A stretch of DNA of 64,000 bases from Blasia pusilla (taxonomy: Eukaryota). The notes beneath the pieces are model-generated. The model had not been told where the DNA came from. It searched no databases and saw only the letters and a list, made by a program, of their open reading frames with translations. Position numbers and translations under genes: made by a program. The first letter of the stretch is position 1. Every line of letters begins with the position of its first letter. Shown here piece after piece: positions 1 to 64,000 of the stretch. Location: assembly GCA_050084515.1 (NCBI GenBank), contig CM114271.1:24304001-24368000 (forward strand), read 5' to 3'.

Positions 1-1600
1 CCATCTACATCTTAGAGATTTGGCTTATGGTCCTTTCATAGATCCATCATATTCCACGAACTATGGAGATGCATAGCTAATCCCCTCTCCTCCCTTCAAG
101 TCCCTTGATCCTTGAGATGTGTGTTCTTGGATAAAGTTTTATTCTTTCTCATGAAGAGTAGCTCATTCATTTTTTTCATGACTCCGTGATAGTTAGATAA
201 ATAAATTTTAGCACATATCAAAAAAAGATTAATGTGACGTAAATTTATGTTAATCAAATTTTCAAATTTTTTTTTCAAATACAGGTGGTATTCTGAAATC
301 TATGTCATTTTCTTAGGACACTTTCTTGATTTATTATGCTTGACACATGGCACTTGGGGAACAAGGAATTTTCTTTTTGAATGGGACATAGAGTATTAGA
401 CAATACTAAACTATTTCACACATGAGTGTAATAAAAAATAAATTGTAATATCTTGTGTATGGTATAGGTCATATACTATTATAGTAATATAAAGTAGAAT
501 AGAGTGGTCCTATTGGTATATCAATTTTATCATTACTTTGAAAATATCTCATCTAAAGGGGTGTAAAGTCATAGAACTAAGTTAAAAAATTGAGACAGAA
601 CGGTCAACAAAATGTAAGAGAGAAGTCTTGCAAGCACATTCAAATAGAGGAGTGAAAAAAACTACTTGCGTCCACAAATATTTGAATTCATTAATTCCAA
701 AACAAATCTATTGCAAGAATAATGTGTGAAATTTCCTTGGACGAAATCCCATTGAAGAAACAAAGATTTTCTCATAGTTAAAATTCATACTCCCCAAAGT
801 ACATGGTTTCCCTCTATCAAGTGATTGTGATTTTGTTTCATTTAAAAACAAATCTTTGTCTTTTTGGTGCTCCTTTCTTGATGGATCTTAGATCTTGATT
901 GACTTCTCATGAAGTTCTAAGCTCCCACACCCTTATGAATTTTTAATGTAATATGACTTTGGAGTTAAGATCTGATTGAAATTTTTTTCAAGAGGCTCCA
1001 ATTGACACAATCTATAAATGAAGAATGATGATGAAAAGCTAGGTAGGAGCAGCATGTCAAGAGTTAGGTTGATGTCTTGTCAAGGTAGGATTTTACGCTT
1101 TGTAATTAATTGATAAAGATTTGCCTTGTAGTCCCATCTTGTTAATACAATGTCTAAGGGGTTGTAATTTCACGTTTAGTTAGAGCTCAAATACTTCCGT
1201 ACATGGTCCAATGCCAATCCATTTCTCGCCAAAACCTACACACTAGAAGACGATTTAAGAAGAAGTTGGATGTTTCCTATATCATGTATTCATATAGATA
1301 TCTCCTCCATTCTACAAGTGTCTTCCATTTTGTAATTTTGAACTTTACTCACTCATGGTATTTATTTGTAACACGTTGAATTGGGATCTTGAATCAATGA
1401 CTTCTTAATCCCCTTACTTCCCGACCTTACTTCACTCAAAGAGTTTTTCCTACTATTTGATTTGGGATTTTGAAAGTTGCCAAACGTGGCCTTGAATTTC
1501 AATGACTTTTTGAATCCCTGTGGAATTGAGTGTTCTTCCATACCTTTATTAAAGTATTACCATAATGTTTCATCTTCACCAACTATAATGTATCTAATTA

Positions 1601-1768
1601 CTAGTATAATACCCTTGCATAGCACCCGTTTCTTAATTTAAATTCTCTTCTGTTATATTAATTTGAAATTTTTTTCTACACATGTCATCACCGGAGCAAA
1701 CCACAATATATACTTATCATCCCCGGAGAACGGGGACCTCAAACCCCGTCCTCTTTTAAGTCTATAGA
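1601..1768 (-). mobile_element. Short non-autonomous Helitron
   Basis: Minus strand begins TCTATAGACTTAAAAG (1768) and ends CTAG (1601-1604); flanked by A/T; degenerate subterminal GC stem. Confidence 0.5.
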
Positions 1769-1819
1769 TATACTAATTGGAAGATACACCTTTCTAAAAC
1801 TGCTCCTCTATTTAACAAA

Positions 1820-2664
1820 CTAATAAGGTACATGTGCGATGCACGGAAAATAAAAAAGTGTTTGAAGAACTTTTGTTAGTGAAGGGATTTATGATGCTGG
1901 ACACAAAGTCAAACTTTTCTCTTCGTGCCCATTTCACGTGAAACATTTTTTTCTTGTCCAATTATCACATGTCAATAGGGCCTTAAAAAATAGGTGTCAA
2001 TAATAGTTTTTAAAAATTATGCTTAAACTTTCAAATTTAAGTATTGTTTCCAACTTTTTAAATCTTAAAAGAGTAAGAAAATTTTACCTTCAAATAACAC
2101 CCATCTCCCCAAAATAATTTTACTCCTCCACAAAAGCTCAAAAAATAACTATTCTTCCTCTTCGATTCTTCCCACCAAAATTTTAGCTAATTTTAATTAA
2201 CGAAATCATTTTCCTTTCAAATTAATTTTCCTTTCCCAAAATATGTTATGTGAAATAACAAAATTATTTCAAAAAATGATCATACTATTTATTTCAAATT
2301 TTAAATGTGATTTATATTTTCTAAAATCTTAGAAGAATAATAACATTTCGATGTTCTTAGTAATTACAGTCCTCCACGCAAATTTAAATGATATTTTAAT
2401 ACACTAAGTAATTTTATCTTTCCATAAAATTTAGACAAAATCTATTCTTCCCTTAAATTTTTATTTCCTTTTTTCATCAAATATTAATTGAAGAATTTTT
2501 TAAAAAAATTTAGTTATTTATCACATTAGTTGTATTTAGTATTTCTAATCACCCATTTTAATATTAAATTAATCATTAATATATATTCCATTCAAATCCT
2601 TTTGTTCTATTTCTATTCATCTAACGGATAGCACCACATATGTGATGTCCAATTATTATATAAA
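1820..2664 (-). mobile_element. AT-rich non-autonomous Helitron, family A copy 1
   Basis: Collinear similarity to 16345-17278 and 39167-40165, and in reverse to 17279-18016. Terminal hairpin (tgtgcgatgcacgg) lies near a TTAG (decayed CTAG) end. Confidence 0.75.
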
Positions 2665-4945
2665 TATCATTAAATTTCTCTCAAATATATTTTTTGATCT
2701 GAATTTTAATAGAGCTAAGTTATCAATGACGGCCGTGCATGGCACGGCACTTTGCGGGTATACTAATACGCAATAAGAAACACGAGAAGATTCTTCCGCA
2801 AGCATGAAAATATAATTTAAATTCTGGAGGAGGAAGGGTTAGTGCACATGAACACAAACCCACTCCACCTGCCTCCGTGGCGATATCCAGGGCTGGTAAT
2901 AGAATCACACACGAGTAGATAGTATAGGTTCCCACGGGGAATCAATCCTGCAATCAATAATCTATAAAAGGGGTAAAATTCAACAGATCCATTTTATTAT
3001 AAAAACAAACCTAAAAGAGGTAAATTCTCGAAGAAGTGTTTTATTTTCGTAAGTTCGTCGTCGCTACACGCGATCGCAGTGGCATGGATCAATGATAAGT
3101 ACGTGGATCGCTCGCTCTTTAGACCTGTAGGGAGTGAGTTAGTGATAGGATCGTATCGGGAAAGGGATGGGATGGGGCCATGATGTTAATTTTTGTAAAG
3201 TGAGGAGTCGTTGACTCTCGTGACAGAAGTCCCCACGCGATGGTCACTTAATGCGCCCCCTTTCGCCGCCTCCAGCCGTCAATGCTCCTGACGAGCCTGC
3301 GAGAAACGTCACCGCTCATCACCAGTAGTCTTGCGGAGTACTGACCGGCCTGAGACGGTGGCTGCGGAAAACCCCTCTCGCCTGTAACGTTTCCACCGTC
3401 GCGAGCGGTGGGTTCGCCAGCTTCCCCTCAGGCTACTGCCGCGGGCTTTGACGTTGACCGACGACCGCCTCAGTCTCCCCTCCAATGAGTGGAGTCTATC
3501 ACGCGCCTCCCGGCACGTGTCTCCCTCTGCACCTCTGACCTCTCTGCCTCTATTCCGCGCTCCCACTCCCACTACTGTCCGGTCTGGGACTCTGGGCTCT
3601 GCGTCCCTCCCCGATGTGCTCGAGGTCTGTACCGGGACAGACAGTAGTGGGAGAAATCACGCCCCCGACACCGGGTGACCGGTGTCCCCCGGTGGGGTAT
3701 AGGAGGCGCCTCTCCAGAGAAGAGACAGGGTTTCTCTGCAGCTGCACTGGTCGACCGCGAAACGCAGCAGTCAGCGATTTACGATTCACGTGTCCCTGGC
3801 GAGAGCGAGCGCTCTCACGCTCCGGTCCCGGCGATCCGGACTCCGGATATAGTCGGTAATGCGGCTCGCCACAGGAGGAACGACCGAGGGAGAAGCCGAG
3901 AGATCACCGAAGGGAGGGCGGGACGTCGAGGGGCTGCTGCGGCTTCTCGCGATGTTAACGAAAGAGACAGAAAAGCAGCAAGAAAGACGAGCCGTACACA
4001 TTGTGGTCGGCCAGTGATCCCGATTCTCGTAGCCAATCTCCCACGCTCAGGACCGGGGCGGCGAGCGAGTCTTAAGCGGTCGAAGTTTAACGTAGAGGAG
4101 GAATTTTGACACGTTCTGATAGTAAGTCCTTCCTGCTCGGAAGAAAGAGCACAGCGACAGGATTCACGCCGTTATACTCGAGACTACTTTCGATCGGATC
4201 GACGTTCCAAGTGCCGTTCAGCGTGGAGAGGAGGGAGTTCGCCTGATTCAGCGCAGTGCTTTGCGTCTTTCCTGTTGACTTTGCGAAGCCCGACACGCCT
4301 GGGATTGGATAGCGTTAGCTCACTCTGTTCCCCTATCTTCATCCTCCTTGCGCTCGGTCCACTATAGTTCTGACAATCGGGTTCGACCAAGTCGTCGAGT
4401 TGACCAACACTCCTGTGATCCTGAGCCCGGAGGATCTACCATAGAAGGCCCGGGAAATAGGGTTTGGGATTCAAGCTTCGCGCAAGGATCGACTAGAATT
4501 CATATCGTTATGCAAGAAATTTTCCGCTCACTGACAAGTTTTTGTACACGAAGCTAGAAAGAAATTGATCGTCGAGTGAAGCTGAGCAATTGATGTCGGA
4601 AAGCTCGTAGAATCTTCGCGAAGTCTTTAACCTGCATTTTGAAGCGTTTGACTCGTGAATTTGTTAGCTGAGAAATAGCTGTCTCGTGAACTTTTCAGGC
4701 CATGGACCATAGGAACTCACAGTAGTAGACTTAGTGCCTTACTTGAGAGTTGGCTACAAGTTCTTCGAACCAGGACGCTTCGAATACGTTAAAGCTGTGA
4801 GCTGCTGACCTGTCTAGTGCTACTGCGGAAGGATTCCTGGTTGATCCGAGAGGGTGGATTGTTGGTCGGCTCTTGTATATCCACGACGAGGAACTGCTCA
4901 AATTCTCAAGAGTAGAATCTCTTAGAACTGGGAGGCCTGTCAACC

Positions 4946-7509
4946 ATGCCTCATCAAGCTCGATCTCTTTGCACTCGTGCAGTCGTTCTCTTCTGGTTCC
5001 TAGCTGTGCCCTTGCACATTGTGGCAAACCTTGAAGGTGCGTGTGAATACAATGCTTTGTCCAGCATTTGATTGCCATCTTTCATTGCGGCTCCGACGAT
5101 CTACAAAAGTCAGCGCGAATGGCATAGCACCTGTCCCGTCAAATGTCCGACTTCATTGCAGTTATCTCCTTGTTAACGTAGCTAACCTGTTTCTTCCATC
5201 CAGTACGTAGAGTGTGAAATCCGAGGCGCAATCAGCTGCACGTCTTCTGAGTTATTTTACTCTTGCTGTGAGTGTTACTGCAACGAGCAAGCGTCGATGC
5301 CTACGTAAAGTAGGGGACAATTAGCGAAGTGGATTCTCGAGAATGCGTAGACAGTGCATTAAGTTGTTTGGGTGGAGTTGGATCGATGGACAGCAACTGC
5401 GTTGTCTTTCGAGCGCAATACAGAGCGTCGTAACACTAGTCTGGCGCACTTTCTGAACGTGAAAAGGATCCCAAGACATCCGGTCAATCATGTGCTGTAG
5501 TATTTACCGGCAAATTCCAAATCACCTATACCTATGTTCTTTCATCTTCAACTGGATCTACTTGAATTTTCGCTCGCGGACTGCCAACAAATACTCCCTA
5601 GTTCATCTGAAACACCCCGACCTCGGACTCTGCATCGGTTGCGACTTGCGAAACACAAACGGTGCCCGGCCGTCTGACATTCTTCGACGTTCAACTTTGT
5701 TCTGGTGACATCGGTTTTGGAACGATGGGAATACTCGTCGCTGAGGTATCCTCATCAATAAATGTCACTAGCTCTGACAGTCCTCGTCTTTGTATGCAGG
5801 TGATGCTTTGCACGCCTTCAAAGTGTCTCTGAAAGATCCTTTCAACATCCTCCAGAGTTGGGATCCCAGTTTGGTCAATCCATGCACGTGGTTCCACGTC
5901 ACTTGCAACCCGGACAACTTTGTGGTGAGAATGTAAGTATGCACTGTCTCACACACCATTGTAGCTGTGATGGACAGCAGCGACAGACTTTTTATGAATT
6001 ATCTAATCTGTGGTTCGGTTGCCTCGCAGAGATTTGGGCAACGCATCGCTTTCAGGGCCACTGGTAGCAGAACTCGGTAGTTTGTCTTCTCTAGAATATC
6101 TGTAAGTTTCCTCTTCGTTTCTGCCATAAGCTTCCTCTTTATCACTGCCAGGTAGGGAACGCACTGCAGTCACTCCGCACGCTGCTGTCATTCTTTGGGA
6201 TTTGCGTTCGTCACTTCAGTGCGTGAAACCACCTCGTCGCTGCATTGCTGTGCACAGAAACCTGCGCTTACTTTCCGAGTCACGGTCTTCGAAATTTCAG
6301 GCTAACATTTCCTCTCGCATCTCAGGGAGCTGTTTAACAACCAGATCAATGGGAATATACCTGTCGAGCTAGGCAACCTTAATAATCTCGCCAGTCTTGA
6401 CTTGTACCGCAATGCCATCACTGGGACGATTCCAGATTCACTGGGTAATCTCCGAAATCTGAAATACTTGTAAGGGCCCCTCACCTCCTCCGCTTGAACA
6501 GCATGTTTGTTCTAATCTTACACTTGAGACACGTGCATGTAGATACGGAAGAAACTCTTGCGTGAAAAGTAGCCAGCTGCTCTTACATGTCGACGTCCTT
6601 CAATGATATTTCTAGGAGATGTCTCCTCCCTTTTCCGATCTTAGCTACTTCCGCTACAAGTATGACTCATAGTCTCGAGCGATGCGAGATTTGCTTGCCT
6701 GAAGTCTTTCCGTAATCAAGTTTTACCGTTCAACAGGCGGATGGACCAGAACGATCTATCAGGAGAGATCCCTCAAGAAATAACGACGATTCCAAATCTA
6801 CTTGTTGTGTGAGTATCAATGTAATCCAAATTTTAGAACGTAGGAGCCAATGGATTCCGATGTTATCAGTTTCCCAGTACGCTCGAGTGTCGGTGTTCTC
6901 TGTGATGCGACGCCAAAAGCTTGCATCCGGATGGAGAATGAACAAATGTTGAGGACTTGACGAGAATGTCGAAAGTTCCAAGATTACCCAGTAATCGTTG
7001 TGAGTTTACATTAGCTCTATGGCGGACGATGCATTTCGCTGTCCTTGAACAAGCCTCGCCGGCGTGATTACCAGTTTATAATCGCATCGAACACCTCATA
7101 TACATATCTGGTCTAAGCATTAACGTGTCTTGTTTGCGATGCAGCGACCTGTCATACAACAACTTGAGCGGCGTGGCACCCAAGTTTTCAAGCGCAGTCA
7201 GTACATTGTATGTATCTGATATCTGTGTGCGTGTGTACGTAGTTGCAAAGTTTGAAGTCCCAGGCTGTTGAACTTTTCCTTTCCGGAATGTGAGAATGGT
7301 ATGCTTTATGTCAGACTAAGGAAGAAGTGCCCCTTCGGGATGTCCTTGTATGTCATGTGAAATCACCTTTTCCCGAGACTACCGTGCGACACGCACTTTA
7401 GTTCAAATCATAGACATCGGAATTTTGTTGAAGTTACGGCTGACTTCGTGTGACAATTTCACCACTGTGTGCATGCAGTTTCGAAGGGAATCCTAATCTA
7501 CTGACGTGA
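4946..7509 (+). CDS. Secreted LRR-only protein, SERK-ectodomain-like (LRR1/LRP type), 201 aa, 7 exons
   Basis: Manually spliced with GT-AG introns: 4946-5036 (signal peptide [31 protein letters not shown]), 5800-5932 ([41 protein letters not shown] cap), 6030-6101, 6326-6469, 6737-6808, 7145-7207, 7479-7509 (FEGNPNLLT*). The 72/144-nt LRR exons are typical of the SERK/LRRII family. The 606 nt are in frame; no TM or kinase region follows. Confidence 0.9.
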
Positions 7510-8937
7510 GTGAGACCGCGGGTGGAGACGGCGAATTCTTTGATCGATTCTGGTTCCGGCAGGTGCTGCCTTGGTAAATCACCAATCAACAAAGAAAGAC
7601 AGCAATTTCCAAACACAAGTTCCTCAACTAGCCCCATCTGATATGATAATGTGTAGGATATAGTTAGTGTCGGAACCTCGATCATAGTGAGGATCTTGGA
7701 GGTCCGCAGGGTTGTGCCACTGTCGCACCTCCCTTGAGGTTATGATTCAAGGTGTTTAGGTTCATCATATAGGGTATGAAAATACATATTATACGCGTTT
7801 TGTTGTGTAATGGCATGCTTTCTTTTGGAGACCGATACTCTGTCACCGACATAAGTGTACAGGCAAAGTGTAGGCGTCGCCTCCAACTCTGCGCGAACTG
7901 GAGGTCACAATGCACAGAGACCGCACGGCAATCATAGAGGTAGTATTGTTCCATCGAAGGTATATTGAGAGTAAAGTTTTGAAACTGTCTTGATCTGAAA
8001 ATGACTTGATCATGTCGTAAACTAAATTTATGTCTTGTAAGAAGACATCGGTGTGATATCACTTCCTCTGTCCCTGCCCAAACTGAAGTGCCTTTCATAG
8101 TCCGCCACTACTCAGCCCCTATTGGACAACCCCTGTTTCCTCCTTGTTGGTAGACCCTACCTATACTCTCCCAATGCAAAGCGTTACACCGATGCAGCCA
8201 ATTCCCAAAATTGAAGTAACACACACGCGTGAAAAACTCTACAATGGGAGCAACAGTGGGCATGAAGTCGACACTACCGTTTCAAAGGAGTCTAAAACAG
8301 AAACTATTCAAAAGCAGTAAGCTTTTTCTGCCAACATACGCTTGAGCATCCATCATTTCTGTGAGACAGGGAAAATTGATAGTCTCAGCTTTATCCGTTG
8401 AAAGATGGTTAATGATATGCCCGACCAAAGTCGCTATTTAGAACTGTAATCTATCCTGTATCATGCTGACCTGTCCGCAGTCAAGAGATGCACACGATTT
8501 TGTAGTGGACCGGAATCAACAAATGCCATTAGTACCAGCAATAATTTTCATCTATTCATCTTCAGAGGTTATCTCAGTGACACAAAGAGAAGGAATGTTA
8601 CTTCTTGACCGTGATATTACAATACACTCAATGTACACTGGCAACCAGAAAAATAATATACCGGGATGTTGACAAGGATTCTAGGCGTGTGATCCGACAG
8701 TAAAGGTGCACAACTCACTAAGAACTCCAGATATTCTGCCAAATCGTACACATTAACTGGCTAGACTGCCAAAATGTAGCCTAGAATCCTCAGACAGTTT
8801 CAGCTGCAAGCGTTAACTACCTAAAAGAAGATCACGCATCACCCTTCAAGTCAAAAGAGAGGCAATCACAACAGAAGAGGATTGTAAGAACTGACACCAT
8901 GGACAATTTCAACATCCTTGAAGCTACATTTTGTAAG

Positions 8938-11900
8938 CTACAAAAAACCCTTGCTTCCAAGGCCCTGAGGAAATCGGGAAGATACAGGAGCAGGTCTTTT
9001 CCACGGAGATTCTACTCCCTTGGCTGCCTCTTGTTCTTGTCGTGCAACCTTAGGATCAATAAGTGTTTTTTGAAATGTTTGAGAAAAGCCGGTTGCTATG
9101 ATTGTCACATGCACCTCCCCAGTGTATTTTTCATCCACCACTGCCCCAAAGATTATATTGGCTGCTGGATCTGCTAGTCCAGTCACAACCTGCAAAGAAC
9201 AGTAATTTTAGCACTGTAGTCCAACTCCTCCACATTCACTGTCACGATCATTTAGGTAGATAGTCGTTTTTAAGGGATAAAAGGTCAGGATAGAAAAACA
9301 TTTCTTACTTCAGAGAAAGTCATCATACAAGAGGGCGGCATACAATTGCAAGGTAGTTCCATGGTTGCTTTGGAAGATCAAACTTACTTGGGAGACTCTG
9401 TTGACCTCCTGGAGAGTGAGGTCTTTGCCGCCAGTTATGTTGTAGACCACACCAGTGGCTCTTTCGATTGAACGCTCAATTAATGGGGCAGAAGTAGCTT
9501 GCTGGGCAGCTTCTTCAGCACGGTTTTTCCCAGTTGACATGCCTACTCCCAACATTGCTGTTCCTGAATTGCTCATCACAGCCTTCACATCTGCAAAATC
9601 AACATTCACCAATCCCGGAATCTGCAGGATACACATGATCAGAATAATTAATTGGACATACACTAAATTTTTCGACTGAGAACAATCGACACATACCTTT
9701 ACAAAAAGCATCTCCAGGAAAGTGCCCTCCCACAATTTCTTCAAGAACTCGAATTACATGAAAGGCTGAAGAATGTGAGCCTACTTAATCTAATCAATTT
9801 TACAGAGTGTTTCATTTACTTACAGTAATGATGTCCGAAATGCCTTGCACACCCTGCCTCAGCACATCATCAGCCAGAAGAAAAGCCTCCTGTAGCGGTG
9901 TTTGTTCTTGAACCACATCCAGGAGTCTATCATTTGGTATCACGATAAGGGTGTCCACATTCTTCCGCAGCTGCTCAATTGCCTCCAAACCCTGTTGGGC
10001 AGAAACATCATTTACAACATCAAAACCTGGCAGACACTGGTTGGCTCATTGATTCTCCTCACAGCTATCGGTGAGGAGAATCAGCTCCCTCTAAAGTTTA
10101 CATCAACTACACATTGCCATTGAACACGTATTACATTTCTGACAAGACCTCGCAAGATTTTGCTAACAGACCACTCTGGCTTAGTATAGCCTGAGACACA
10201 ATCACAAACAATGCCTCAACCATATCTTCCTGCAGAGGAGTAATTTAACCCACTAAGCTATCTTCCCCTCAATTGACACACAGCCCTTGATAGGGTCTGA
10301 CCCCTCCCTGACCAATCAGGTTCCATGAAGTCTGTGGAATGACAAGAAGTTACAGTAGGTGTAATTTGGAAAGAGAATGAAGTTTACTTGCACTAAGAAT
10401 TGGAAGTTCATGCATCCGAAAATTCCTCTGGCTGGACACACAGGGAATGTCAGTCAATGATTAATGTTATACCCTTACTATTCTACACTCGGCAACATTG
10501 CATGCAGGGTGTCTGTTTCAAGTCCGATGCTGACAGTCCTAATCCATACAGTGCAATCTAAAAAGATCTTGATATCTCCAGATCTGTACACGCAGTCAGC
10601 TGTTAAAGAAGGTTAATCTGTAAGAGAAGAAACCTTGAACTACATAGATGGATGTAGCTTGGTCTCCACAACAAGCCCTTTTGGATGATATTAGAATGAA
10701 CAGATGGGAGTAGATTTGCTTCCGTGCAAAAATGAAAACCAAAGGTGGCATCAATTCAGAGGCTTGCCAGTTTCAACAACCGAGATTGATTCAGGTTTCT
10801 CAATCTTAAGAATACTTCACACTTTGAATGGTGTGTTCAAGTCATTGTAAGAGAAATCCTTCTGATTTGTTTTTTCTGATCCACATGCCCATTGTCATGA
10901 GGGTCAGAACATAAGTCTCCCTTGCTAAACTGTCCTCTAGCCTGTCTAGTTTATATGTTGCTCACTTGGAACTCAGTACAGATAACTTTGAATTCATCTG
11001 GGGAACATCCCTTAATTTGAAAGAGAATGATTTTATTTCCACCATCCCCTGTTCATTCCCATAAGTTCTAGAAAATTTGATACGATGAAATCACTGATCC
11101 TCTAAGAACTCTTTCTCATGTGGACTACTCTATCTAGATCTGTGTAGTTTTGAGACTCAACTAACACGCTCAAGTTCAAACTGACATTGCGCTTGGAGTA
11201 CAACTGCACTTGGAAACAACATCCCCTCCCAACAGGCACACTCACTGTTCCCTTGCTACGGAGTGGCTTTCATTCGACAGAGACCTATAAAACAGCCCAT
11301 CCATTCTATCTCAACTTGAGGAAGTTCTCATGGCAAAAAGAAATGAAACTTCAGTAATTTCTCCACCATTGTCATCTTTTGGGTCCCATTAAGTCATAAA
11401 ATTCAGTCTACAGAGGATATGAAGTGATTTCAATTTGACTTTGGACAGTCAGGATCTACACGTTGAAATTTACGCCCAACAAAGAAGTTCATTATTCACC
11501 CACAGCCATATCTAATACATCACATCAGAGTCATGATATTCTCATGTTGCTGCGGATCAGCACTAAGAATATTGGATGCGACCTCTACTGTCATGGGCAG
11601 ATCATGAGCTGAAAACTGACACCAGACATCCTCTGAATCTTTAAAATACTGAGAACAATGCCTAAAGCAACGGCAGTGACAACCAGTAAGAGAGGGATTC
11701 TATTGCAAGGATTATCAAGAAAAATATGATAAGAACTGGAGAACCAGACCTAAAACTCTCACCAGATCCTCTTGAAAACATACAAAGAAGTCCCACACTG
11801 TTATTATCTCAACCTGTATTCCCCACTAACAGCATTGTCCAACTTCATACATTACCTACGACCTACAATCATGAGTGTCTAACCCCACGAAAAACAACAT

Positions 11901-14900
11901 CTGTGGGGACTCATACGAAATTTTAAAGAAAACTTCTGAACGGAAAAATACTTGGACAGGCCAGCTCTTCAGCATGAAGCACTGGTTCTAAGACCTTCAT
12001 GTTCAGATCCTGACAAAGCGCATGGTGCACTTGCAATTGTGCTTAATCTGCACCTCCATTCAGTTCCCCCACCTTATCACTAGCTCTCTATAAGCCCCAT
12101 TACCCTCATGGATCCCTGTGGAAGAAATATTTATTCATTCACTTATTCAATCACGTATGTTTGTTTGCCATTTATCCATCATGTATCCATGATCACTGTG
12201 ACCTCGATGGATGTGGACTGACTGCAAACCCACCAGAAACCAGGCAAAACAACTCCCTTCCCAAATCTAACAAACAAATTATGAATGCTGGAGTTTAATT
12301 TAAACAAACATCTGCATTTTGTCCATGAAAACATACCTGTTGCGCCCGGCGACGACCTTCAAATGTGAACGGATAAGTAACTACTCCAACAGTTAATTGC
12401 CCTCCTTCCTTTGCTAATCGTGCCACAACCGGAGCAGCTCCAGATCCTGTGCCTCCTCCCATGCCTGCCGTAATGAATACAAGATCTGCATCTGAAACAG
12501 CTTCGGCAATAGCCTCCAATGACTCCTCAGCTGCCTTTTCGCCCAACTCTGGGTTGCCACCAGTACCTGCAGGTTGATATAATAAATGTCAGGTCATAAT
12601 AGCTACCAAGAACATGAGCAATGAGATACAGATTAATCATAGATCTTTGAACACACAAAAATAAAGCCATAACCTCCAGGAGTTGGCAGCTTAAAACCTA
12701 GCATAGACATTTATTTTGCTAACCACCTCTCTATAATAGGGAGTCTAGCCCTTTCAAACTTCATGTGCCCAAAAAACACAAAAGGCCGCCTTGGACCATA
12801 GGTAAATTCTATGTCCCACATCACCAAGAAAAAGGAAAACTCCAAAAACTCTCCTTCATTCCTTCAATGATGACAATTCAGTTGAAGGTTCAAATCACAG
12901 TAGGAAACTCTACTTACCCAAACCTCGAGTCAATGCTTCTCCAATTTGCACACGATGTGTTGCAGCTGACTGTAGTAAAGCCTGCGCATCTGTGTTGATT
13001 GCCCAGAATTCAACACCCTACTTGTCAAAACAAACAATCAGCTGTGGTTCCAAGCTTGTCCTTACGAAGATCCAGTAATCACCTCAGAAAATTGAATTGG
13101 AAAACTACCAAGAAATCTCCAGACGTGAAAGGTATTTCCAAAGGAAATCACACCAGGAGACGAGGCATGTGGCAAAGAATAAACTCGCAAAACACTGGAG
13201 AGAAAGAGGAAAGGTGAGGGGGATAAGGGGGCAGAATTTTGCTTGAATACAGAGCAAGCATACCATGGTTGTAACCGGTGACATCTAACCAGGAACCAAT
13301 ATTCCTCAGCTCATTAACTGACTTTGAAAGGATTTTCGTACCACAGGCAAACTTAGTGATCCATGAATGGAATCTTTCAAGAGAAGTTCGCACTAACTCC
13401 AATAGTTTCTCCACTAAAGAAGATTGATGGACATCCCAACTGCACAGATCAATCTTCCAAGTGAGACCCTCATCATTGGCAGTTTTAGGGGTTTGGGGAC
13501 ATACCATTTCCACACTGCTACTAGTCAAAGACTATGTAACAGGCAGATTTGTGGTCTTTCTTCCAAGGACCTGCTTTGCAACATAATTGCAGACAAGTTC
13601 TAAAATCTTGAAAGAGCTGGCCATGCTAAGCTTGACTCCAACATAATTTCTGGTGTTTTTTAAGAAGAAGAGAGATTTCCTGGGCCAATCATCCACAAAT
13701 TTCTACCTATGAGGCAAATTACTGAGGGATAACCATGCGAAACTAACTAAATAGGAGATGGAAGATCATACGAAAATATCACAACTGAAGTAGAGGCATG
13801 TTTTGCTAAAATCGCTGGTGCCACCTAAGGGGACTTTGAAGCAAACTGCATGTTCATATGCGTCCTTGGAAATGTAAACTTTTCAGCCAGTAAGTAAGGA
13901 TTACACAGCATGTAACTACAAAGAAAAGACAACCAACCCTTTGAATACAAAAATTCTGCATTCCATAGCTGCTTGCTCTGCACGTCCTGTAGTCGATTTG
14001 CAAAGGTGTACCTACTTTGTCCATTTTAGATATATCTGAAGGTCTTACAGCTCCCTTCCATTGGTAATGCCCAAGGAAATCCATTGAGGTTCAGACACCA
14101 TCAACCTAAATATTCTTCTTCTTCTGACAAGGATCCCAATGCTATTGGACAACTACACGTCCCATCTAGGAAACATGTCATACCTTAGGGAAGAACAGGA
14201 AATTCCAAGGAATCCTTACACCCTATCTCTGGAAAGAAAAACCAGTCCTCCGTCCGTCACCCATGGAACTTTTCATCTGTAGAAGCTTTTCCAAGACAAG
14301 AGTCGATGCTCCACTAATTGCCACTCAAAAGCAAAGGTTGCAACCCTTCATTGCTCACCAAGGACTGGCTCTGGAGTGTCGACATCGGTGTCCTCTCATC
14401 ACTACATACCTTGCAGACCAATTATAATAGATAGCACAGGTTGAGGCTTTTCAACGCTCACAATAGCCTTTGGGACCAATTTAAGCGTAATACACGCTAT
14501 TGAGTCGTAAGAGTTGAAATAATCCCATAAGATTCAACAATGAGGAAGAGGATTATTCAAGAAACAACGTGCCTCATGAATGAGCTACCACCTCAGGGGA
14601 GGCAGACGGAATAAGAAAGAAATAAAAGTACCAAGTAACAAAACCCAAAAAAGAGTAACTCAAAAGGAAGGTAATTGCTGTATCAATTCTACAATGAAAA
14701 GAAAAGAAACTAGAAAGGTACATCTGAACTGATGATCACCAGCCGAAATGGTAAAGGGGCGGGTGAAGTGGAGAATATAAAGTAACTGAGAAATGTACAA
14801 CAAAATGCAGGAGGTCCGTGGTAAAAGGTAAAGAATTGCAACCTGGAGACCACTTCCGATCATACGGTTGATAGCATTGTTCCCGCCGCCACCGACTCCT

Positions 14901-15232
14901 ATGACTTTGATTCTAGCAGAATCCATTGGTATCATGGACGCCACAATCCGAACACCTCTTACTTTCCTACTCCCGTCCTTCACCCATTCTCGCCGCAACT
15001 CCGCCTGCCTACATTCATGCGGACGGTTGGCCCCACTCCTCCCGAAAAATGGCGACGCCAATATTCCTACACTAGCGTAGCATTTCTGAGCGGGCGACCA
15101 TCTTGCCGAAGGTCCCAAGGAGCTGAGAATCGTCACTGACGAAGCTGACGCAGAGGACGTCGTAGCTCCACAACCATTCCCCAAACCAGTGCAAGAAACA
15201 CCGGTCAAGCTCGGCCTCACCCGGACATACAT
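8938..15232 (-). CDS. FtsZ1: Plastid division protein FtsZ1, about 457 aa with N-terminal transit peptide, 6 exons
   Basis: Exons 15232-14843 (Ser/Ala-rich transit peptide, then [19 protein letters not shown]), 13017-12918 ([14 protein letters not shown]), 12566-12337 ([12 protein letters not shown] tubulin signature), 9991-9824, 9621-9388 (LVNVDFADV), 9189-8938. All introns are GT-AG and the 1374 nt are in frame. It lacks the FtsZ2 C-terminal IPxFL core, consistent with FtsZ1. The start codon is inferred. Confidence 0.95.
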
Positions 15233-15648
15233 TCTGATGTGCAGAATGTATGTCGAGGCACACCTCACACGAAAAACCTCACCGCCGAGCTCGTGAGCAA
15301 GCTCTCTTCTCCGAAACACAATCCACTACCTAATTGCTCTCCTGACCACAGACCGAAAAAAATGCAACCAACAAAAAAGCGTTTCCAACACCGCCAAAAT
15401 CTAGGCTAGGATGTGCTCGACCTTCCTCCCGCGGTCACGAAACGAGAAGAGCCAGTTCCGCTCCTCGCACTGTTGTAGCTCCCGTGACAAGACGAAGCGA
15501 CGGATGGTACCCTGTTTGCACGGGACGGTGACGCTGTGCCCGCAACCACATACGCAGATTTGCCACGCATTAATAGAGAAAAGGAAAAGAAAGCGACCAC
15601 ATACGTACACTAAGGAAAAATAGGCAAAATTGAACGGGTTAGATGGGT

Positions 15649-16246
15649 TTAGTCACTACTCCATGCGGGAGCTGATTTTCACATGGCAGGAGAGGTGGAG
15701 GTGGCGGACGTGATAATTACAGATTCTACGTGGGAGGCAGTGCGAGCCCAAGTGGTGGTCCAAGGGCGAAGGAGCGGCGGCGGTGAAGAAGACACATATC
15801 TACAGTCAACTTCACGAGGGACACATCTTCATCCCCCTGGCCATAGAGATGTACGGGGCTATGGGGGAGAGGTTTGACTCATTCTTTACGGACTGCGCCC
15901 ATCATCTCCAATCGAGAAATGGGTTGTCCTTAGCTACTGCGATTCTCTATTGTAGGCAGCGGGTCTCCATAGCGTTGCAGCGCGCCCAGGCTAATGGGCT
16001 TTTGCGGCTGGCTCAGGCTATGGGAGACGCCGGAGCTAGAGGCCCACTTAGTAGTAGTCATAACTCTCTTGTTGTTGCTGATATTGTCTCTGCTGTTGGT
16101 GAGTTTCGTCGTTAGGGGGGGAATGCCCCCTTCTTCCTTTTCTGGTCTTGTTGTAGCCTTCAGCTTTTGACTCTTTGAGTCCCCCTCTTTTGTACTTCCG
16201 ATGGGTTTTCCATCACACGTTTTTATCGAAGTGCATCATTCTTCTC
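15649..16246 (+). mobile_element. 5'-truncated RLE-type (CRE-like) non-LTR retrotransposon, copy 1
   Basis: Frameshifted ORF end: ADF...EVADVIITDST...KKTHIYSQLHEGHIFIPLAIEMYGAMG...QRVSIALQRAQA (restriction-like endonuclease C-terminus). 11-bp TSD gttagatgggt at 15638-15648 and 16247-16257. Confidence 0.75.
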
Positions 16247-16344
16247 GTTAGATGGGTAGAAAGAGAACGAAGGAAATGAATAAGGATTTCAGTGAAATAT
16301 ATATTAATTACTTAATTTAATCTTATAATGGGTGATTATAAATA

Positions 16345-17278
16345 CTAGTAAGGTACCCAAGGAAAAAAAAATTAGTGAAGGAATTAATAATGTTGCATAC
16401 AAATATTTTTTAAATTTCTTCTAGTGGCATGTGAAATCTTTTTTTCTTGTCCAATTAAGACGTGTCAATAGGACCTTAAAAAACATCTTTCAATAATAAT
16501 TCTTTCAACTATGTTAAAATTTTCAATTTTAATTTTAAATTTGAAGTATAATTTCCATTTTTTTTACATCTTAAAAAAGTAAAATATTTTCACTTTTAAA
16601 TAACATCCATCTCCCCTAAATAATTTCATTCCTCTGTAAAAGTTCAAACAATAACTATTCTTCTCCTTCCATTTTTCCCACCAAAATAACTTTCACCAAC
16701 CAAAATCTTAGCCAATTTTAATTAACGAAATCATTTTCTTTTCCATTCAAATTCATTTTCCTTTCCCAAAATATCTTATGTGAATTAATTCCATTATTCC
16801 AAAAAATTATCAGGCTATTTATTTCAAATCTTAAATATGATTTCTATTTTCTAAAATCTTAAAAGAATAATAACATTTCACTCTTCTTAGTAATTACAAT
16901 CCTCCATTCAAATTTAAATGGTACCCCAATACACTAAGTAATTTTACCTTTCCATATAATTTAAACAAAATCTACTCCTCCATTAATTTTTATTTCCTTT
17001 TTCCATTAGATATGAATTGAAGTAAAAATTCTAAAATTTTGGTTTTTTATCATATTAATTATGTTTTATTAATTTTTAAAATCACCCATTATAATATTAG
17101 ATTAATTATTAATCGATTAATATATATATTCCACTCAAATCCCTATTGGTTTCCTTTGTTCTATCTCTACCCATCTAACTGGATTCAAACATCAAAATTC
17201 AAGGATGTTGCCTATTTTGTCTTATTGCTCCTCTATCTTGTTGTATTATGCATATGTGGTCGCTAATTATTATATAAA
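16345..17278 (-). mobile_element. Helitron family A copy nested in the opposite orientation
   Basis: A|CTAG at 16344-16348; similar to 1820-2664 along its length; host sequence rejoins at an AT dinucleotide with no TSD. Confidence 0.75.
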
Positions 17279-18549
17279 TTAATAAAATATAAGAAATTTG
17301 AGAAATAACCAAAACTTTGGAATTTTTTACTTCAATTCATATTTTATGAAATAATTTATTTATTTATTTATGTAGGAATAAATTATATTTAAATTTTATG
17401 GAAAAATAAAATTATTTAGTGTATTAAGATATCATTTAAATTTGAATGGAGGATTGTAATTACTAAGAACAGTGAAATATTATTACTCTTTTAAGATTTT
17501 AGAATTATATTTAAATTTTGAAGTAAATAAGATGGTCATTTTTTTAATAATTTTATTAATTCACATATGATATTTTGGGAAAGAAAAATAAATTTGAAGG
17601 GAAAAGAAATTTTATTTCATTAATTAAAATTAGCTAAGATTTTGGTTAGTGAATGTTATTTTGGTGGGAAGAATGGAAGGGTAAGAATAGTTATTGTTTG
17701 ATCTTTTACGGAGGAGTGAAATTATTTAGGGGAGATGAATGTTATTTAAAGGTGAAATTTTCTTACTCGTTTAAGATTTTTAAAAGTGGAAATTATACTT
17801 AAATTTAAAATTTAAATAACTTTAAAATTTTAAAAATATTATTCCCACATGTTTTTCCTACTGACATGTGGTAATTGGACAAGAAAAAAAAATTCACATG
17901 TTATGGGCAGGAAGAAAAAAAGTTTGAATATGTGTGCAGCATCATTAATCCCTTCACTATCAAAAGCTCTTCTAACACTTTTTTATTTTCCGTGCATCAC
18001 ACGGGTAGCTTACTAGTGATAGTAATCTCGTTCACACCACCAAAAGCTTGAAGAAAATAAAAGGGAAGAAGCCTCCAAAGCATCTAAACACCCCCTCGCC
18101 TAAGACTGGTATCATGTAGTGACCATTGGTATTGTAGACCGAATCTAGGACGGACCAGAGCTGAAATTCTCCCTTCAGGTTTGGTGGTTAAGAAGAACCA
18201 TCGGTAAATTCACTGTGTTACCACTCCTTACCGCAAAAGAGACCAAAGTGAAGAGGCAAAAAAATGGTCTAATGGTCCGCATCATGAAGGAAGGAAAAAT
18301 CATAATTAGTTTTTTCCCAACTTTAATGGTGTTTAAAATATTTCTTAAGGACATTTTTTTGAATAAATTGACACGAGTTATCTTGAAATTTGAAAGAGGA
18401 AAAATTGACTTCTTTTAAAATGATTTAAACATCCCTCAAACTCTAGTGTTGGTAATCTGCTACTAATATTAGTTAGAGAAGAGAACTATAACTATATGAT
18501 ATACCCCAATTTTTTTCATAGTATGGGGGAGAGAACTTTTTTGCTCGCA

Positions 18550-19091
18550 CTACGCGGGAGGCAGTGCGAGCCCAAGTGGTGGCCCAAGGGCGAATGCTAC
18601 AAGGAGCGGCGGCGGCAGCGGTGAAGAAGACACATATCTAGAGTCGACTTCACGAGGGACACATCTTCATCCCTCTGGCCATAGAGATGTATGGGGCTAT
18701 GGGGGAGAGGTTCGACTCGTTCCTTACGGACTGCGCCCATCATCTCCACTCGAGAAATGGGTTGTCCTTAGCTACTGCGATTCTCTATTGTAGGCGCTGG
18801 TCTCCATAGCGTTGTAGCGTGCGTGCGAGGCTAATGGGCTTTTGCGGCGGGCTCAGGCTGTGGGTGACGCCGGCGCTAGAGGCCCACTTAGTAGTAGTCA
18901 TAGCTCTCTTGTTGTTGCTGATATTGTCTCTGCTGTTGGTGAGTTTCGTCGTTAGGGGGGGAATGCCCCCTTCTTCCTTTTATGGTCTTGTTGTGGCCTT
19001 CAAGTTTTGACTCTTTGAGTCCCCCTCTTTTGTACTTCCGATGGGTTTTCCATCACTCGTTTTTATCGAAGTGCATCTTTTTTTTTTTTTT
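18550..19091 (+). mobile_element. 5'-truncated RLE-type (CRE-like) non-LTR retrotransposon, copy 2
   Basis: Highly similar to 15726-16237, with in-frame stops; ends gaagtgcatc plus a T14 run. Confidence 0.75.
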
Positions 19092-20020
19092 ACTATAGTA
19101 TGATGACTACACTAGTACTATAAATTGTCATGAGTCCTTAGATATGTTACAACAACATACTAGGACATGTTGTAATTGCAACATGCCAAACATGCCCATA
19201 TTTGAATATTTCTATAAGGGAAATTTCCTGGATAAGTATTTGTTTCCTATCCAAACATTATAAATTTTCTTCAAATATAATTTAAAGATGAGATTTCAAA
19301 ACTATGTGTTTTTCAAGAAAATGCAAAATATGGCTTTTGAGTTTTCTGTTATTAAAATTCACACAAGTGGCATACTTGGATCTCCAACTTCTACCGAGAT
19401 GGTCAAATAATGATAACCCCAAATGTTTGCATCACAACATGGCATTATAAAATGGACAAAAGATTGAAAAACAAGAAAGACGGTTTATTTTTCATCCTTC
19501 AAAAAATAGTATGACACGTGTCTCTAAAAAAATGTATTTAACATGTGCTACTCATAAATATATTATGACAAATATCTCTCAATTATTGTTCTACACCTCG
19601 CAGAGGTAACTTTCTTAAAGTGCAGATTAGCTAAGGTAGTGTTGTAATAAGGAAAGCTTTGTAAGAAAAAACACATATCAGAAGTGAGAGAAGAATTATT
19701 ACATTGTCTAAGGCATATTGCAATGCAATGGAGACCCAATATCAAAAAACCAATAATCGAAAGATAATATTCATGAACAGAGTAGTAGAGCATGTTCAAA
19801 GAGAAGAAATGTCAAATATCTCCCGCATCCTCTTAAAGATGTCATTTTTTCCTCCCAAAAGATGGTGTCCTTAAAAAACACTACAAACTTGAATCTTTTC
19901 CCCAATTTCCGTTGATTGTGTTGCTCCTTGCAAAAATATTTCTTGTGATACCATGCCAAACAAATCAGCCCTATGAGTGAAACATTAATCTCCTCAAATA
20001 AATGAACCCGCATGAATTAG

Positions 20021-20024
<4 letters not shown>

Positions 20025-20104
<80 letters not shown>
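20025..20104. repeat. (CT)n microsatellite
   Basis: About 40 CT units, directly visible. Confidence 0.97.
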
Positions 20105-20109
<5 letters not shown>

Positions 20110-21779
20110 CAACATGTTATATGCATCCTAAGCAAATCAAAGCTCCAACGACACTAACAAATTATTAAAATAATTGTAGTCTATTGGGAAATGCCCATTC
20201 AAAACCACATTGCTATAGTAATGGGAACTAATGAGAAATGGAATATTAAAAGCACTCCTCCTTGTTGGGGTTAAAACTAGATACAAACAAGTTAATGTCC
20301 CCATCAAACACAATAGGGTTAAATGCTTCATAAAATACCCAAAAATGGGCATCCATAAAAAAATGGAATCCCAACTAACACAAGATATGTGAAAGATTGA
20401 AAACTAAGAAATGCTCTAGCCTCTATTACAACAAATATTCTATGATCTTAAATAGAATATAGATGGAAAGGAGAAAAAAAATCCTTGATCTATTTGAGAA
20501 GCATACCCTACTAAGAGATTTCTATATCTAATAGACAACTTTGAGTAAAGAAAGCATATTTCCAAATCTCAAGGCTACTAAACCAATCAAAAGATTACCC
20601 ACAATCAACACCATTTTTTGGGGGGCCAAGAGGCATGTTGGCAATACATGTCACACGTACTAAAATCAAAGAAACCTTACCTAAGTTAGTCTCCATGCAC
20701 TTGTAAGAAGCATAGGAGCTTCTTACATGTACACATTTTATTACAAGATGCCGTATCGATTTAGAAAAATATGAAGAGAGTAACTAAAAATGGAGGATCA
20801 AAATTCCTTAATTTCACAAATAAATAAGATGTACCAAGAAATTATGGCCATCAAGAAGCTAAATATAAATTCAGCCGCGCCGACGATATAGAGGTTCAAT
20901 GAGCTATTTAGGTGTAACTTTGTACTAAGGTGTCGGATGAGGTTGACGACAATTTTTTTGTGTTTATGGTGGTTTGATCCACATCCACCTTCCGCTATGA
21001 GAAAATTCGGATGCTATCACCCTAGTTCCTACACACACAAGCAAGAGAGGTGCTCCAAAGGCCCAACATGAGAAAGATAGCTTCAAGAAGCCATCTCTCC
21101 CTCTCTTATAGCCTTGGAAAAAGCCAAAAGGCTCTTCCCCCAAAAATAGCCTTTCCAACGATAACCTATATGCATAGGTTAGCGGAGGACCCTTGACCTG
21201 GTAAAAAATTCATCTTGATGAGAAAGACCAAAATAAGGAAATATTTTGAAATGACGTTCTCAATGCAATAGACTAATCATCGACCTCATTTGACATCTCA
21301 GGAAAAAGTTACACTCAAATAGCCCGTTGGCCCTCTATAGCATCGACGTAATAGAACTCTACTAGTCGGGTAACTAAGATGTGATAGTTGTCGTGGCTCG
21401 ATATGCGGATCTGGATTCAAGAGTGGAGTTGGCCATGTAAGCCATTTTTACTCTGATTTTAAATGATAAAGATGCGAGGGGGCAGTGGGGAATTTGTTGA
21501 ATGCAAGTAGATAAATGAGTAGCCTCGATGGGGAGCCCTTAAGTTACGTGTGGCGTTTATTTTATCATTTTATTGTTTGAAAGGTTTTGTGTGGAAACAC
21601 TACACATTTTTCTCAAATTTTATTGCTGCGTTGAGAGCATGAGTGGAGGCTGGTCCCCTTCTCATAATTGGAGGTCCCCTTCTCAATTGGGATCAGTCTA
21701 GACATGTCTAAACTTTTCCGTCCATGTCCATCCTAGGGACGAACTTGTCCATTTTTTCGCAACCATATCAATTATATAC

Positions 21780-24700
21780 TGTACGTACAAGTAACCATAA
21801 GCGTAATCTAACCATAGTCCGAGTTATACTAACTATGGTTAATTAACTCAAGTTAAGATAGTCGTGCTTAACTAACTAACCAAGATTAAGCTTTCCTACT
21901 GCACGTGAGTACCAAATATAGTAGTTCATGTGTCTAATGACTATAACTTAGTCTTCAAAACTCCCCCTCAAGCTTATATTGATATCTTACACCTAAATCA
22001 TTTTAAAACATCTAAAACTTATCTCTAGACAATGCCTTTGTAAAGATATCAATAACTTCCTAATCTCTACATATATATAGAAGGATCAATTTCTCATGAA
22101 ATCACTTTCTCTTTGATAAAGTGGTAGTGCACCTCAATATGCTTTGTTCAAGCATGAAACACAAGGTTATCATCAAGCTTGATGCTACTGATATTATCTG
22201 CACATACTACACTAGGTCATAAGTTACTGACACCAATCTCAGCAAATAATCAATGAAGTCACACCGCCTCACATGTTGCACTGGTTGCTCATTTGTACTC
22301 AGCCCCTTTTGAAGATAACGCAACTATAGGTTGCTTCTTTGAAGCCTAACTTAAAACTTCGCTTCCCAAGATGAAGGAATAACTAGATGTAGAGTGTTTA
22401 TCATACACGATTCCTGCCCAATGAGCATTTGTGAATTCTTGCAATAGTAAACTCGGAGAAGGGTTAAATTGAAGTCCAAATTGAAGAAAGAATTTCACAT
22501 AATGTATAATCCTTCCCACAACTTCACGGTGAGGTTTCCAAGGTATTTGCATAAACTATCTCACTAGGCCAACTCAGTAACTCAAGTCTAGTCTAGGTAT
22601 AGTTAGATAGATCAAACTTTTAGTTATGTGCTTGTACATATTAGAATTTGCAAGCAACTCTCCTTCATCCACTCTTAGCTCATAATTTGGTCCAACGACG
22701 TAGAGATTGGCTTGCAAGCTGTAATACCATATTTTGAAAGCATGTCAAGAGTATATTCTTGTTGTAATAACCACATGCTCTCTCCAAAACTAATAAACTC
22801 AACATGAAGAAAGTAATTGAGTTCTCTTAAGTCCTTCGTATCAAATTTTTCCTATAACTTTAGTTTGATAACTGTATTTCCTTGTTCTCTGAACACATAT
22901 AGCAAGGAATCATAATCACAAATCATAAAGCTCAACTCTTATATGACATTTGTAATCTTGTCATACCAAGCTCTTGGAGCTTGTTTGAGCCTATATAGAG
23001 ATTTTTTTTACTTGTAGATGTGGAATAAAAACTCTTCATGCTCATATCCATGTGGTTGAGCCATGTATACCTCCTCATATAGATCTTCATTCAAGAAGGC
23101 ATTCTTGACGTCCATGTGATGTAGTCTCCATTTTTTTCTATTAATGCAACCACTGCTCTCGTATTCATCATCTTTGCAATAGGGCTACATGTCTCCTTAT
23201 AATCGATTCCATATTATTCTGCATAGCCCTTGGCTATTAATTTGGTTTTGGATTTTTTCATTATATCATCTTGATTATCCTCGACTTTGTAAACCCATTT
23301 GCACATAAGATCTTCCTTACCATAAGTTATATCAACCAACTCCCAAGTTTGTTGATGTCTTAATGCAACAAGATCTTCCTACATAGCTTCAATCCATTCG
23401 ATATTGCATATAACTTCTTCAAAACAACTTGGTTCCTATTCTCGGAGGGTAGTCACCATATATGCATGATGTGTTGCAAGAAATCCTCTATTTATGAATC
23501 TATAAACAAGATGTGTGACTCTATTTGATCTTTAAAGTTGTTGTTTAGAGATGGATGTCTTTCAAATCTGACTAGAGCTCTAACTAGTGTCAATAGAGTC
23601 TTATCATGAATTCCTTCTATTGAAATTCAGTTGATTAAGAAGAACCTGCACGCTACAACCTCTTCCCAATATATCTAAGGCATGTTCTTCTCATTCAGCA
23701 TAACACGTGCCTACTCAACAATATGTCAATTCTTCCGCTTAACCACTCCATTTTGTTGTGGAGTATAAGGGCAAATCACTTGTCTTGGATGTCATTTTGA
23801 CGTAAGTCGTCGTCACAATGCAATTTGAATGTAATCTCCTCCTCCATTATAACATAATTTGAGAATGTATCGTTCTGGTTGCTTCTCTACCAAAATTCTG
23901 AATGTCTAGAACATTGAGAAAACTTCTCACTTGGCTTTCAAAAAGTATACCCATATATACCTAGAGAAGTCATTAATAAATGAAATAAAGTACTAACAAC
24001 CACTAAGACTATGATGTAATGTTATCCACATATGACTATGCATCAACTCTAATATCTTGAATGCTCTTCTATCTTGATTTGGAAATGGAAGTCTAGCTTG
24101 TTTTCCAAATTGGCAATCAGGGTATATATCTAACATAGTAGGACTTGATAATTTATGAAGTCCTATTACCACACTAGATGATGAAAGATAATATAATCTT
24201 TGAAGATTCATATGCCTAATTCTCCTATGCCACATGTTTATATGTGTGATTTGTTAGCTTGTTTGAACATACATTAGGGTTTGAATCTTTAGTATAGAAA
24301 CATCTGATTTGAACATTCTTCCAAATCTTGTTCCTTTGACTATCATAGTCTAGTCATCCATTTTTTTAATGAAATAACCATACGTGCTAAACTTTACTTC
24401 ATAATCATGTTCTATTGAAATTAAATTTCTTGCAATGGTATAAACATTTCCAAGAGCATAAAGACCACTTGGGTGCTATTGGAATTTTACTGATTTTCGT
24501 GATATGATGATGAGTATCATCTTCTATGAGCACAATTGTAGGATCTTTCACATGCTCCATACTACTGGACCATTTAGCTTGTTAAGTAACATAATTTGAT
24601 GGACCACATTCAATGTCTTAATCTGTTTTCAAGTCTTTCATGACCATTGCTCCCATATGATGAGTTATCATCAAAAGGTGCTCAATTTGTGAATATTTTT

Positions 24701-25630
24701 GTTCTTGATATTGTATTTGGTGTTCTTGCTCCATATAGTTTTGTTGTTGTTAGGCCCTTGTTCTCATAGTTTCCTTCTTCTTGAAGCAAAACTTTACATA
24801 ATGACCTTTTATTCCACAATAATTGCAAGATCCAAGGACTCTCTATTGTTGATCTCGACATCAACGATTTCCACCATCACCACCTTGTGATTGTGTTTGG
24901 TATTGGTTCACACTTGACTAAGTGAAGTTATGTTGAGTGCCTCTTCCTCCATATGCTTGATATCCACCACAATCATGAAAGCTTCTCTATCTTTGTTTAA
25001 TCCATTACTTGCAAATAGCGCACTCTCTTGCATACTAGGCAATCTACCTCTACAGACTAGGCGCATTTTCTCACTAATTAATAATGGGACTAACTCTTGA
25101 AATGCTTAATATTTTTTTCTCACAAAGGTAAACGTCTCAAAATACTTGAAATCTTTTGGAAAGCCTTGAAGAGTGAAACAAATATATCATCATCTTTTAC
25201 AATTACTCCAATGTTATTCAACTAATCAATAATAAGTCAGATACTCAAAACATCATCATTGATGCTTTGTAATCTTTTCCTTTCTTCATTCAATTGTTGC
25301 TTTGAATGAATTTTTTGGGACTTTGTAGATATCTAGAACAACTTTTCCAATGCATCCCATACCTCCTTCACAATATCAACATCTTGAATGTGATCAATCA
25401 TTGGCGAAGTGATCGTTATTGAAATGAAATGGATTACTTACCTAGTGCGTATGTTCCCAACGCAAATATTCAAGTTTTTTTAGTTATCTTTTGGTTTGGC
25501 TTCATCATCTATAACAAGCTCCCATAGTTCTTGACCCATGAGAAATTGCTTCATCCGAAACCAAAACATTGTAATTATTCTTATCTCATTTCTCGCCTAT
25601 GATTACTACTGAGGAATACTCATGAAGAAT
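21780..25630 (-). mobile_element. Degenerate Ty1/Copia LTR retrotransposon
   Basis: Minus-strand remnants in the order gag (~25620-25000), GAG-pre-integrase WHRRIRH (24235), integrase, RT (HMDVKNAFLN ~23100), RNase H KHIEVHYHFIKEKV (~22140), then PPT gagggggag (21961-21969) and a probable 3' LTR to ~21780. Many stops; 5' LTR not found. Confidence 0.9.
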
Positions 25631-25869
25631 GATTTAACTCACCAGACGTAATTTTAGGCTTTCCACTAATCCAATTGAATTATAGACCACTCTTTCATAG
25701 AAATTGATATGAAAATTTCCAAAACTGACCAAGTATATGGAAAAACTATTCAAATTGACTTGTAGATAGCAAATTGCACAACTTTCCTTTACTATTTTCA
25801 CTTTCCTACACTAAAATTGCTCTTGCACAAGCTCAAAATTTCATAATCAAATAATTTTGGATACATTGG

Positions 25870-27200
25870 AAAGGTCTCCTCACATCTTTTGAGAATTTCT
25901 CACATTCTCGACGTTGATGCTCAACACTATCACACCATATACATTTTCTCACAAAGTTCCTACTGTCGAAGGAGCACAACACTAGGATTCCTATTAAGTT
26001 TAAGCTCACCCATTTCTACTCTCAACTCTCTCAAACCTTTCACCAACTTATCAATGGCAGAATCCTTGAGTTTTTTCAACATCAGCATAGGCAAGGGAGT
26101 TGGAACTCATAATTTTGACTTGAATAGTGCGGTTCTACCTCTACTTCGACTTTTCTTTGTGAAGATAGCAACAACTTCTTCCTCTTTCTTCCAATTAGTG
26201 ATTACACTTCCTTTTCGGTCTTGTCCGCCAACATTATGAAAAGCTTGTTGTAACCATCTTTTGTTAGTCATAGTTCTGTTAGAATCTATGACATGAAGCG
26301 CATAAGTGAGAAAGAATCAACCAAAAATAGAAAAAATAAGATACATGAGATAAAGATCAGAGTGGGGCCATAGGTTGGTGAAAAGTAAAATAAGGATGAG
26401 GTTGGGGAAGATGAGATTGGGACATTAGAGTCCAAAGAAAATCTTCTCAAGCTATGAGAGTAGGACACGTGACATAAGGATAGATAGAGGTAATTTGTCT
26501 TCATTGTACCTATCTCTAAGTATATAAAGGAAGAGGAGAGGCCTCGAAGGGCATTCTATCTTTGAGCAACTCTAAAGTGGTTCCGTGAGTTGGAGGGTTA
26601 TAATTTTCCTCCAAATTCTCATCAACCGCTTCAAGAAATAGCTCGGTTTTCCTCAAGTCTAGAGTTGCCCTTTCTGAAGAAGATAGTTGAAAAACCGCTT
26701 CTCAAACTCACGCAACAATTCATTTGGAGTCATTCCCTTCCCTGGATATTGCTCTATCCATTCTATAAAACTCCTCTTAGTCACCCGATCCACATCATCA
26801 TTGAAGAATTATCCTTTCAGCAACTGCTCATACTCCTTCCACGAGGTTGGATTTTTTGCTCTTAACTTTTTTACTTGACTACGAATCTCTGGTATTACAA
26901 CTAACTCAAAAATTGACACCATATCACCTTCGGGTACACGGTTTACCTCCATCTCACAGACATACTCTCGAACATACTTGGTGATGTTACTCCCATTTAA
27001 CCTCCCCAACTTCTTTACAATTGCTTGGAGAGCCTTTTTTGATCTTTGCTCTCCTATGTGAACTCGCCTTGTTGTCAAAGTTCGTAGAAGATCCTCAACT
27101 CCTCTATTCCCATTGATGAAGCACCACCCAAAGAAGTCATCTTGATGAAACCTGAACTTGAAAAACATAATCTACCGCCTCAAAGAGCTCTTAGTGGAAG
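25870..27200 (-). mobile_element. Degenerate LTR-retrotransposon gag-like remnant (probably Gypsy)
   Basis: ORF 26809-27168 (GRLNGSNITKYVREYVCEME...SWKEYEQLLK) resembles a retrotransposon gag capsid region; the reading frame decays toward 25870. Confidence 0.55.
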
Positions 27201-28497
27201 TACCATTTATCGTGTTGAGAGCTTTTCTTCGAGTAAGGGCGGACCTTCTAGGTGTAGCACACGTGGTTGATGCAAGGTGAACTCTATAGGAAGTTCTCCT
27301 TTCTCGATACAGAATTATTATATTAACCCTCTATTCTCTCACAATTGGTATCACGAATGGTATTATCGAGGCGATCACTTCTTCATAACATCGGCTAGGT
27401 CATGGAGTTGCTTTAGGTTGTTATGCAAATATTAGGTCAAGGTCGTAGATGGATACACACATTCAAACCACCCAGTAGCGGGGGGCCGCGCAAGGGAGGG
27501 GGGATATGTGGAGATCTATCCATGTTTTGGGAAGATCAATGTTGTTTGTTGTGTAATGTGGATTGTGGAGCAATGTGTATGTGCAAAAAAACAGTTTGTT
27601 TGTATTATAGAATACCTAACTCACTATGTAGATTTCTTGTGAAATTTATGAGGTATGGGGAGTTTTCAACTCCTCAAGTTGGATGGTCCGTGGTGGGGAA
27701 GAGAGACTAGAGATAAGGTCTTTAATGACCAAGATTTCATAGCATCCATGGAAAATTCCTAAAACTTTGATATTCATATAGTGTCTTACAACTGATTATT
27801 GTTTCCAACAAAGTTACTAACTCCAGATTATTTTTATGGTGCAACATAAGATGCCATATTTTGTTGATGTCGAGGTGAAGGAGGAGTGGCAACAAGTAAA
27901 TGTATCAAGGTCAATCGGCTTGGATATGTATATTTTATAGGATCGCCTTGTTGGAGGAGAGGACCATTTGGATGATGGCTCCTAAAGCGAAGGGAAGCCA
28001 AGGATGGGAAGACCCGCCTTTTGCCTCTCCAAGGAAAACTAGGGGGTCCTCATTGCATATACTCCCACTATCATGTGCCTCCACAATATAAGCAAAACCT
28101 CAAGGATGTCCCAAGCTTGCAATATTAGAAATAGTTGGAAGGATATGCATGTATGATCTTGGAGTGGAGTCCCATATGATTGAATAGTTGTAGAGGGTTT
28201 GATCTCGAGTTGGGGTAAGTGTTTCCCTATGGGTAGAAATCTATCATGCAATGGGAAGAACAATGAGTCCATGAACACGTTGGAAACATAAAATCACTCT
28301 TGTAACTTTAGAAGAAGCAAGATTTTTTCCACCTTAGATATCCAAGTGTTCTCATATAATGGAACTCGCGTTGTTCTATGCCAATCCAAGCCCTCACTTC
28401 ATGTCATGTCATGTCATCTTCGATTTAATAGCACTAACGTTTGACCTTCCCAAATACGTCAGACGGAAACTATATGCTCTATTAGAAAAGACAAGAT

Positions 28498-28799
28498 CAA
28501 GCTTGCACGGAAACGGACATGCCCGGCCCGCACTTAGGCCTGCACCCGAGCCCGCTTAGAGCTCGCCGCGTAGACCCGGGCTAATGGAGCCCGCACCCGT
28601 TGCAAGGCCCACGGTATCCCCGCCCCCAACACACCCCGTGCCCACCATGTGGGCTACAAGCATGCCTTGCGCGGGCCGCAAAACGAATTCACGCTCGGTC
28701 AGCCCGGATCTACACGGTGAGTTGAGGTGCCGGTCGCGGGTACGTAGGCCCGCAAGGACATAAGTCCGCAGATACAGACTTTGTCCGTGTGCAACCCTG
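28498..28799. mobile_element. hAT-type MITE, 302 bp
   Basis: Imperfect TIRs caagcttgcac / gtgcaaccctg; exact 8-bp TSD gacaagat at 28490-28497 and 28800-28807; GC-rich body with repeated gcccgc motifs. Confidence 0.85.
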
Positions 28800-28933
28800 G
28801 ACAAGATTATACACTAGGTAGTGAGTCTTAGTATTTTGATCAAGTAGAAACTTAAAGTAATCAAATAGAAATCAAAATTCTTATAAGGATGAGGCTCGGA
28901 AGCCCCGATCAAGGTCATGAATGAATGCATGAT

Positions 28934-28938
<5 letters not shown>

Positions 28939-28982
<44 letters not shown>
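28939..28982. repeat. (TA)n microsatellite
   Basis: Directly visible. Confidence 0.95.
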
Positions 28983-28985
<3 letters not shown>

Positions 28986-30424
28986 TGGGTAATATGCAGA
29001 GATATCGTGTTCATAGATAAATGCAAGGTCATTTTAGCACACCTTTGAGGTATTGAAAATCTCCTATTTTGGGATTTCAATATTATTTCATTGAGAACCA
29101 TTTATATTTCTAAATATGATTTTATTTTTAATTTAAAAATTGAAATCAACAAAAAGGTTTTTATCAACCATATGCTAGAATTGGTTTGGATTTGCATTGA
29201 ATCCAATGTGAATACTCCAAAACTCTTCTACTAATGATACTATTTTACAAGTTTTTCATCCCCCAACAAATGGACCATCCTTAAACTTTGCATTTGCCCT
29301 TGTGACATCATTCTCTTCTCCAATTAACTATACATACAATTCTTAAGTGTCTCTAACAATACCACTCTATTACAAAAAACTATACTCTAAAAGCATGTAC
29401 TCATGCACATGCATTCATTTGAGAACCCCTATTAGGCCAAGGAGAGAGAGGACCCACCCCTCCTATTAGGGTGTTTCATAGTATGCTCCGTAACGTACGA
29501 CGTCTATGTCCATATTTCATTTTATGGATTTTATGGATTTCGTTTCTAGTTTGATGTTTAGAAGGAGGCGTTTACAACTTGGACGTCCAAGCTCACTCCC
29601 AAGTATTTAATTCGAAAGGAATTATTACGACAACACCTGAAAAATTAAAACACCTCCTGACAAGGATCCAAGGAACACCACGGCCTCTACATCGCGCTAT
29701 CCCTCCTTCTGCCCTTCCCCTATTGAGGAAGGACAAACGGATGGAATCTTGGCTCACATACCCTTCCCCCTTACATCCCCAACAACGCCATTAGCGTCTC
29801 CCTCCTCATTCTCTTTACACCCACTATTCCAACTCCTTATACTCTCCTACTTCCATCCCCATTGACCCACTAGGGCATCTCCATTAACTTCACCAAAGTC
29901 ATCCCTCACTCTTCTCCTTGCTATAAGACAATTATATAAATCTTAATTATTTGATTAAAACTCAAACTTGTAGGGATACAATTGGACTATATTTCAAGTT
30001 GGGACCTCGTAATCAAAATGGAATAGAAGAACAAACATCTCCATCATATGGGGAACATAGGGAAGATTTTTTCCCCCATATGCAAAGCAGGGTACCTCTC
30101 CATGCTCCTACTTTAGCACATCAGGGTAAAGGTATGTTGTGATGAGAACTCGATCCGGGATAACTTTTGGAAAAACATGTTTGGATTTTTACCCTCACCC
30201 CAAGAAGTGAACTGTGGGCAAAAAACTCTACCTCCCACACTTCCGAACTCTTCTTTTAGTCTCGGAAAAAAATGACAATATTTGACATGCGCTAATACCT
30301 AAAGATTTTGGGGTCCTGATTCTACCGCATGATTGGAGCTCCAAAGTCTAAATGGAATATCTAGCGAGGTACCCGGGGTGGATATAACCCGGATTGAGAA
30401 CCCTCATTTCATCCCCGCTCTATT

Positions 30425-30657
30425 GGTAGATGACCAAGAGGTTAGCTGAACAAACCTAAGGTCCTCTTGAAGAGGTCTTGGGTTCAACTCTCCCCTTGGA
30501 CAATGGGAGGCGGTCTCAACCCCAGGGCAGTGACGTCCCCTACCTAGGGCATGGAAGGTCCATGTTTGAGAGAGAGAACGCCTTGTGTGCCTTGACTATG
30601 CTCCCGGGTTAAAAATCAAGATAAAATTCCAGGCCTTCTCAAAAGAAAGAAAAAAAT
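30425..30657 (+). mobile_element. Putative tRNA-derived SINE
   Basis: A-box-like tgaccaagagg (30431-30441), B-box ggttcaactc (30481-30490), unrelated body and A-rich tail (30641-30657). No clear TSD. Confidence 0.5.
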
Positions 30658-30896
30658 AGACAAACAAACCAAATCTCCTCAGTGAGAACCCCAAATCTAG
30701 ATGTGAAGGTGCCCGTCGGATACGATGTCAATTTCACATATGGGGAAGTGATCCCATAAGCCAAATCGGCTTCCGGTGGACTAAAAATCTACTCTACTCT
30801 ACTCTACTGCTCTATCCATCTCATCCCTCTTGATCCTAATTCAAGATTTTCTGAAATCTTAAGTGGTGGAATCACAAAATTTCTATATATTTATGA

Positions 30897-31108
30897 TCTA
30901 TATTATTATGGGAGAACGCCTTCTTGATTCACAAACACCTCTCTGTTTGACACATGGCAATTGGGCAGCAAGAAAAGGTTTCACATACTATGGGCAGCCA
31001 GAAAAAATAAATTCGAATTTATGTGCGGCATCATTAATCTGTTCCCTTCACAGGCTATACTCTAGCTCTTCCAAAAAAAAATTTCTCAACGCACGGGCAC
31101 CTTACTAG
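30897..31108 (+). mobile_element. Short non-autonomous Helitron related to the family A 3' end
   Basis: A|TCTATATTATT start; end ...gcacgggcaccttaCTAG|T; the 3' ~170 bp resembles 17860-18016. Confidence 0.65.
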
Positions 31109-34100
31109 TATTATTGAAGAATGCCTATGTATTTTGCAAGTTCTTCTCCTTCCCACACTCTTTTCAATCAATAACTCACTATAAGATCTCTCAAATCAAT
31201 TAAAAATGATGAATAGGAACTTCGACAATGACTTCAATCCGTGCATTAGGCGCAACTCAAATTGTTATATTTTCCTCGAACATAATCGCGTGTTAGTGTA
31301 AATTTGCCCGTTTAAGTAGGGTTTCGCGAGTTTCGATTTAACAGGGTATTTCCCCTTTCTGTACCTTGAAAGTAATGGCCTTCCCGGTCTTTCGTAGAAG
31401 CACCCTTTCGCTTGTACCATTCACTCATTGGATCCCTCTACATCGGTCCTTCCTCCGCATCCGTCTCATGGGGCCCAAGTCCGTAGTCCTGTACCGCGGC
31501 CGCATTCATTTCCTGCCCTCCGTTCGTGCCTTCACGGGGCTGTAGATGGACACACCTCGGCTCCGTCTCTCTCCCAGGCCTGCAATCTACTCTACATCGG
31601 TTGAGACTCCCTGGTCCCTATCAGGGACGCCAACGGTCACCTTCTCATGGTGATTTCAAGGGGCTTTCGTGGGCTCTCCTCGGGTCACGATGAGTTAGTT
31701 TCCCTGGTTTAGGCTGGCCTAAACGGAAGGAGCTGGAGACATGTTCATAATTCGCTCTTTGGTAGCTTTCCACAACAAATAAGGTGAGAGTTCAGGGCTT
31801 GTCTCCCACGATCCCTACACGTTTGGGCACCACGAGTAGTGGACAGCATTCAGGACTGACTTGCAGTCGAAGTTGAGGAAAAACTCAGCCAGCCCACTCA
31901 CAGCAGAATGAAGCTGTGTACATAGAAAGATGAGTGTTCAGCTAAGAATTCAAGAGGAATAGTGTAAACACAAGTTCTGAACTCTGGTCAACCATCCGAA
32001 TTCACCTGCTGTGGCTTACCAAGGCTCCACGCATGTAACCATACTGGAAAATCTTTGAGATCCACAAGTCTATCTACCCTCGCATGCAATGTCACGATGA
32101 CCATAGGAGATCGCCATTTTTTCTGCACCCAAACCTTTTGGGCACTGAAACTGTCCCGCATCCTCGCGACCTTGAGTAGCAAGTGACAGGCAGTAATTGT
32201 GGAAAACCGATATACTTTCTTCCATTGTCCATTGCAAAAATGTTTTGAGCACAGAAATGAGGTCGCCGCAACCTCCACAACTGTCCATAGGACCCGGCTC
32301 TTAGAAACCCACTGTTATGTCACTGCCTATTGGAAGACCATGTGAACTTACTAGTCGTACTTAATACTCTACTGTCCAGTCAGCAGTCAGTTCTTAAATA
32401 TATCTGCAGGGTAAGGAAGCTACCCTTCCAGTGGACTTCTGTAAAATTATTTTTATCAAATCATATCACAAAATCACTCCAATCAATTCGACTTTTCTGC
32501 GTCCCCTACCTGTAAGAAATTGAACCGAGTCCACCTGTTGGAGTTTTACTGTTTCACTTATCCAAGAAAAATTACGCATGAGTCAAGTCTCCCTTAAAAT
32601 CAGACTACTGTAGAAACCAACCAACCATGAAAACACACGGACTATCTCCTCTTTTAACTCCTCTGTCTCACAAACCAATTTCAGAACCATGAACCCACAC
32701 TTCAAACACAGCTTCTGCACACACCATCAATTCTTTGACTTCCACCTCAATCCTCAGAACCAATTACTGTAATTCCTAAATAGCTGTGTGAACCAGTATT
32801 ACCTAAGAGGTCTCCAGCACCAACAAAACCTGTGCCAAACCAGATTCATGGGTCCAGAATCTGGGTTCTCAAACCCGAAGGGTCGAAAGAGCCCATCTTG
32901 GTCTACTCAAATGAGCTTGCAGCCTCCCTTGTAGCAGCTAACTCACACATTTCAGACAGGAGCAAACCACAAATACATGGCTTTTCAATTCATGGCTTTG
33001 GAGAAGTGTAAGTAGCCATGAATTACCTTCCTGTTGCACCAAAGAAACTTACCCATTCAAGAAAGAACAATCAGAAAAGAACTTCAAAGGGTCACAAAAA
33101 AAAACCATGAGTTTTCCGCGATACTACTTCATGGTGTCATCAATCCAAGCAGATGCGTCTCACTGCTGATGTTGAAATTCATCACTTCAAGCCAACTGAG
33201 CCAACCATCACAAAAAATGATGAAAGAAGACCTGATAGAGCACGAAACAATTCCAATTGCACACATGTTGGGACGTGAAAGGTGCATGTGCCACAACAAA
33301 ACCCATCGGCACAAGGAGATGGTGAGATGTGCTCTGATCCGATGTTAAAAATTAGTAACATTTCACTGCTCCTAAACCAGAGGGAAGTTTGTATATCACA
33401 ATTCCAACTTTGACCATCCCCTCAACTCACCATGATTTTACAGTCTTAGCGAGGTTGGAAGCTCACTTTACTAGCACCTCCCATGCCTAGCCACCTACTC
33501 AGAGCTACATCACTGCACTATCCTAAAAAATGGTGCACATTTACAAAGAGGAGATGGTCAGGGAAGTCACCAGAAACACTACCAATAAGTTGTGAAAGTT
33601 CTTCACTGTTGCGGTCCCATGATGCAGCAACTGACCCATGGCTGCCAGGAATCACTGACCAGGCCCATAGAACTAGGAACCCATCAAAATTGCATGGAGA
33701 GAGCCACTTGCAGCAGAGGATAGGTCCTCAGCATTCACTGCTGCTTGAGCAGAAGCAAAAACGTGACCATGACATCCAACAAAATAATATGAATCTTGTT
33801 CATACCCTCACTTTCAGGAAAATGGATGGGCTGAGAAATGACCTGCCTCTGCCATCACTCACTCTAGCCACTGTGAGCAAGAGGGGATACTTGTTTGCAG
33901 CCTTGAAAGCAGTTACGAAAAGAGGAACTGATTGACGCAAAGTGAGGTGAAATCCTAGTCTTGACAGCAACTGCTATCAGCAGATATCATGAAGTGCTTC
34001 GACCTTATCTTCCGTTCTGTAGTTCCTCCATCTCCTTCGAAGTTTCTTCTCAAACCTTCAAGCCTTAGGTCGACCACTTGTTAAACTGCAAGAATGAGGA

Positions 34101-34276
34101 ATAAATTTCTTTCCTTCTCAATCATGAAAAGGAAGCAGTCCAAGCACTCTACTCCCCATGCACAGCATCACCTTCAATCTGGTTATGAGATTCAAGAATG
34201 ACTACCATCTGGTGGATCCAAATGTTGACAATCTTCTTGGTTTTGGAACCAAAATCAGCAGACTGTAAGCATGACA

Positions 34277-36973
34277 TTATCTGGACTGATCAGAGGAACC
34301 AAGGATGAGATCCATCGGAGTGGATGCAGGGTCAAGCTCCAAAGCCCCACTAGGAACACCGAGTGTATCATCTTTGTACATTTTCTCGGAGATAACACAG
34401 TGTGAAAATCTTGGCAGTTCCGAAGGTCGGAACAGCTTGGTGGATGCAGGGCCTTCTTGCTTATGAAAGAGAGTCTTGAAACCCTTTACCTTGACTAGCT
34501 TCACCGTTTTCACACCCTTCTCTTCAGAAAAGTCACTGAGAACTTCCACCATTTCATATGCGTAAGTATGACCCTCTCCTTTTGACTTTGGAATTTGTTT
34601 AGGGCCCACCATACGCTCCAGGTCCCAATCTCTGTAGATGGCCCACACCTCCGACTTCCTTGGGTAGATTTTAATTGATCCTTTGCCCGCCTTGTCAAGC
34701 ACCATGTGAGAGAAAATATTGATCTGCTCAGAAATTATGGACTTCCCTATCTTAAACTCCCCACAAGTAATGGAAAGGCCAGTTTCATTCATCCACGCAC
34801 TGCAATCTTCTGTGGCATTCGTGGGCTCAAGCCAACTCAGATTCACTTTGAAGGGTGACAAAGACACCCGAGAGATGCGCCCATAAAACCTGGGCATCCC
34901 ATCCTGATCATCGTATATTGCCCAAATCTGCCCTGCTATTATATCAGACTCTGTACGTCTTGCATCAAAGTCATGGAAGTCAGGATCCGGCACATCTATC
35001 TGCTCTTCATCATCAGAAAATGATGAAGACGCAGCAGGACTCGAGACTCTTTGCTGAGGCTCCGGCTCCACTTCAGTCCCGTTATCCTTGTCAGCCTGTT
35101 GAGGGTCGGCCAAAGATGTTTGCTTCGCTGAATCCAACGATTTACTTCTCGTCCTGAGGGTCCTTGGGGACTTGCTCGGGCTCTTCTCACGTCTTGTCTC
35201 TTCAGCCTTGAAACATATTTTTTCGTCTTCTTCACCTGCAGGGTTCTTCGGCTTCTCCTCCTTGGGAGAGGAATCTACCTTTTGAGATGATCTCCCTGTC
35301 CTCGACTTGCTACCCCCCTTGGAGTTATCCTCTCTCAAACTATCCTCGTGCCTCCGTGAACTTTCCTCTGGCGTGTAAGCATCTGTCTGTGGTACCTGAC
35401 CTTCTCTGTTGGGCTCCTCTTCCACCCCGCTACTTGCCAGTCTGTGGCCCTTCTCTCCCAATGCTCTCATCCCTTCTCCGTTGATCCCGCTGTGCCACTT
35501 CTCGCCCAGAGCAATGGATTTACCTTTCTCAACTCTCCCACCATTCTCACATTGTTGCGAGTCATTCTTCTCCTCCAAACGATCTCTGCCACTGTTCTCA
35601 CTATCCGCAGCTCCCTCCGTTTTGGTCCGCTTGGCTGAAGGGAAATCTTCCAGATCCGAGTCACTGACATCGACTTTGTAAGTAGAAACATTCCTCTTCG
35701 CTCGAGACGATCGTCGCCGTGGCATTTCAGTAGCGATGGGCTCATCCTGCGGCAAGTCCTCAGACAATTTGAGCTCCTCCTCGTCGATCTCCTCCTCTTC
35801 GTCGACCTCACTGCCCCGTTTCTTCCGCTTTAGCCTCCTCGAAGGCTTGGCCTCCGTCTTTCGCTTACATTCCGCCTCTTCCCTCTCCTTCCTCTTAGCC
35901 ATCAGGCGCTCCATAGCCTCCTTCAGACGTCCTGTCTCACGTTGCTTCCTCTGCTCCTTTCGACGATCTTCTGCCTCCTTCCTTCGCTGCTCCTTCTCCT
36001 TTCTCTTCGTCTCTTTCTCAGCTTCTACTCTGTCCCGCTTCACCTTCTGAAATGTTTGCTGCACTACACCCGCGGCGACATTATTCGGTGGCACAGCAGA
36101 GGATGCAGCCGCTGCAGCAGCTGCCACTTTGCTTGCAGCTGCGGCCGCAGCTGCGGCCGGCGAGAAGACATTAGCAGGAGAATTTGTTGATTGTTGGACG
36201 TAGGAACTTGGAAAAGCTCCCAGACTCCCATTCGCAAAACCGTTTACGCCCACCCCATTGAATCCACCCATCTTGGCAAAATTGAAGTCTTGTTGCCGTT
36301 GGGCTTCGGCATAAGGGGCCCACGCATATGATCCATTGGCAGAGTTGTTTTGAATGTCACGAGCTTTAAACACTTCTTTGCACTTGTGGCACTGAAGCTG
36401 GTGATTCTCGTAGGTTCGCAAATACTGATACTGCATTTTGCAGCAAGGACACGAAGTCCAGAAGGTTGAGACAGGTGGAGGTGAGGGGTGAGTGGCGGAA
36501 GCCCCATGATACGATGTCGGGAAGGAGACATTCGCCTCTGCAGACACGACTCGAGCTTGGGACACCTTGATCTTTAGTCCCCTTCGCATGTCATGCAAAT
36601 GCCTCTTCGTCTTATCTGCAAGAATGCCCCATGCTTCGCCTAAAAGCTTGAATGCTGCTTCGGCACCGACAGCTTTGTTCTTGTCGGGATGCAGGAGCAA
36701 CGCCAGCTTCCTGTACTGCTTCTTGATCGTGGCATCATCAGCCCCAGGTTCTACTTGCAATATTCCATACCAATCCATTTCAGTGCCTCCTACCTTGACT
36801 TGGGCAACCGAGTGAACCTCGAGGACGGGCAACATCTGAGACAGCCCTTCAAGACCTGGAAAGAGTTGCTGCGCTTTAAGAACAAACTTCTTTGCTCCTG
36901 CAAAATCCTGCATTGCATACTTCTTCTCCGCGATATCCCTTGCTCTGAGTGCTTCATCTCTGTTGCACTCCAT
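34277..36973 (-). CDS. DnaJ-domain protein with zinc ribbon and C-terminal DUF3444, 898 aa
   Basis: Single ORF: MECNRDEALRARDIAEKK N-terminus; J-domain with LALLLHPDKN; FWTSCPCC...CHKC zinc ribbon; charged linker; PDPDFHDFD...GQIWAIYDDQDGMPRFY...ELDPAS (DUF3444). Confidence 0.95.
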   Translation of the reverse strand: MECNRDEALRARDIAEKKYAMQDFAGAKKFVLKAQQLFPGLEGLSQMLPVLEVHSVAQVKVGGTEMDWYGILQVEPGADDATIKKQYRKLALLLHPDKNKAVGAEAAFKLLGEAWGILADKTKRHLHDMRRGLKIKVSQARVVSAEANVSFPTSYHGASATHPSPPPVSTFWTSCPCCKMQYQYLRTYENHQLQCHKCKEVFKARDIQNNSANGSYAWAPYAEAQRQQDFNFAKMGGFNGVGVNGFANGSLGAFPSSYVQQSTNSPANVFSPAAAAAAAASKVAAAAAAASSAVPPNNVAAGVVQQTFQKVKRDRVEAEKETKRKEKEQRRKEAEDRRKEQRKQRETGRLKEAMERLMAKRKEREEAECKRKTEAKPSRRLKRKKRGSEVDEEEEIDEEELKLSEDLPQDEPIATEMPRRRSSRAKRNVSTYKVDVSDSDLEDFPSAKRTKTEGAADSENSGRDRLEEKNDSQQCENGGRVEKGKSIALGEKWHSGINGEGMRALGEKGHRLASSGVEEEPNREGQVPQTDAYTPEESSRRHEDSLREDNSKGGSKSRTGRSSQKVDSSPKEEKPKNPAGEEDEKICFKAEETRREKSPSKSPRTLRTRSKSLDSAKQTSLADPQQADKDNGTEVEPEPQQRVSSPAASSSFSDDEEQIDVPDPDFHDFDARRTESDIIAGQIWAIYDDQDGMPRFYGRISRVSLSPFKVNLSWLEPTNATEDCSAWMNETGLSITCGEFKIGKSIISEQINIFSHMVLDKAGKGSIKIYPRKSEVWAIYRDWDLERMVGPKQIPKSKGEGHTYAYEMVEVLSDFSEEKGVKTVKLVKVKGFKTLFHKQEGPASTKLFRPSELPRFSHCVISEKMYKDDTLGVPSGALELDPASTPMDLILGSSDQSR

Positions 36974-38621
36974 AGTTCTACACCTACAAAAATGTTTCCC
37001 TGCGTGGAAGCTCCTGTTCCCGACAACACGATCAGTAAAGCCTCTAGAATGATATTCTGTCGGACACAGGAACTCGGCTCCAATCTAAAGTAGGTACTGT
37101 TCCAACTCTGTGTGGCCTTCACTCCCGATGAAGTACAACTACGGTTGTCCTAAGAGCTTCTACCGGTCGCCGCTTCATCCAGCGTCACTCGGTCATATCA
37201 GCAAAGATTCTCTTCCCAGCACCTTCACGAACCATTGCGATCAGACGAAGGGTGAGACAAACGACGTCATAAACCCTAGAAACAAGCGCTCAAGATTACA
37301 ACGCGGGGATTGAAACTAGACAAACGGAACACCATAGGTTGCAACAAACACACTTGGACAAGAGAAAACTGTCAAATCTGAAAGAAACAATCGACAATGT
37401 CCTTCAGCTTGCTAGACAAAAGCCCCGGACCAGAAAGAGGCCGGTTGGTTCCAGAGTTCAACCAACCTGTCCAATTCGCAGAGTGTTTGGTACGGATTAC
37501 GGATTGGGCCTCATGACCCAAAGGCCCTGCTTCCACAATGGTTCCAGAACCCTAAAACTCCGCTTCATTTTCCTTACCACCGACAGTTCATTGCAGTTCT
37601 TGAAGCTCGAGTGTGATTGTGAACACCCTGGACACTACTTCACCATGCGTGCTCTCCCCCATTCTTGGCCCGCGTCAACTTGGCAAACGATAGAAACTGT
37701 GACTGATATCTTCGTCGAGGAAACCCGCGACCAATTACGCTTCAAATTAGCAAGGTTGACTACTCTCTCGAATTGCAACCACATGCCACCTGTTCGACAG
37801 GTACCGCACTTATATGCTCCTAACTGAAACAACCCGAAGTATCGACACCCACAAACGAAGGACCAACCTCAGCAACCAAGGCTTGGAGAAAACGAGAGGG
37901 AAATGGCAAGCCTAAATATCTCGATAGGAAACGCAAACGACCACGGGTAGCCAGGAAACGGAGATGGACATTATAACTTGAGGAGGAATACAATGCCCGG
38001 CTGAAGGGCAAATTGACAACGAATAGTAGAGATCTTCTTCCTGCAACCAATGAATGCGACAGTCGTGACCCAACCCGGAAAATGCGACGGCCTTCCTAAC
38101 ATGGATCGTTTGCCACTACACAAACTTGGAAATTTTTGAGGAATCCGACATAAGTGTAGCCAAACCAACTTTCCTATAGATCTTTCGCCAATAGAACGGC
38201 ACCGGGAACTCGCAATTTCCCCCCAACTCGAGCACTGCCAATGCTAGGGTTCGCGCGATACTTGCTTAAAATGTACTCCGCTTCAACCCCTTCCAGCCCC
38301 GCGGGAAACAAATGGACGAGACCTGCCCTCTCGAAAGAAGCCCGATCGCGACATGCGGCGGAATCGGGGCCCCCAAATAGGATGCGTGCCGGTGGCAGCC
38401 CAGGGTCACACACACACACACAACGCACGCAGAGGTCTCCGAGGTCCCAGGCAGCCACGAACGTCAGGGGCAGCAGCAGCACGGCACACCAACACGGATC
38501 TGCAGGACAGCATTCGTCGCTTCTCTCCCCTCCTGCCCCCCGTTCCTCGCTCCTCATTTGCCCAGAAGCGCAGCCTCACAGCTCCATTTCCTCCTATTCA
38601 CTGCCCTCCCTCTCTCGTTCC

Positions 38622-38680
38622 CTCGCTCGCTCGCTCGCTCCGTCCGTCCGTCCGTCCGTCCGTCCGTCCGTCCGTCCGTC
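38622..38680. repeat. (CTCG)n/(CGTC)n tetranucleotide repeat in the GC-rich 5' region of the DnaJ gene
   Basis: ctcgctcgctcg followed by about 10 cgtc units. Confidence 0.9.
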
Positions 38681-39166
38681 CCTCCCTCTCTCTCCGCCCC
38701 GACCTGCAGCCTGCTTGGTCCTCTGGAGGCTCGCTCTCTCAAACGAGAGCGGGAGATACAGACCGCGATGGCGCAAGGCACTGCTCGCCGTGGGCCAAGC
38801 ATGTCCTGCCCGTTCGCCACACTGCCCGCCATTCACGCTCGAGATATGGTCCTTTCTCCCGTCTGCCCTGCCCCGATTCACCCATGCATAGCAATGATAT
38901 CCGAATACGCATCATCATCAGCACCATCATACATGCATGCATGCGTGGCACCCCATGTTCGATATTCTCTCTCGCTTTCGCGCATCGATAAGCTCCTTGC
39001 TTTTTCACACTAATTTTGAGATCAAGTACTGTTTTGTACTTTCTCCTTGGGCGAATCGAGAGCCTAATCACTTAATGAGCATGTAATGCTGTTATCGACC
39101 AGCGTTACATGCTAATGTGGATTGTGCCCAAAGAGTTAACAAAAATGCGGCCTATATTAATAAGCA

Positions 39167-40165
39167 CTAGTAAGGTTAAGGTGCCCACGTGAAAAAAAAG
39201 TTTGAAGAATTCTTTTAGCCTATAATTTGGGAAGGGAATGGATTAATGATGTAATATTCAATTTTTTCTTTGTATGTTCGTAAAAGGATAAATATGTTGT
39301 CTAATTGGCATGTGGTGAATAGAGAGGTGTTTGCAAATGCCTAACACAAAAAAGCACTCTCCCAAATAATATAGATGTTGCCAGTCTAATACAATTTCCT
39401 CAATAGACTAGCTTAAAAAATAGGTGTCAATGATATTTTTTAAAATTTATATTTAATATTTTAAAATATATTTGATTTCAAATTTTAGATAGAATTTCAA
39501 CTCTTATAAATCTCAAAAGAGTAAGAAAATCACTTTTAGATAATAACCATATCCCCTAAATAATTACATTCCTCCCTGAAAGTTCTAATAAACATTATTC
39601 TTCCCCTTCCACTCTTCCCACCAAAATCACATTCATTACAAAAAACTTAATTAATTTTAATTCATGAAATCATTTTGATTTTCCATTCAAATTCATTTCC
39701 TTTCCCAAAATATCACATGTGCATTAATATGATTAATTTTTTTAAATAATCACAATATTAATTTAAAATTTAATATATAATTCTTATTTTCTAAAATCTT
39801 AGAAGAGTAATAACATTTCACTCTTTTAAGTAATTATAATATTCCATTCCAATTCAAATGACATCCCAATTACGAAATAATTTTAACCTTCCATAAAAAT
39901 TGATCTACTCCTTCTTCATTAAAATTTATTTTCCCTTTTCATCACATATGAATTAAGACACACATTAATTTATTTTTCTTTATCATCATTATTTCATTTT
40001 ATTAGTATTTATAATCACCCATTATAATATTAAATAAATTATTTATTACTTAATAAACAAAATTCTATTTCATTCAAATCCTTACGGGTTTCTTCTACTT
40101 GGGCTATTTCTACCCATCTAATGTGGTTCAAATAGTAAAATTCAAGCATGTGGATTATTATTATT
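39167..40165 (-). mobile_element. Helitron family A copy (more diverged)
   Basis: A|CTAGtaagg at 39166-39175; collinear with 16345-17220. Confidence 0.7.
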
Positions 40166-41499
40166 ATTTGAATGCACCCTCCCCTACCCCTAAAACCTGA
40201 TTAAGAGATCACATTTTACATTTCAGTAAAAAGAACTATGATAGTATTGGAAATTAAGCGGATGAAATCATTATTATCTGCCTAACAAACACTCCTCCAA
40301 GAAGTTAATTGACTTACCTTTATGCTAACAATTTGGAAACTTGGTTGTGGTTTTGTTGTTCCCAAAGAGCATTCATTGTCTTGCAATGAAGGACTTTCCC
40401 CGCGCTCTTTCTTCTACAAGAAAGAGATCGAACAAAAAATAAAAAAATCAGGATCATAATAACATAAAACAACCATGCATGGATTTTACAATAATGTGTC
40501 AAAGACCAAAAACACAAAACACATTCTTAATAAAAAATATTAATGCATCAAGAACTTGAAAAATCTCTAAATTTCCTTATCCAAACTTACCAAGATATGC
40601 TTGGCACCCGCGTGTCCACGCCTACCATGAGGATTTGAGTTTACCACCTTGGATCTATTCACCTTCAAATCTTTGTTGTCCCATGGGAGACAACCAATAT
40701 GCCTTCAAAGTCTCCCATCAACGTCAGTTTACATCTGTAGGTGTGGGACAATCAGCCTCACCCCAAGCTCCATCCATAGCCTGTTTAGGCGGGCCCTTTC
40801 TCTTTTCATTATCTCTTGTAATGAAGACCGCCAAAATTTCTCAGAGATTTCACTTCCAACATACTCATAGCGGGAATCAATCTCCCTACAAATAGTCTTC
40901 AGATCATGTTCTTGTTTCTTACTTACATCGACTACACTAAGGTCAAGGTGGTGTTATACCAAGACCTTCATATTATTATGCCATCAAGCCTTCCCTTCAA
41001 TCATCCGTAAACAATCTCACCATCTACTGTAACCTGGACTGTTGGTTCCAACCGTGCATGCTCTCGGATCTTGCTTGCAACTAACCAAGCACCATACTCT
41101 TCCTTCTTGTACATGCACTTACCAGATGCAGATGCAAATATTTAACCAAAAAAACCAACATCACTCCAATAAGTCTTAAAAATGTTAGAGAATTTATAGT
41201 ATAGCCATTCGAAGGGCATGAAGACCTTCATAATGAGTGATGATATTCACATAAGAGAATTTTGTTCTAAATACATTACAGTCCATTTAAGGGAAAAAAC
41301 TAAATGAGAGTTCATAATCAGATCTATGAAAGTTTAAAGTATAACAACCAACACTTCAATTAATTCTCAATATGAACATGAAGTATTCACAATACAATCT
41401 GGTAGAGAAATCAAGAAGAAGAGTACAAGTAAGTATGAGAGAGCACTACTTTCTACCAACTCTTCTTCATTGTACAGCTCCTTGCCATTGGAATGTACT

Positions 41500-44400
41500 C
41501 GTGACTCCTCTGCATTCGTTCCATTTTCGGTTATGTCACAAAGGCCATTAAAGCTTCCTCTCTATATACAGTACTTGCCCCAACCAATGACACTCTCCGC
41601 ACTTGCAAAACTAGCTCGGCCTGCCCCAAAAATCCTGAATGATTTATTATATCATCGGTTGAAAAATCAAATCCTTCTCCTACCCTTCTAGACCTAGCTG
41701 ATTTTTGCATAACTACTCTCCATCTTGGGTTTTCTTCATCATCCGTATAGAACACTTGCTCTAGTTGACTTGAGAGACAACTGGCTCATGATCTATAGGT
41801 ACCAACTTCCTAAAGTTGGCCAAAAGTAGACCATTATTGCCAAAGGCCATATTTGCATCATGAGAACCACAATTTGAGAAAACCCATTTTCCTATCATGA
41901 GTACCACGAGATTCTCTAATTTCCCATAGTCCGATACTAAGATATATGTCAAAGTTTCCATGTAAGGATATTGACAAGCTTGATCTAGACCATTTGAACT
42001 TTCTGCCAAGAAAATAGATGCAATACCTGAATCATATGTACTGCAGGAACTGCCCACATCCACCCTGTAGTGATTTCCATATGCTCTCATCTTCTTATAT
42101 GAAAGACATGTTCGAGATGGAGGCACACTAAGTTGTCTTGATAAATCAACTATTTCCTTACCATCAGCAATCAATTCTCTTATCTTAAAACGTATCCATT
42201 CAGGAAATGGGATGTCACACACCATAGAATCTTTATATTGTCTACACAAAAAACAAACCAAAGGCCACATATTTGATAATCACTTCTAAAATGGTTTCCT
42301 CACTCGAATTTAATTTTACAAACTGAAAGAATACAAGAACTACTATCACAAAAATACTTACTTAATCCAAGGTGTGAAGCATTATGTATTCTCCAACACA
42401 TACTGATGCACTACATCAATGAGCTCAACTCTCAGTTGGATTTTTGAGCTAGCACCTTCCAAGATTTTACCAATCGTGCCTTCCTCCTCGGAGGCATCCC
42501 ATACTCTGGTACTTATGACATTGTAGTCTTACATATACTCTGTTATAAACCCAAGTACCTCGTCCATAAAGTATCCTTTCAGCCAAACATGCTTCAGGTT
42601 GAGCACGAGAACGCACATATGCTTTCAACACATCCAAATATCTCGATAGGGTTCATCCATCGACATGAAACAGGACCACATGTATCTAGTTCCTATACCA
42701 AGTGGACCATAAGGTGAGTCATTACATCAAAGATGAAGGGGAAATTGGATCTCCATCAGGCATAAGGTTTGTGCTACATATTCTTTAAAGGAAAATAAAT
42801 CTCTAGGATCCCAAGTCTTAACAAAAAGATGTCGAAAGACTCTTGATATATGCATGATAGTCATACTCATTGGAGCACTCATAAGATTCCGTAAACAATA
42901 GGGCATTAGTTGCTGCATGAAAATATGAAGATCGTGGGACTTCAAGCAACCTATCTTTTACCTTAAGATATGTTTTTGTAAGGCACCAACATACCCACTC
43001 GGGACTTCTAAGGCTTGAACCCTTGCCATGAATATTCTTGCCTCATCTGATGTCAATACGTAGTCTGCCTTGGGGTTCAACTTAACTCCTATTCTACTAG
43101 GATGAGGTTGGAGCCATAAATGTGGCCTAATCCCTCTAACTTCCATATCAACCCTAACCTGGGCGGAATCTATTTTATTGAGTCGAAAAATGGTTTTCAA
43201 GGTATTTTCGACCACATTTTTTTTCGCAATGCATCACAACGAGTGCGTGGCGAATCAACAAGTCTTGAAAAATGAACTAGTATTTTTTAAGGTTGCACTC
43301 ATAGTATAAAAGAAATGTATGAACGAATATAAATATTTTGATAGCTATATTGCAAAGACGTGGCCCATTGTATCTCACCTTCCAATAAGGCAAGTCAAAT
43401 AATATGGTCCTTCGTAGCCACTCCATATATTTTATATGGATTTGGGAGGGGCTAGTCACCCCTCCTTTGCTTGGGTTTTGTACCCTCATCATACTCCCAC
43501 TTCAATTCAGCCCATGGTAATACATCAAAGCTTGGTACTCGAGTTGGTGCTATACGATATTCAATCTTGCGATTGAAATGAACTTCCATTCAACTTCTAT
43601 ATGGATGGTTCCTCTCCACACAGCGTCGATGACCTTGAAATATGGGCTTATATAAGGACTTAGAGTAATACGAGTCTAGTAACGGTCCATAAAGTGAACA
43701 AGCAAGCTTTCCTTTCGTGGCTTGACCATAAACTACACCCAATCCCGGATAGACACTGAGTGTCCATATGATCATGGCTCTGAAAGTGAAATCTTTATTA
43801 CGAAACTGACTTCTACTATCATAAGCCAAAACACCCTTCCATAATATTCCTAACTCTTCTACAAGGGGAGCTAGGTAGACATCCAAGTTTGTAGATGTAA
43901 TTGACTCCTTACCAAGAATTATAAGAGCTAGCTGAAGGAAGAACTTCTTGGTACAAAGCCAAGATGGGAGATTATAATTGATCAAAACCACTGGCCAAGT
44001 TGACCAAACACTATTTTTTTCACCAAATAGATTCACCCCATCTAATGCTAATCCAAGCCGACAATTACCAGGCTTAAGACAAAAATCTGGCCACAACTCA
44101 TCTATTTTCCTCCATTGTTTCGAATCCCCTGTATGCCTCACCAATCCATCTCCACTCTTATTATTGGATGTCCATAACATAAACTCAGCAATACTCTTGT
44201 ATCTATACATCCGTTTTGGCCCAGGAATAGTTGGAAAGTGTCAAAGAACTTTTATTGCAATCTTTGACTTCCCAACTTCCTTGAACCGTTTTTCACGGCT
44301 CTTGAAACATTCATTCAAGTCGTTGTGCAATCCTGGGAAGAGCATACATCCACTTGGACATGCATGTATGTGAACATAGTTCAATCCCAACTTTATAATG

Positions 44401-45137
44401 AGCTTCTTGGATGCATAGTGATTTTTTGGCACTATCTTGTTGAGAGGTAAGACTTGAACCGCCAAAAATCTTAAAAGCTCATCTACAACTATGTTTGGGA
44501 TACTATGTGCACCACATATGTTCAAAAATAACATTGTGAATGCTAGTTTACATGCTTCTTGGAATGCATCACAACTGGCATTCCAATCATCCTCACAATC
44601 CTATACTTCATCTTCACTTGCCCTACATTCAAGAGGAGCATCATCCTCATTATGCCTTGATGAAGAGTGTGGGTTGTTTGTGGTGGGCTCATTGTGTCCA
44701 TTGTCAAATTCATGGAATGCTTCATTTATCATCCTATGCATCTCTATGTCTTTATCAAACTTAGTGGATAAAGGAGGGGGGATATTGTCCTCATTAATTA
44801 GAGTTGGAGGTTGGAAATCCTCTTTAAACAAGTCTTGGTTGTTGGGTTGGGATGATTCCCTCTCAACATCCGAGGATTCATAGTCATTCATATTCTTGCA
44901 AATTTGATTTGGAGGATATCTTTTGTACAAAATGAGACGTTTTTCAACTACGTGCAAGAGACAGAATTTGATTCCTCTACACTTGTTATAAGGGCACCTA
45001 ATTTTCTTCAACTTGAGGATCCTAGCTGCCTCCTTCTCTCTTCGCCAAAGCTTCTCGTCATGGGTAGAAGTCCCTCTAGGAACATTTATGTTTGGCTTAT
45101 TTCCTTGAGAAATTATCCCACCTCTTGATGTCTCCAT
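41500..45137 (-). pseudogene. CACTA TnpD transposase pseudogene (Transposase_21, DUF4218, DUF4216)
   Basis: IHACPSGCMLF; RLGLALDGVNLFG...STWPVVLINYNLP; LFDLPYWK; KSHDLHIFMQQL; VFYTDDEENPRWRVV. Frameshifts and stops present; probable introns near 43260-43378 and 42240-42360. Confidence 0.92.
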
Positions 45138-46464
45138 TCTAGCTAGCTATCAACATTTGAATAGATTTAGTTGTTTTGTTTCAGCTACTATACATTCACT
45201 TCTGTTCTTAATGATTTCTCCATTGCCCCTTCTTTCTCTACCATGGACCACACATCTACTTTGTTATTCTTAACTTTCACCTCCTCATATAATGAGGAGG
45301 TGAAAGTTAAGAATGACAAAGTAGATGTGTGGCCTCCTTCACTACCTCCCACATGTATAACTTGGCTGTAAGTTTTGTGGATACACTGTTAATCTCTTGT
45401 TAACATTAAGATAATATATGCTGTCATAGAACTTTCTTGTCTTAAAATCAAAGTCAAAGATGGAAGTCGTCACACATTTGACTCATTTTTTTGGTGACCA
45501 CTCGGTGAATTTATTTCTCACTCCCTCTTCTTCCTTCCAAGCCTTGTTATTCATTCTTCTCTTCTCTTTAAAATCACGGTTCCACCAGTAAGCTAGAGCT
45601 TCACTTGCTTCCTCCTCACTTAGAAAATCCTCGACATAGTAATGAGTGCTCTCCTCTTAAATCCTGTTTAAATCTACCTCTACCTTCTCAATATTTTGTT
45701 ACTCTATCTCCTCTTTGCGAGTTACATATCGAACATGTGGTTTGTCGGACTCATCCTTTCAAGTAGTGTATCTTGGTTCAACAGAGACCATATACCCTCA
45801 CCACCTATAAGTCAATCCACAAATGACATAATTACATAATCATAAAGTTACGCACATACTTTCAAAAATAAAGTCTAGAGCATCTCCACAAGAGCCTAAC
45901 CATCTTGGAGTTGCTTGTTAGCAAAGATCAAACTCTCTTAATTAAGATCAACTTCTACAAGCAACCATACCAATGACTTGATGCTTAGCCAGTTCTATAT
46001 ATCTTGAACATAAATGAAGCACTCATATATCACACAGAAGGAAGAGAGACATGGGCTTGCCACAAGCACAACTAATCAACCATTTGAGAAAAAAGTAGTG
46101 GAGATTGTAGAAGTTTTCCATAATCAGGCAAACCCATCCAGATCTCCTGGGCCATGGAATTCTGAAGCAAAAAGATTTGTGAGGGTAGACCTACACCCAA
46201 AAATACATGTGCGAGCCAAGGTCAATCCCATTGGTACAACTCAATTTTAGATCACTAGAATGGATCAATCCCGTTCCATGGAAGATAATCCTATTTGAAA
46301 TTATTACTGCAGATTGGGTCGCTAATTGCTATGACATAAGGAGCTCGAACAAAGTGGTACATCGTCTAGAGGGAAGGACTATGAGATGAGGGGATTCAAT
46401 TGAGAGAGCACTGTGGATCAAAGGGAGAGGGGCTTGGTAGTGGGTATTCTACAAGACATTGAGC

Positions 46465-47000
46465 TTCAGACAACACACAAGATGGGAGTGCAATTTTATG
46501 GTAGTGGAGGATGAGCCTTAGGTGTCAAGGAAATATTTAGTGGATGTGCTGGTGTGTACTTGTTCTCCAACTGCTCCTTCTCTTTTTGCCTTCCCGCCAA
46601 TCTGCAATCTATGATGGTGGTTACTTAAGTTTCTTGAATGAGAAGTATCACATTATTGAATGCAAGTACTGGTACACACTTCAGACAACACACAAGATGA
46701 GAGGGCAGTTTTATGGTTGCTGAGGAGGAGCCTTATATGGCAAAGTTTTTTTTATGGATGTCCACGTGTGTACTTGTTCTCCAATTGCTCCTTCTCGTTT
46801 CTCCTCGCCGCCAATCTGCAATCCATGGTGGTGATTAGTTAAGTTTCTCAAAGGAGAAGTCCCACATCATTGAATGCAAAGATTCGCACACACTTCAAAC
46901 AACACACAAGATGAGAGTGCAGGTTTCTGGTAGTTGAGGATGAGCCTTACGTGTCAAGGAAATCTTTTTGTGGATGTGCAAGTGTGTACTTGTTCTCTGC
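46465..47000. repeat. Tandem repeat, ~214-bp unit, ~2.5 copies
   Basis: ttcagacaacacacaagatg recurs at ~46465, ~46680 and ~46894, with collinear downstream sequence. Confidence 0.9.
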
Positions 47001-48141
47001 CACCCTTTCTACTTTCTTTTTATGGTGTCTGATTGAACTTGGTTAGCTAGGGATTTACATGAAGAAGCTCATGATCATTAAATGTGAATATTACAATCAT
47101 TTAGGCAAGAACTCATGATGAGTCTAATCTCAATGGAGGATGGATGCCAATGCATCATTGCACGATAGTGAGAAAGCTAATCCTAAGCAGGGCTCATCCA
47201 TTCTTGTTTTGCAGATGAGACGCATGGGCAAAGTCTTGGAAACCAAGTTTTTTGTCTCAGTAGGCAAAAATTTCTACGATGTTGGCTTGAAAGGGGTAAA
47301 TAACGGAAAATTCAAGACATCTTACATTGACATTTAGAGTCCACCGAAATTGCAGACAATGGGGTATGCATGTCTCCAAATGCTCTTGCTAATCATGCTA
47401 GTGCTCTTGAGGAGCCTTCCCCAACACAATGAACGAATGTAGATTCTAACCAGAGCTCATATTTATACGGTCATCGATCTACACTATTGCATAGATTTTC
47501 AAAAAAAGACATCGGCGGTGGAACTCAGACCGCATACAACTGATCTAAGTGAAATAGAGAAAGAGATATAGCTATCCTAGAAAACCGATGATCGGATCTG
47601 AGCAACATTGTGCCCTAACACATTGCTCGCCCTTAGCCTTGGGCCTTTCCCTAAGGTATGCCAGGGGTCGGGCAAGTCAGCTTGGTAATTTTTATTATTA
47701 GCTCCGCTTCATAGGAGTTGATAGTATAGACTCCGTATCATCTTCCACTCATTCAAACGCCTTTGTCCTAAACCAATCGATCCCAATACACCTCCCAATT
47801 ACGGTGGCTAGAGTGATTCTAAAACTTGACATGGGTGATGCGGGAAGAGAGAAGAGAGAAGTAGAAAAAGAGATGATAATCCCCTTAATCGATCTAAAGC
47901 TTATCCCATTGATCGATCTAGTCTATCCTCTATTAAACCTCCATAATAGTAACCTCTTGGTACTCTAGCAATTCAGCGTGGTACTCTATTGCTTGCTTCC
48001 CACCATGGATCTCCTATATTTCTGCCCCTCTCCGAACGATCAAGTTTACCCTCTTATGTAATTAGATGTGTACTTTGTCTAGCGCTTTCCACCTATCAAT
48101 CGATCGATATTCTTACTTGTGATTCCCTTGACTTGAGCCCC

Positions 48142-48371
<230 letters not shown>

Positions 48372-48379
48372 ATTTCAGG

Positions 48380-48574
48380 CTAGAGAATTGAACCCCCGAG
48401 AGCATCACCCAAGGTGTAGTGAGGTGGCAAATCATGCTCATTTGGCTGCCACAAGTTATGATCCAAAAAAGTAAGATGGACGGTCTTGAGTTCCACTCGC
48501 ACTATTCCGGGAGGAATATCACTTCCATAAAATTGTTCCTGTCCACTCAAACCCCTCACCACACCATTTCCCAA
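48380..48574 (-). pseudogene. CACTA TnpA-like (Transposase_23-type) fragment
   Basis: FYGSDIPPGIVRVELKTV...TLGDALGGSIL motif. Confidence 0.6.
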
Positions 48575-49124
48575 TATTATCCTACTAAACTTCGGTTATA
48601 TGATGTGAACTTCATCTCCCACTTGAAGATGCAAACACAAGATAGAACAGGAAGTCACAAATATCCATAATTTAGAAGAATGACTTATAACATAGAATCC
48701 AATAACCACATGCTTTTACCTTGGTGAAGGTCCAACCTTGGAGAGGTGTAAATCTTGATAACTTCACAGATCCCACTTGATATAAATAATCCTCCATCAT
48801 TTATAATACCAAAGTATAAATGTTTAGGATATCTAGAAATATTATCATGAATCTAATACACCCTCAAAATTTAATATAAAAGTAAATTTACCTTCCCCTT
48901 GAGTTTCTTATTGCTCCTTGATTTCACATCGCCGTCATGTTTGCTACTCGCAGCCTGAATTGTGTTGCCTTGTACTCTTCCTAAACGTCCCTTTTTTTTT
49001 CAGAGATAAGTGCGCGACAAGGATGGAATCTGCACATTTTGAGAAATAGTCTTGAAATAATGGTGTCGAAGACCATAATTGCAATGTTTAATCTGCATGA
49101 AAATCATACCAATCAGGATGTTAT

Positions 49125-49125
<1 letters not shown>

Positions 49126-49177
<52 letters not shown>
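49126..49177. repeat. (AG)n microsatellite
   Basis: Directly visible. Confidence 0.97.
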
Positions 49178-49182
<5 letters not shown>

Positions 49183-51289
49183 TAACTCTTGCCTCTGATT
49201 TGTTCTTCCTATCTTACAATCTTCTAAGCTCGATGGAGATTTCCCGGCCACGAAGAAGCAAAAAACTTAGGCAAGCACATAAAGCCAATACGTGTATTTT
49301 TTTCCTCTCTCCGAACAATCAAGTCTACCCTCCTATGTAATCAGATGTGTATTTTGTCGTGCGCTTTCACCTATCAATCGATTGATCAATATTCTTGCCT
49401 ATGATTGCCTTAATCTCAGCCTCTCGGACATTGTACAAGAAAGTATAAGTTTTGCTTCCACCATAGTGATTGCTTGAGTCTTGAGACTCACTGTCCGCGA
49501 AGATGTGATGTAAATCGCAAAGAAGCAACTATTGAATGTAAACTTAGGGCATGAAGAAGTCTTAAAACACTTCAAGGAAACCAAAAATCGAGACACAGAT
49601 CTTGCACACAAGCACAAAAAGACGGGAGTGTCCTCTCGAGAAGGTGATGCTCGGCCTTTCGTTTTGGTTTAGGAAATTCATTAAACAAGCGATAAGACGG
49701 TAGAGAAATGTCAAGACAAAAGGAGCCATTGCCCGAAAAAATTACTCGACTTTAGTTATAAAAGCTGGAGCCTCCTCACTTGTGAAAATACCACATTCGA
49801 GGGAGATGATCATGACAGCTTATGTACGAGCTCCTTGGCTACTTATGGCTAGAAGAAGGTGATGAGCACTTACCTATGATCCATCTTATGATCACGCACT
49901 TGGCCCTCTAGAATCGAAAGCCACAATTATTTAATTCATCACTCTCCAGAGCAAAGCTCTAATCTCCAACTCTTGTATCAGGACCACAAGAGCATTCGTT
50001 TACTCCCTCTCTTTCATGTTGAGACTCTGCTCAATATGTCTCCACTCTTCCCTGTCCTACAGAAATAGCGACGGAAATTCCCAAGTCTTCTACAACCTTC
50101 GCATCAACCGGTCCCTCCCCAACCCTTTAAAATCCGGTTCTCCACAGATTTGTGAAAGAGAGAGTCACCTTGAGTGTTGTTACGGGAGAATAACGACCAT
50201 AGTTTCCTTCCTAACAAAGAAACCTAGTGCTCTTGATGGATTGTGTCGAAGGATATTTGTCAACAAACCTTAGTTCAACCAAGAGTACGTGCTTACCGCG
50301 AGAAACAAGCTGCAAAAGTATCGAGAGGAAGTGGAATTGAGAATGAAAGAAAAGAAAAAATAATCTCGCGTAGTTAGGGTATAATTTGCCAACTTGGCAA
50401 TAGTTTTAATATAGCAACTAAAATTTTAACTACATCAAATTATTTCTAATACTACTAGTCATAGTTTAGTCATATTTTTACACGTCGTATTGAGGATTAA
50501 ATTTGAATTTAAACTCATTTATCATAGATGCCACGTCTTAGTTATTTTGCACTAATCTAATAATTTTTAATGACATGTAATTAGTTAATAATTATTATAT
50601 TGAAAAAATTCATTATGATTTTTTTTTAAAATCAGTGTCATACCCTCTAGTTATTCTTAATAAGTAAGTTATACTAAATTACGCTAGATATGTCTCTTTA
50701 GTTATATGTAGTGGTATAGTAGTCTTATTGGAGTTTAGTTGTAAGGGGCTTAGTGCTAAAAACACCATATTCCTTCTAGTGTTTCTATGAGTTCTCTAAA
50801 AGCTTATTTGCTAGGTAGTTCAACAAAGGGACGCTCACTTGCTATTTCAAGTTCCCATTCTCTTTTGAACAATTATTTACATCATGAGCCGCTACTTGTT
50901 GCTAAAATTTACTAATCCTAAAACTAAAATGAGAATTTATTTCTCATGAAGTGAAAATAGGAAGTGATGATTGAAATTCCAATTTATTTCTCACTGATTG
51001 TGATATCTTCATATCCATTTGTAAGCTTTCTTCCCTTACAACTCACTCTGGATAACCTTCCAACACTCCTATACACTCCTAACGCTTGAATCTACCATCA
51101 CTCTTCTTATTTATCCTCTATATCCATCTTATTCTTATTCAACCTCTTTAGTATCAGCTACTCTTCGTCAGAAAGTTCAACCTCTATTCCTCCTTAATAG
51201 CCTAGGAAAATATCCCAACCTTGAGTGGTATGGGCGGAGGACTTAGATTGAATCTGATGAATCCTATCGGTTTCACGTCATGTAAGTGA

Positions 51290-51590
51290 CTTGGTGAAGC
51301 TCAAGGTTGTATGTGGACAAACTCCGTGTCCACAGACATGTCCATGGACTTACCTCCATCATATGGTGACACTTGTCAATGTGGGTGGCCTCTTTCACAT
51401 TCCCCCCACTTGCCTCTATCTTCCGCACTTTTCTGTTTCTTTCTCCCTCCATCTCCACTCCTTCCCTATTTATTGCCCCGCACGCCCCTCCTATGCATTC
51501 CACCATGAGCTATAAGTTTGGACATGTCCAAAAATGTATGTCCATGATCATTGTAGGAACGGACTTGTCCATTTTTTTGCAACCATAGTG
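51290..51590. mobile_element. Terminus of a second CACTA family
   Basis: Ends caaccaTAGTG (reverse complement CACTATGGTTG) with ggac/gtcc subterminal repeats; 51517-51587 resembles 21696-21767. Confidence 0.55.
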
Positions 51591-53299
51591 AAGTTTCCAA
51601 GCACCAATCAATTTTGAGTCCCTTGAGTTGCATATCATCTCCTCGGGAAATTTCTTCCATGAGCCTTGACTAATATTTCCCAACCTCTCAGCCAAATTGG
51701 AGTGCAATAGTTGATTTTTGGAGATGGGTCCCAAACGATTTCTTTACTCGATCAATCTTGAAACATGGCCAAAACACAAAACACGTACATGGTTAAATCC
51801 TTGTTCCAAGACTCAAAAGGGTAGGGAAAGAGAGTATATCTCCCTATAGGTACTAATGGGATTCTTTGAGGGTCCCTCCTTTTCCCAATATCCACCACAA
51901 GATATTGATTTCGACACATAATCCTAATGTAGTTTGCATCTCACGAAGCTTCTTTGACTAATTAACCCTCGAGATGACTTGGGGGAGTCTCTTGGAAAAT
52001 TTTGCCTATCTTGACATCCTGAAAGTCATATTTGAACCTCAACCTATATCTCTTGCATCATAAATGATCTCAACTTCTAATCTTTGGTGTCTCGTGTTCA
52101 TCTTTCCAACGTCGATTTTCTTGCAACTAGTCTCATGCCGTCTGGTTCATTTTGACTATTCTTGACTTTCCTCCTCTACCCTTGACCTAGAACTTTGATC
52201 AATGATCTTTTACATATCTTTCTTATTCATCTTTCCTTATTATTTCCTACAATATATATTAATTAGGGGATATATAGACGATCTTCCACTTCACTTTGAA
52301 GAGGACTGTTACTCCTATATCTGGAGAAAGTGGCAATAGGTGAAAATGATCTTCACTTTATAGATCTTCTGCACATAAATCATATTCAACTTTAATCTCA
52401 TATCTTTCTTTCTCTTGAAGTTAACACTTTTAGAATCACCCTTCCGTCCACATCAATTGCAAGATCCAAGCATCCTTTGTTGCGAGCTTAAATCCCAACG
52501 ATTTTCATCATCATTACCTTTTATTTGGTATTGATTTATGATAGGTTGTGTCAAATTATGTTGATCGCATATTTGTGTTGAAGAAAATATGATTTAGGCA
52601 TTCACATCATCTATACTAAAATAGTAAAATTATACATTCTACAACAAGGGTGTGTGATTATTTTCCAAACATTAAGCTTTGTCAATGGGAGAACTTGTAG
52701 TTTGATTGCTTTATTTATATTGTGAAATGAAAATGTGATGTATACACAACATTGTAATTTGGACTTGTTGCATACAAACCTACTTACGTAGAGCACCAAG
52801 AAATGCTAAAATGAATCTACATTGAGCCATAAGGGTATTGGCCCCACCGCCTTAAGATGCCCTACCGGAGCAATAAACATATAAGCTTGACTTGTAACAA
52901 CACATCTTGAGGCCGAGATATAAAAAATACAAAACATACATAAAAATTCTCCATCTGGTACTATATTTATATCAAAATAATAAAATATATAGTTATCAAA
53001 ATATCCCCCACTCATCCCAATAAGTGACTTGGCTATAAAAAATGGCGAATATTGATCAAGAAAGTCCAAGGAAAAGCTATAACTTCTCTATAAGAATCAA
53101 CCTCGTCAACATGTCTACAAGATTTATCTCTTTTCTTATCTTCTAGACACACACAACCTCTAGAAAATGATGAACTTGACATAATAGGTTTTGTTCTTTG
53201 ATGATACATTTGGTTTTCAGCCAAACAAATTGCATTGTTGGTATCACAAAGCGATATATATGTATAGAACTTTATCTTAAATTAATTAGCCCAAGCTTA

Positions 53300-54880
53300 T
53301 TGATAATTCCATTTAGCTATATATTCTCTTTTTTTGCCTCCCTAGATACAATGTAATTTAACTCTAAATGGATTGCAATACACACTTCTAACTTACAACA
53401 CCACCTATTAATGTGACCACATAACACGCACCGGGTGTCTTGAATCCAAGCTTGGACTAGAGGGGACTTAAGACTCTACAAAATAACAATCCAAAAAGAC
53501 TATCATATTTCTTCTTCCCACATTTTCTCCATGAATATAATACCATCTTCCATAATCTTGATCGAACATACAAAAAATCCATTGCGTATCCTCATAATAC
53601 CCTTACCCTCAATCTATCATAAAAAGTGATGATAAAATCATAACATATGAGATGTGTAATTAATATGGTAGATACCCTTAAATACACTAAAGATCTCACC
53701 ACACTTATCCAATATCATATGCTTTGACATGATACAATATTGAAGAGAGCTTGAAAAAGTCATGCAAAAGTGCTCACTAGTTTTGTATTCTCCATGCCAA
53801 CATATCCTCAATATAATTCCTTTGAGAGATCCATGATGTATTCTTCTTCCTATCCCTAGAAATCGATACATTGAAAACCATTTGTACGTACCTAAATCTT
53901 CCATATCAAACTCTTAGCTAAGTGGCATCAATAGTCTTTTACTGTAAACAAATTTACTACATAGTTATATTTCAAAACTTTATAACATCCACATGATATA
54001 AGAAAATGAATTGGATTTCTTCAACTTATTGAAGTTTATCTGATAGTCATAATTGCTCTAGATATAGCTTTACTAGGTTATAAAAGAATCAAAACTTTTG
54101 AGCCACTGTCTAATAATTGTTTTTAGGCCATAGGTAACTTCATCAATAAGCACAACAATATTTTATTTTCCTTGTATCTTGAAACCTTATGCTCAATCCA
54201 TATAGATTTCCACCTCTGACTCTTAATGCAAGAAAAGGGCACTTTTGACGTCTAAATTCTCTATCTCCAAATTTTCGAATATATTGATGACTAAAAATTC
54301 AGGAATAGAAGTAATATTTACCATGAGAGAGAATATATTATTGAAGTCCTTGTATTAATTTTGTGTCTACCACTTTATGATTTGCTTTCTACCTAAAAAC
54401 TTGTGATTAATCATGTAGACCATCATATTTCTCATATTCAATTTAACTACAGATACAATTTTCCTTAATGGTTAGTTAGATTTTATTTTTCTGGTGTACG
54501 AGTACTTGTAACAAGCTCAACTACTCAAATGACATAAAAACGATTTAAGGCCATGGTTAGCACAATAAAAGCCCTTGCAAAATTATGATATGTGCACACA
54601 AATCCTTATAGCAGCAACTTAGATAGACAATATCCTTCCTCTCATAGACCATATTTGTTACATTATGTATGTCATGGGCTAAGAAATATAGAGTGTGTCT
54701 TCCATCTAGCATATGTTATTTTTGAAATCCATAATCAACTAATTCGTCATGAAATTTGGAAATTCAAAGAACATAACTCCGTTCCTCTAAATTCATAATT
54801 AAATGTTTGACTATGTCACAATATGTGTTTTGGATTTTTAGAAGAATGAATGAAGGTTTTATAATTAAATTTCTCATATT
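53300..54880 (-). mobile_element. Highly degenerate Copia RT/RNase H remnant
   Basis: Minus-strand fragments MEDLG...RFLG, LDVKSA and YVVTLIGGVV; many stops. Confidence 0.7.
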
Positions 54881-57800
54881 TAAAAAAATATCATGATTTA
54901 CTTGGATATTTTTTCATTTGGTTTACTTCACATTAAAATGTAAGAACTATGTCACAAAAAAATGAAAACAATAATTTTCTCTATATAGAAAAGCTCAATT
55001 TTTAAAAAACTTTTAAAAGCTTGTATATCTTTTTCGTCATGCTTGGTAATGCTTAATACTTTAAAAAATATTTTCCATGTCAGAATAATCATTTTTTAAA
55101 ATTTAGGTTATAAAATAAAATTTGTTGTCTTGCATGATAAGGATTATCAAACCACTAGCTATATTACTATCATTGAAGGCTTAAAATGATTAAAAATATA
55201 GAGGAATGCCAATTCATCTTCTTATATTTTAAAAATAGAATAATATAGATTCTGAAAATAATTTAAATTAATATGATTTTCTCGTGAGGAATTGAAAATT
55301 ATTTATGGTAGACTACTTTATTACAATCTCTATTAGTATTTTGATAACCACATCACAATTCCTAGATATTGATCGAATTAGTTAAGGTCAATTATGAGGC
55401 ATGCATAAGGTTGAATTTTCTTTAAGTAAAGGGAAGGAAAATAAATAATTTTTAGTAAGTTTTCTTAATCATTATTTTCCAAAGTGTTACAATTTAGATT
55501 TAGAATGGAAAGAGAGATGGTAAATTTAAATAAGAGAGGGATGACAGAAGGCCATTAATTTTCAACAAGGGATTGCTTTATAAGGATTTTATTCAATAAT
55601 GTTGATTTTTTAATGAGGCATGGAGATACAAAGTTCGAGAATATTGGATGTTGAATGTCCATCTCTTTATTTTACTTGTATCTTTAATCCAAACTGTCCC
55701 ACTATATAAAGGCATCTGAGTTTTTTAATCACAACCACTACTCGGCATAATATCCAGAAATCGTATTTGGCTGCTTATAAACTTGATTGATGATTTCTAT
55801 AGCCCATCAATCCCCATCCACTGTGAAAAAAACAAAAAAAAATCCATCATCATCTCACAAGGACTATATTTTGCAACGTATGAGTAGATACACGGCGTTA
55901 CTAAAATAAAATATTGCAAAAATCATAAATTGTATCCACGTACCAAATATTGAATTTGGATAAAATACATTTTATTTTTCCATAATTATGAACCAAGTTT
56001 GTGGTTGTAGACAATGTTTTTCTTAGAGACATATTTCGCAGGTCGTAAAGAAGTCATAATACAATGGTAAAATAAGTAGATAATAATGGGTTAGTTTGCA
56101 TGATGCTCATAGATTTAGATTAATGTCATATTTAAGTACTATGTAATTTCTGTAAAACATCTTCACAAAAAAACCTTACAATGGATCTATGTCATTATAA
56201 GCATAATTAGTGATCAAGATGGTTTCCATGGATGATGCCGAACCTCATGAAAATTGATGGACACAAATGATTATCTTTACATGTAGTTATGAGATGACAT
56301 TCCTCATTAAAATATTTACTAAATTTTCTGTTCTCTCAATCAAATAAAGGGTTTCAATAGAATCTCACGAATTTTCTGAAAATATTTGTCATGCGCATAC
56401 ACGTCGCTTTACAACATACGTCGTTATTACTAACTGTAAATATGTAAACACGAGATATCATCATAATTCATGGAATGTGAATACTTAGAAAATCATGTAC
56501 TGAAATTATCTAATTAAATCAAGATCACTCCAATCTCTCACATAATCTCCATCCCTCTCTCATATCAAATCAAACCTACTCTCCTATCCAGTGAGAGGCT
56601 TGGGTTACTCACAAGACAAGGAGGACCATAACTTTATTGCCTCATGCGAAGAGGTTCAACAAAGAGAGAATGAATTCAAAGCTCTGTCTCTCTTTGGGTA
56701 TATTCCTTCCCTCATCTTGTGTGCAACCTGACGGAAACCGACGGATTGCATTGCAGAATAATTCTCACTTTGTCTTGGAGATTTCCAAAATTGGCTCGGA
56801 GGGGAACATGAGGCAACATTGGATCAAAGATTGCGATAGAGTCAAGAAGGTGCTTATAACGCATCTGGTGGAGTACAAAGGATTTATGGGACATGAGTTA
56901 GTGGATGTGATCCTCGCGGAGGGTGCGCAGATCAAGCAGAAGACTTGGGCGAATACATACATCTCCCAAGATGCAGCACTCATGATTCTATGCTGGTCGA
57001 AAATTCAGGCAGCCAAGAAAAGTTCCACACATGAGTTGGAGGAAAAATGTTTCGCCATCGGAGTGAGCAAAGTTCATTTAGGCTGATGTGTCAACAGCCA
57101 GCAAATACACTGCGAGTTAGATGCAGCAATACATTGCCATGCTCAACCTAGATCTCGGCCAGGACTTCGACAAGGAATTGAAGGCGATCATTAAACGTCG
57201 GAGGAAGAGGAACAAAGACCCACAGGGTCGAATAGGGGTTGCAAGTACGTTGCTAACGCTGTCTTGAATAGAGTGTAAAGTGGGTTGAGTTGGTAAACTC
57301 ATATTCGACGCTACAAGAGGAGAATCAATTAGAGAGGTTGGACGGAAGAAAACTTTATGAAACCCATTATGTTTTTGTATAATTCCAATTCTTGAATAAA
57401 AAATTGACAAAAGCTAGATCCAGAGGGAATCAGATGTGAGGAGGTCTCTAATGTATGTTGGTGTTAAGTAAACATTTAAATTGGTACGTGGTTTGGAAGT
57501 AGTACATAGGTCACAAATGTAGAAGTGAACAAAAAGTGGTATGATGGAGTAGAAGTGATTGAAGGATTGTAAATAGGATGGAAGCAATAGTTTAAGAGAG
57601 TAATACAACTTTGATAAGGCTGAGAGCAAATGATAGTTGGTACTCTCAGGTTTGGTCTGTTTGGGTTTCTTGGAGTGAGGACGATAAGCAACAATTCTTG
57701 ACTCTTGGAGTGGTTATGTAATATGGTGAAATTATGATAGGAAGATTAGGGTGTGTTGTGTTGTTTTCAACTGATAATGTGTCATGAATATCATAGGTAT

Positions 57801-59044
57801 AAGAGTTTTAGGGAAGCTTCTGAAAGAGCTGTTATGTAGGTCTTTGTGTCTGTAGTATTTAAATCAGCTTGCACTAAGTGTTGCAGATATTACAGAGCAG
57901 AGAGATGAGTGAGCTTCTATCTAACTATGACTTCGTTCTAAGTTAGAACGAAGTCACAGTTAGATACCCGCATCCACAAGTTTTCATTTTCTCGAATCTC
58001 CAAATTTAGGCGAATTTGACTTACGAAAATCAGTCTCAAGGGGACTCAGGCACACAAACAAATAGCACATCATCCTCCCGGGGTATCAGACCCTACAATC
58101 TCTCATTGGCTTAGAGAATGGTCTTTCTTGGACGTAGTGCGTCTGCTTGGGAAGGTGATGATCCATAGTTTTCAAGCGAAGCTCAAAAAGATTGAACCAG
58201 TTCTAGAGGAGGCCAATCCAGAGGTTGCTAAGGATAACGAGTTGTGGCTAGATTACATCCGGTATAAGCCGGAAAAACACCCATGCTTCCAAACAATGTT
58301 CAAGAATCATATCCTCCCTCAGACGGATCTCGACAAGGAAATTGACGCCAAAAAGTGGGATTTCGCTAAGAAGAAGCGGGATCTTCAAGAACAACCGGCC
58401 GAGACATCCCAACAAAGAGCTGCCCAACGCATGGTATACAGATACCTGATCTACAGTGTGAATGCAAGGACATGGCAAAAATACCCAGCAGCATGCAAGC
58501 TTTGGGCTTCTCGCATGATGGAGAAGCATTCTCCATGTACGACATGGAGATGGGGTAGGATATGTCCGAGTGGGAAGTGTTGAATTTTCCAATCTACTTG
58601 GACTTCAACGACCGTGTACAAGTGATTGATAAGAACTTGCGCATTGTGTATGATGCAGTCGTAGCTGGCACGGACGACACCCCAAACATCATTAAGGTTG
58701 GAGAATATTTTGAAGGAGATGCGAAGGAACAAGCCATCAAGACAACTGAGTTGGTCTCCAAGGTAGTGACCGCCAAGGATGAATAGACTACGGGCTTGAA
58801 AGCCAAGGCAAAGGGGTCAAGGCATTCAGAGGCGTAATATTATAGACGAGAGGGGCAGACAAGGAAGCCCAACAAGAAAAAAATCATGTGGATTCTAAAG
58901 TAACTGACACACCAACAAGCAGGCAGCAAACTCGCGAGAAGCGAAAGTAGGAGCCCCCAGGATCTACCACATAATTCAGTAAGGATTTGGAATACACTCC
59001 TTCATATTAGGTAGGCGTAGGGATTGTATGAGCAGGATCAGGAA

Positions 59045-59395
59045 AAAACAAGCTCTGTAGGGATTGTATGAGCACCAGGAAAAAACCCCTGTCATTGAGA
59101 TATGTCTCTGCAAAAGAAAACAAGAGGACGATTTGGTCATAAGTGAGAGCGACATTCCAATCTGGGACACTGTGTGACGGATCGTCATTCCACAACGGAT
59201 ATCCAGAAGGAAAATATGCAATCAGTAGGTCCACAACAACCTCCTTAGCTACCCCATGGACCGTCCATAGGACATGCCCATTTTGAAGAAGTTTTCTCCC
59301 AAGCACGGCCCACTTCTCGATTGCAGCTATCGACTCTTGAGTTGAAAATTTGTGCAATTCATCAAGCAGGGAAGTTTGGTGGAGCAGGACAATGA
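59045..59395 (-). pseudogene. N4/N6 DNA methyltransferase-like N-terminal (catalytic motif IV) exon, locally inverted
   Basis: VVVDLLIAYFPSG resembles VDLIxTDPPY, followed by LFSFAETYLNDRGFFL (compare LkpgG motif VI). Bounded by ~55-bp inverted repeats. Confidence 0.55.
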
Positions 59396-59759
59396 TCCTG
59401 CTCATACAATCCCTACGCCTACCTAATATGAAGGAGTGTATTCCAAATAGGGCGTAGGGATTGTATGTACGCCTACATAGTTTTGAAATATAACTATGTA
59501 GTAAATTTTTTTACAGTTTTTTCCTGGTGCTCATACAATCCCTACAATTCCTGGCGCTTCCTGGTTTTTTCCTGAATGGAGGGAGCGAAGACAAGCTCTT
59601 CAACCTTGAATGCATGAAGATGTCTCTCAAGTGTAGGACGGCGTAGTCATGGGTGGTAAAAAATGAATACCCACTTACATTTGCTTCAAATAAAATCCAA
59701 GTATGTTCAAAATTACTTTATTCCATTTTTTGTTTATGTTGTAGACCATAGGTTTACAT

Positions 59760-60380
59760 ATGCAACCATTCAGATTCCGAAGGGTTGCGAGAATCATGTA
59801 GAGATATTTAGTGCAACCCTTTCCCCATAATGAGCAACCCGTCGGAACCCGGTGGGTTGCTCATAGAGTTGTGACTTTGCTAATGAGCAACCTGTCGGGT
59901 TCTGACGACCTGCTTCTCAGTTATAACTCTGATAAGGAAAAAAGGAATAAGTACAACCTCTTAGGATCCGACGGGTTTCCCGGGAATTTTTTGACAAAGT
60001 GGTAGAACTACTATAATTTTGATTTGGTTCATGAGCAACCCGTCGGAACCCGGCGAGTTGCTCATAGAGTTGTGACTTTGCTGATGATGCAACCCGTTGG
60101 AACCCGACGGGTTGCATCTCAACTAGATTTTTGGATAAGGAAAAAAGCAACGAGTGTTACCTGTCGGGATCCGACGGCTTGCATGGGGGCATTTTGACAA
60201 AGCTGTAGAGTTACAAGAATTACTACTTTGTTTATGAGCAACCCGTCGGGTTTCGACAGGATTCTTCTTAGGTAGATGTTTGGAAAATGAAAAAAGCAAT
60301 GAGTGCAACCCGTCGGGATCTGATGGGTTGCACATATGATTTTTAGGAAGTTGTAGAGCAACCCGTTTTTTTCCGACATG
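59760..60380. repeat. Array of GC-rich palindromes, block 1
   Basis: About 10 variants of gcaacccgtcgg-aac-ccgacgggttgc, e.g. 59831-59863, 60032-60063, 60087-60118, 60304-60332. Confidence 0.9.
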
Positions 60381-60489
60381 TAGGCTTGTTCCACCTTAAA
60401 GCTAACATCATTTTGCTCATGCCTTGTGGACACATAGAGCACTCCTATGTCTACTATTTTCTGAGACTTGAGCAGATGTTTCAGGTATT

Positions 60490-60944
60490 TCACATATAGG
60501 ATCCTGTCCATCCATGCTCGGATGGGGCCACATTGGATAGCCTTTACAATTTCCCCCCCGGAAGTCTTAATGATTGAAGGCACGCCTTTACTTGGAGGAA
60601 GTGAGAAGTCACATGCTCTGATGCAGACCCTCATTGAGCTATGCTCGAGGCCGAGGAATTTGGTCTTGGACTTGGTAGGTTTATCAAGGGCGAGTATTAG
60701 AGGTGCATGGCAGAAAGGCAGAAACATTCTCTGCATTGAGGGAAGAAAGGAACTTTTTTACCTTTGTAAGAAGGCAAAGGCGGGTTACGAAAGGCAGGTG
60801 GGAGGCTTAAACTCGCCTCCAAAGCCAATTGCTCCAGCAGCAGGCCCATTGGTAGTGACGACATCTTCCTTGCTTGTAATTCAAAAAACCGAGAGAGCAA
60901 GGTTGACAGTCATTTTGGAGGAGCTCTCAGATGATGACGAGTGA
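60490..60944 (+). pseudogene. N4/N6 DNA methyltransferase-like C-terminal (SAM-binding) exon
   Basis: EKSHALMQTLIELCSRPRNLVLDLVGLSRASIRGAWQKGRNILCIE aligns by eye to the N6_N4_Mtase consensus KPxxLxxxLIxxxSxPGDxVLDPFxGSGxTxxAAxxxGRxxIGxE. Confidence 0.7.
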
Positions 60945-61444
60945 GATCAAATGATTTCTCGGTTCAATTGATTAAAACATTTTGGAGTAGGGATTTGGTG
61001 GTTTCAAGCGGCAGAGTACATATCGATAGTGGATGGGAGTTACCTTGCAGAGCATACAAGATTTTTGTCGGGGAAGGCGTTGGGACTCTCCAAATCACAC
61101 ATAGGACCAATATGGTGTAACTAGGGAGGGGGGCAAGGCTATCAACTTCCCCCACATTCTCAATCCCCATCTACAATCGGCCAAATGAGCCATTAGTTTT
61201 CGAAGACATTCCTTTTGTATAGGAACTGAGGAGAATTAGGAGTAAATTTGTAGATGACAAGGGTGAAGAAATCATAGACTAGAGTTGATGGATTCTGTGA
61301 GCAAATATAATGTGCTGAGTTTCCCTCGACGTAATAAAGGACTTCCAATTTCTTGAGGATATTAATGTTCTTGAAGTGTCTTCTAAGTAGTGTTGCTTTT
61401 GTGTCTGGGTTGCGATTTCTCTATGTTGGACGGTCTTTATTAAC

Positions 61445-62330
61445 CAACCCGTCGGATTAAACAGGGTTTCAAACCAAAGACCATGCTTGCAACCTGTCGG
61501 ATTCTAAAAGATTGTAAGATTTACCACCTCCGGGATGCTCACATTTTTAAACCTCTTTCTCAGCGAGCCAGTTAGGAAACCTATCGGATTCCGACAGGTT
61601 GTAAGATTTACAGCCTCACGGATGCTGCATTTTTTTAAAAGCTCTTTCTCAATGAGCCAGTCAGGAAACATGTCGAATTCTGACAGGTTGCATGTCACGT
61701 TGATTGGCTTCTACACTTTTCCAATTGAATGTCCTCCATCCCGTCGGATTCTGACACGTTCTCTACTTGATTGATTTTTCTTTTCCTGTGCCACCACAAT
61801 CCTTCTAGGCAGGCTTCTTCACCTTCGCCTTGTTTCCTTGTTTTCTTCAAACCATTCCTCTCTAAGACTTTATTTTCTGAGACCTATCGCATTCTGACAT
61901 GTTGGATGATTGAGGCTGGGAGGCTTTGTATTTGATAGGTCGCATGAATTACATACAATCCCTACAAATTGAAGGACTCTGACAACTTACAAGCGGAAAA
62001 ACCTATTGGATTTTGACGGATAGCATTTTTTAAGGAATGGAAGCTGGCTGCGTGGCCAACAGGTTTTCCTGACATTCTTCTTAGATTCAACCTTCGTCTA
62101 TCATGCAACCTGTCGGAATCCGACAGGTTGCATGAAGAGAGGAAGATAGGAGAGAGGTCTACAAGGAAGGACTAAGAGGAAAATGGAAGCAATCAGCATG
62201 ACTACATGTCGCATTCTGACCTGTTGCATGGAAGGATGATGCCTTAACTTCATTTCATTCTCTCCATTTGTTTTTTCACTAGCATTTCTAAACTCATGAC
62301 GTCTACCAACATGTCGGATTCCGACATGAT
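61445..62330. repeat. Array of GC-rich palindromes, block 2
   Basis: About 10 variants, e.g. tcatgcaacctgtcgg-aat-ccgacaggttgcatga (62101-62135) and catgtcgg-att-ccgacatg (62310-62328). Confidence 0.9.
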
Positions 62331-62673
62331 GAAAGGTTCATTGCCTTTATTTTCCTCGTAGTCCTTCTATGTGGGCCTTAAGGATCGATTTCTTTACCTC
62401 AAACATATGTGTTTAAACAAACTTCCCAAATGCCCATCAGCATCATAGACACTTCATGGACCCATTCCTCAGCCAACATAGACGATTGATTTGTGGCCTC
62501 CCAGTAGTTTGAGTCATAGTTGGAAATATTGGAACCCTTCAGTTCCTACCAAACTCACCAAATTTGCTATCATCTTTGTCAATCTCTAGGACTCTCGTGG
62601 GAGAAAGTAAATCCCATATGTCAAGAAAGTATTGAAAGTATTTGCATATAAGAGTGATTAAGCTATATATAGA

Positions 62674-62677
<4 letters not shown>

Positions 62678-62713
<36 letters not shown>
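62678..62713. repeat. (TA)n microsatellite
   Basis: Directly visible. Confidence 0.95.
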
Positions 62714-62715
<2 letters not shown>

Positions 62716-63129
62716 ACGGATTAAGTGGTCTCCTTGTGTCTAGTTTTAGATTCAAGCGTGGAAAAACGAGGTTAGTTTATGACCCAATCTGATCCACTTG
62801 TTACTCTCTTATAAAGATTTTTAGCATTTCAAAGAGAAAAACTTATAAAGAAACTAATAAAATTTTAGAAGAGAGGAGGCGGATTCTCTCTTCTCTTTTT
62901 AAGAGAGACTCTCATCTCTTCCTCTCTTCCTCTCCTATACCATCAAACTAAAAAACTCTACCGTGTGCCAACCATGTGGCACTCTCTGCACATTCAAGTC
63001 CTCATTCAATCAACCTCATGTCTCATCATATTGATGGGTTAAGGCTCAACCCATTCACATTTTAGTTTGGGTGTCTTGGGCAATGGGCCACTTGAAAATC
63101 CTACTCCTTTAATAGCAATATTCACATAA

Positions 63130-64000
63130 CAAGCCTCTATGTCAACTTGTCGAACTCCATCAACCATCCGAATGTCTGATGGTTGGTGACAAGTGCAAAT
63201 AGACTACCCAACAAGTAGCATATGAAATGCATGTATCATACTCTTGACTACAACTAAGCACGTGCAGTCTTCCTTATACAAGGTCTATCTTGCCTCCACA
63301 ATATTTTTTGAGTGGCTAGCATATGCATATGTCAATCTAAACTCCTTTCCTAACCAATTGGTAAAATATTGCTCCTAGTCCCAACGTGCTCTAGTCGATA
63401 GACAACCGGATCAACTTCCCTTTGATAGATTTCCTCAAAATAGGCATCGACACCAACATGTCTTTCAGCTATTGATCATATTCCCACTACCACTCTGGTC
63501 CATTCTTGCTAGGAAGATAAAATATGTGTATTCATGTCATCCATGTACGTAACATCTCCTCATCATGCCAACAAGCTCCCAATGCATGCGTTTGATTTGG
63601 AGATGGCTTATGACTGATCTCATATACATCTTGGTTGAGTCTAGCTTCTATGTTGATTTATCATATGGAAATAATAGTCTCGCAATGTGAAAGCTCATAT
63701 AGCAAGCTTCCCAATAAGGTTGTTGGACTCCATCAACCAATCACATGGTTGGTAATTTGTAATGAGAGTGAAGGGATTTCTAAACAAGTAAGATTTGAGA
63801 TGTGCCATGTTTTGCACTATAATTAGGCATACTCTCTCATGTGAGTTATACTCCATATTCATAGGCTTGTTTGAATGTGTAGCATATAGGAGTATAAACT
63901 CTCTATCCTTGCCATCATATTGAGTGAGTTCCGCTCCAAGTCCCAACATACTCCGATCCATGAGCAATTAGAAAGGAACCCCCCAAAATAATCTCCTCAA
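63130..64000 (-). mobile_element. Degenerate Ty3/Gypsy pol (two RNase H fragments)
   Basis: 63695-63967 reads LGAELTQ...YATHSN...HLKSYLFRNPFTLITNYQP.DWLM; a second copy at ~63150-63300 reads LFALVTNHQTFGWLME. Confidence 0.8.

Follow-up and report, generated by a model that had tools for sequence, protein, structure and literature searches.

In a 64,000-nucleotide stretch of the Blasia pusilla genome (contig CM114271.1, positions 24,304,001 to 24,368,000; hereafter the window), the open reading frame (ORF) 60465-60944 contains a segment that is demonstrably homologous to the PF01555 N6/N4 DNA methyltransferases (MTases), covering motifs X and I and the strand after them. The sole coding content that can be recognised at the locus corresponds to the last, C-terminal third of a beta-class amino-DNA-methyltransferase fold, running from the motif X helix through strand beta1, the motif I loop and helix A to strand beta2, with a family-specific tail behind it. 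The locus is probably one decayed member of a repeat family that numbers several dozen copies in a large plant genome, with a non-catalytic PF01555-type remnant from a prokaryote- or virus-type gene that was amplified in a mobile repeat. An earlier, sequence-only reading had described a spliced MTase gene carried by a transposon; its observations were partly confirmed and its interpretation is partly supported. The features are listed in Table 1.

Table 1. Features of the locus in window coordinates
Feature	Position	Strand	Remarks
Upstream ORF pieces (56595-58786)	56595-57086, 57121-57267, 58020-58583, 58559-58786	+	Proposed N-terminal partner
Extra GCAACCYGTCGG pair	56723-56749
Perfect 56-nt inverted repeats (58985-59448)	58985-59040, 59393-59448		100% complementary (blastn); enclose a 352-nt segment with a minus-strand ORF
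Nested second inverted repeat (59039-59563)	59039-59086, 59516-59563		83%
Open piece VVDLLIAYFPSGY...YLNDRGFFL	59076-59396	-	Claimed motif IV; inside 167-aa ORF 59007-59510
Claimed continuation exon NGGSEDKLFNL...NKIQ	59575-59700	+	In-frame TAG 59644-59646; GTATGT after 59700
Array of 12-nt motif GCAACCYGTCGG	59777-60316		Chiefly head-to-head hairpin pairs; within the supposed intron; repeat families D1-D9
ORF with MTase-like segment	60465-60944	+	Stop codon 60942-60944
Part conserved with P0002, ISPPEVLMIEGTP to SSLLV tail motif	60549-60944	+	phmmer, tblastn, alignment A1
MTase-like core	60600-60773	+	Residues 46-103 of the ORF: motif X helix, beta1 (LVLDL), motif I loop (VGLSRAS, degenerate), helix, beta2 (ILCIEG)
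Second GCAACCYGTCGG array	61444-62346		Downstream of the ORF
Ty3/Gypsy-type pol remnants (63349-63976)	63674-63976, 63349-63474	-	RT_RNaseH, Pfam E 3.6e-16; weak, E 0.0076

The methyltransferase-like segment

The peptide EKS..LIELCSRPRNLVLDL..GRNILCIE, which had been read as a SAM-binding segment with motifs X and I, was found at 60600-60740 on the plus strand, within the ORF. Pfam comparison of the ORF gave matches to PF01555 with E values of 0.03 (profile positions 165-220 of 221) and 0.022 (14.7-15.1 bits), and an NCBIfam match of the C-terminal segment was the DNA methyltransferase PRK13699 (E 0.22). In the protein atlas, 28 of the 30 nearest clusters belong to PF01555-only sets and the other two to sets that also contain PF01555. 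A tblastn search of phages detected the DNA MTase of Bacteroides phage BT-TP2 (E 1e-3), itself a PF01555 protein (E 1.2e-30), with which the core shares 35% identity over 71 aa (BLASTP, pairwise E 2e-10); among the matches listed, 26 of 30 rows fall in annotated methylases and four are unannotated.

A search of 1.84e9 protein sequences yielded two that scored E <= 0.001, namely P0002, the sole true relative, and a low-complexity sequence. P0002 is a 147-aa open frame that shares 40% identity with the ORF (phmmer E 1.4e-4), carries the same tail motif, finds 60549-60758 when searched against the window (tblastn E 1e-10) and matches PF01555 (E 1.8e-4) at the profile positions matched by the window segment. 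Its open frame and the common tail motif, at only 40% identity, indicate long-term protein-level constraint. Intact, full-length functional members, with a catalytic half diverged past the profiles used here, may also exist.

The evidence for this MTase-like family comes from these two sequences. Their joint profile matched the PDB entry of DpnA (E 2.2e-4), and the four PDB entries that it reached at E <= 1 all belong to the beta-class MTases. Alignment of the same profile with 16 bacterial and phage MTases by hhalign gave a probability of 93% (E 2.7e-7) and a score of 44.8, which is 15 standard deviations higher than the 12.0 +/- 2.1 obtained in 200 shuffles (maximum score 19.7, maximum probability 3.5%). 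Only one of the 109 ORF pieces in 55000-62500, the C-terminal ORF, scores against the MTase profile. The proposed motif X/I segment thus stands as a relative of PF01555 by the two-sequence profile, although single-sequence matches are sub-threshold and the glycines of the SAM loop are replaced. We consider it extremely improbable that the resemblance is due to chance and that nothing at the locus is MTase-related. All single-sequence PF01555 hits (14.7, 15.1 and 22.0 bits) lie under the curated Pfam cut-off of 26.7, and confidence in the AlphaFold models is low (pLDDT 44), as chance would predict; however, independent methods converge on one stretch of 55-70 residues and on a single family, P0002 reaches the same profile positions on its own, and the excess over shuffled profiles is strong counter-evidence.

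From motif X to beta2, the segment can be aligned over 53-70 residues, at 30-35% identity, with bacterial and phage PF01555 MTases (DpnA-type 5HEK/5HFJ, M.RsrI 1EG2, CcrM-like enzymes and BT-TP2 gp14), and in both the aligned part is C-terminal. In contrast to those enzymes, the window segment has both FxGxG glycines and the Phe replaced, lacks a detectable motif IV-VIII half, scores below the Pfam cut-off, and resides in plant repeats with a eukaryote-specific tail common to P0002. Residues F179, G181 and G183 do not vary among the 16 MTases compared; in their place the window copy has V, L and R, and P0002 has S, S and S (alignment A1, read by eye). Since the loss is common to both sequences, it is probably a trait of the family and not merely decay of the window copy, which counts against a cargo gene that writes 4mC or 6mA on element DNA, as had been suggested. 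The profile scan of 109 ORF pieces detected no catalytic half (motifs IV-VIII) in the 5.5 kb upstream or the 1.5 kb downstream. With the cofactor signature lost and the catalytic half undetected, the window copy represents a dead fragment rather than a gene for a working enzyme, in agreement with the earlier view of a dead copy with a degenerate FxGxG, and no RNA reads derive from it.

The proposed upstream exons

All of the peptide strings on which the gene model had been built are present at or close to the positions originally given. However, every profile, database and homologue test of the supposed motif IV at 59076-59396 was negative: neither Pfam, NCBIfam and PDB nor the atlas and the protein databases contained a match to the piece. 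The PF01555 profile search succeeded for the C-terminal segment alone (by the profile of two). A custom MTase HMM scored the minus-strand piece no better than its shuffled versions, the glocal z-score was -0.46, the hhalign probability was 0.25%, and its 12-mer ranks 44th of 67,291 across the six frames of the window. Because the motif IV assignment is unsupported, the order of motif IV before motif I, the basis for placing the gene in the beta class, is not demonstrated. Perfect 56-nt inverted repeats enclose the minus-strand piece, which makes an inversion of this region plausible. The nested inverted repeat, which duplicates the GFFL codons, is built on an 18-nt unit, GTAGGGATTGTATGAGCA, whose five occurrences all lie within 59017-59545. 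An inverted exon would be in keeping with the 167-aa frame on the minus strand and with the duplication at the GFFL junction, although its MTase identity is unsupported.

The claimed continuation at 59575-59700 adds no score to the MTase profile and matches no profile, PDB entry, atlas cluster or homologue. A spliced three-exon gene also finds no support, since inspection revealed no in-phase acceptor and P0002 matches the last piece only. Upstream, the ORFs proposed to encode a large N-terminal partner do exist, but they contain no recognisable partner domain; whether taken singly or with frames read through, they matched no significant Pfam family and no ParB, the only matches being two weak, sub-threshold ones to FtsL_2 (E 0.16) and NepR (E 0.06). 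Whole-genome shotgun (WGS) read depth across this region is uneven, from 2.5 to 448.

Copy number, transcription and surrounding repeats

WGS reads (X10) identify 56.3-63.3 kb as repeated DNA. Depth is 12-18 over 58009-58342, 58677-60012 and 60347-61014, compared with a baseline of 0.1-1.1 in seven bins of 54001-56338; counted at 85% likeness and with 97% of the alignments partial, it indicates copy number only approximately. The predictions that the MTase-like part has multicopy relatives and that it is located in repeated, transposon-rich plant DNA were thus borne out. The reads of the family depart from the window sequence at three sites, 59621 (43 of 43), 59634 (33 of 34) and 60602, where 33 of 33 reads have G and the window T.

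Transcription was found for diverged paralogues and not for the window copy: RNA reads over 60698-60735 carry one common variant set (13 of 13 in X13 and 5 of 5 in X14), as do 12 of 12 reads of X15 at 60713-60735, and none of the 939 RNA reads placed on the window is >= 99% like its sequence.

The motif GCAACCYGTCGG occurs 18 times in the window, against 0.19 expected, always inside 56723-62131, and its arrays are themselves high-copy by WGS depth. No terminal inverted repeat (TIR), target-site duplication (TSD) or long terminal repeat (LTR) was found, and we therefore infer mobility from copy number and context only. On the opposite strand, 2.7 kb from the MTase-like ORF, there is a Gypsy RNase H fragment. 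The linkage to a Gypsy pol was not upheld: the pol consists of RNase H remnants only, no LTR pair and no integrase were found, and depth falls to the single-copy level at 63353-63686, between the pol and the MTase-like locus.

Origin and comparison with known systems

The earlier interpretation, a complete spliced beta-class MTase with a large N-terminal partner, carried as antisense Ty3/Gypsy cargo whose intact copies mark element DNA with 4mC or 6mA, now appears improbable. The genuine C-terminal homology and the antisense RNase H fragment are in its favour; the pieces of 59011-61014 are alike in depth (12-18) and therefore may travel together, the distances between VDLLIAYFPSGY, YLNDRGFFL and WVVKN, judged by eye, are collinear with the spacing in the MTase consensus, and the paralogue RNA is sense to the ORF if the libraries are of dUTP type, with which opposite-strand Gypsy RNase H reads agree. 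It is contradicted by the negative motif IV tests, the missing loop glycines in both known members, the upstream region devoid of ParB or any other significant domain, and the decayed pol, separated from the locus by a single-copy bin. Slightly less credible still is a pseudogene of an ordinary, non-mobile host MTase-like family lying by chance amid transposon debris. Transcribed paralogues, a conserved relative from another data set and the failure to find element termini would suit such a family, but depth at 85% likeness is 20-50 times the flanking baseline and includes non-coding neighbours on both sides, high-copy hairpin-motif arrays are embedded in the unit, and the family is nearly missing among 1.84e9 predicted proteins, as one would expect of repeats that escaped annotation but not of a host gene family.

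Transduplication is the least unlikely of the alternatives, though still doubtful. Here a CACTA, MULE or Helitron-like 'Pack' element would have taken up just the 3' exon of an MTase-like gene, either a host gene or one acquired horizontally, and multiplied it; inside the element the fragment would never have coded for a working protein. The restriction of the detectable fold to the C-terminal third, the mosaic read depth and the position of the ORF between the two main arrays, a layout of about 2.6 kb like that of a non-autonomous element with subterminal repeats, are consistent with it, and a CACTA transposase gene is present in the same window (43590-44240). The ORF is flanked by arrays of short motifs, direct and inverted, which presumably resemble the TNPA-binding subterminal repeats of CACTA/En-Spm transposons (12-bp arrays), and in this the locus recalls such elements and Pack-type capture of gene fragments. 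However, the unit has neither CACTA termini nor a transposase, terminal inverted repeats and target-site duplications were not found, and a scan of the window revealed no 12-nt hairpin motifs near the Transposase_21 gene (43.6-44.2 kb). Furthermore, P0002 is open over 147 aa and keeps the non-MTase tail motif at only 40% identity, which suggests selection on a protein rather than neutral junk, and the differences between window and family consensus include silent and conservative substitutions (among the handful of sites listed).

Eukaryotic genomes are also known to hold an N6_N4 MTase fold of prokaryote type in Marchantia (MpDN4MT1a/b) and in bdelloid rotifers (N4CMT), both PF01555-type 4mC writers (bioRxiv 10.1101/2021.02.12.428880; PMC8885841). 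These are host genes present in one or two copies, whose TSPPY catalytic motif is intact and whose activity is proven, whereas the window family is multicopy, with a degenerate SAM loop and no detected catalytic half. A parallel in concept is the amplification of a DNA MTase domain with a mobile element, as in the Dam-like MT of DIRS1/PAT and the DNMTs of dinoflagellate and charophyte retrotransposons (PMC5890265; PMC6338049). Such TE-encoded methylases are stated to be absent from land plants (PMC6338049). The retrotransposon domains form part of pol polyproteins, beside RT/RNase H or YR. The window ORF, in contrast, has no significant same-strand Pfam family within 2.7 kb. The DIRS MT, we assume, belongs to a different Pfam family, PF05869.

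In the reading that we favour, the segment would go back to an MTase gene of prokaryote or virus type, which joined, entire or as a fragment, a mobile DNA repeat marked by the 12-nt hairpin-motif arrays, which are reminiscent of DNA-transposon subterminal repeats. The repeat, with its MTase-like piece, would then have been amplified. The window copy, presumably without present function, may have been broken further by a small insertion and an inversion bounded by the perfect 56-nt inverted repeats. Family members that are still open would most likely encode a non-catalytic remnant of the MTase fold, not a 4mC/6mA writer, possibly serving as a DNA-binding or structural module.

The C-terminal open frame and its relatives

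The C-terminal ORF, an open frame on the plus strand at 60465–60944 with its methyltransferase (MTase)-like core at 60600–60773, contains the peptide quoted in the sequence-only reading as a SAM-binding domain, and on profile comparison this segment is a real relative of the PF01555 MTases, corresponding to their motif X/motif I SAM-binding subdomain. The Pfam family PF01555 (N6_N4_Mtase) matched the ORF at E 0.03 and 14.7 bits (15.1 bits in a repeat run) over profile positions 165–220 of 221; the curated gathering cut-off of 26.7 bits was reached neither by the window ORF (14.7–15.1 bits) nor by P0002 (22.0 bits), its sole true protein relative. The NCBIfam model PRK13699 gave E 0.22, and in the PDB the ORF alone matched DpnA (E 0.07) and M.RsrI (E 0.13). 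The 30 nearest clusters of the ESM atlas comprise 28 in sets with PF01555 only and two in sets that also hold PF01555. A tblastn search of 50,697 phage records returned one match at E 1e-3, the DNA methyltransferase of Bacteroides phage BT-TP2, which is a genuine PF01555 member (E 1.2e-30) and shares 35% identity with the window ORF over 71 residues; among the 30 phage matches listed, 26 are annotated methylases and four are unannotated records.

Only two of 1.84 billion representative proteins were found by HMMER at E ≤ 0.001. The best phmmer match, P0001, was rejected as a low-complexity tandem-repeat artefact matching only the proline/alanine-rich tail. The other, P0002, is a 147-aa singleton on a 13-kb metagenome contig with 40% identity to the window ORF (E 1.4e-4), and it independently matches the same end of the PF01555 profile (E 1.8e-4, 22 bits). 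A two-sequence profile of the core shared by these two proteins (A2) had four PDB matches at E ≤ 1, each of them a beta-class MTase and among them DpnA at E 2.2e-4. Compared by hhalign with A3, a profile built from 16 MTases of bacteria and phages, A2 reached a probability of 93% (E 2.7e-7, template columns 169–221 of 238); the best of 200 column shuffles reached 3.5%, with scores of 12.0 ± 2.1 against the observed 44.8, and the reversed alignment gave 0.4%. A word-based protein search with P0002 at longer lengths gave no match, and no relatives emerged from a viral scan or from metagenome scans with A2 and with A1, the alignment of the two proteins; the patterns of the first metagenome scan were drawn in part from a non-homologous stretch. 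The AlphaFold2 model of the C-terminal ORF with P0002 (pLDDT 43.9) was too poor for a fold search, and the helix-strand-helix-strand-helix order that it predicts, at low confidence, for residues 45–112 matches the MTase layout. A 212-aa open frame on the minus strand (60119–60757), antisense to the MTase-like ORF and running through the hairpin array, has no family match; long open frames can therefore arise here without coding.

The FxGxG residues of motif I (F179, G181 and G183) are invariant in all 16 sequences of A3. The window ORF has V, L and R at these positions, so that the motif is missing, and P0002 has S, S and S in A1. Both proteins also carry a tail motif, PP...SSLLV, outside the MTase core. 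The shared loss of the SAM loop, together with this tail, indicates descent of the two from one eukaryote-style ancestor, in which the canonical cofactor loop was probably already gone.

Search for the catalytic half

All peptide strings of the sequence-only reading were found in the sequence, at or near the positions assigned to them. Its 'motif IV' string is read from the minus strand at 59076–59396, within a 167-aa open frame (59007–59510), and its middle piece, NGGSED...NKIQ (59575–59700, plus strand), contains an in-frame TAG at 59644–59646 and is directly followed by GTATGT. The identity of the minus-strand piece as motif IV received no support from profiles, databases or homologues: its open frame matched nothing in Pfam or NCBIfam at E ≤ 10, nothing in the PDB, nothing usable in the ESM atlas and nothing in a word-based protein search of the longer and near length classes, and its AlphaFold2 model (pLDDT 44.2) was too poor for a fold search. 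Aligned to A3 by hhalign, the piece reached a probability of 0.25%, and not even at motif IV, and, across all six reading frames of the window, the ungapped 12-mer VVDLLIAYFPSG ranked 44 of 67,291 stop-free 12-mers. We re-joined the three pieces with X at the breaks and scored them against a custom HMM, built from 79 bacterial MTases that the BT-TP2 protein had retrieved. There was no gain (1.7 bits, compared with 1.58 ± 0.31 when the first piece was shuffled); the last piece alone scored 3.2 bits, and hmmalign placed only the C-terminal part of the joined pieces on the model. In a glocal comparison with the N-terminal half of the profile, pieces one and two together reached a z of −0.46, with 265 of 400 shuffles equal or better.

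We then compared all stop-free pieces of at least 35 aa on both strands of 55000–62500 with the MTase profile. The C-terminal ORF alone among these 109 pieces scored (71%, E 3.7e-5), the second best reaching 1.8%, and a catalytic motif IV, (D/S)PP(Y/F), with motifs V–VIII N-terminal to motif X/I was not detected; nor was a TSPPY/SPPY motif found in any frame near the locus. Thus, the locus holds just the last third of an MTase fold. The order of motif IV before motif I, from which a beta-class enzyme had been proposed, is undemonstrated, as the motif IV piece and the other ORF pieces fail, and motif I lies approximately 70 residues from the stop codon, in agreement with the prediction for a beta layout. 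The large N-terminal partner domain proposed for the upstream region received no support, there being no significant Pfam family in the six frames of 56001–61000.

Perfect 56-nt inverted repeats (58985–59040 and 59393–59448) enclose 352 nt with the minus-strand frame, and a second inverted pair (59039–59086 and 59516–59563) is 83% identical. Both pairs are built on an 18-nt unit, GTAGGGATTGTATGAGCA, which occurs five times, only within 59017–59545, and 31 nt that cover the FFL codons at the GFFL junction occur in each orientation (59056–59086 and 59516–59546) with 100% identity. This structure fits a small foldback or MITE-like insertion and a subsequent inversion. 'Now inverted' was thus a fair inference on the minus-strand piece at the DNA level, whatever its former coding. 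A 39-nt stretch at 59479–59517, part of the small insertion beside the inverted segment, recurs inverted at 53941–53979, 5.5 kb upstream (97%), which hints at a short MITE-like element family.

A multicopy family and its surroundings

The window is plant nuclear DNA; its other genes, the upstream open frames and the read depths are listed in the table. The DnaJ/DUF3444 ORF appears to be an intact gene of the host. Three overlapping open frames of 210–247 aa at 38160–39013 (plus strand) encode proline/serine/arginine-rich low-complexity sequence with PSVR repeats. A near-perfect 49-nt palindrome at 57918–57966 (arms of 24 nt, 96%) has a sub-threshold miRNA-like score in Rfam on both strands. 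Nucleotide self-comparison found no second copy of the locus elsewhere within the window.

Features of the window and whole-genome shotgun (WGS) read depth in run X10
Feature	Position	Strand	Detail
FtsZ gene exons	9310-15325	-	N-terminal GTPase start ~14660-15325; FtsZ_C 9310-9753
DnaJ/zinc-ribbon (zinc beta-ribbon)/DUF3444 ORF	34277-37084	-	intronless; 935 aa stop to stop
CACTA/En-Spm-type transposase gene pieces	41761-45146	-	Transposase_21 E 2.3e-50 at 43590-44240
Upstream ORF	56595-57086	+	open frame
Upstream ORF	57121-57267	+	open frame
Upstream ORF	58020-58583	+	open frame
Upstream ORF	58559-58786	+	open frame
WGS depth, seven bins	54001-56338		0.10-1.07
WGS depth	56339-56672		448 (peak)
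WGS depth	58009-58342		12.2
WGS depth	58343-58676		133 (peak)
WGS depth	58677-59010		17.1
WGS depth	59011-59344		12.0
WGS depth	59345-59678		17.2
WGS depth	59679-60012		17.3
WGS depth, hairpin array	60013-60346		78 (peak)
WGS depth	60347-60680		12.9
WGS depth	60681-61014		17.8
WGS depth	61015-61348		194 (peak)
WGS depth	63353-63686		0.92 (single-copy depth)
WGS depth, RNase H	63687-64000		253 (peak)

A run search for data sets containing the stretch listed no RNA run. Four raw-read runs that share the species label of the best-matching data sets (WGS run X10, sampled at about 1 in 100 reads, and three RNA runs) were aligned to 54001–64000 at 85% likeness, with a (TA)n microsatellite at 62662–62720 left out as a repeat; WGS depths are both columns summed. 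Multicopy relatives, as the sequence-only reading had anticipated, are evident from the depth of 12–18 over the MTase-like region versus 0.10–1.07 in the flank. Reads at least 99% like the window number 41 of 9,926, in agreement with a single-copy depth below 1, and 97% of the WGS reads fit only in part, so that the relatives are diverged and the estimate of several dozen copies is rough. Compared with the window copy, the family consensus has G at 60602 (33 of 33 reads; S to R), and family reads also have G at 59621 (43 of 43) and at 59634 (33 of 34). Bin 58343–58676 exceeds its neighbours in abundance roughly tenfold. Most family reads skip approximately 64–80 nt at 58448–58527 (39 reads, for example, join 58447 to 58528), which is either an extra segment of the window copy inside the third upstream ORF or a deletion in the family. 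A core of approximately 35–80 nt at 56592–56673 is extremely abundant, with some 3,000 WGS reads at 56648 (C in 2,794 of 3,076, G in the window); its transcripts have first mates on the plus strand, opposite to the MTase-like ORF, and it has no Rfam, tRNA or Pfam match.

RNA reads of the three runs cover 60681–61348 at a depth of 1–5. They carry a single variant set over 60713–60735 (13 of 13, 5 of 5 and 12 of 12), and a likeness to the window of 99% or more was reached by none of the 939 RNA reads on 54001–64000; thus, the transcripts come from a paralogue and not detectably from the window copy. First mates lie on the minus strand over the MTase-like ORF and on the plus strand over the minus-strand Gypsy RNase H, which fits sense transcription of both the MTase-like paralogue and the RNase H if the libraries, as we infer, are of the dUTP type.

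The 12-nt motif GCAACCYGTCGG has 18 matches on both strands versus 0.19 expected, only within 56723–62131. Most form head-to-head hairpins, in clusters at 56723–56749, 59777–60316 and 61444–62131, of which the second and third flank the MTase-like ORF. Subterminal-type arrays in which a short motif points both ways are a CACTA/En-Spm feature, and the arrays seen here are similar to these subterminal repeats of CACTA-type DNA transposons. No terminal inverted repeat, as CACTA elements have together with a 3-bp target duplication, was found, and the six frames of 56001–61000 gave no significant Pfam family that could be a transposase of the unit. The CACTA transposase of the window is 12 kb from the locus on the other strand, with no GCAACCYGTCGG near it in a motif search of the window. 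Rfam and tRNA scans of 55500–64000 detected no tRNA, and their only matches were hairpins below threshold.

Nature of the locus and its precedents

We consider it fairly probable that the locus belongs to a repeat family associated with mobile DNA and is a dead copy, in which the remaining coding sequence corresponds to the cofactor-binding part of a beta-class amino-MTase, with the glycine loop already lost. Such a remnant could have arisen in two ways. The gene may have been borne by the element, its intact members encoding a non-catalytic MTase-fold protein, as favoured by the open frame of P0002 and the shared tail; or the element may have captured a 3′ gene fragment, as favoured by the absent upstream half and the flanking motif arrays. 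The sequence-only reading had envisaged an entire MTase, spliced, equipped with a partner domain and carried antisense by a Gypsy element, that would write 4mC/6mA; this we regard as very improbable. When 61001–64000 was read through with X at stops, only RT_RNaseH at 63674–63976 (minus strand, E 3.6e-16) and a weak fragment at 63349–63474 (minus strand) were found, and no RT, RNase H or recombinase match exists in any frame of 56001–61000. The span of these RNase H remnants (63349–63976) includes the single-copy bin 63353–63686. No LTR or TIR pair links 56.0–57.0 kb with 61.0–64.0 kb, where only the hairpin motif was found, and a 5′ LTR could lie beyond the window end at 64000. Observation and interpretation in that reading each hold in part: the MTase-fold relic stands, and the TE-encoded 4mC/6mA writer is unsupported.

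To our knowledge, eukaryotes very rarely carry MTase folds of the prokaryotic N6/N4 type. The sequences closest to the window ORF are bacterial and phage PF01555 enzymes; about 55 residues are alignable for a phylogeny. The closest eukaryotic precedents, Marchantia MpDN4MT1 and rotifer N4CMT, are both intact host genes; they are the only eukaryotic cases in the portions of the literature retrieved. According to excerpts of the respective reports, MpDN4MT1 has a TSPPY motif and two tandem genes (bioRxiv 10.1101/2021.02.12.428880), and N4CMT is a single allelic pair (PMC8885841). In contrast to these single or tandem genes with TSPPY/SPPY, the window family is multicopy and has no such motif near the locus. 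TE-borne MTase domains are described, in excerpts, for DIRS elements (PMC5890265) and for dinoflagellate and charophyte retrotransposons, with none in land plants according to the excerpted part of a review (PMC6338049). The DIRS1/PAT MT domain is fused downstream of RT/RNase H in an element with a tyrosine recombinase, whereas 56001–61000 is without these. Among the listed papers that mention PF01555 with transposable elements, N6_N4_Mtase or DN4MT1, no title or abstract opening concerns a plant TE-associated member.

The result is modest, comprising a dead fragment, a single distant relative and read depths that point to several dozen copies. The MTase-fold relic in this plant repeat is genuine but fragmentary and probably non-catalytic; the locus offers a starting point for a genome-wide search, with no evidence of a TE-encoded 4mC/6mA writer or of 4mC/6mA biology. 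It is unlikely, though conceivable, that B. pusilla has an expressed, transposon-amplified family of the beta-class MTase fold, whose intact members would be active TE-borne 4mC/6mA writers or, more likely, a SAM-independent DNA-binding module that the element uses on its own hairpin-motif arrays. If true, this would be the first methylase-derived gene on a land-plant transposon, whether active writer or DNA-binding module. A multicopy, partly transcribed plant family of this fold would represent a third independent eukaryotic acquisition, and would provide a test case for the reuse of an enzyme fold after the loss of cofactor binding.
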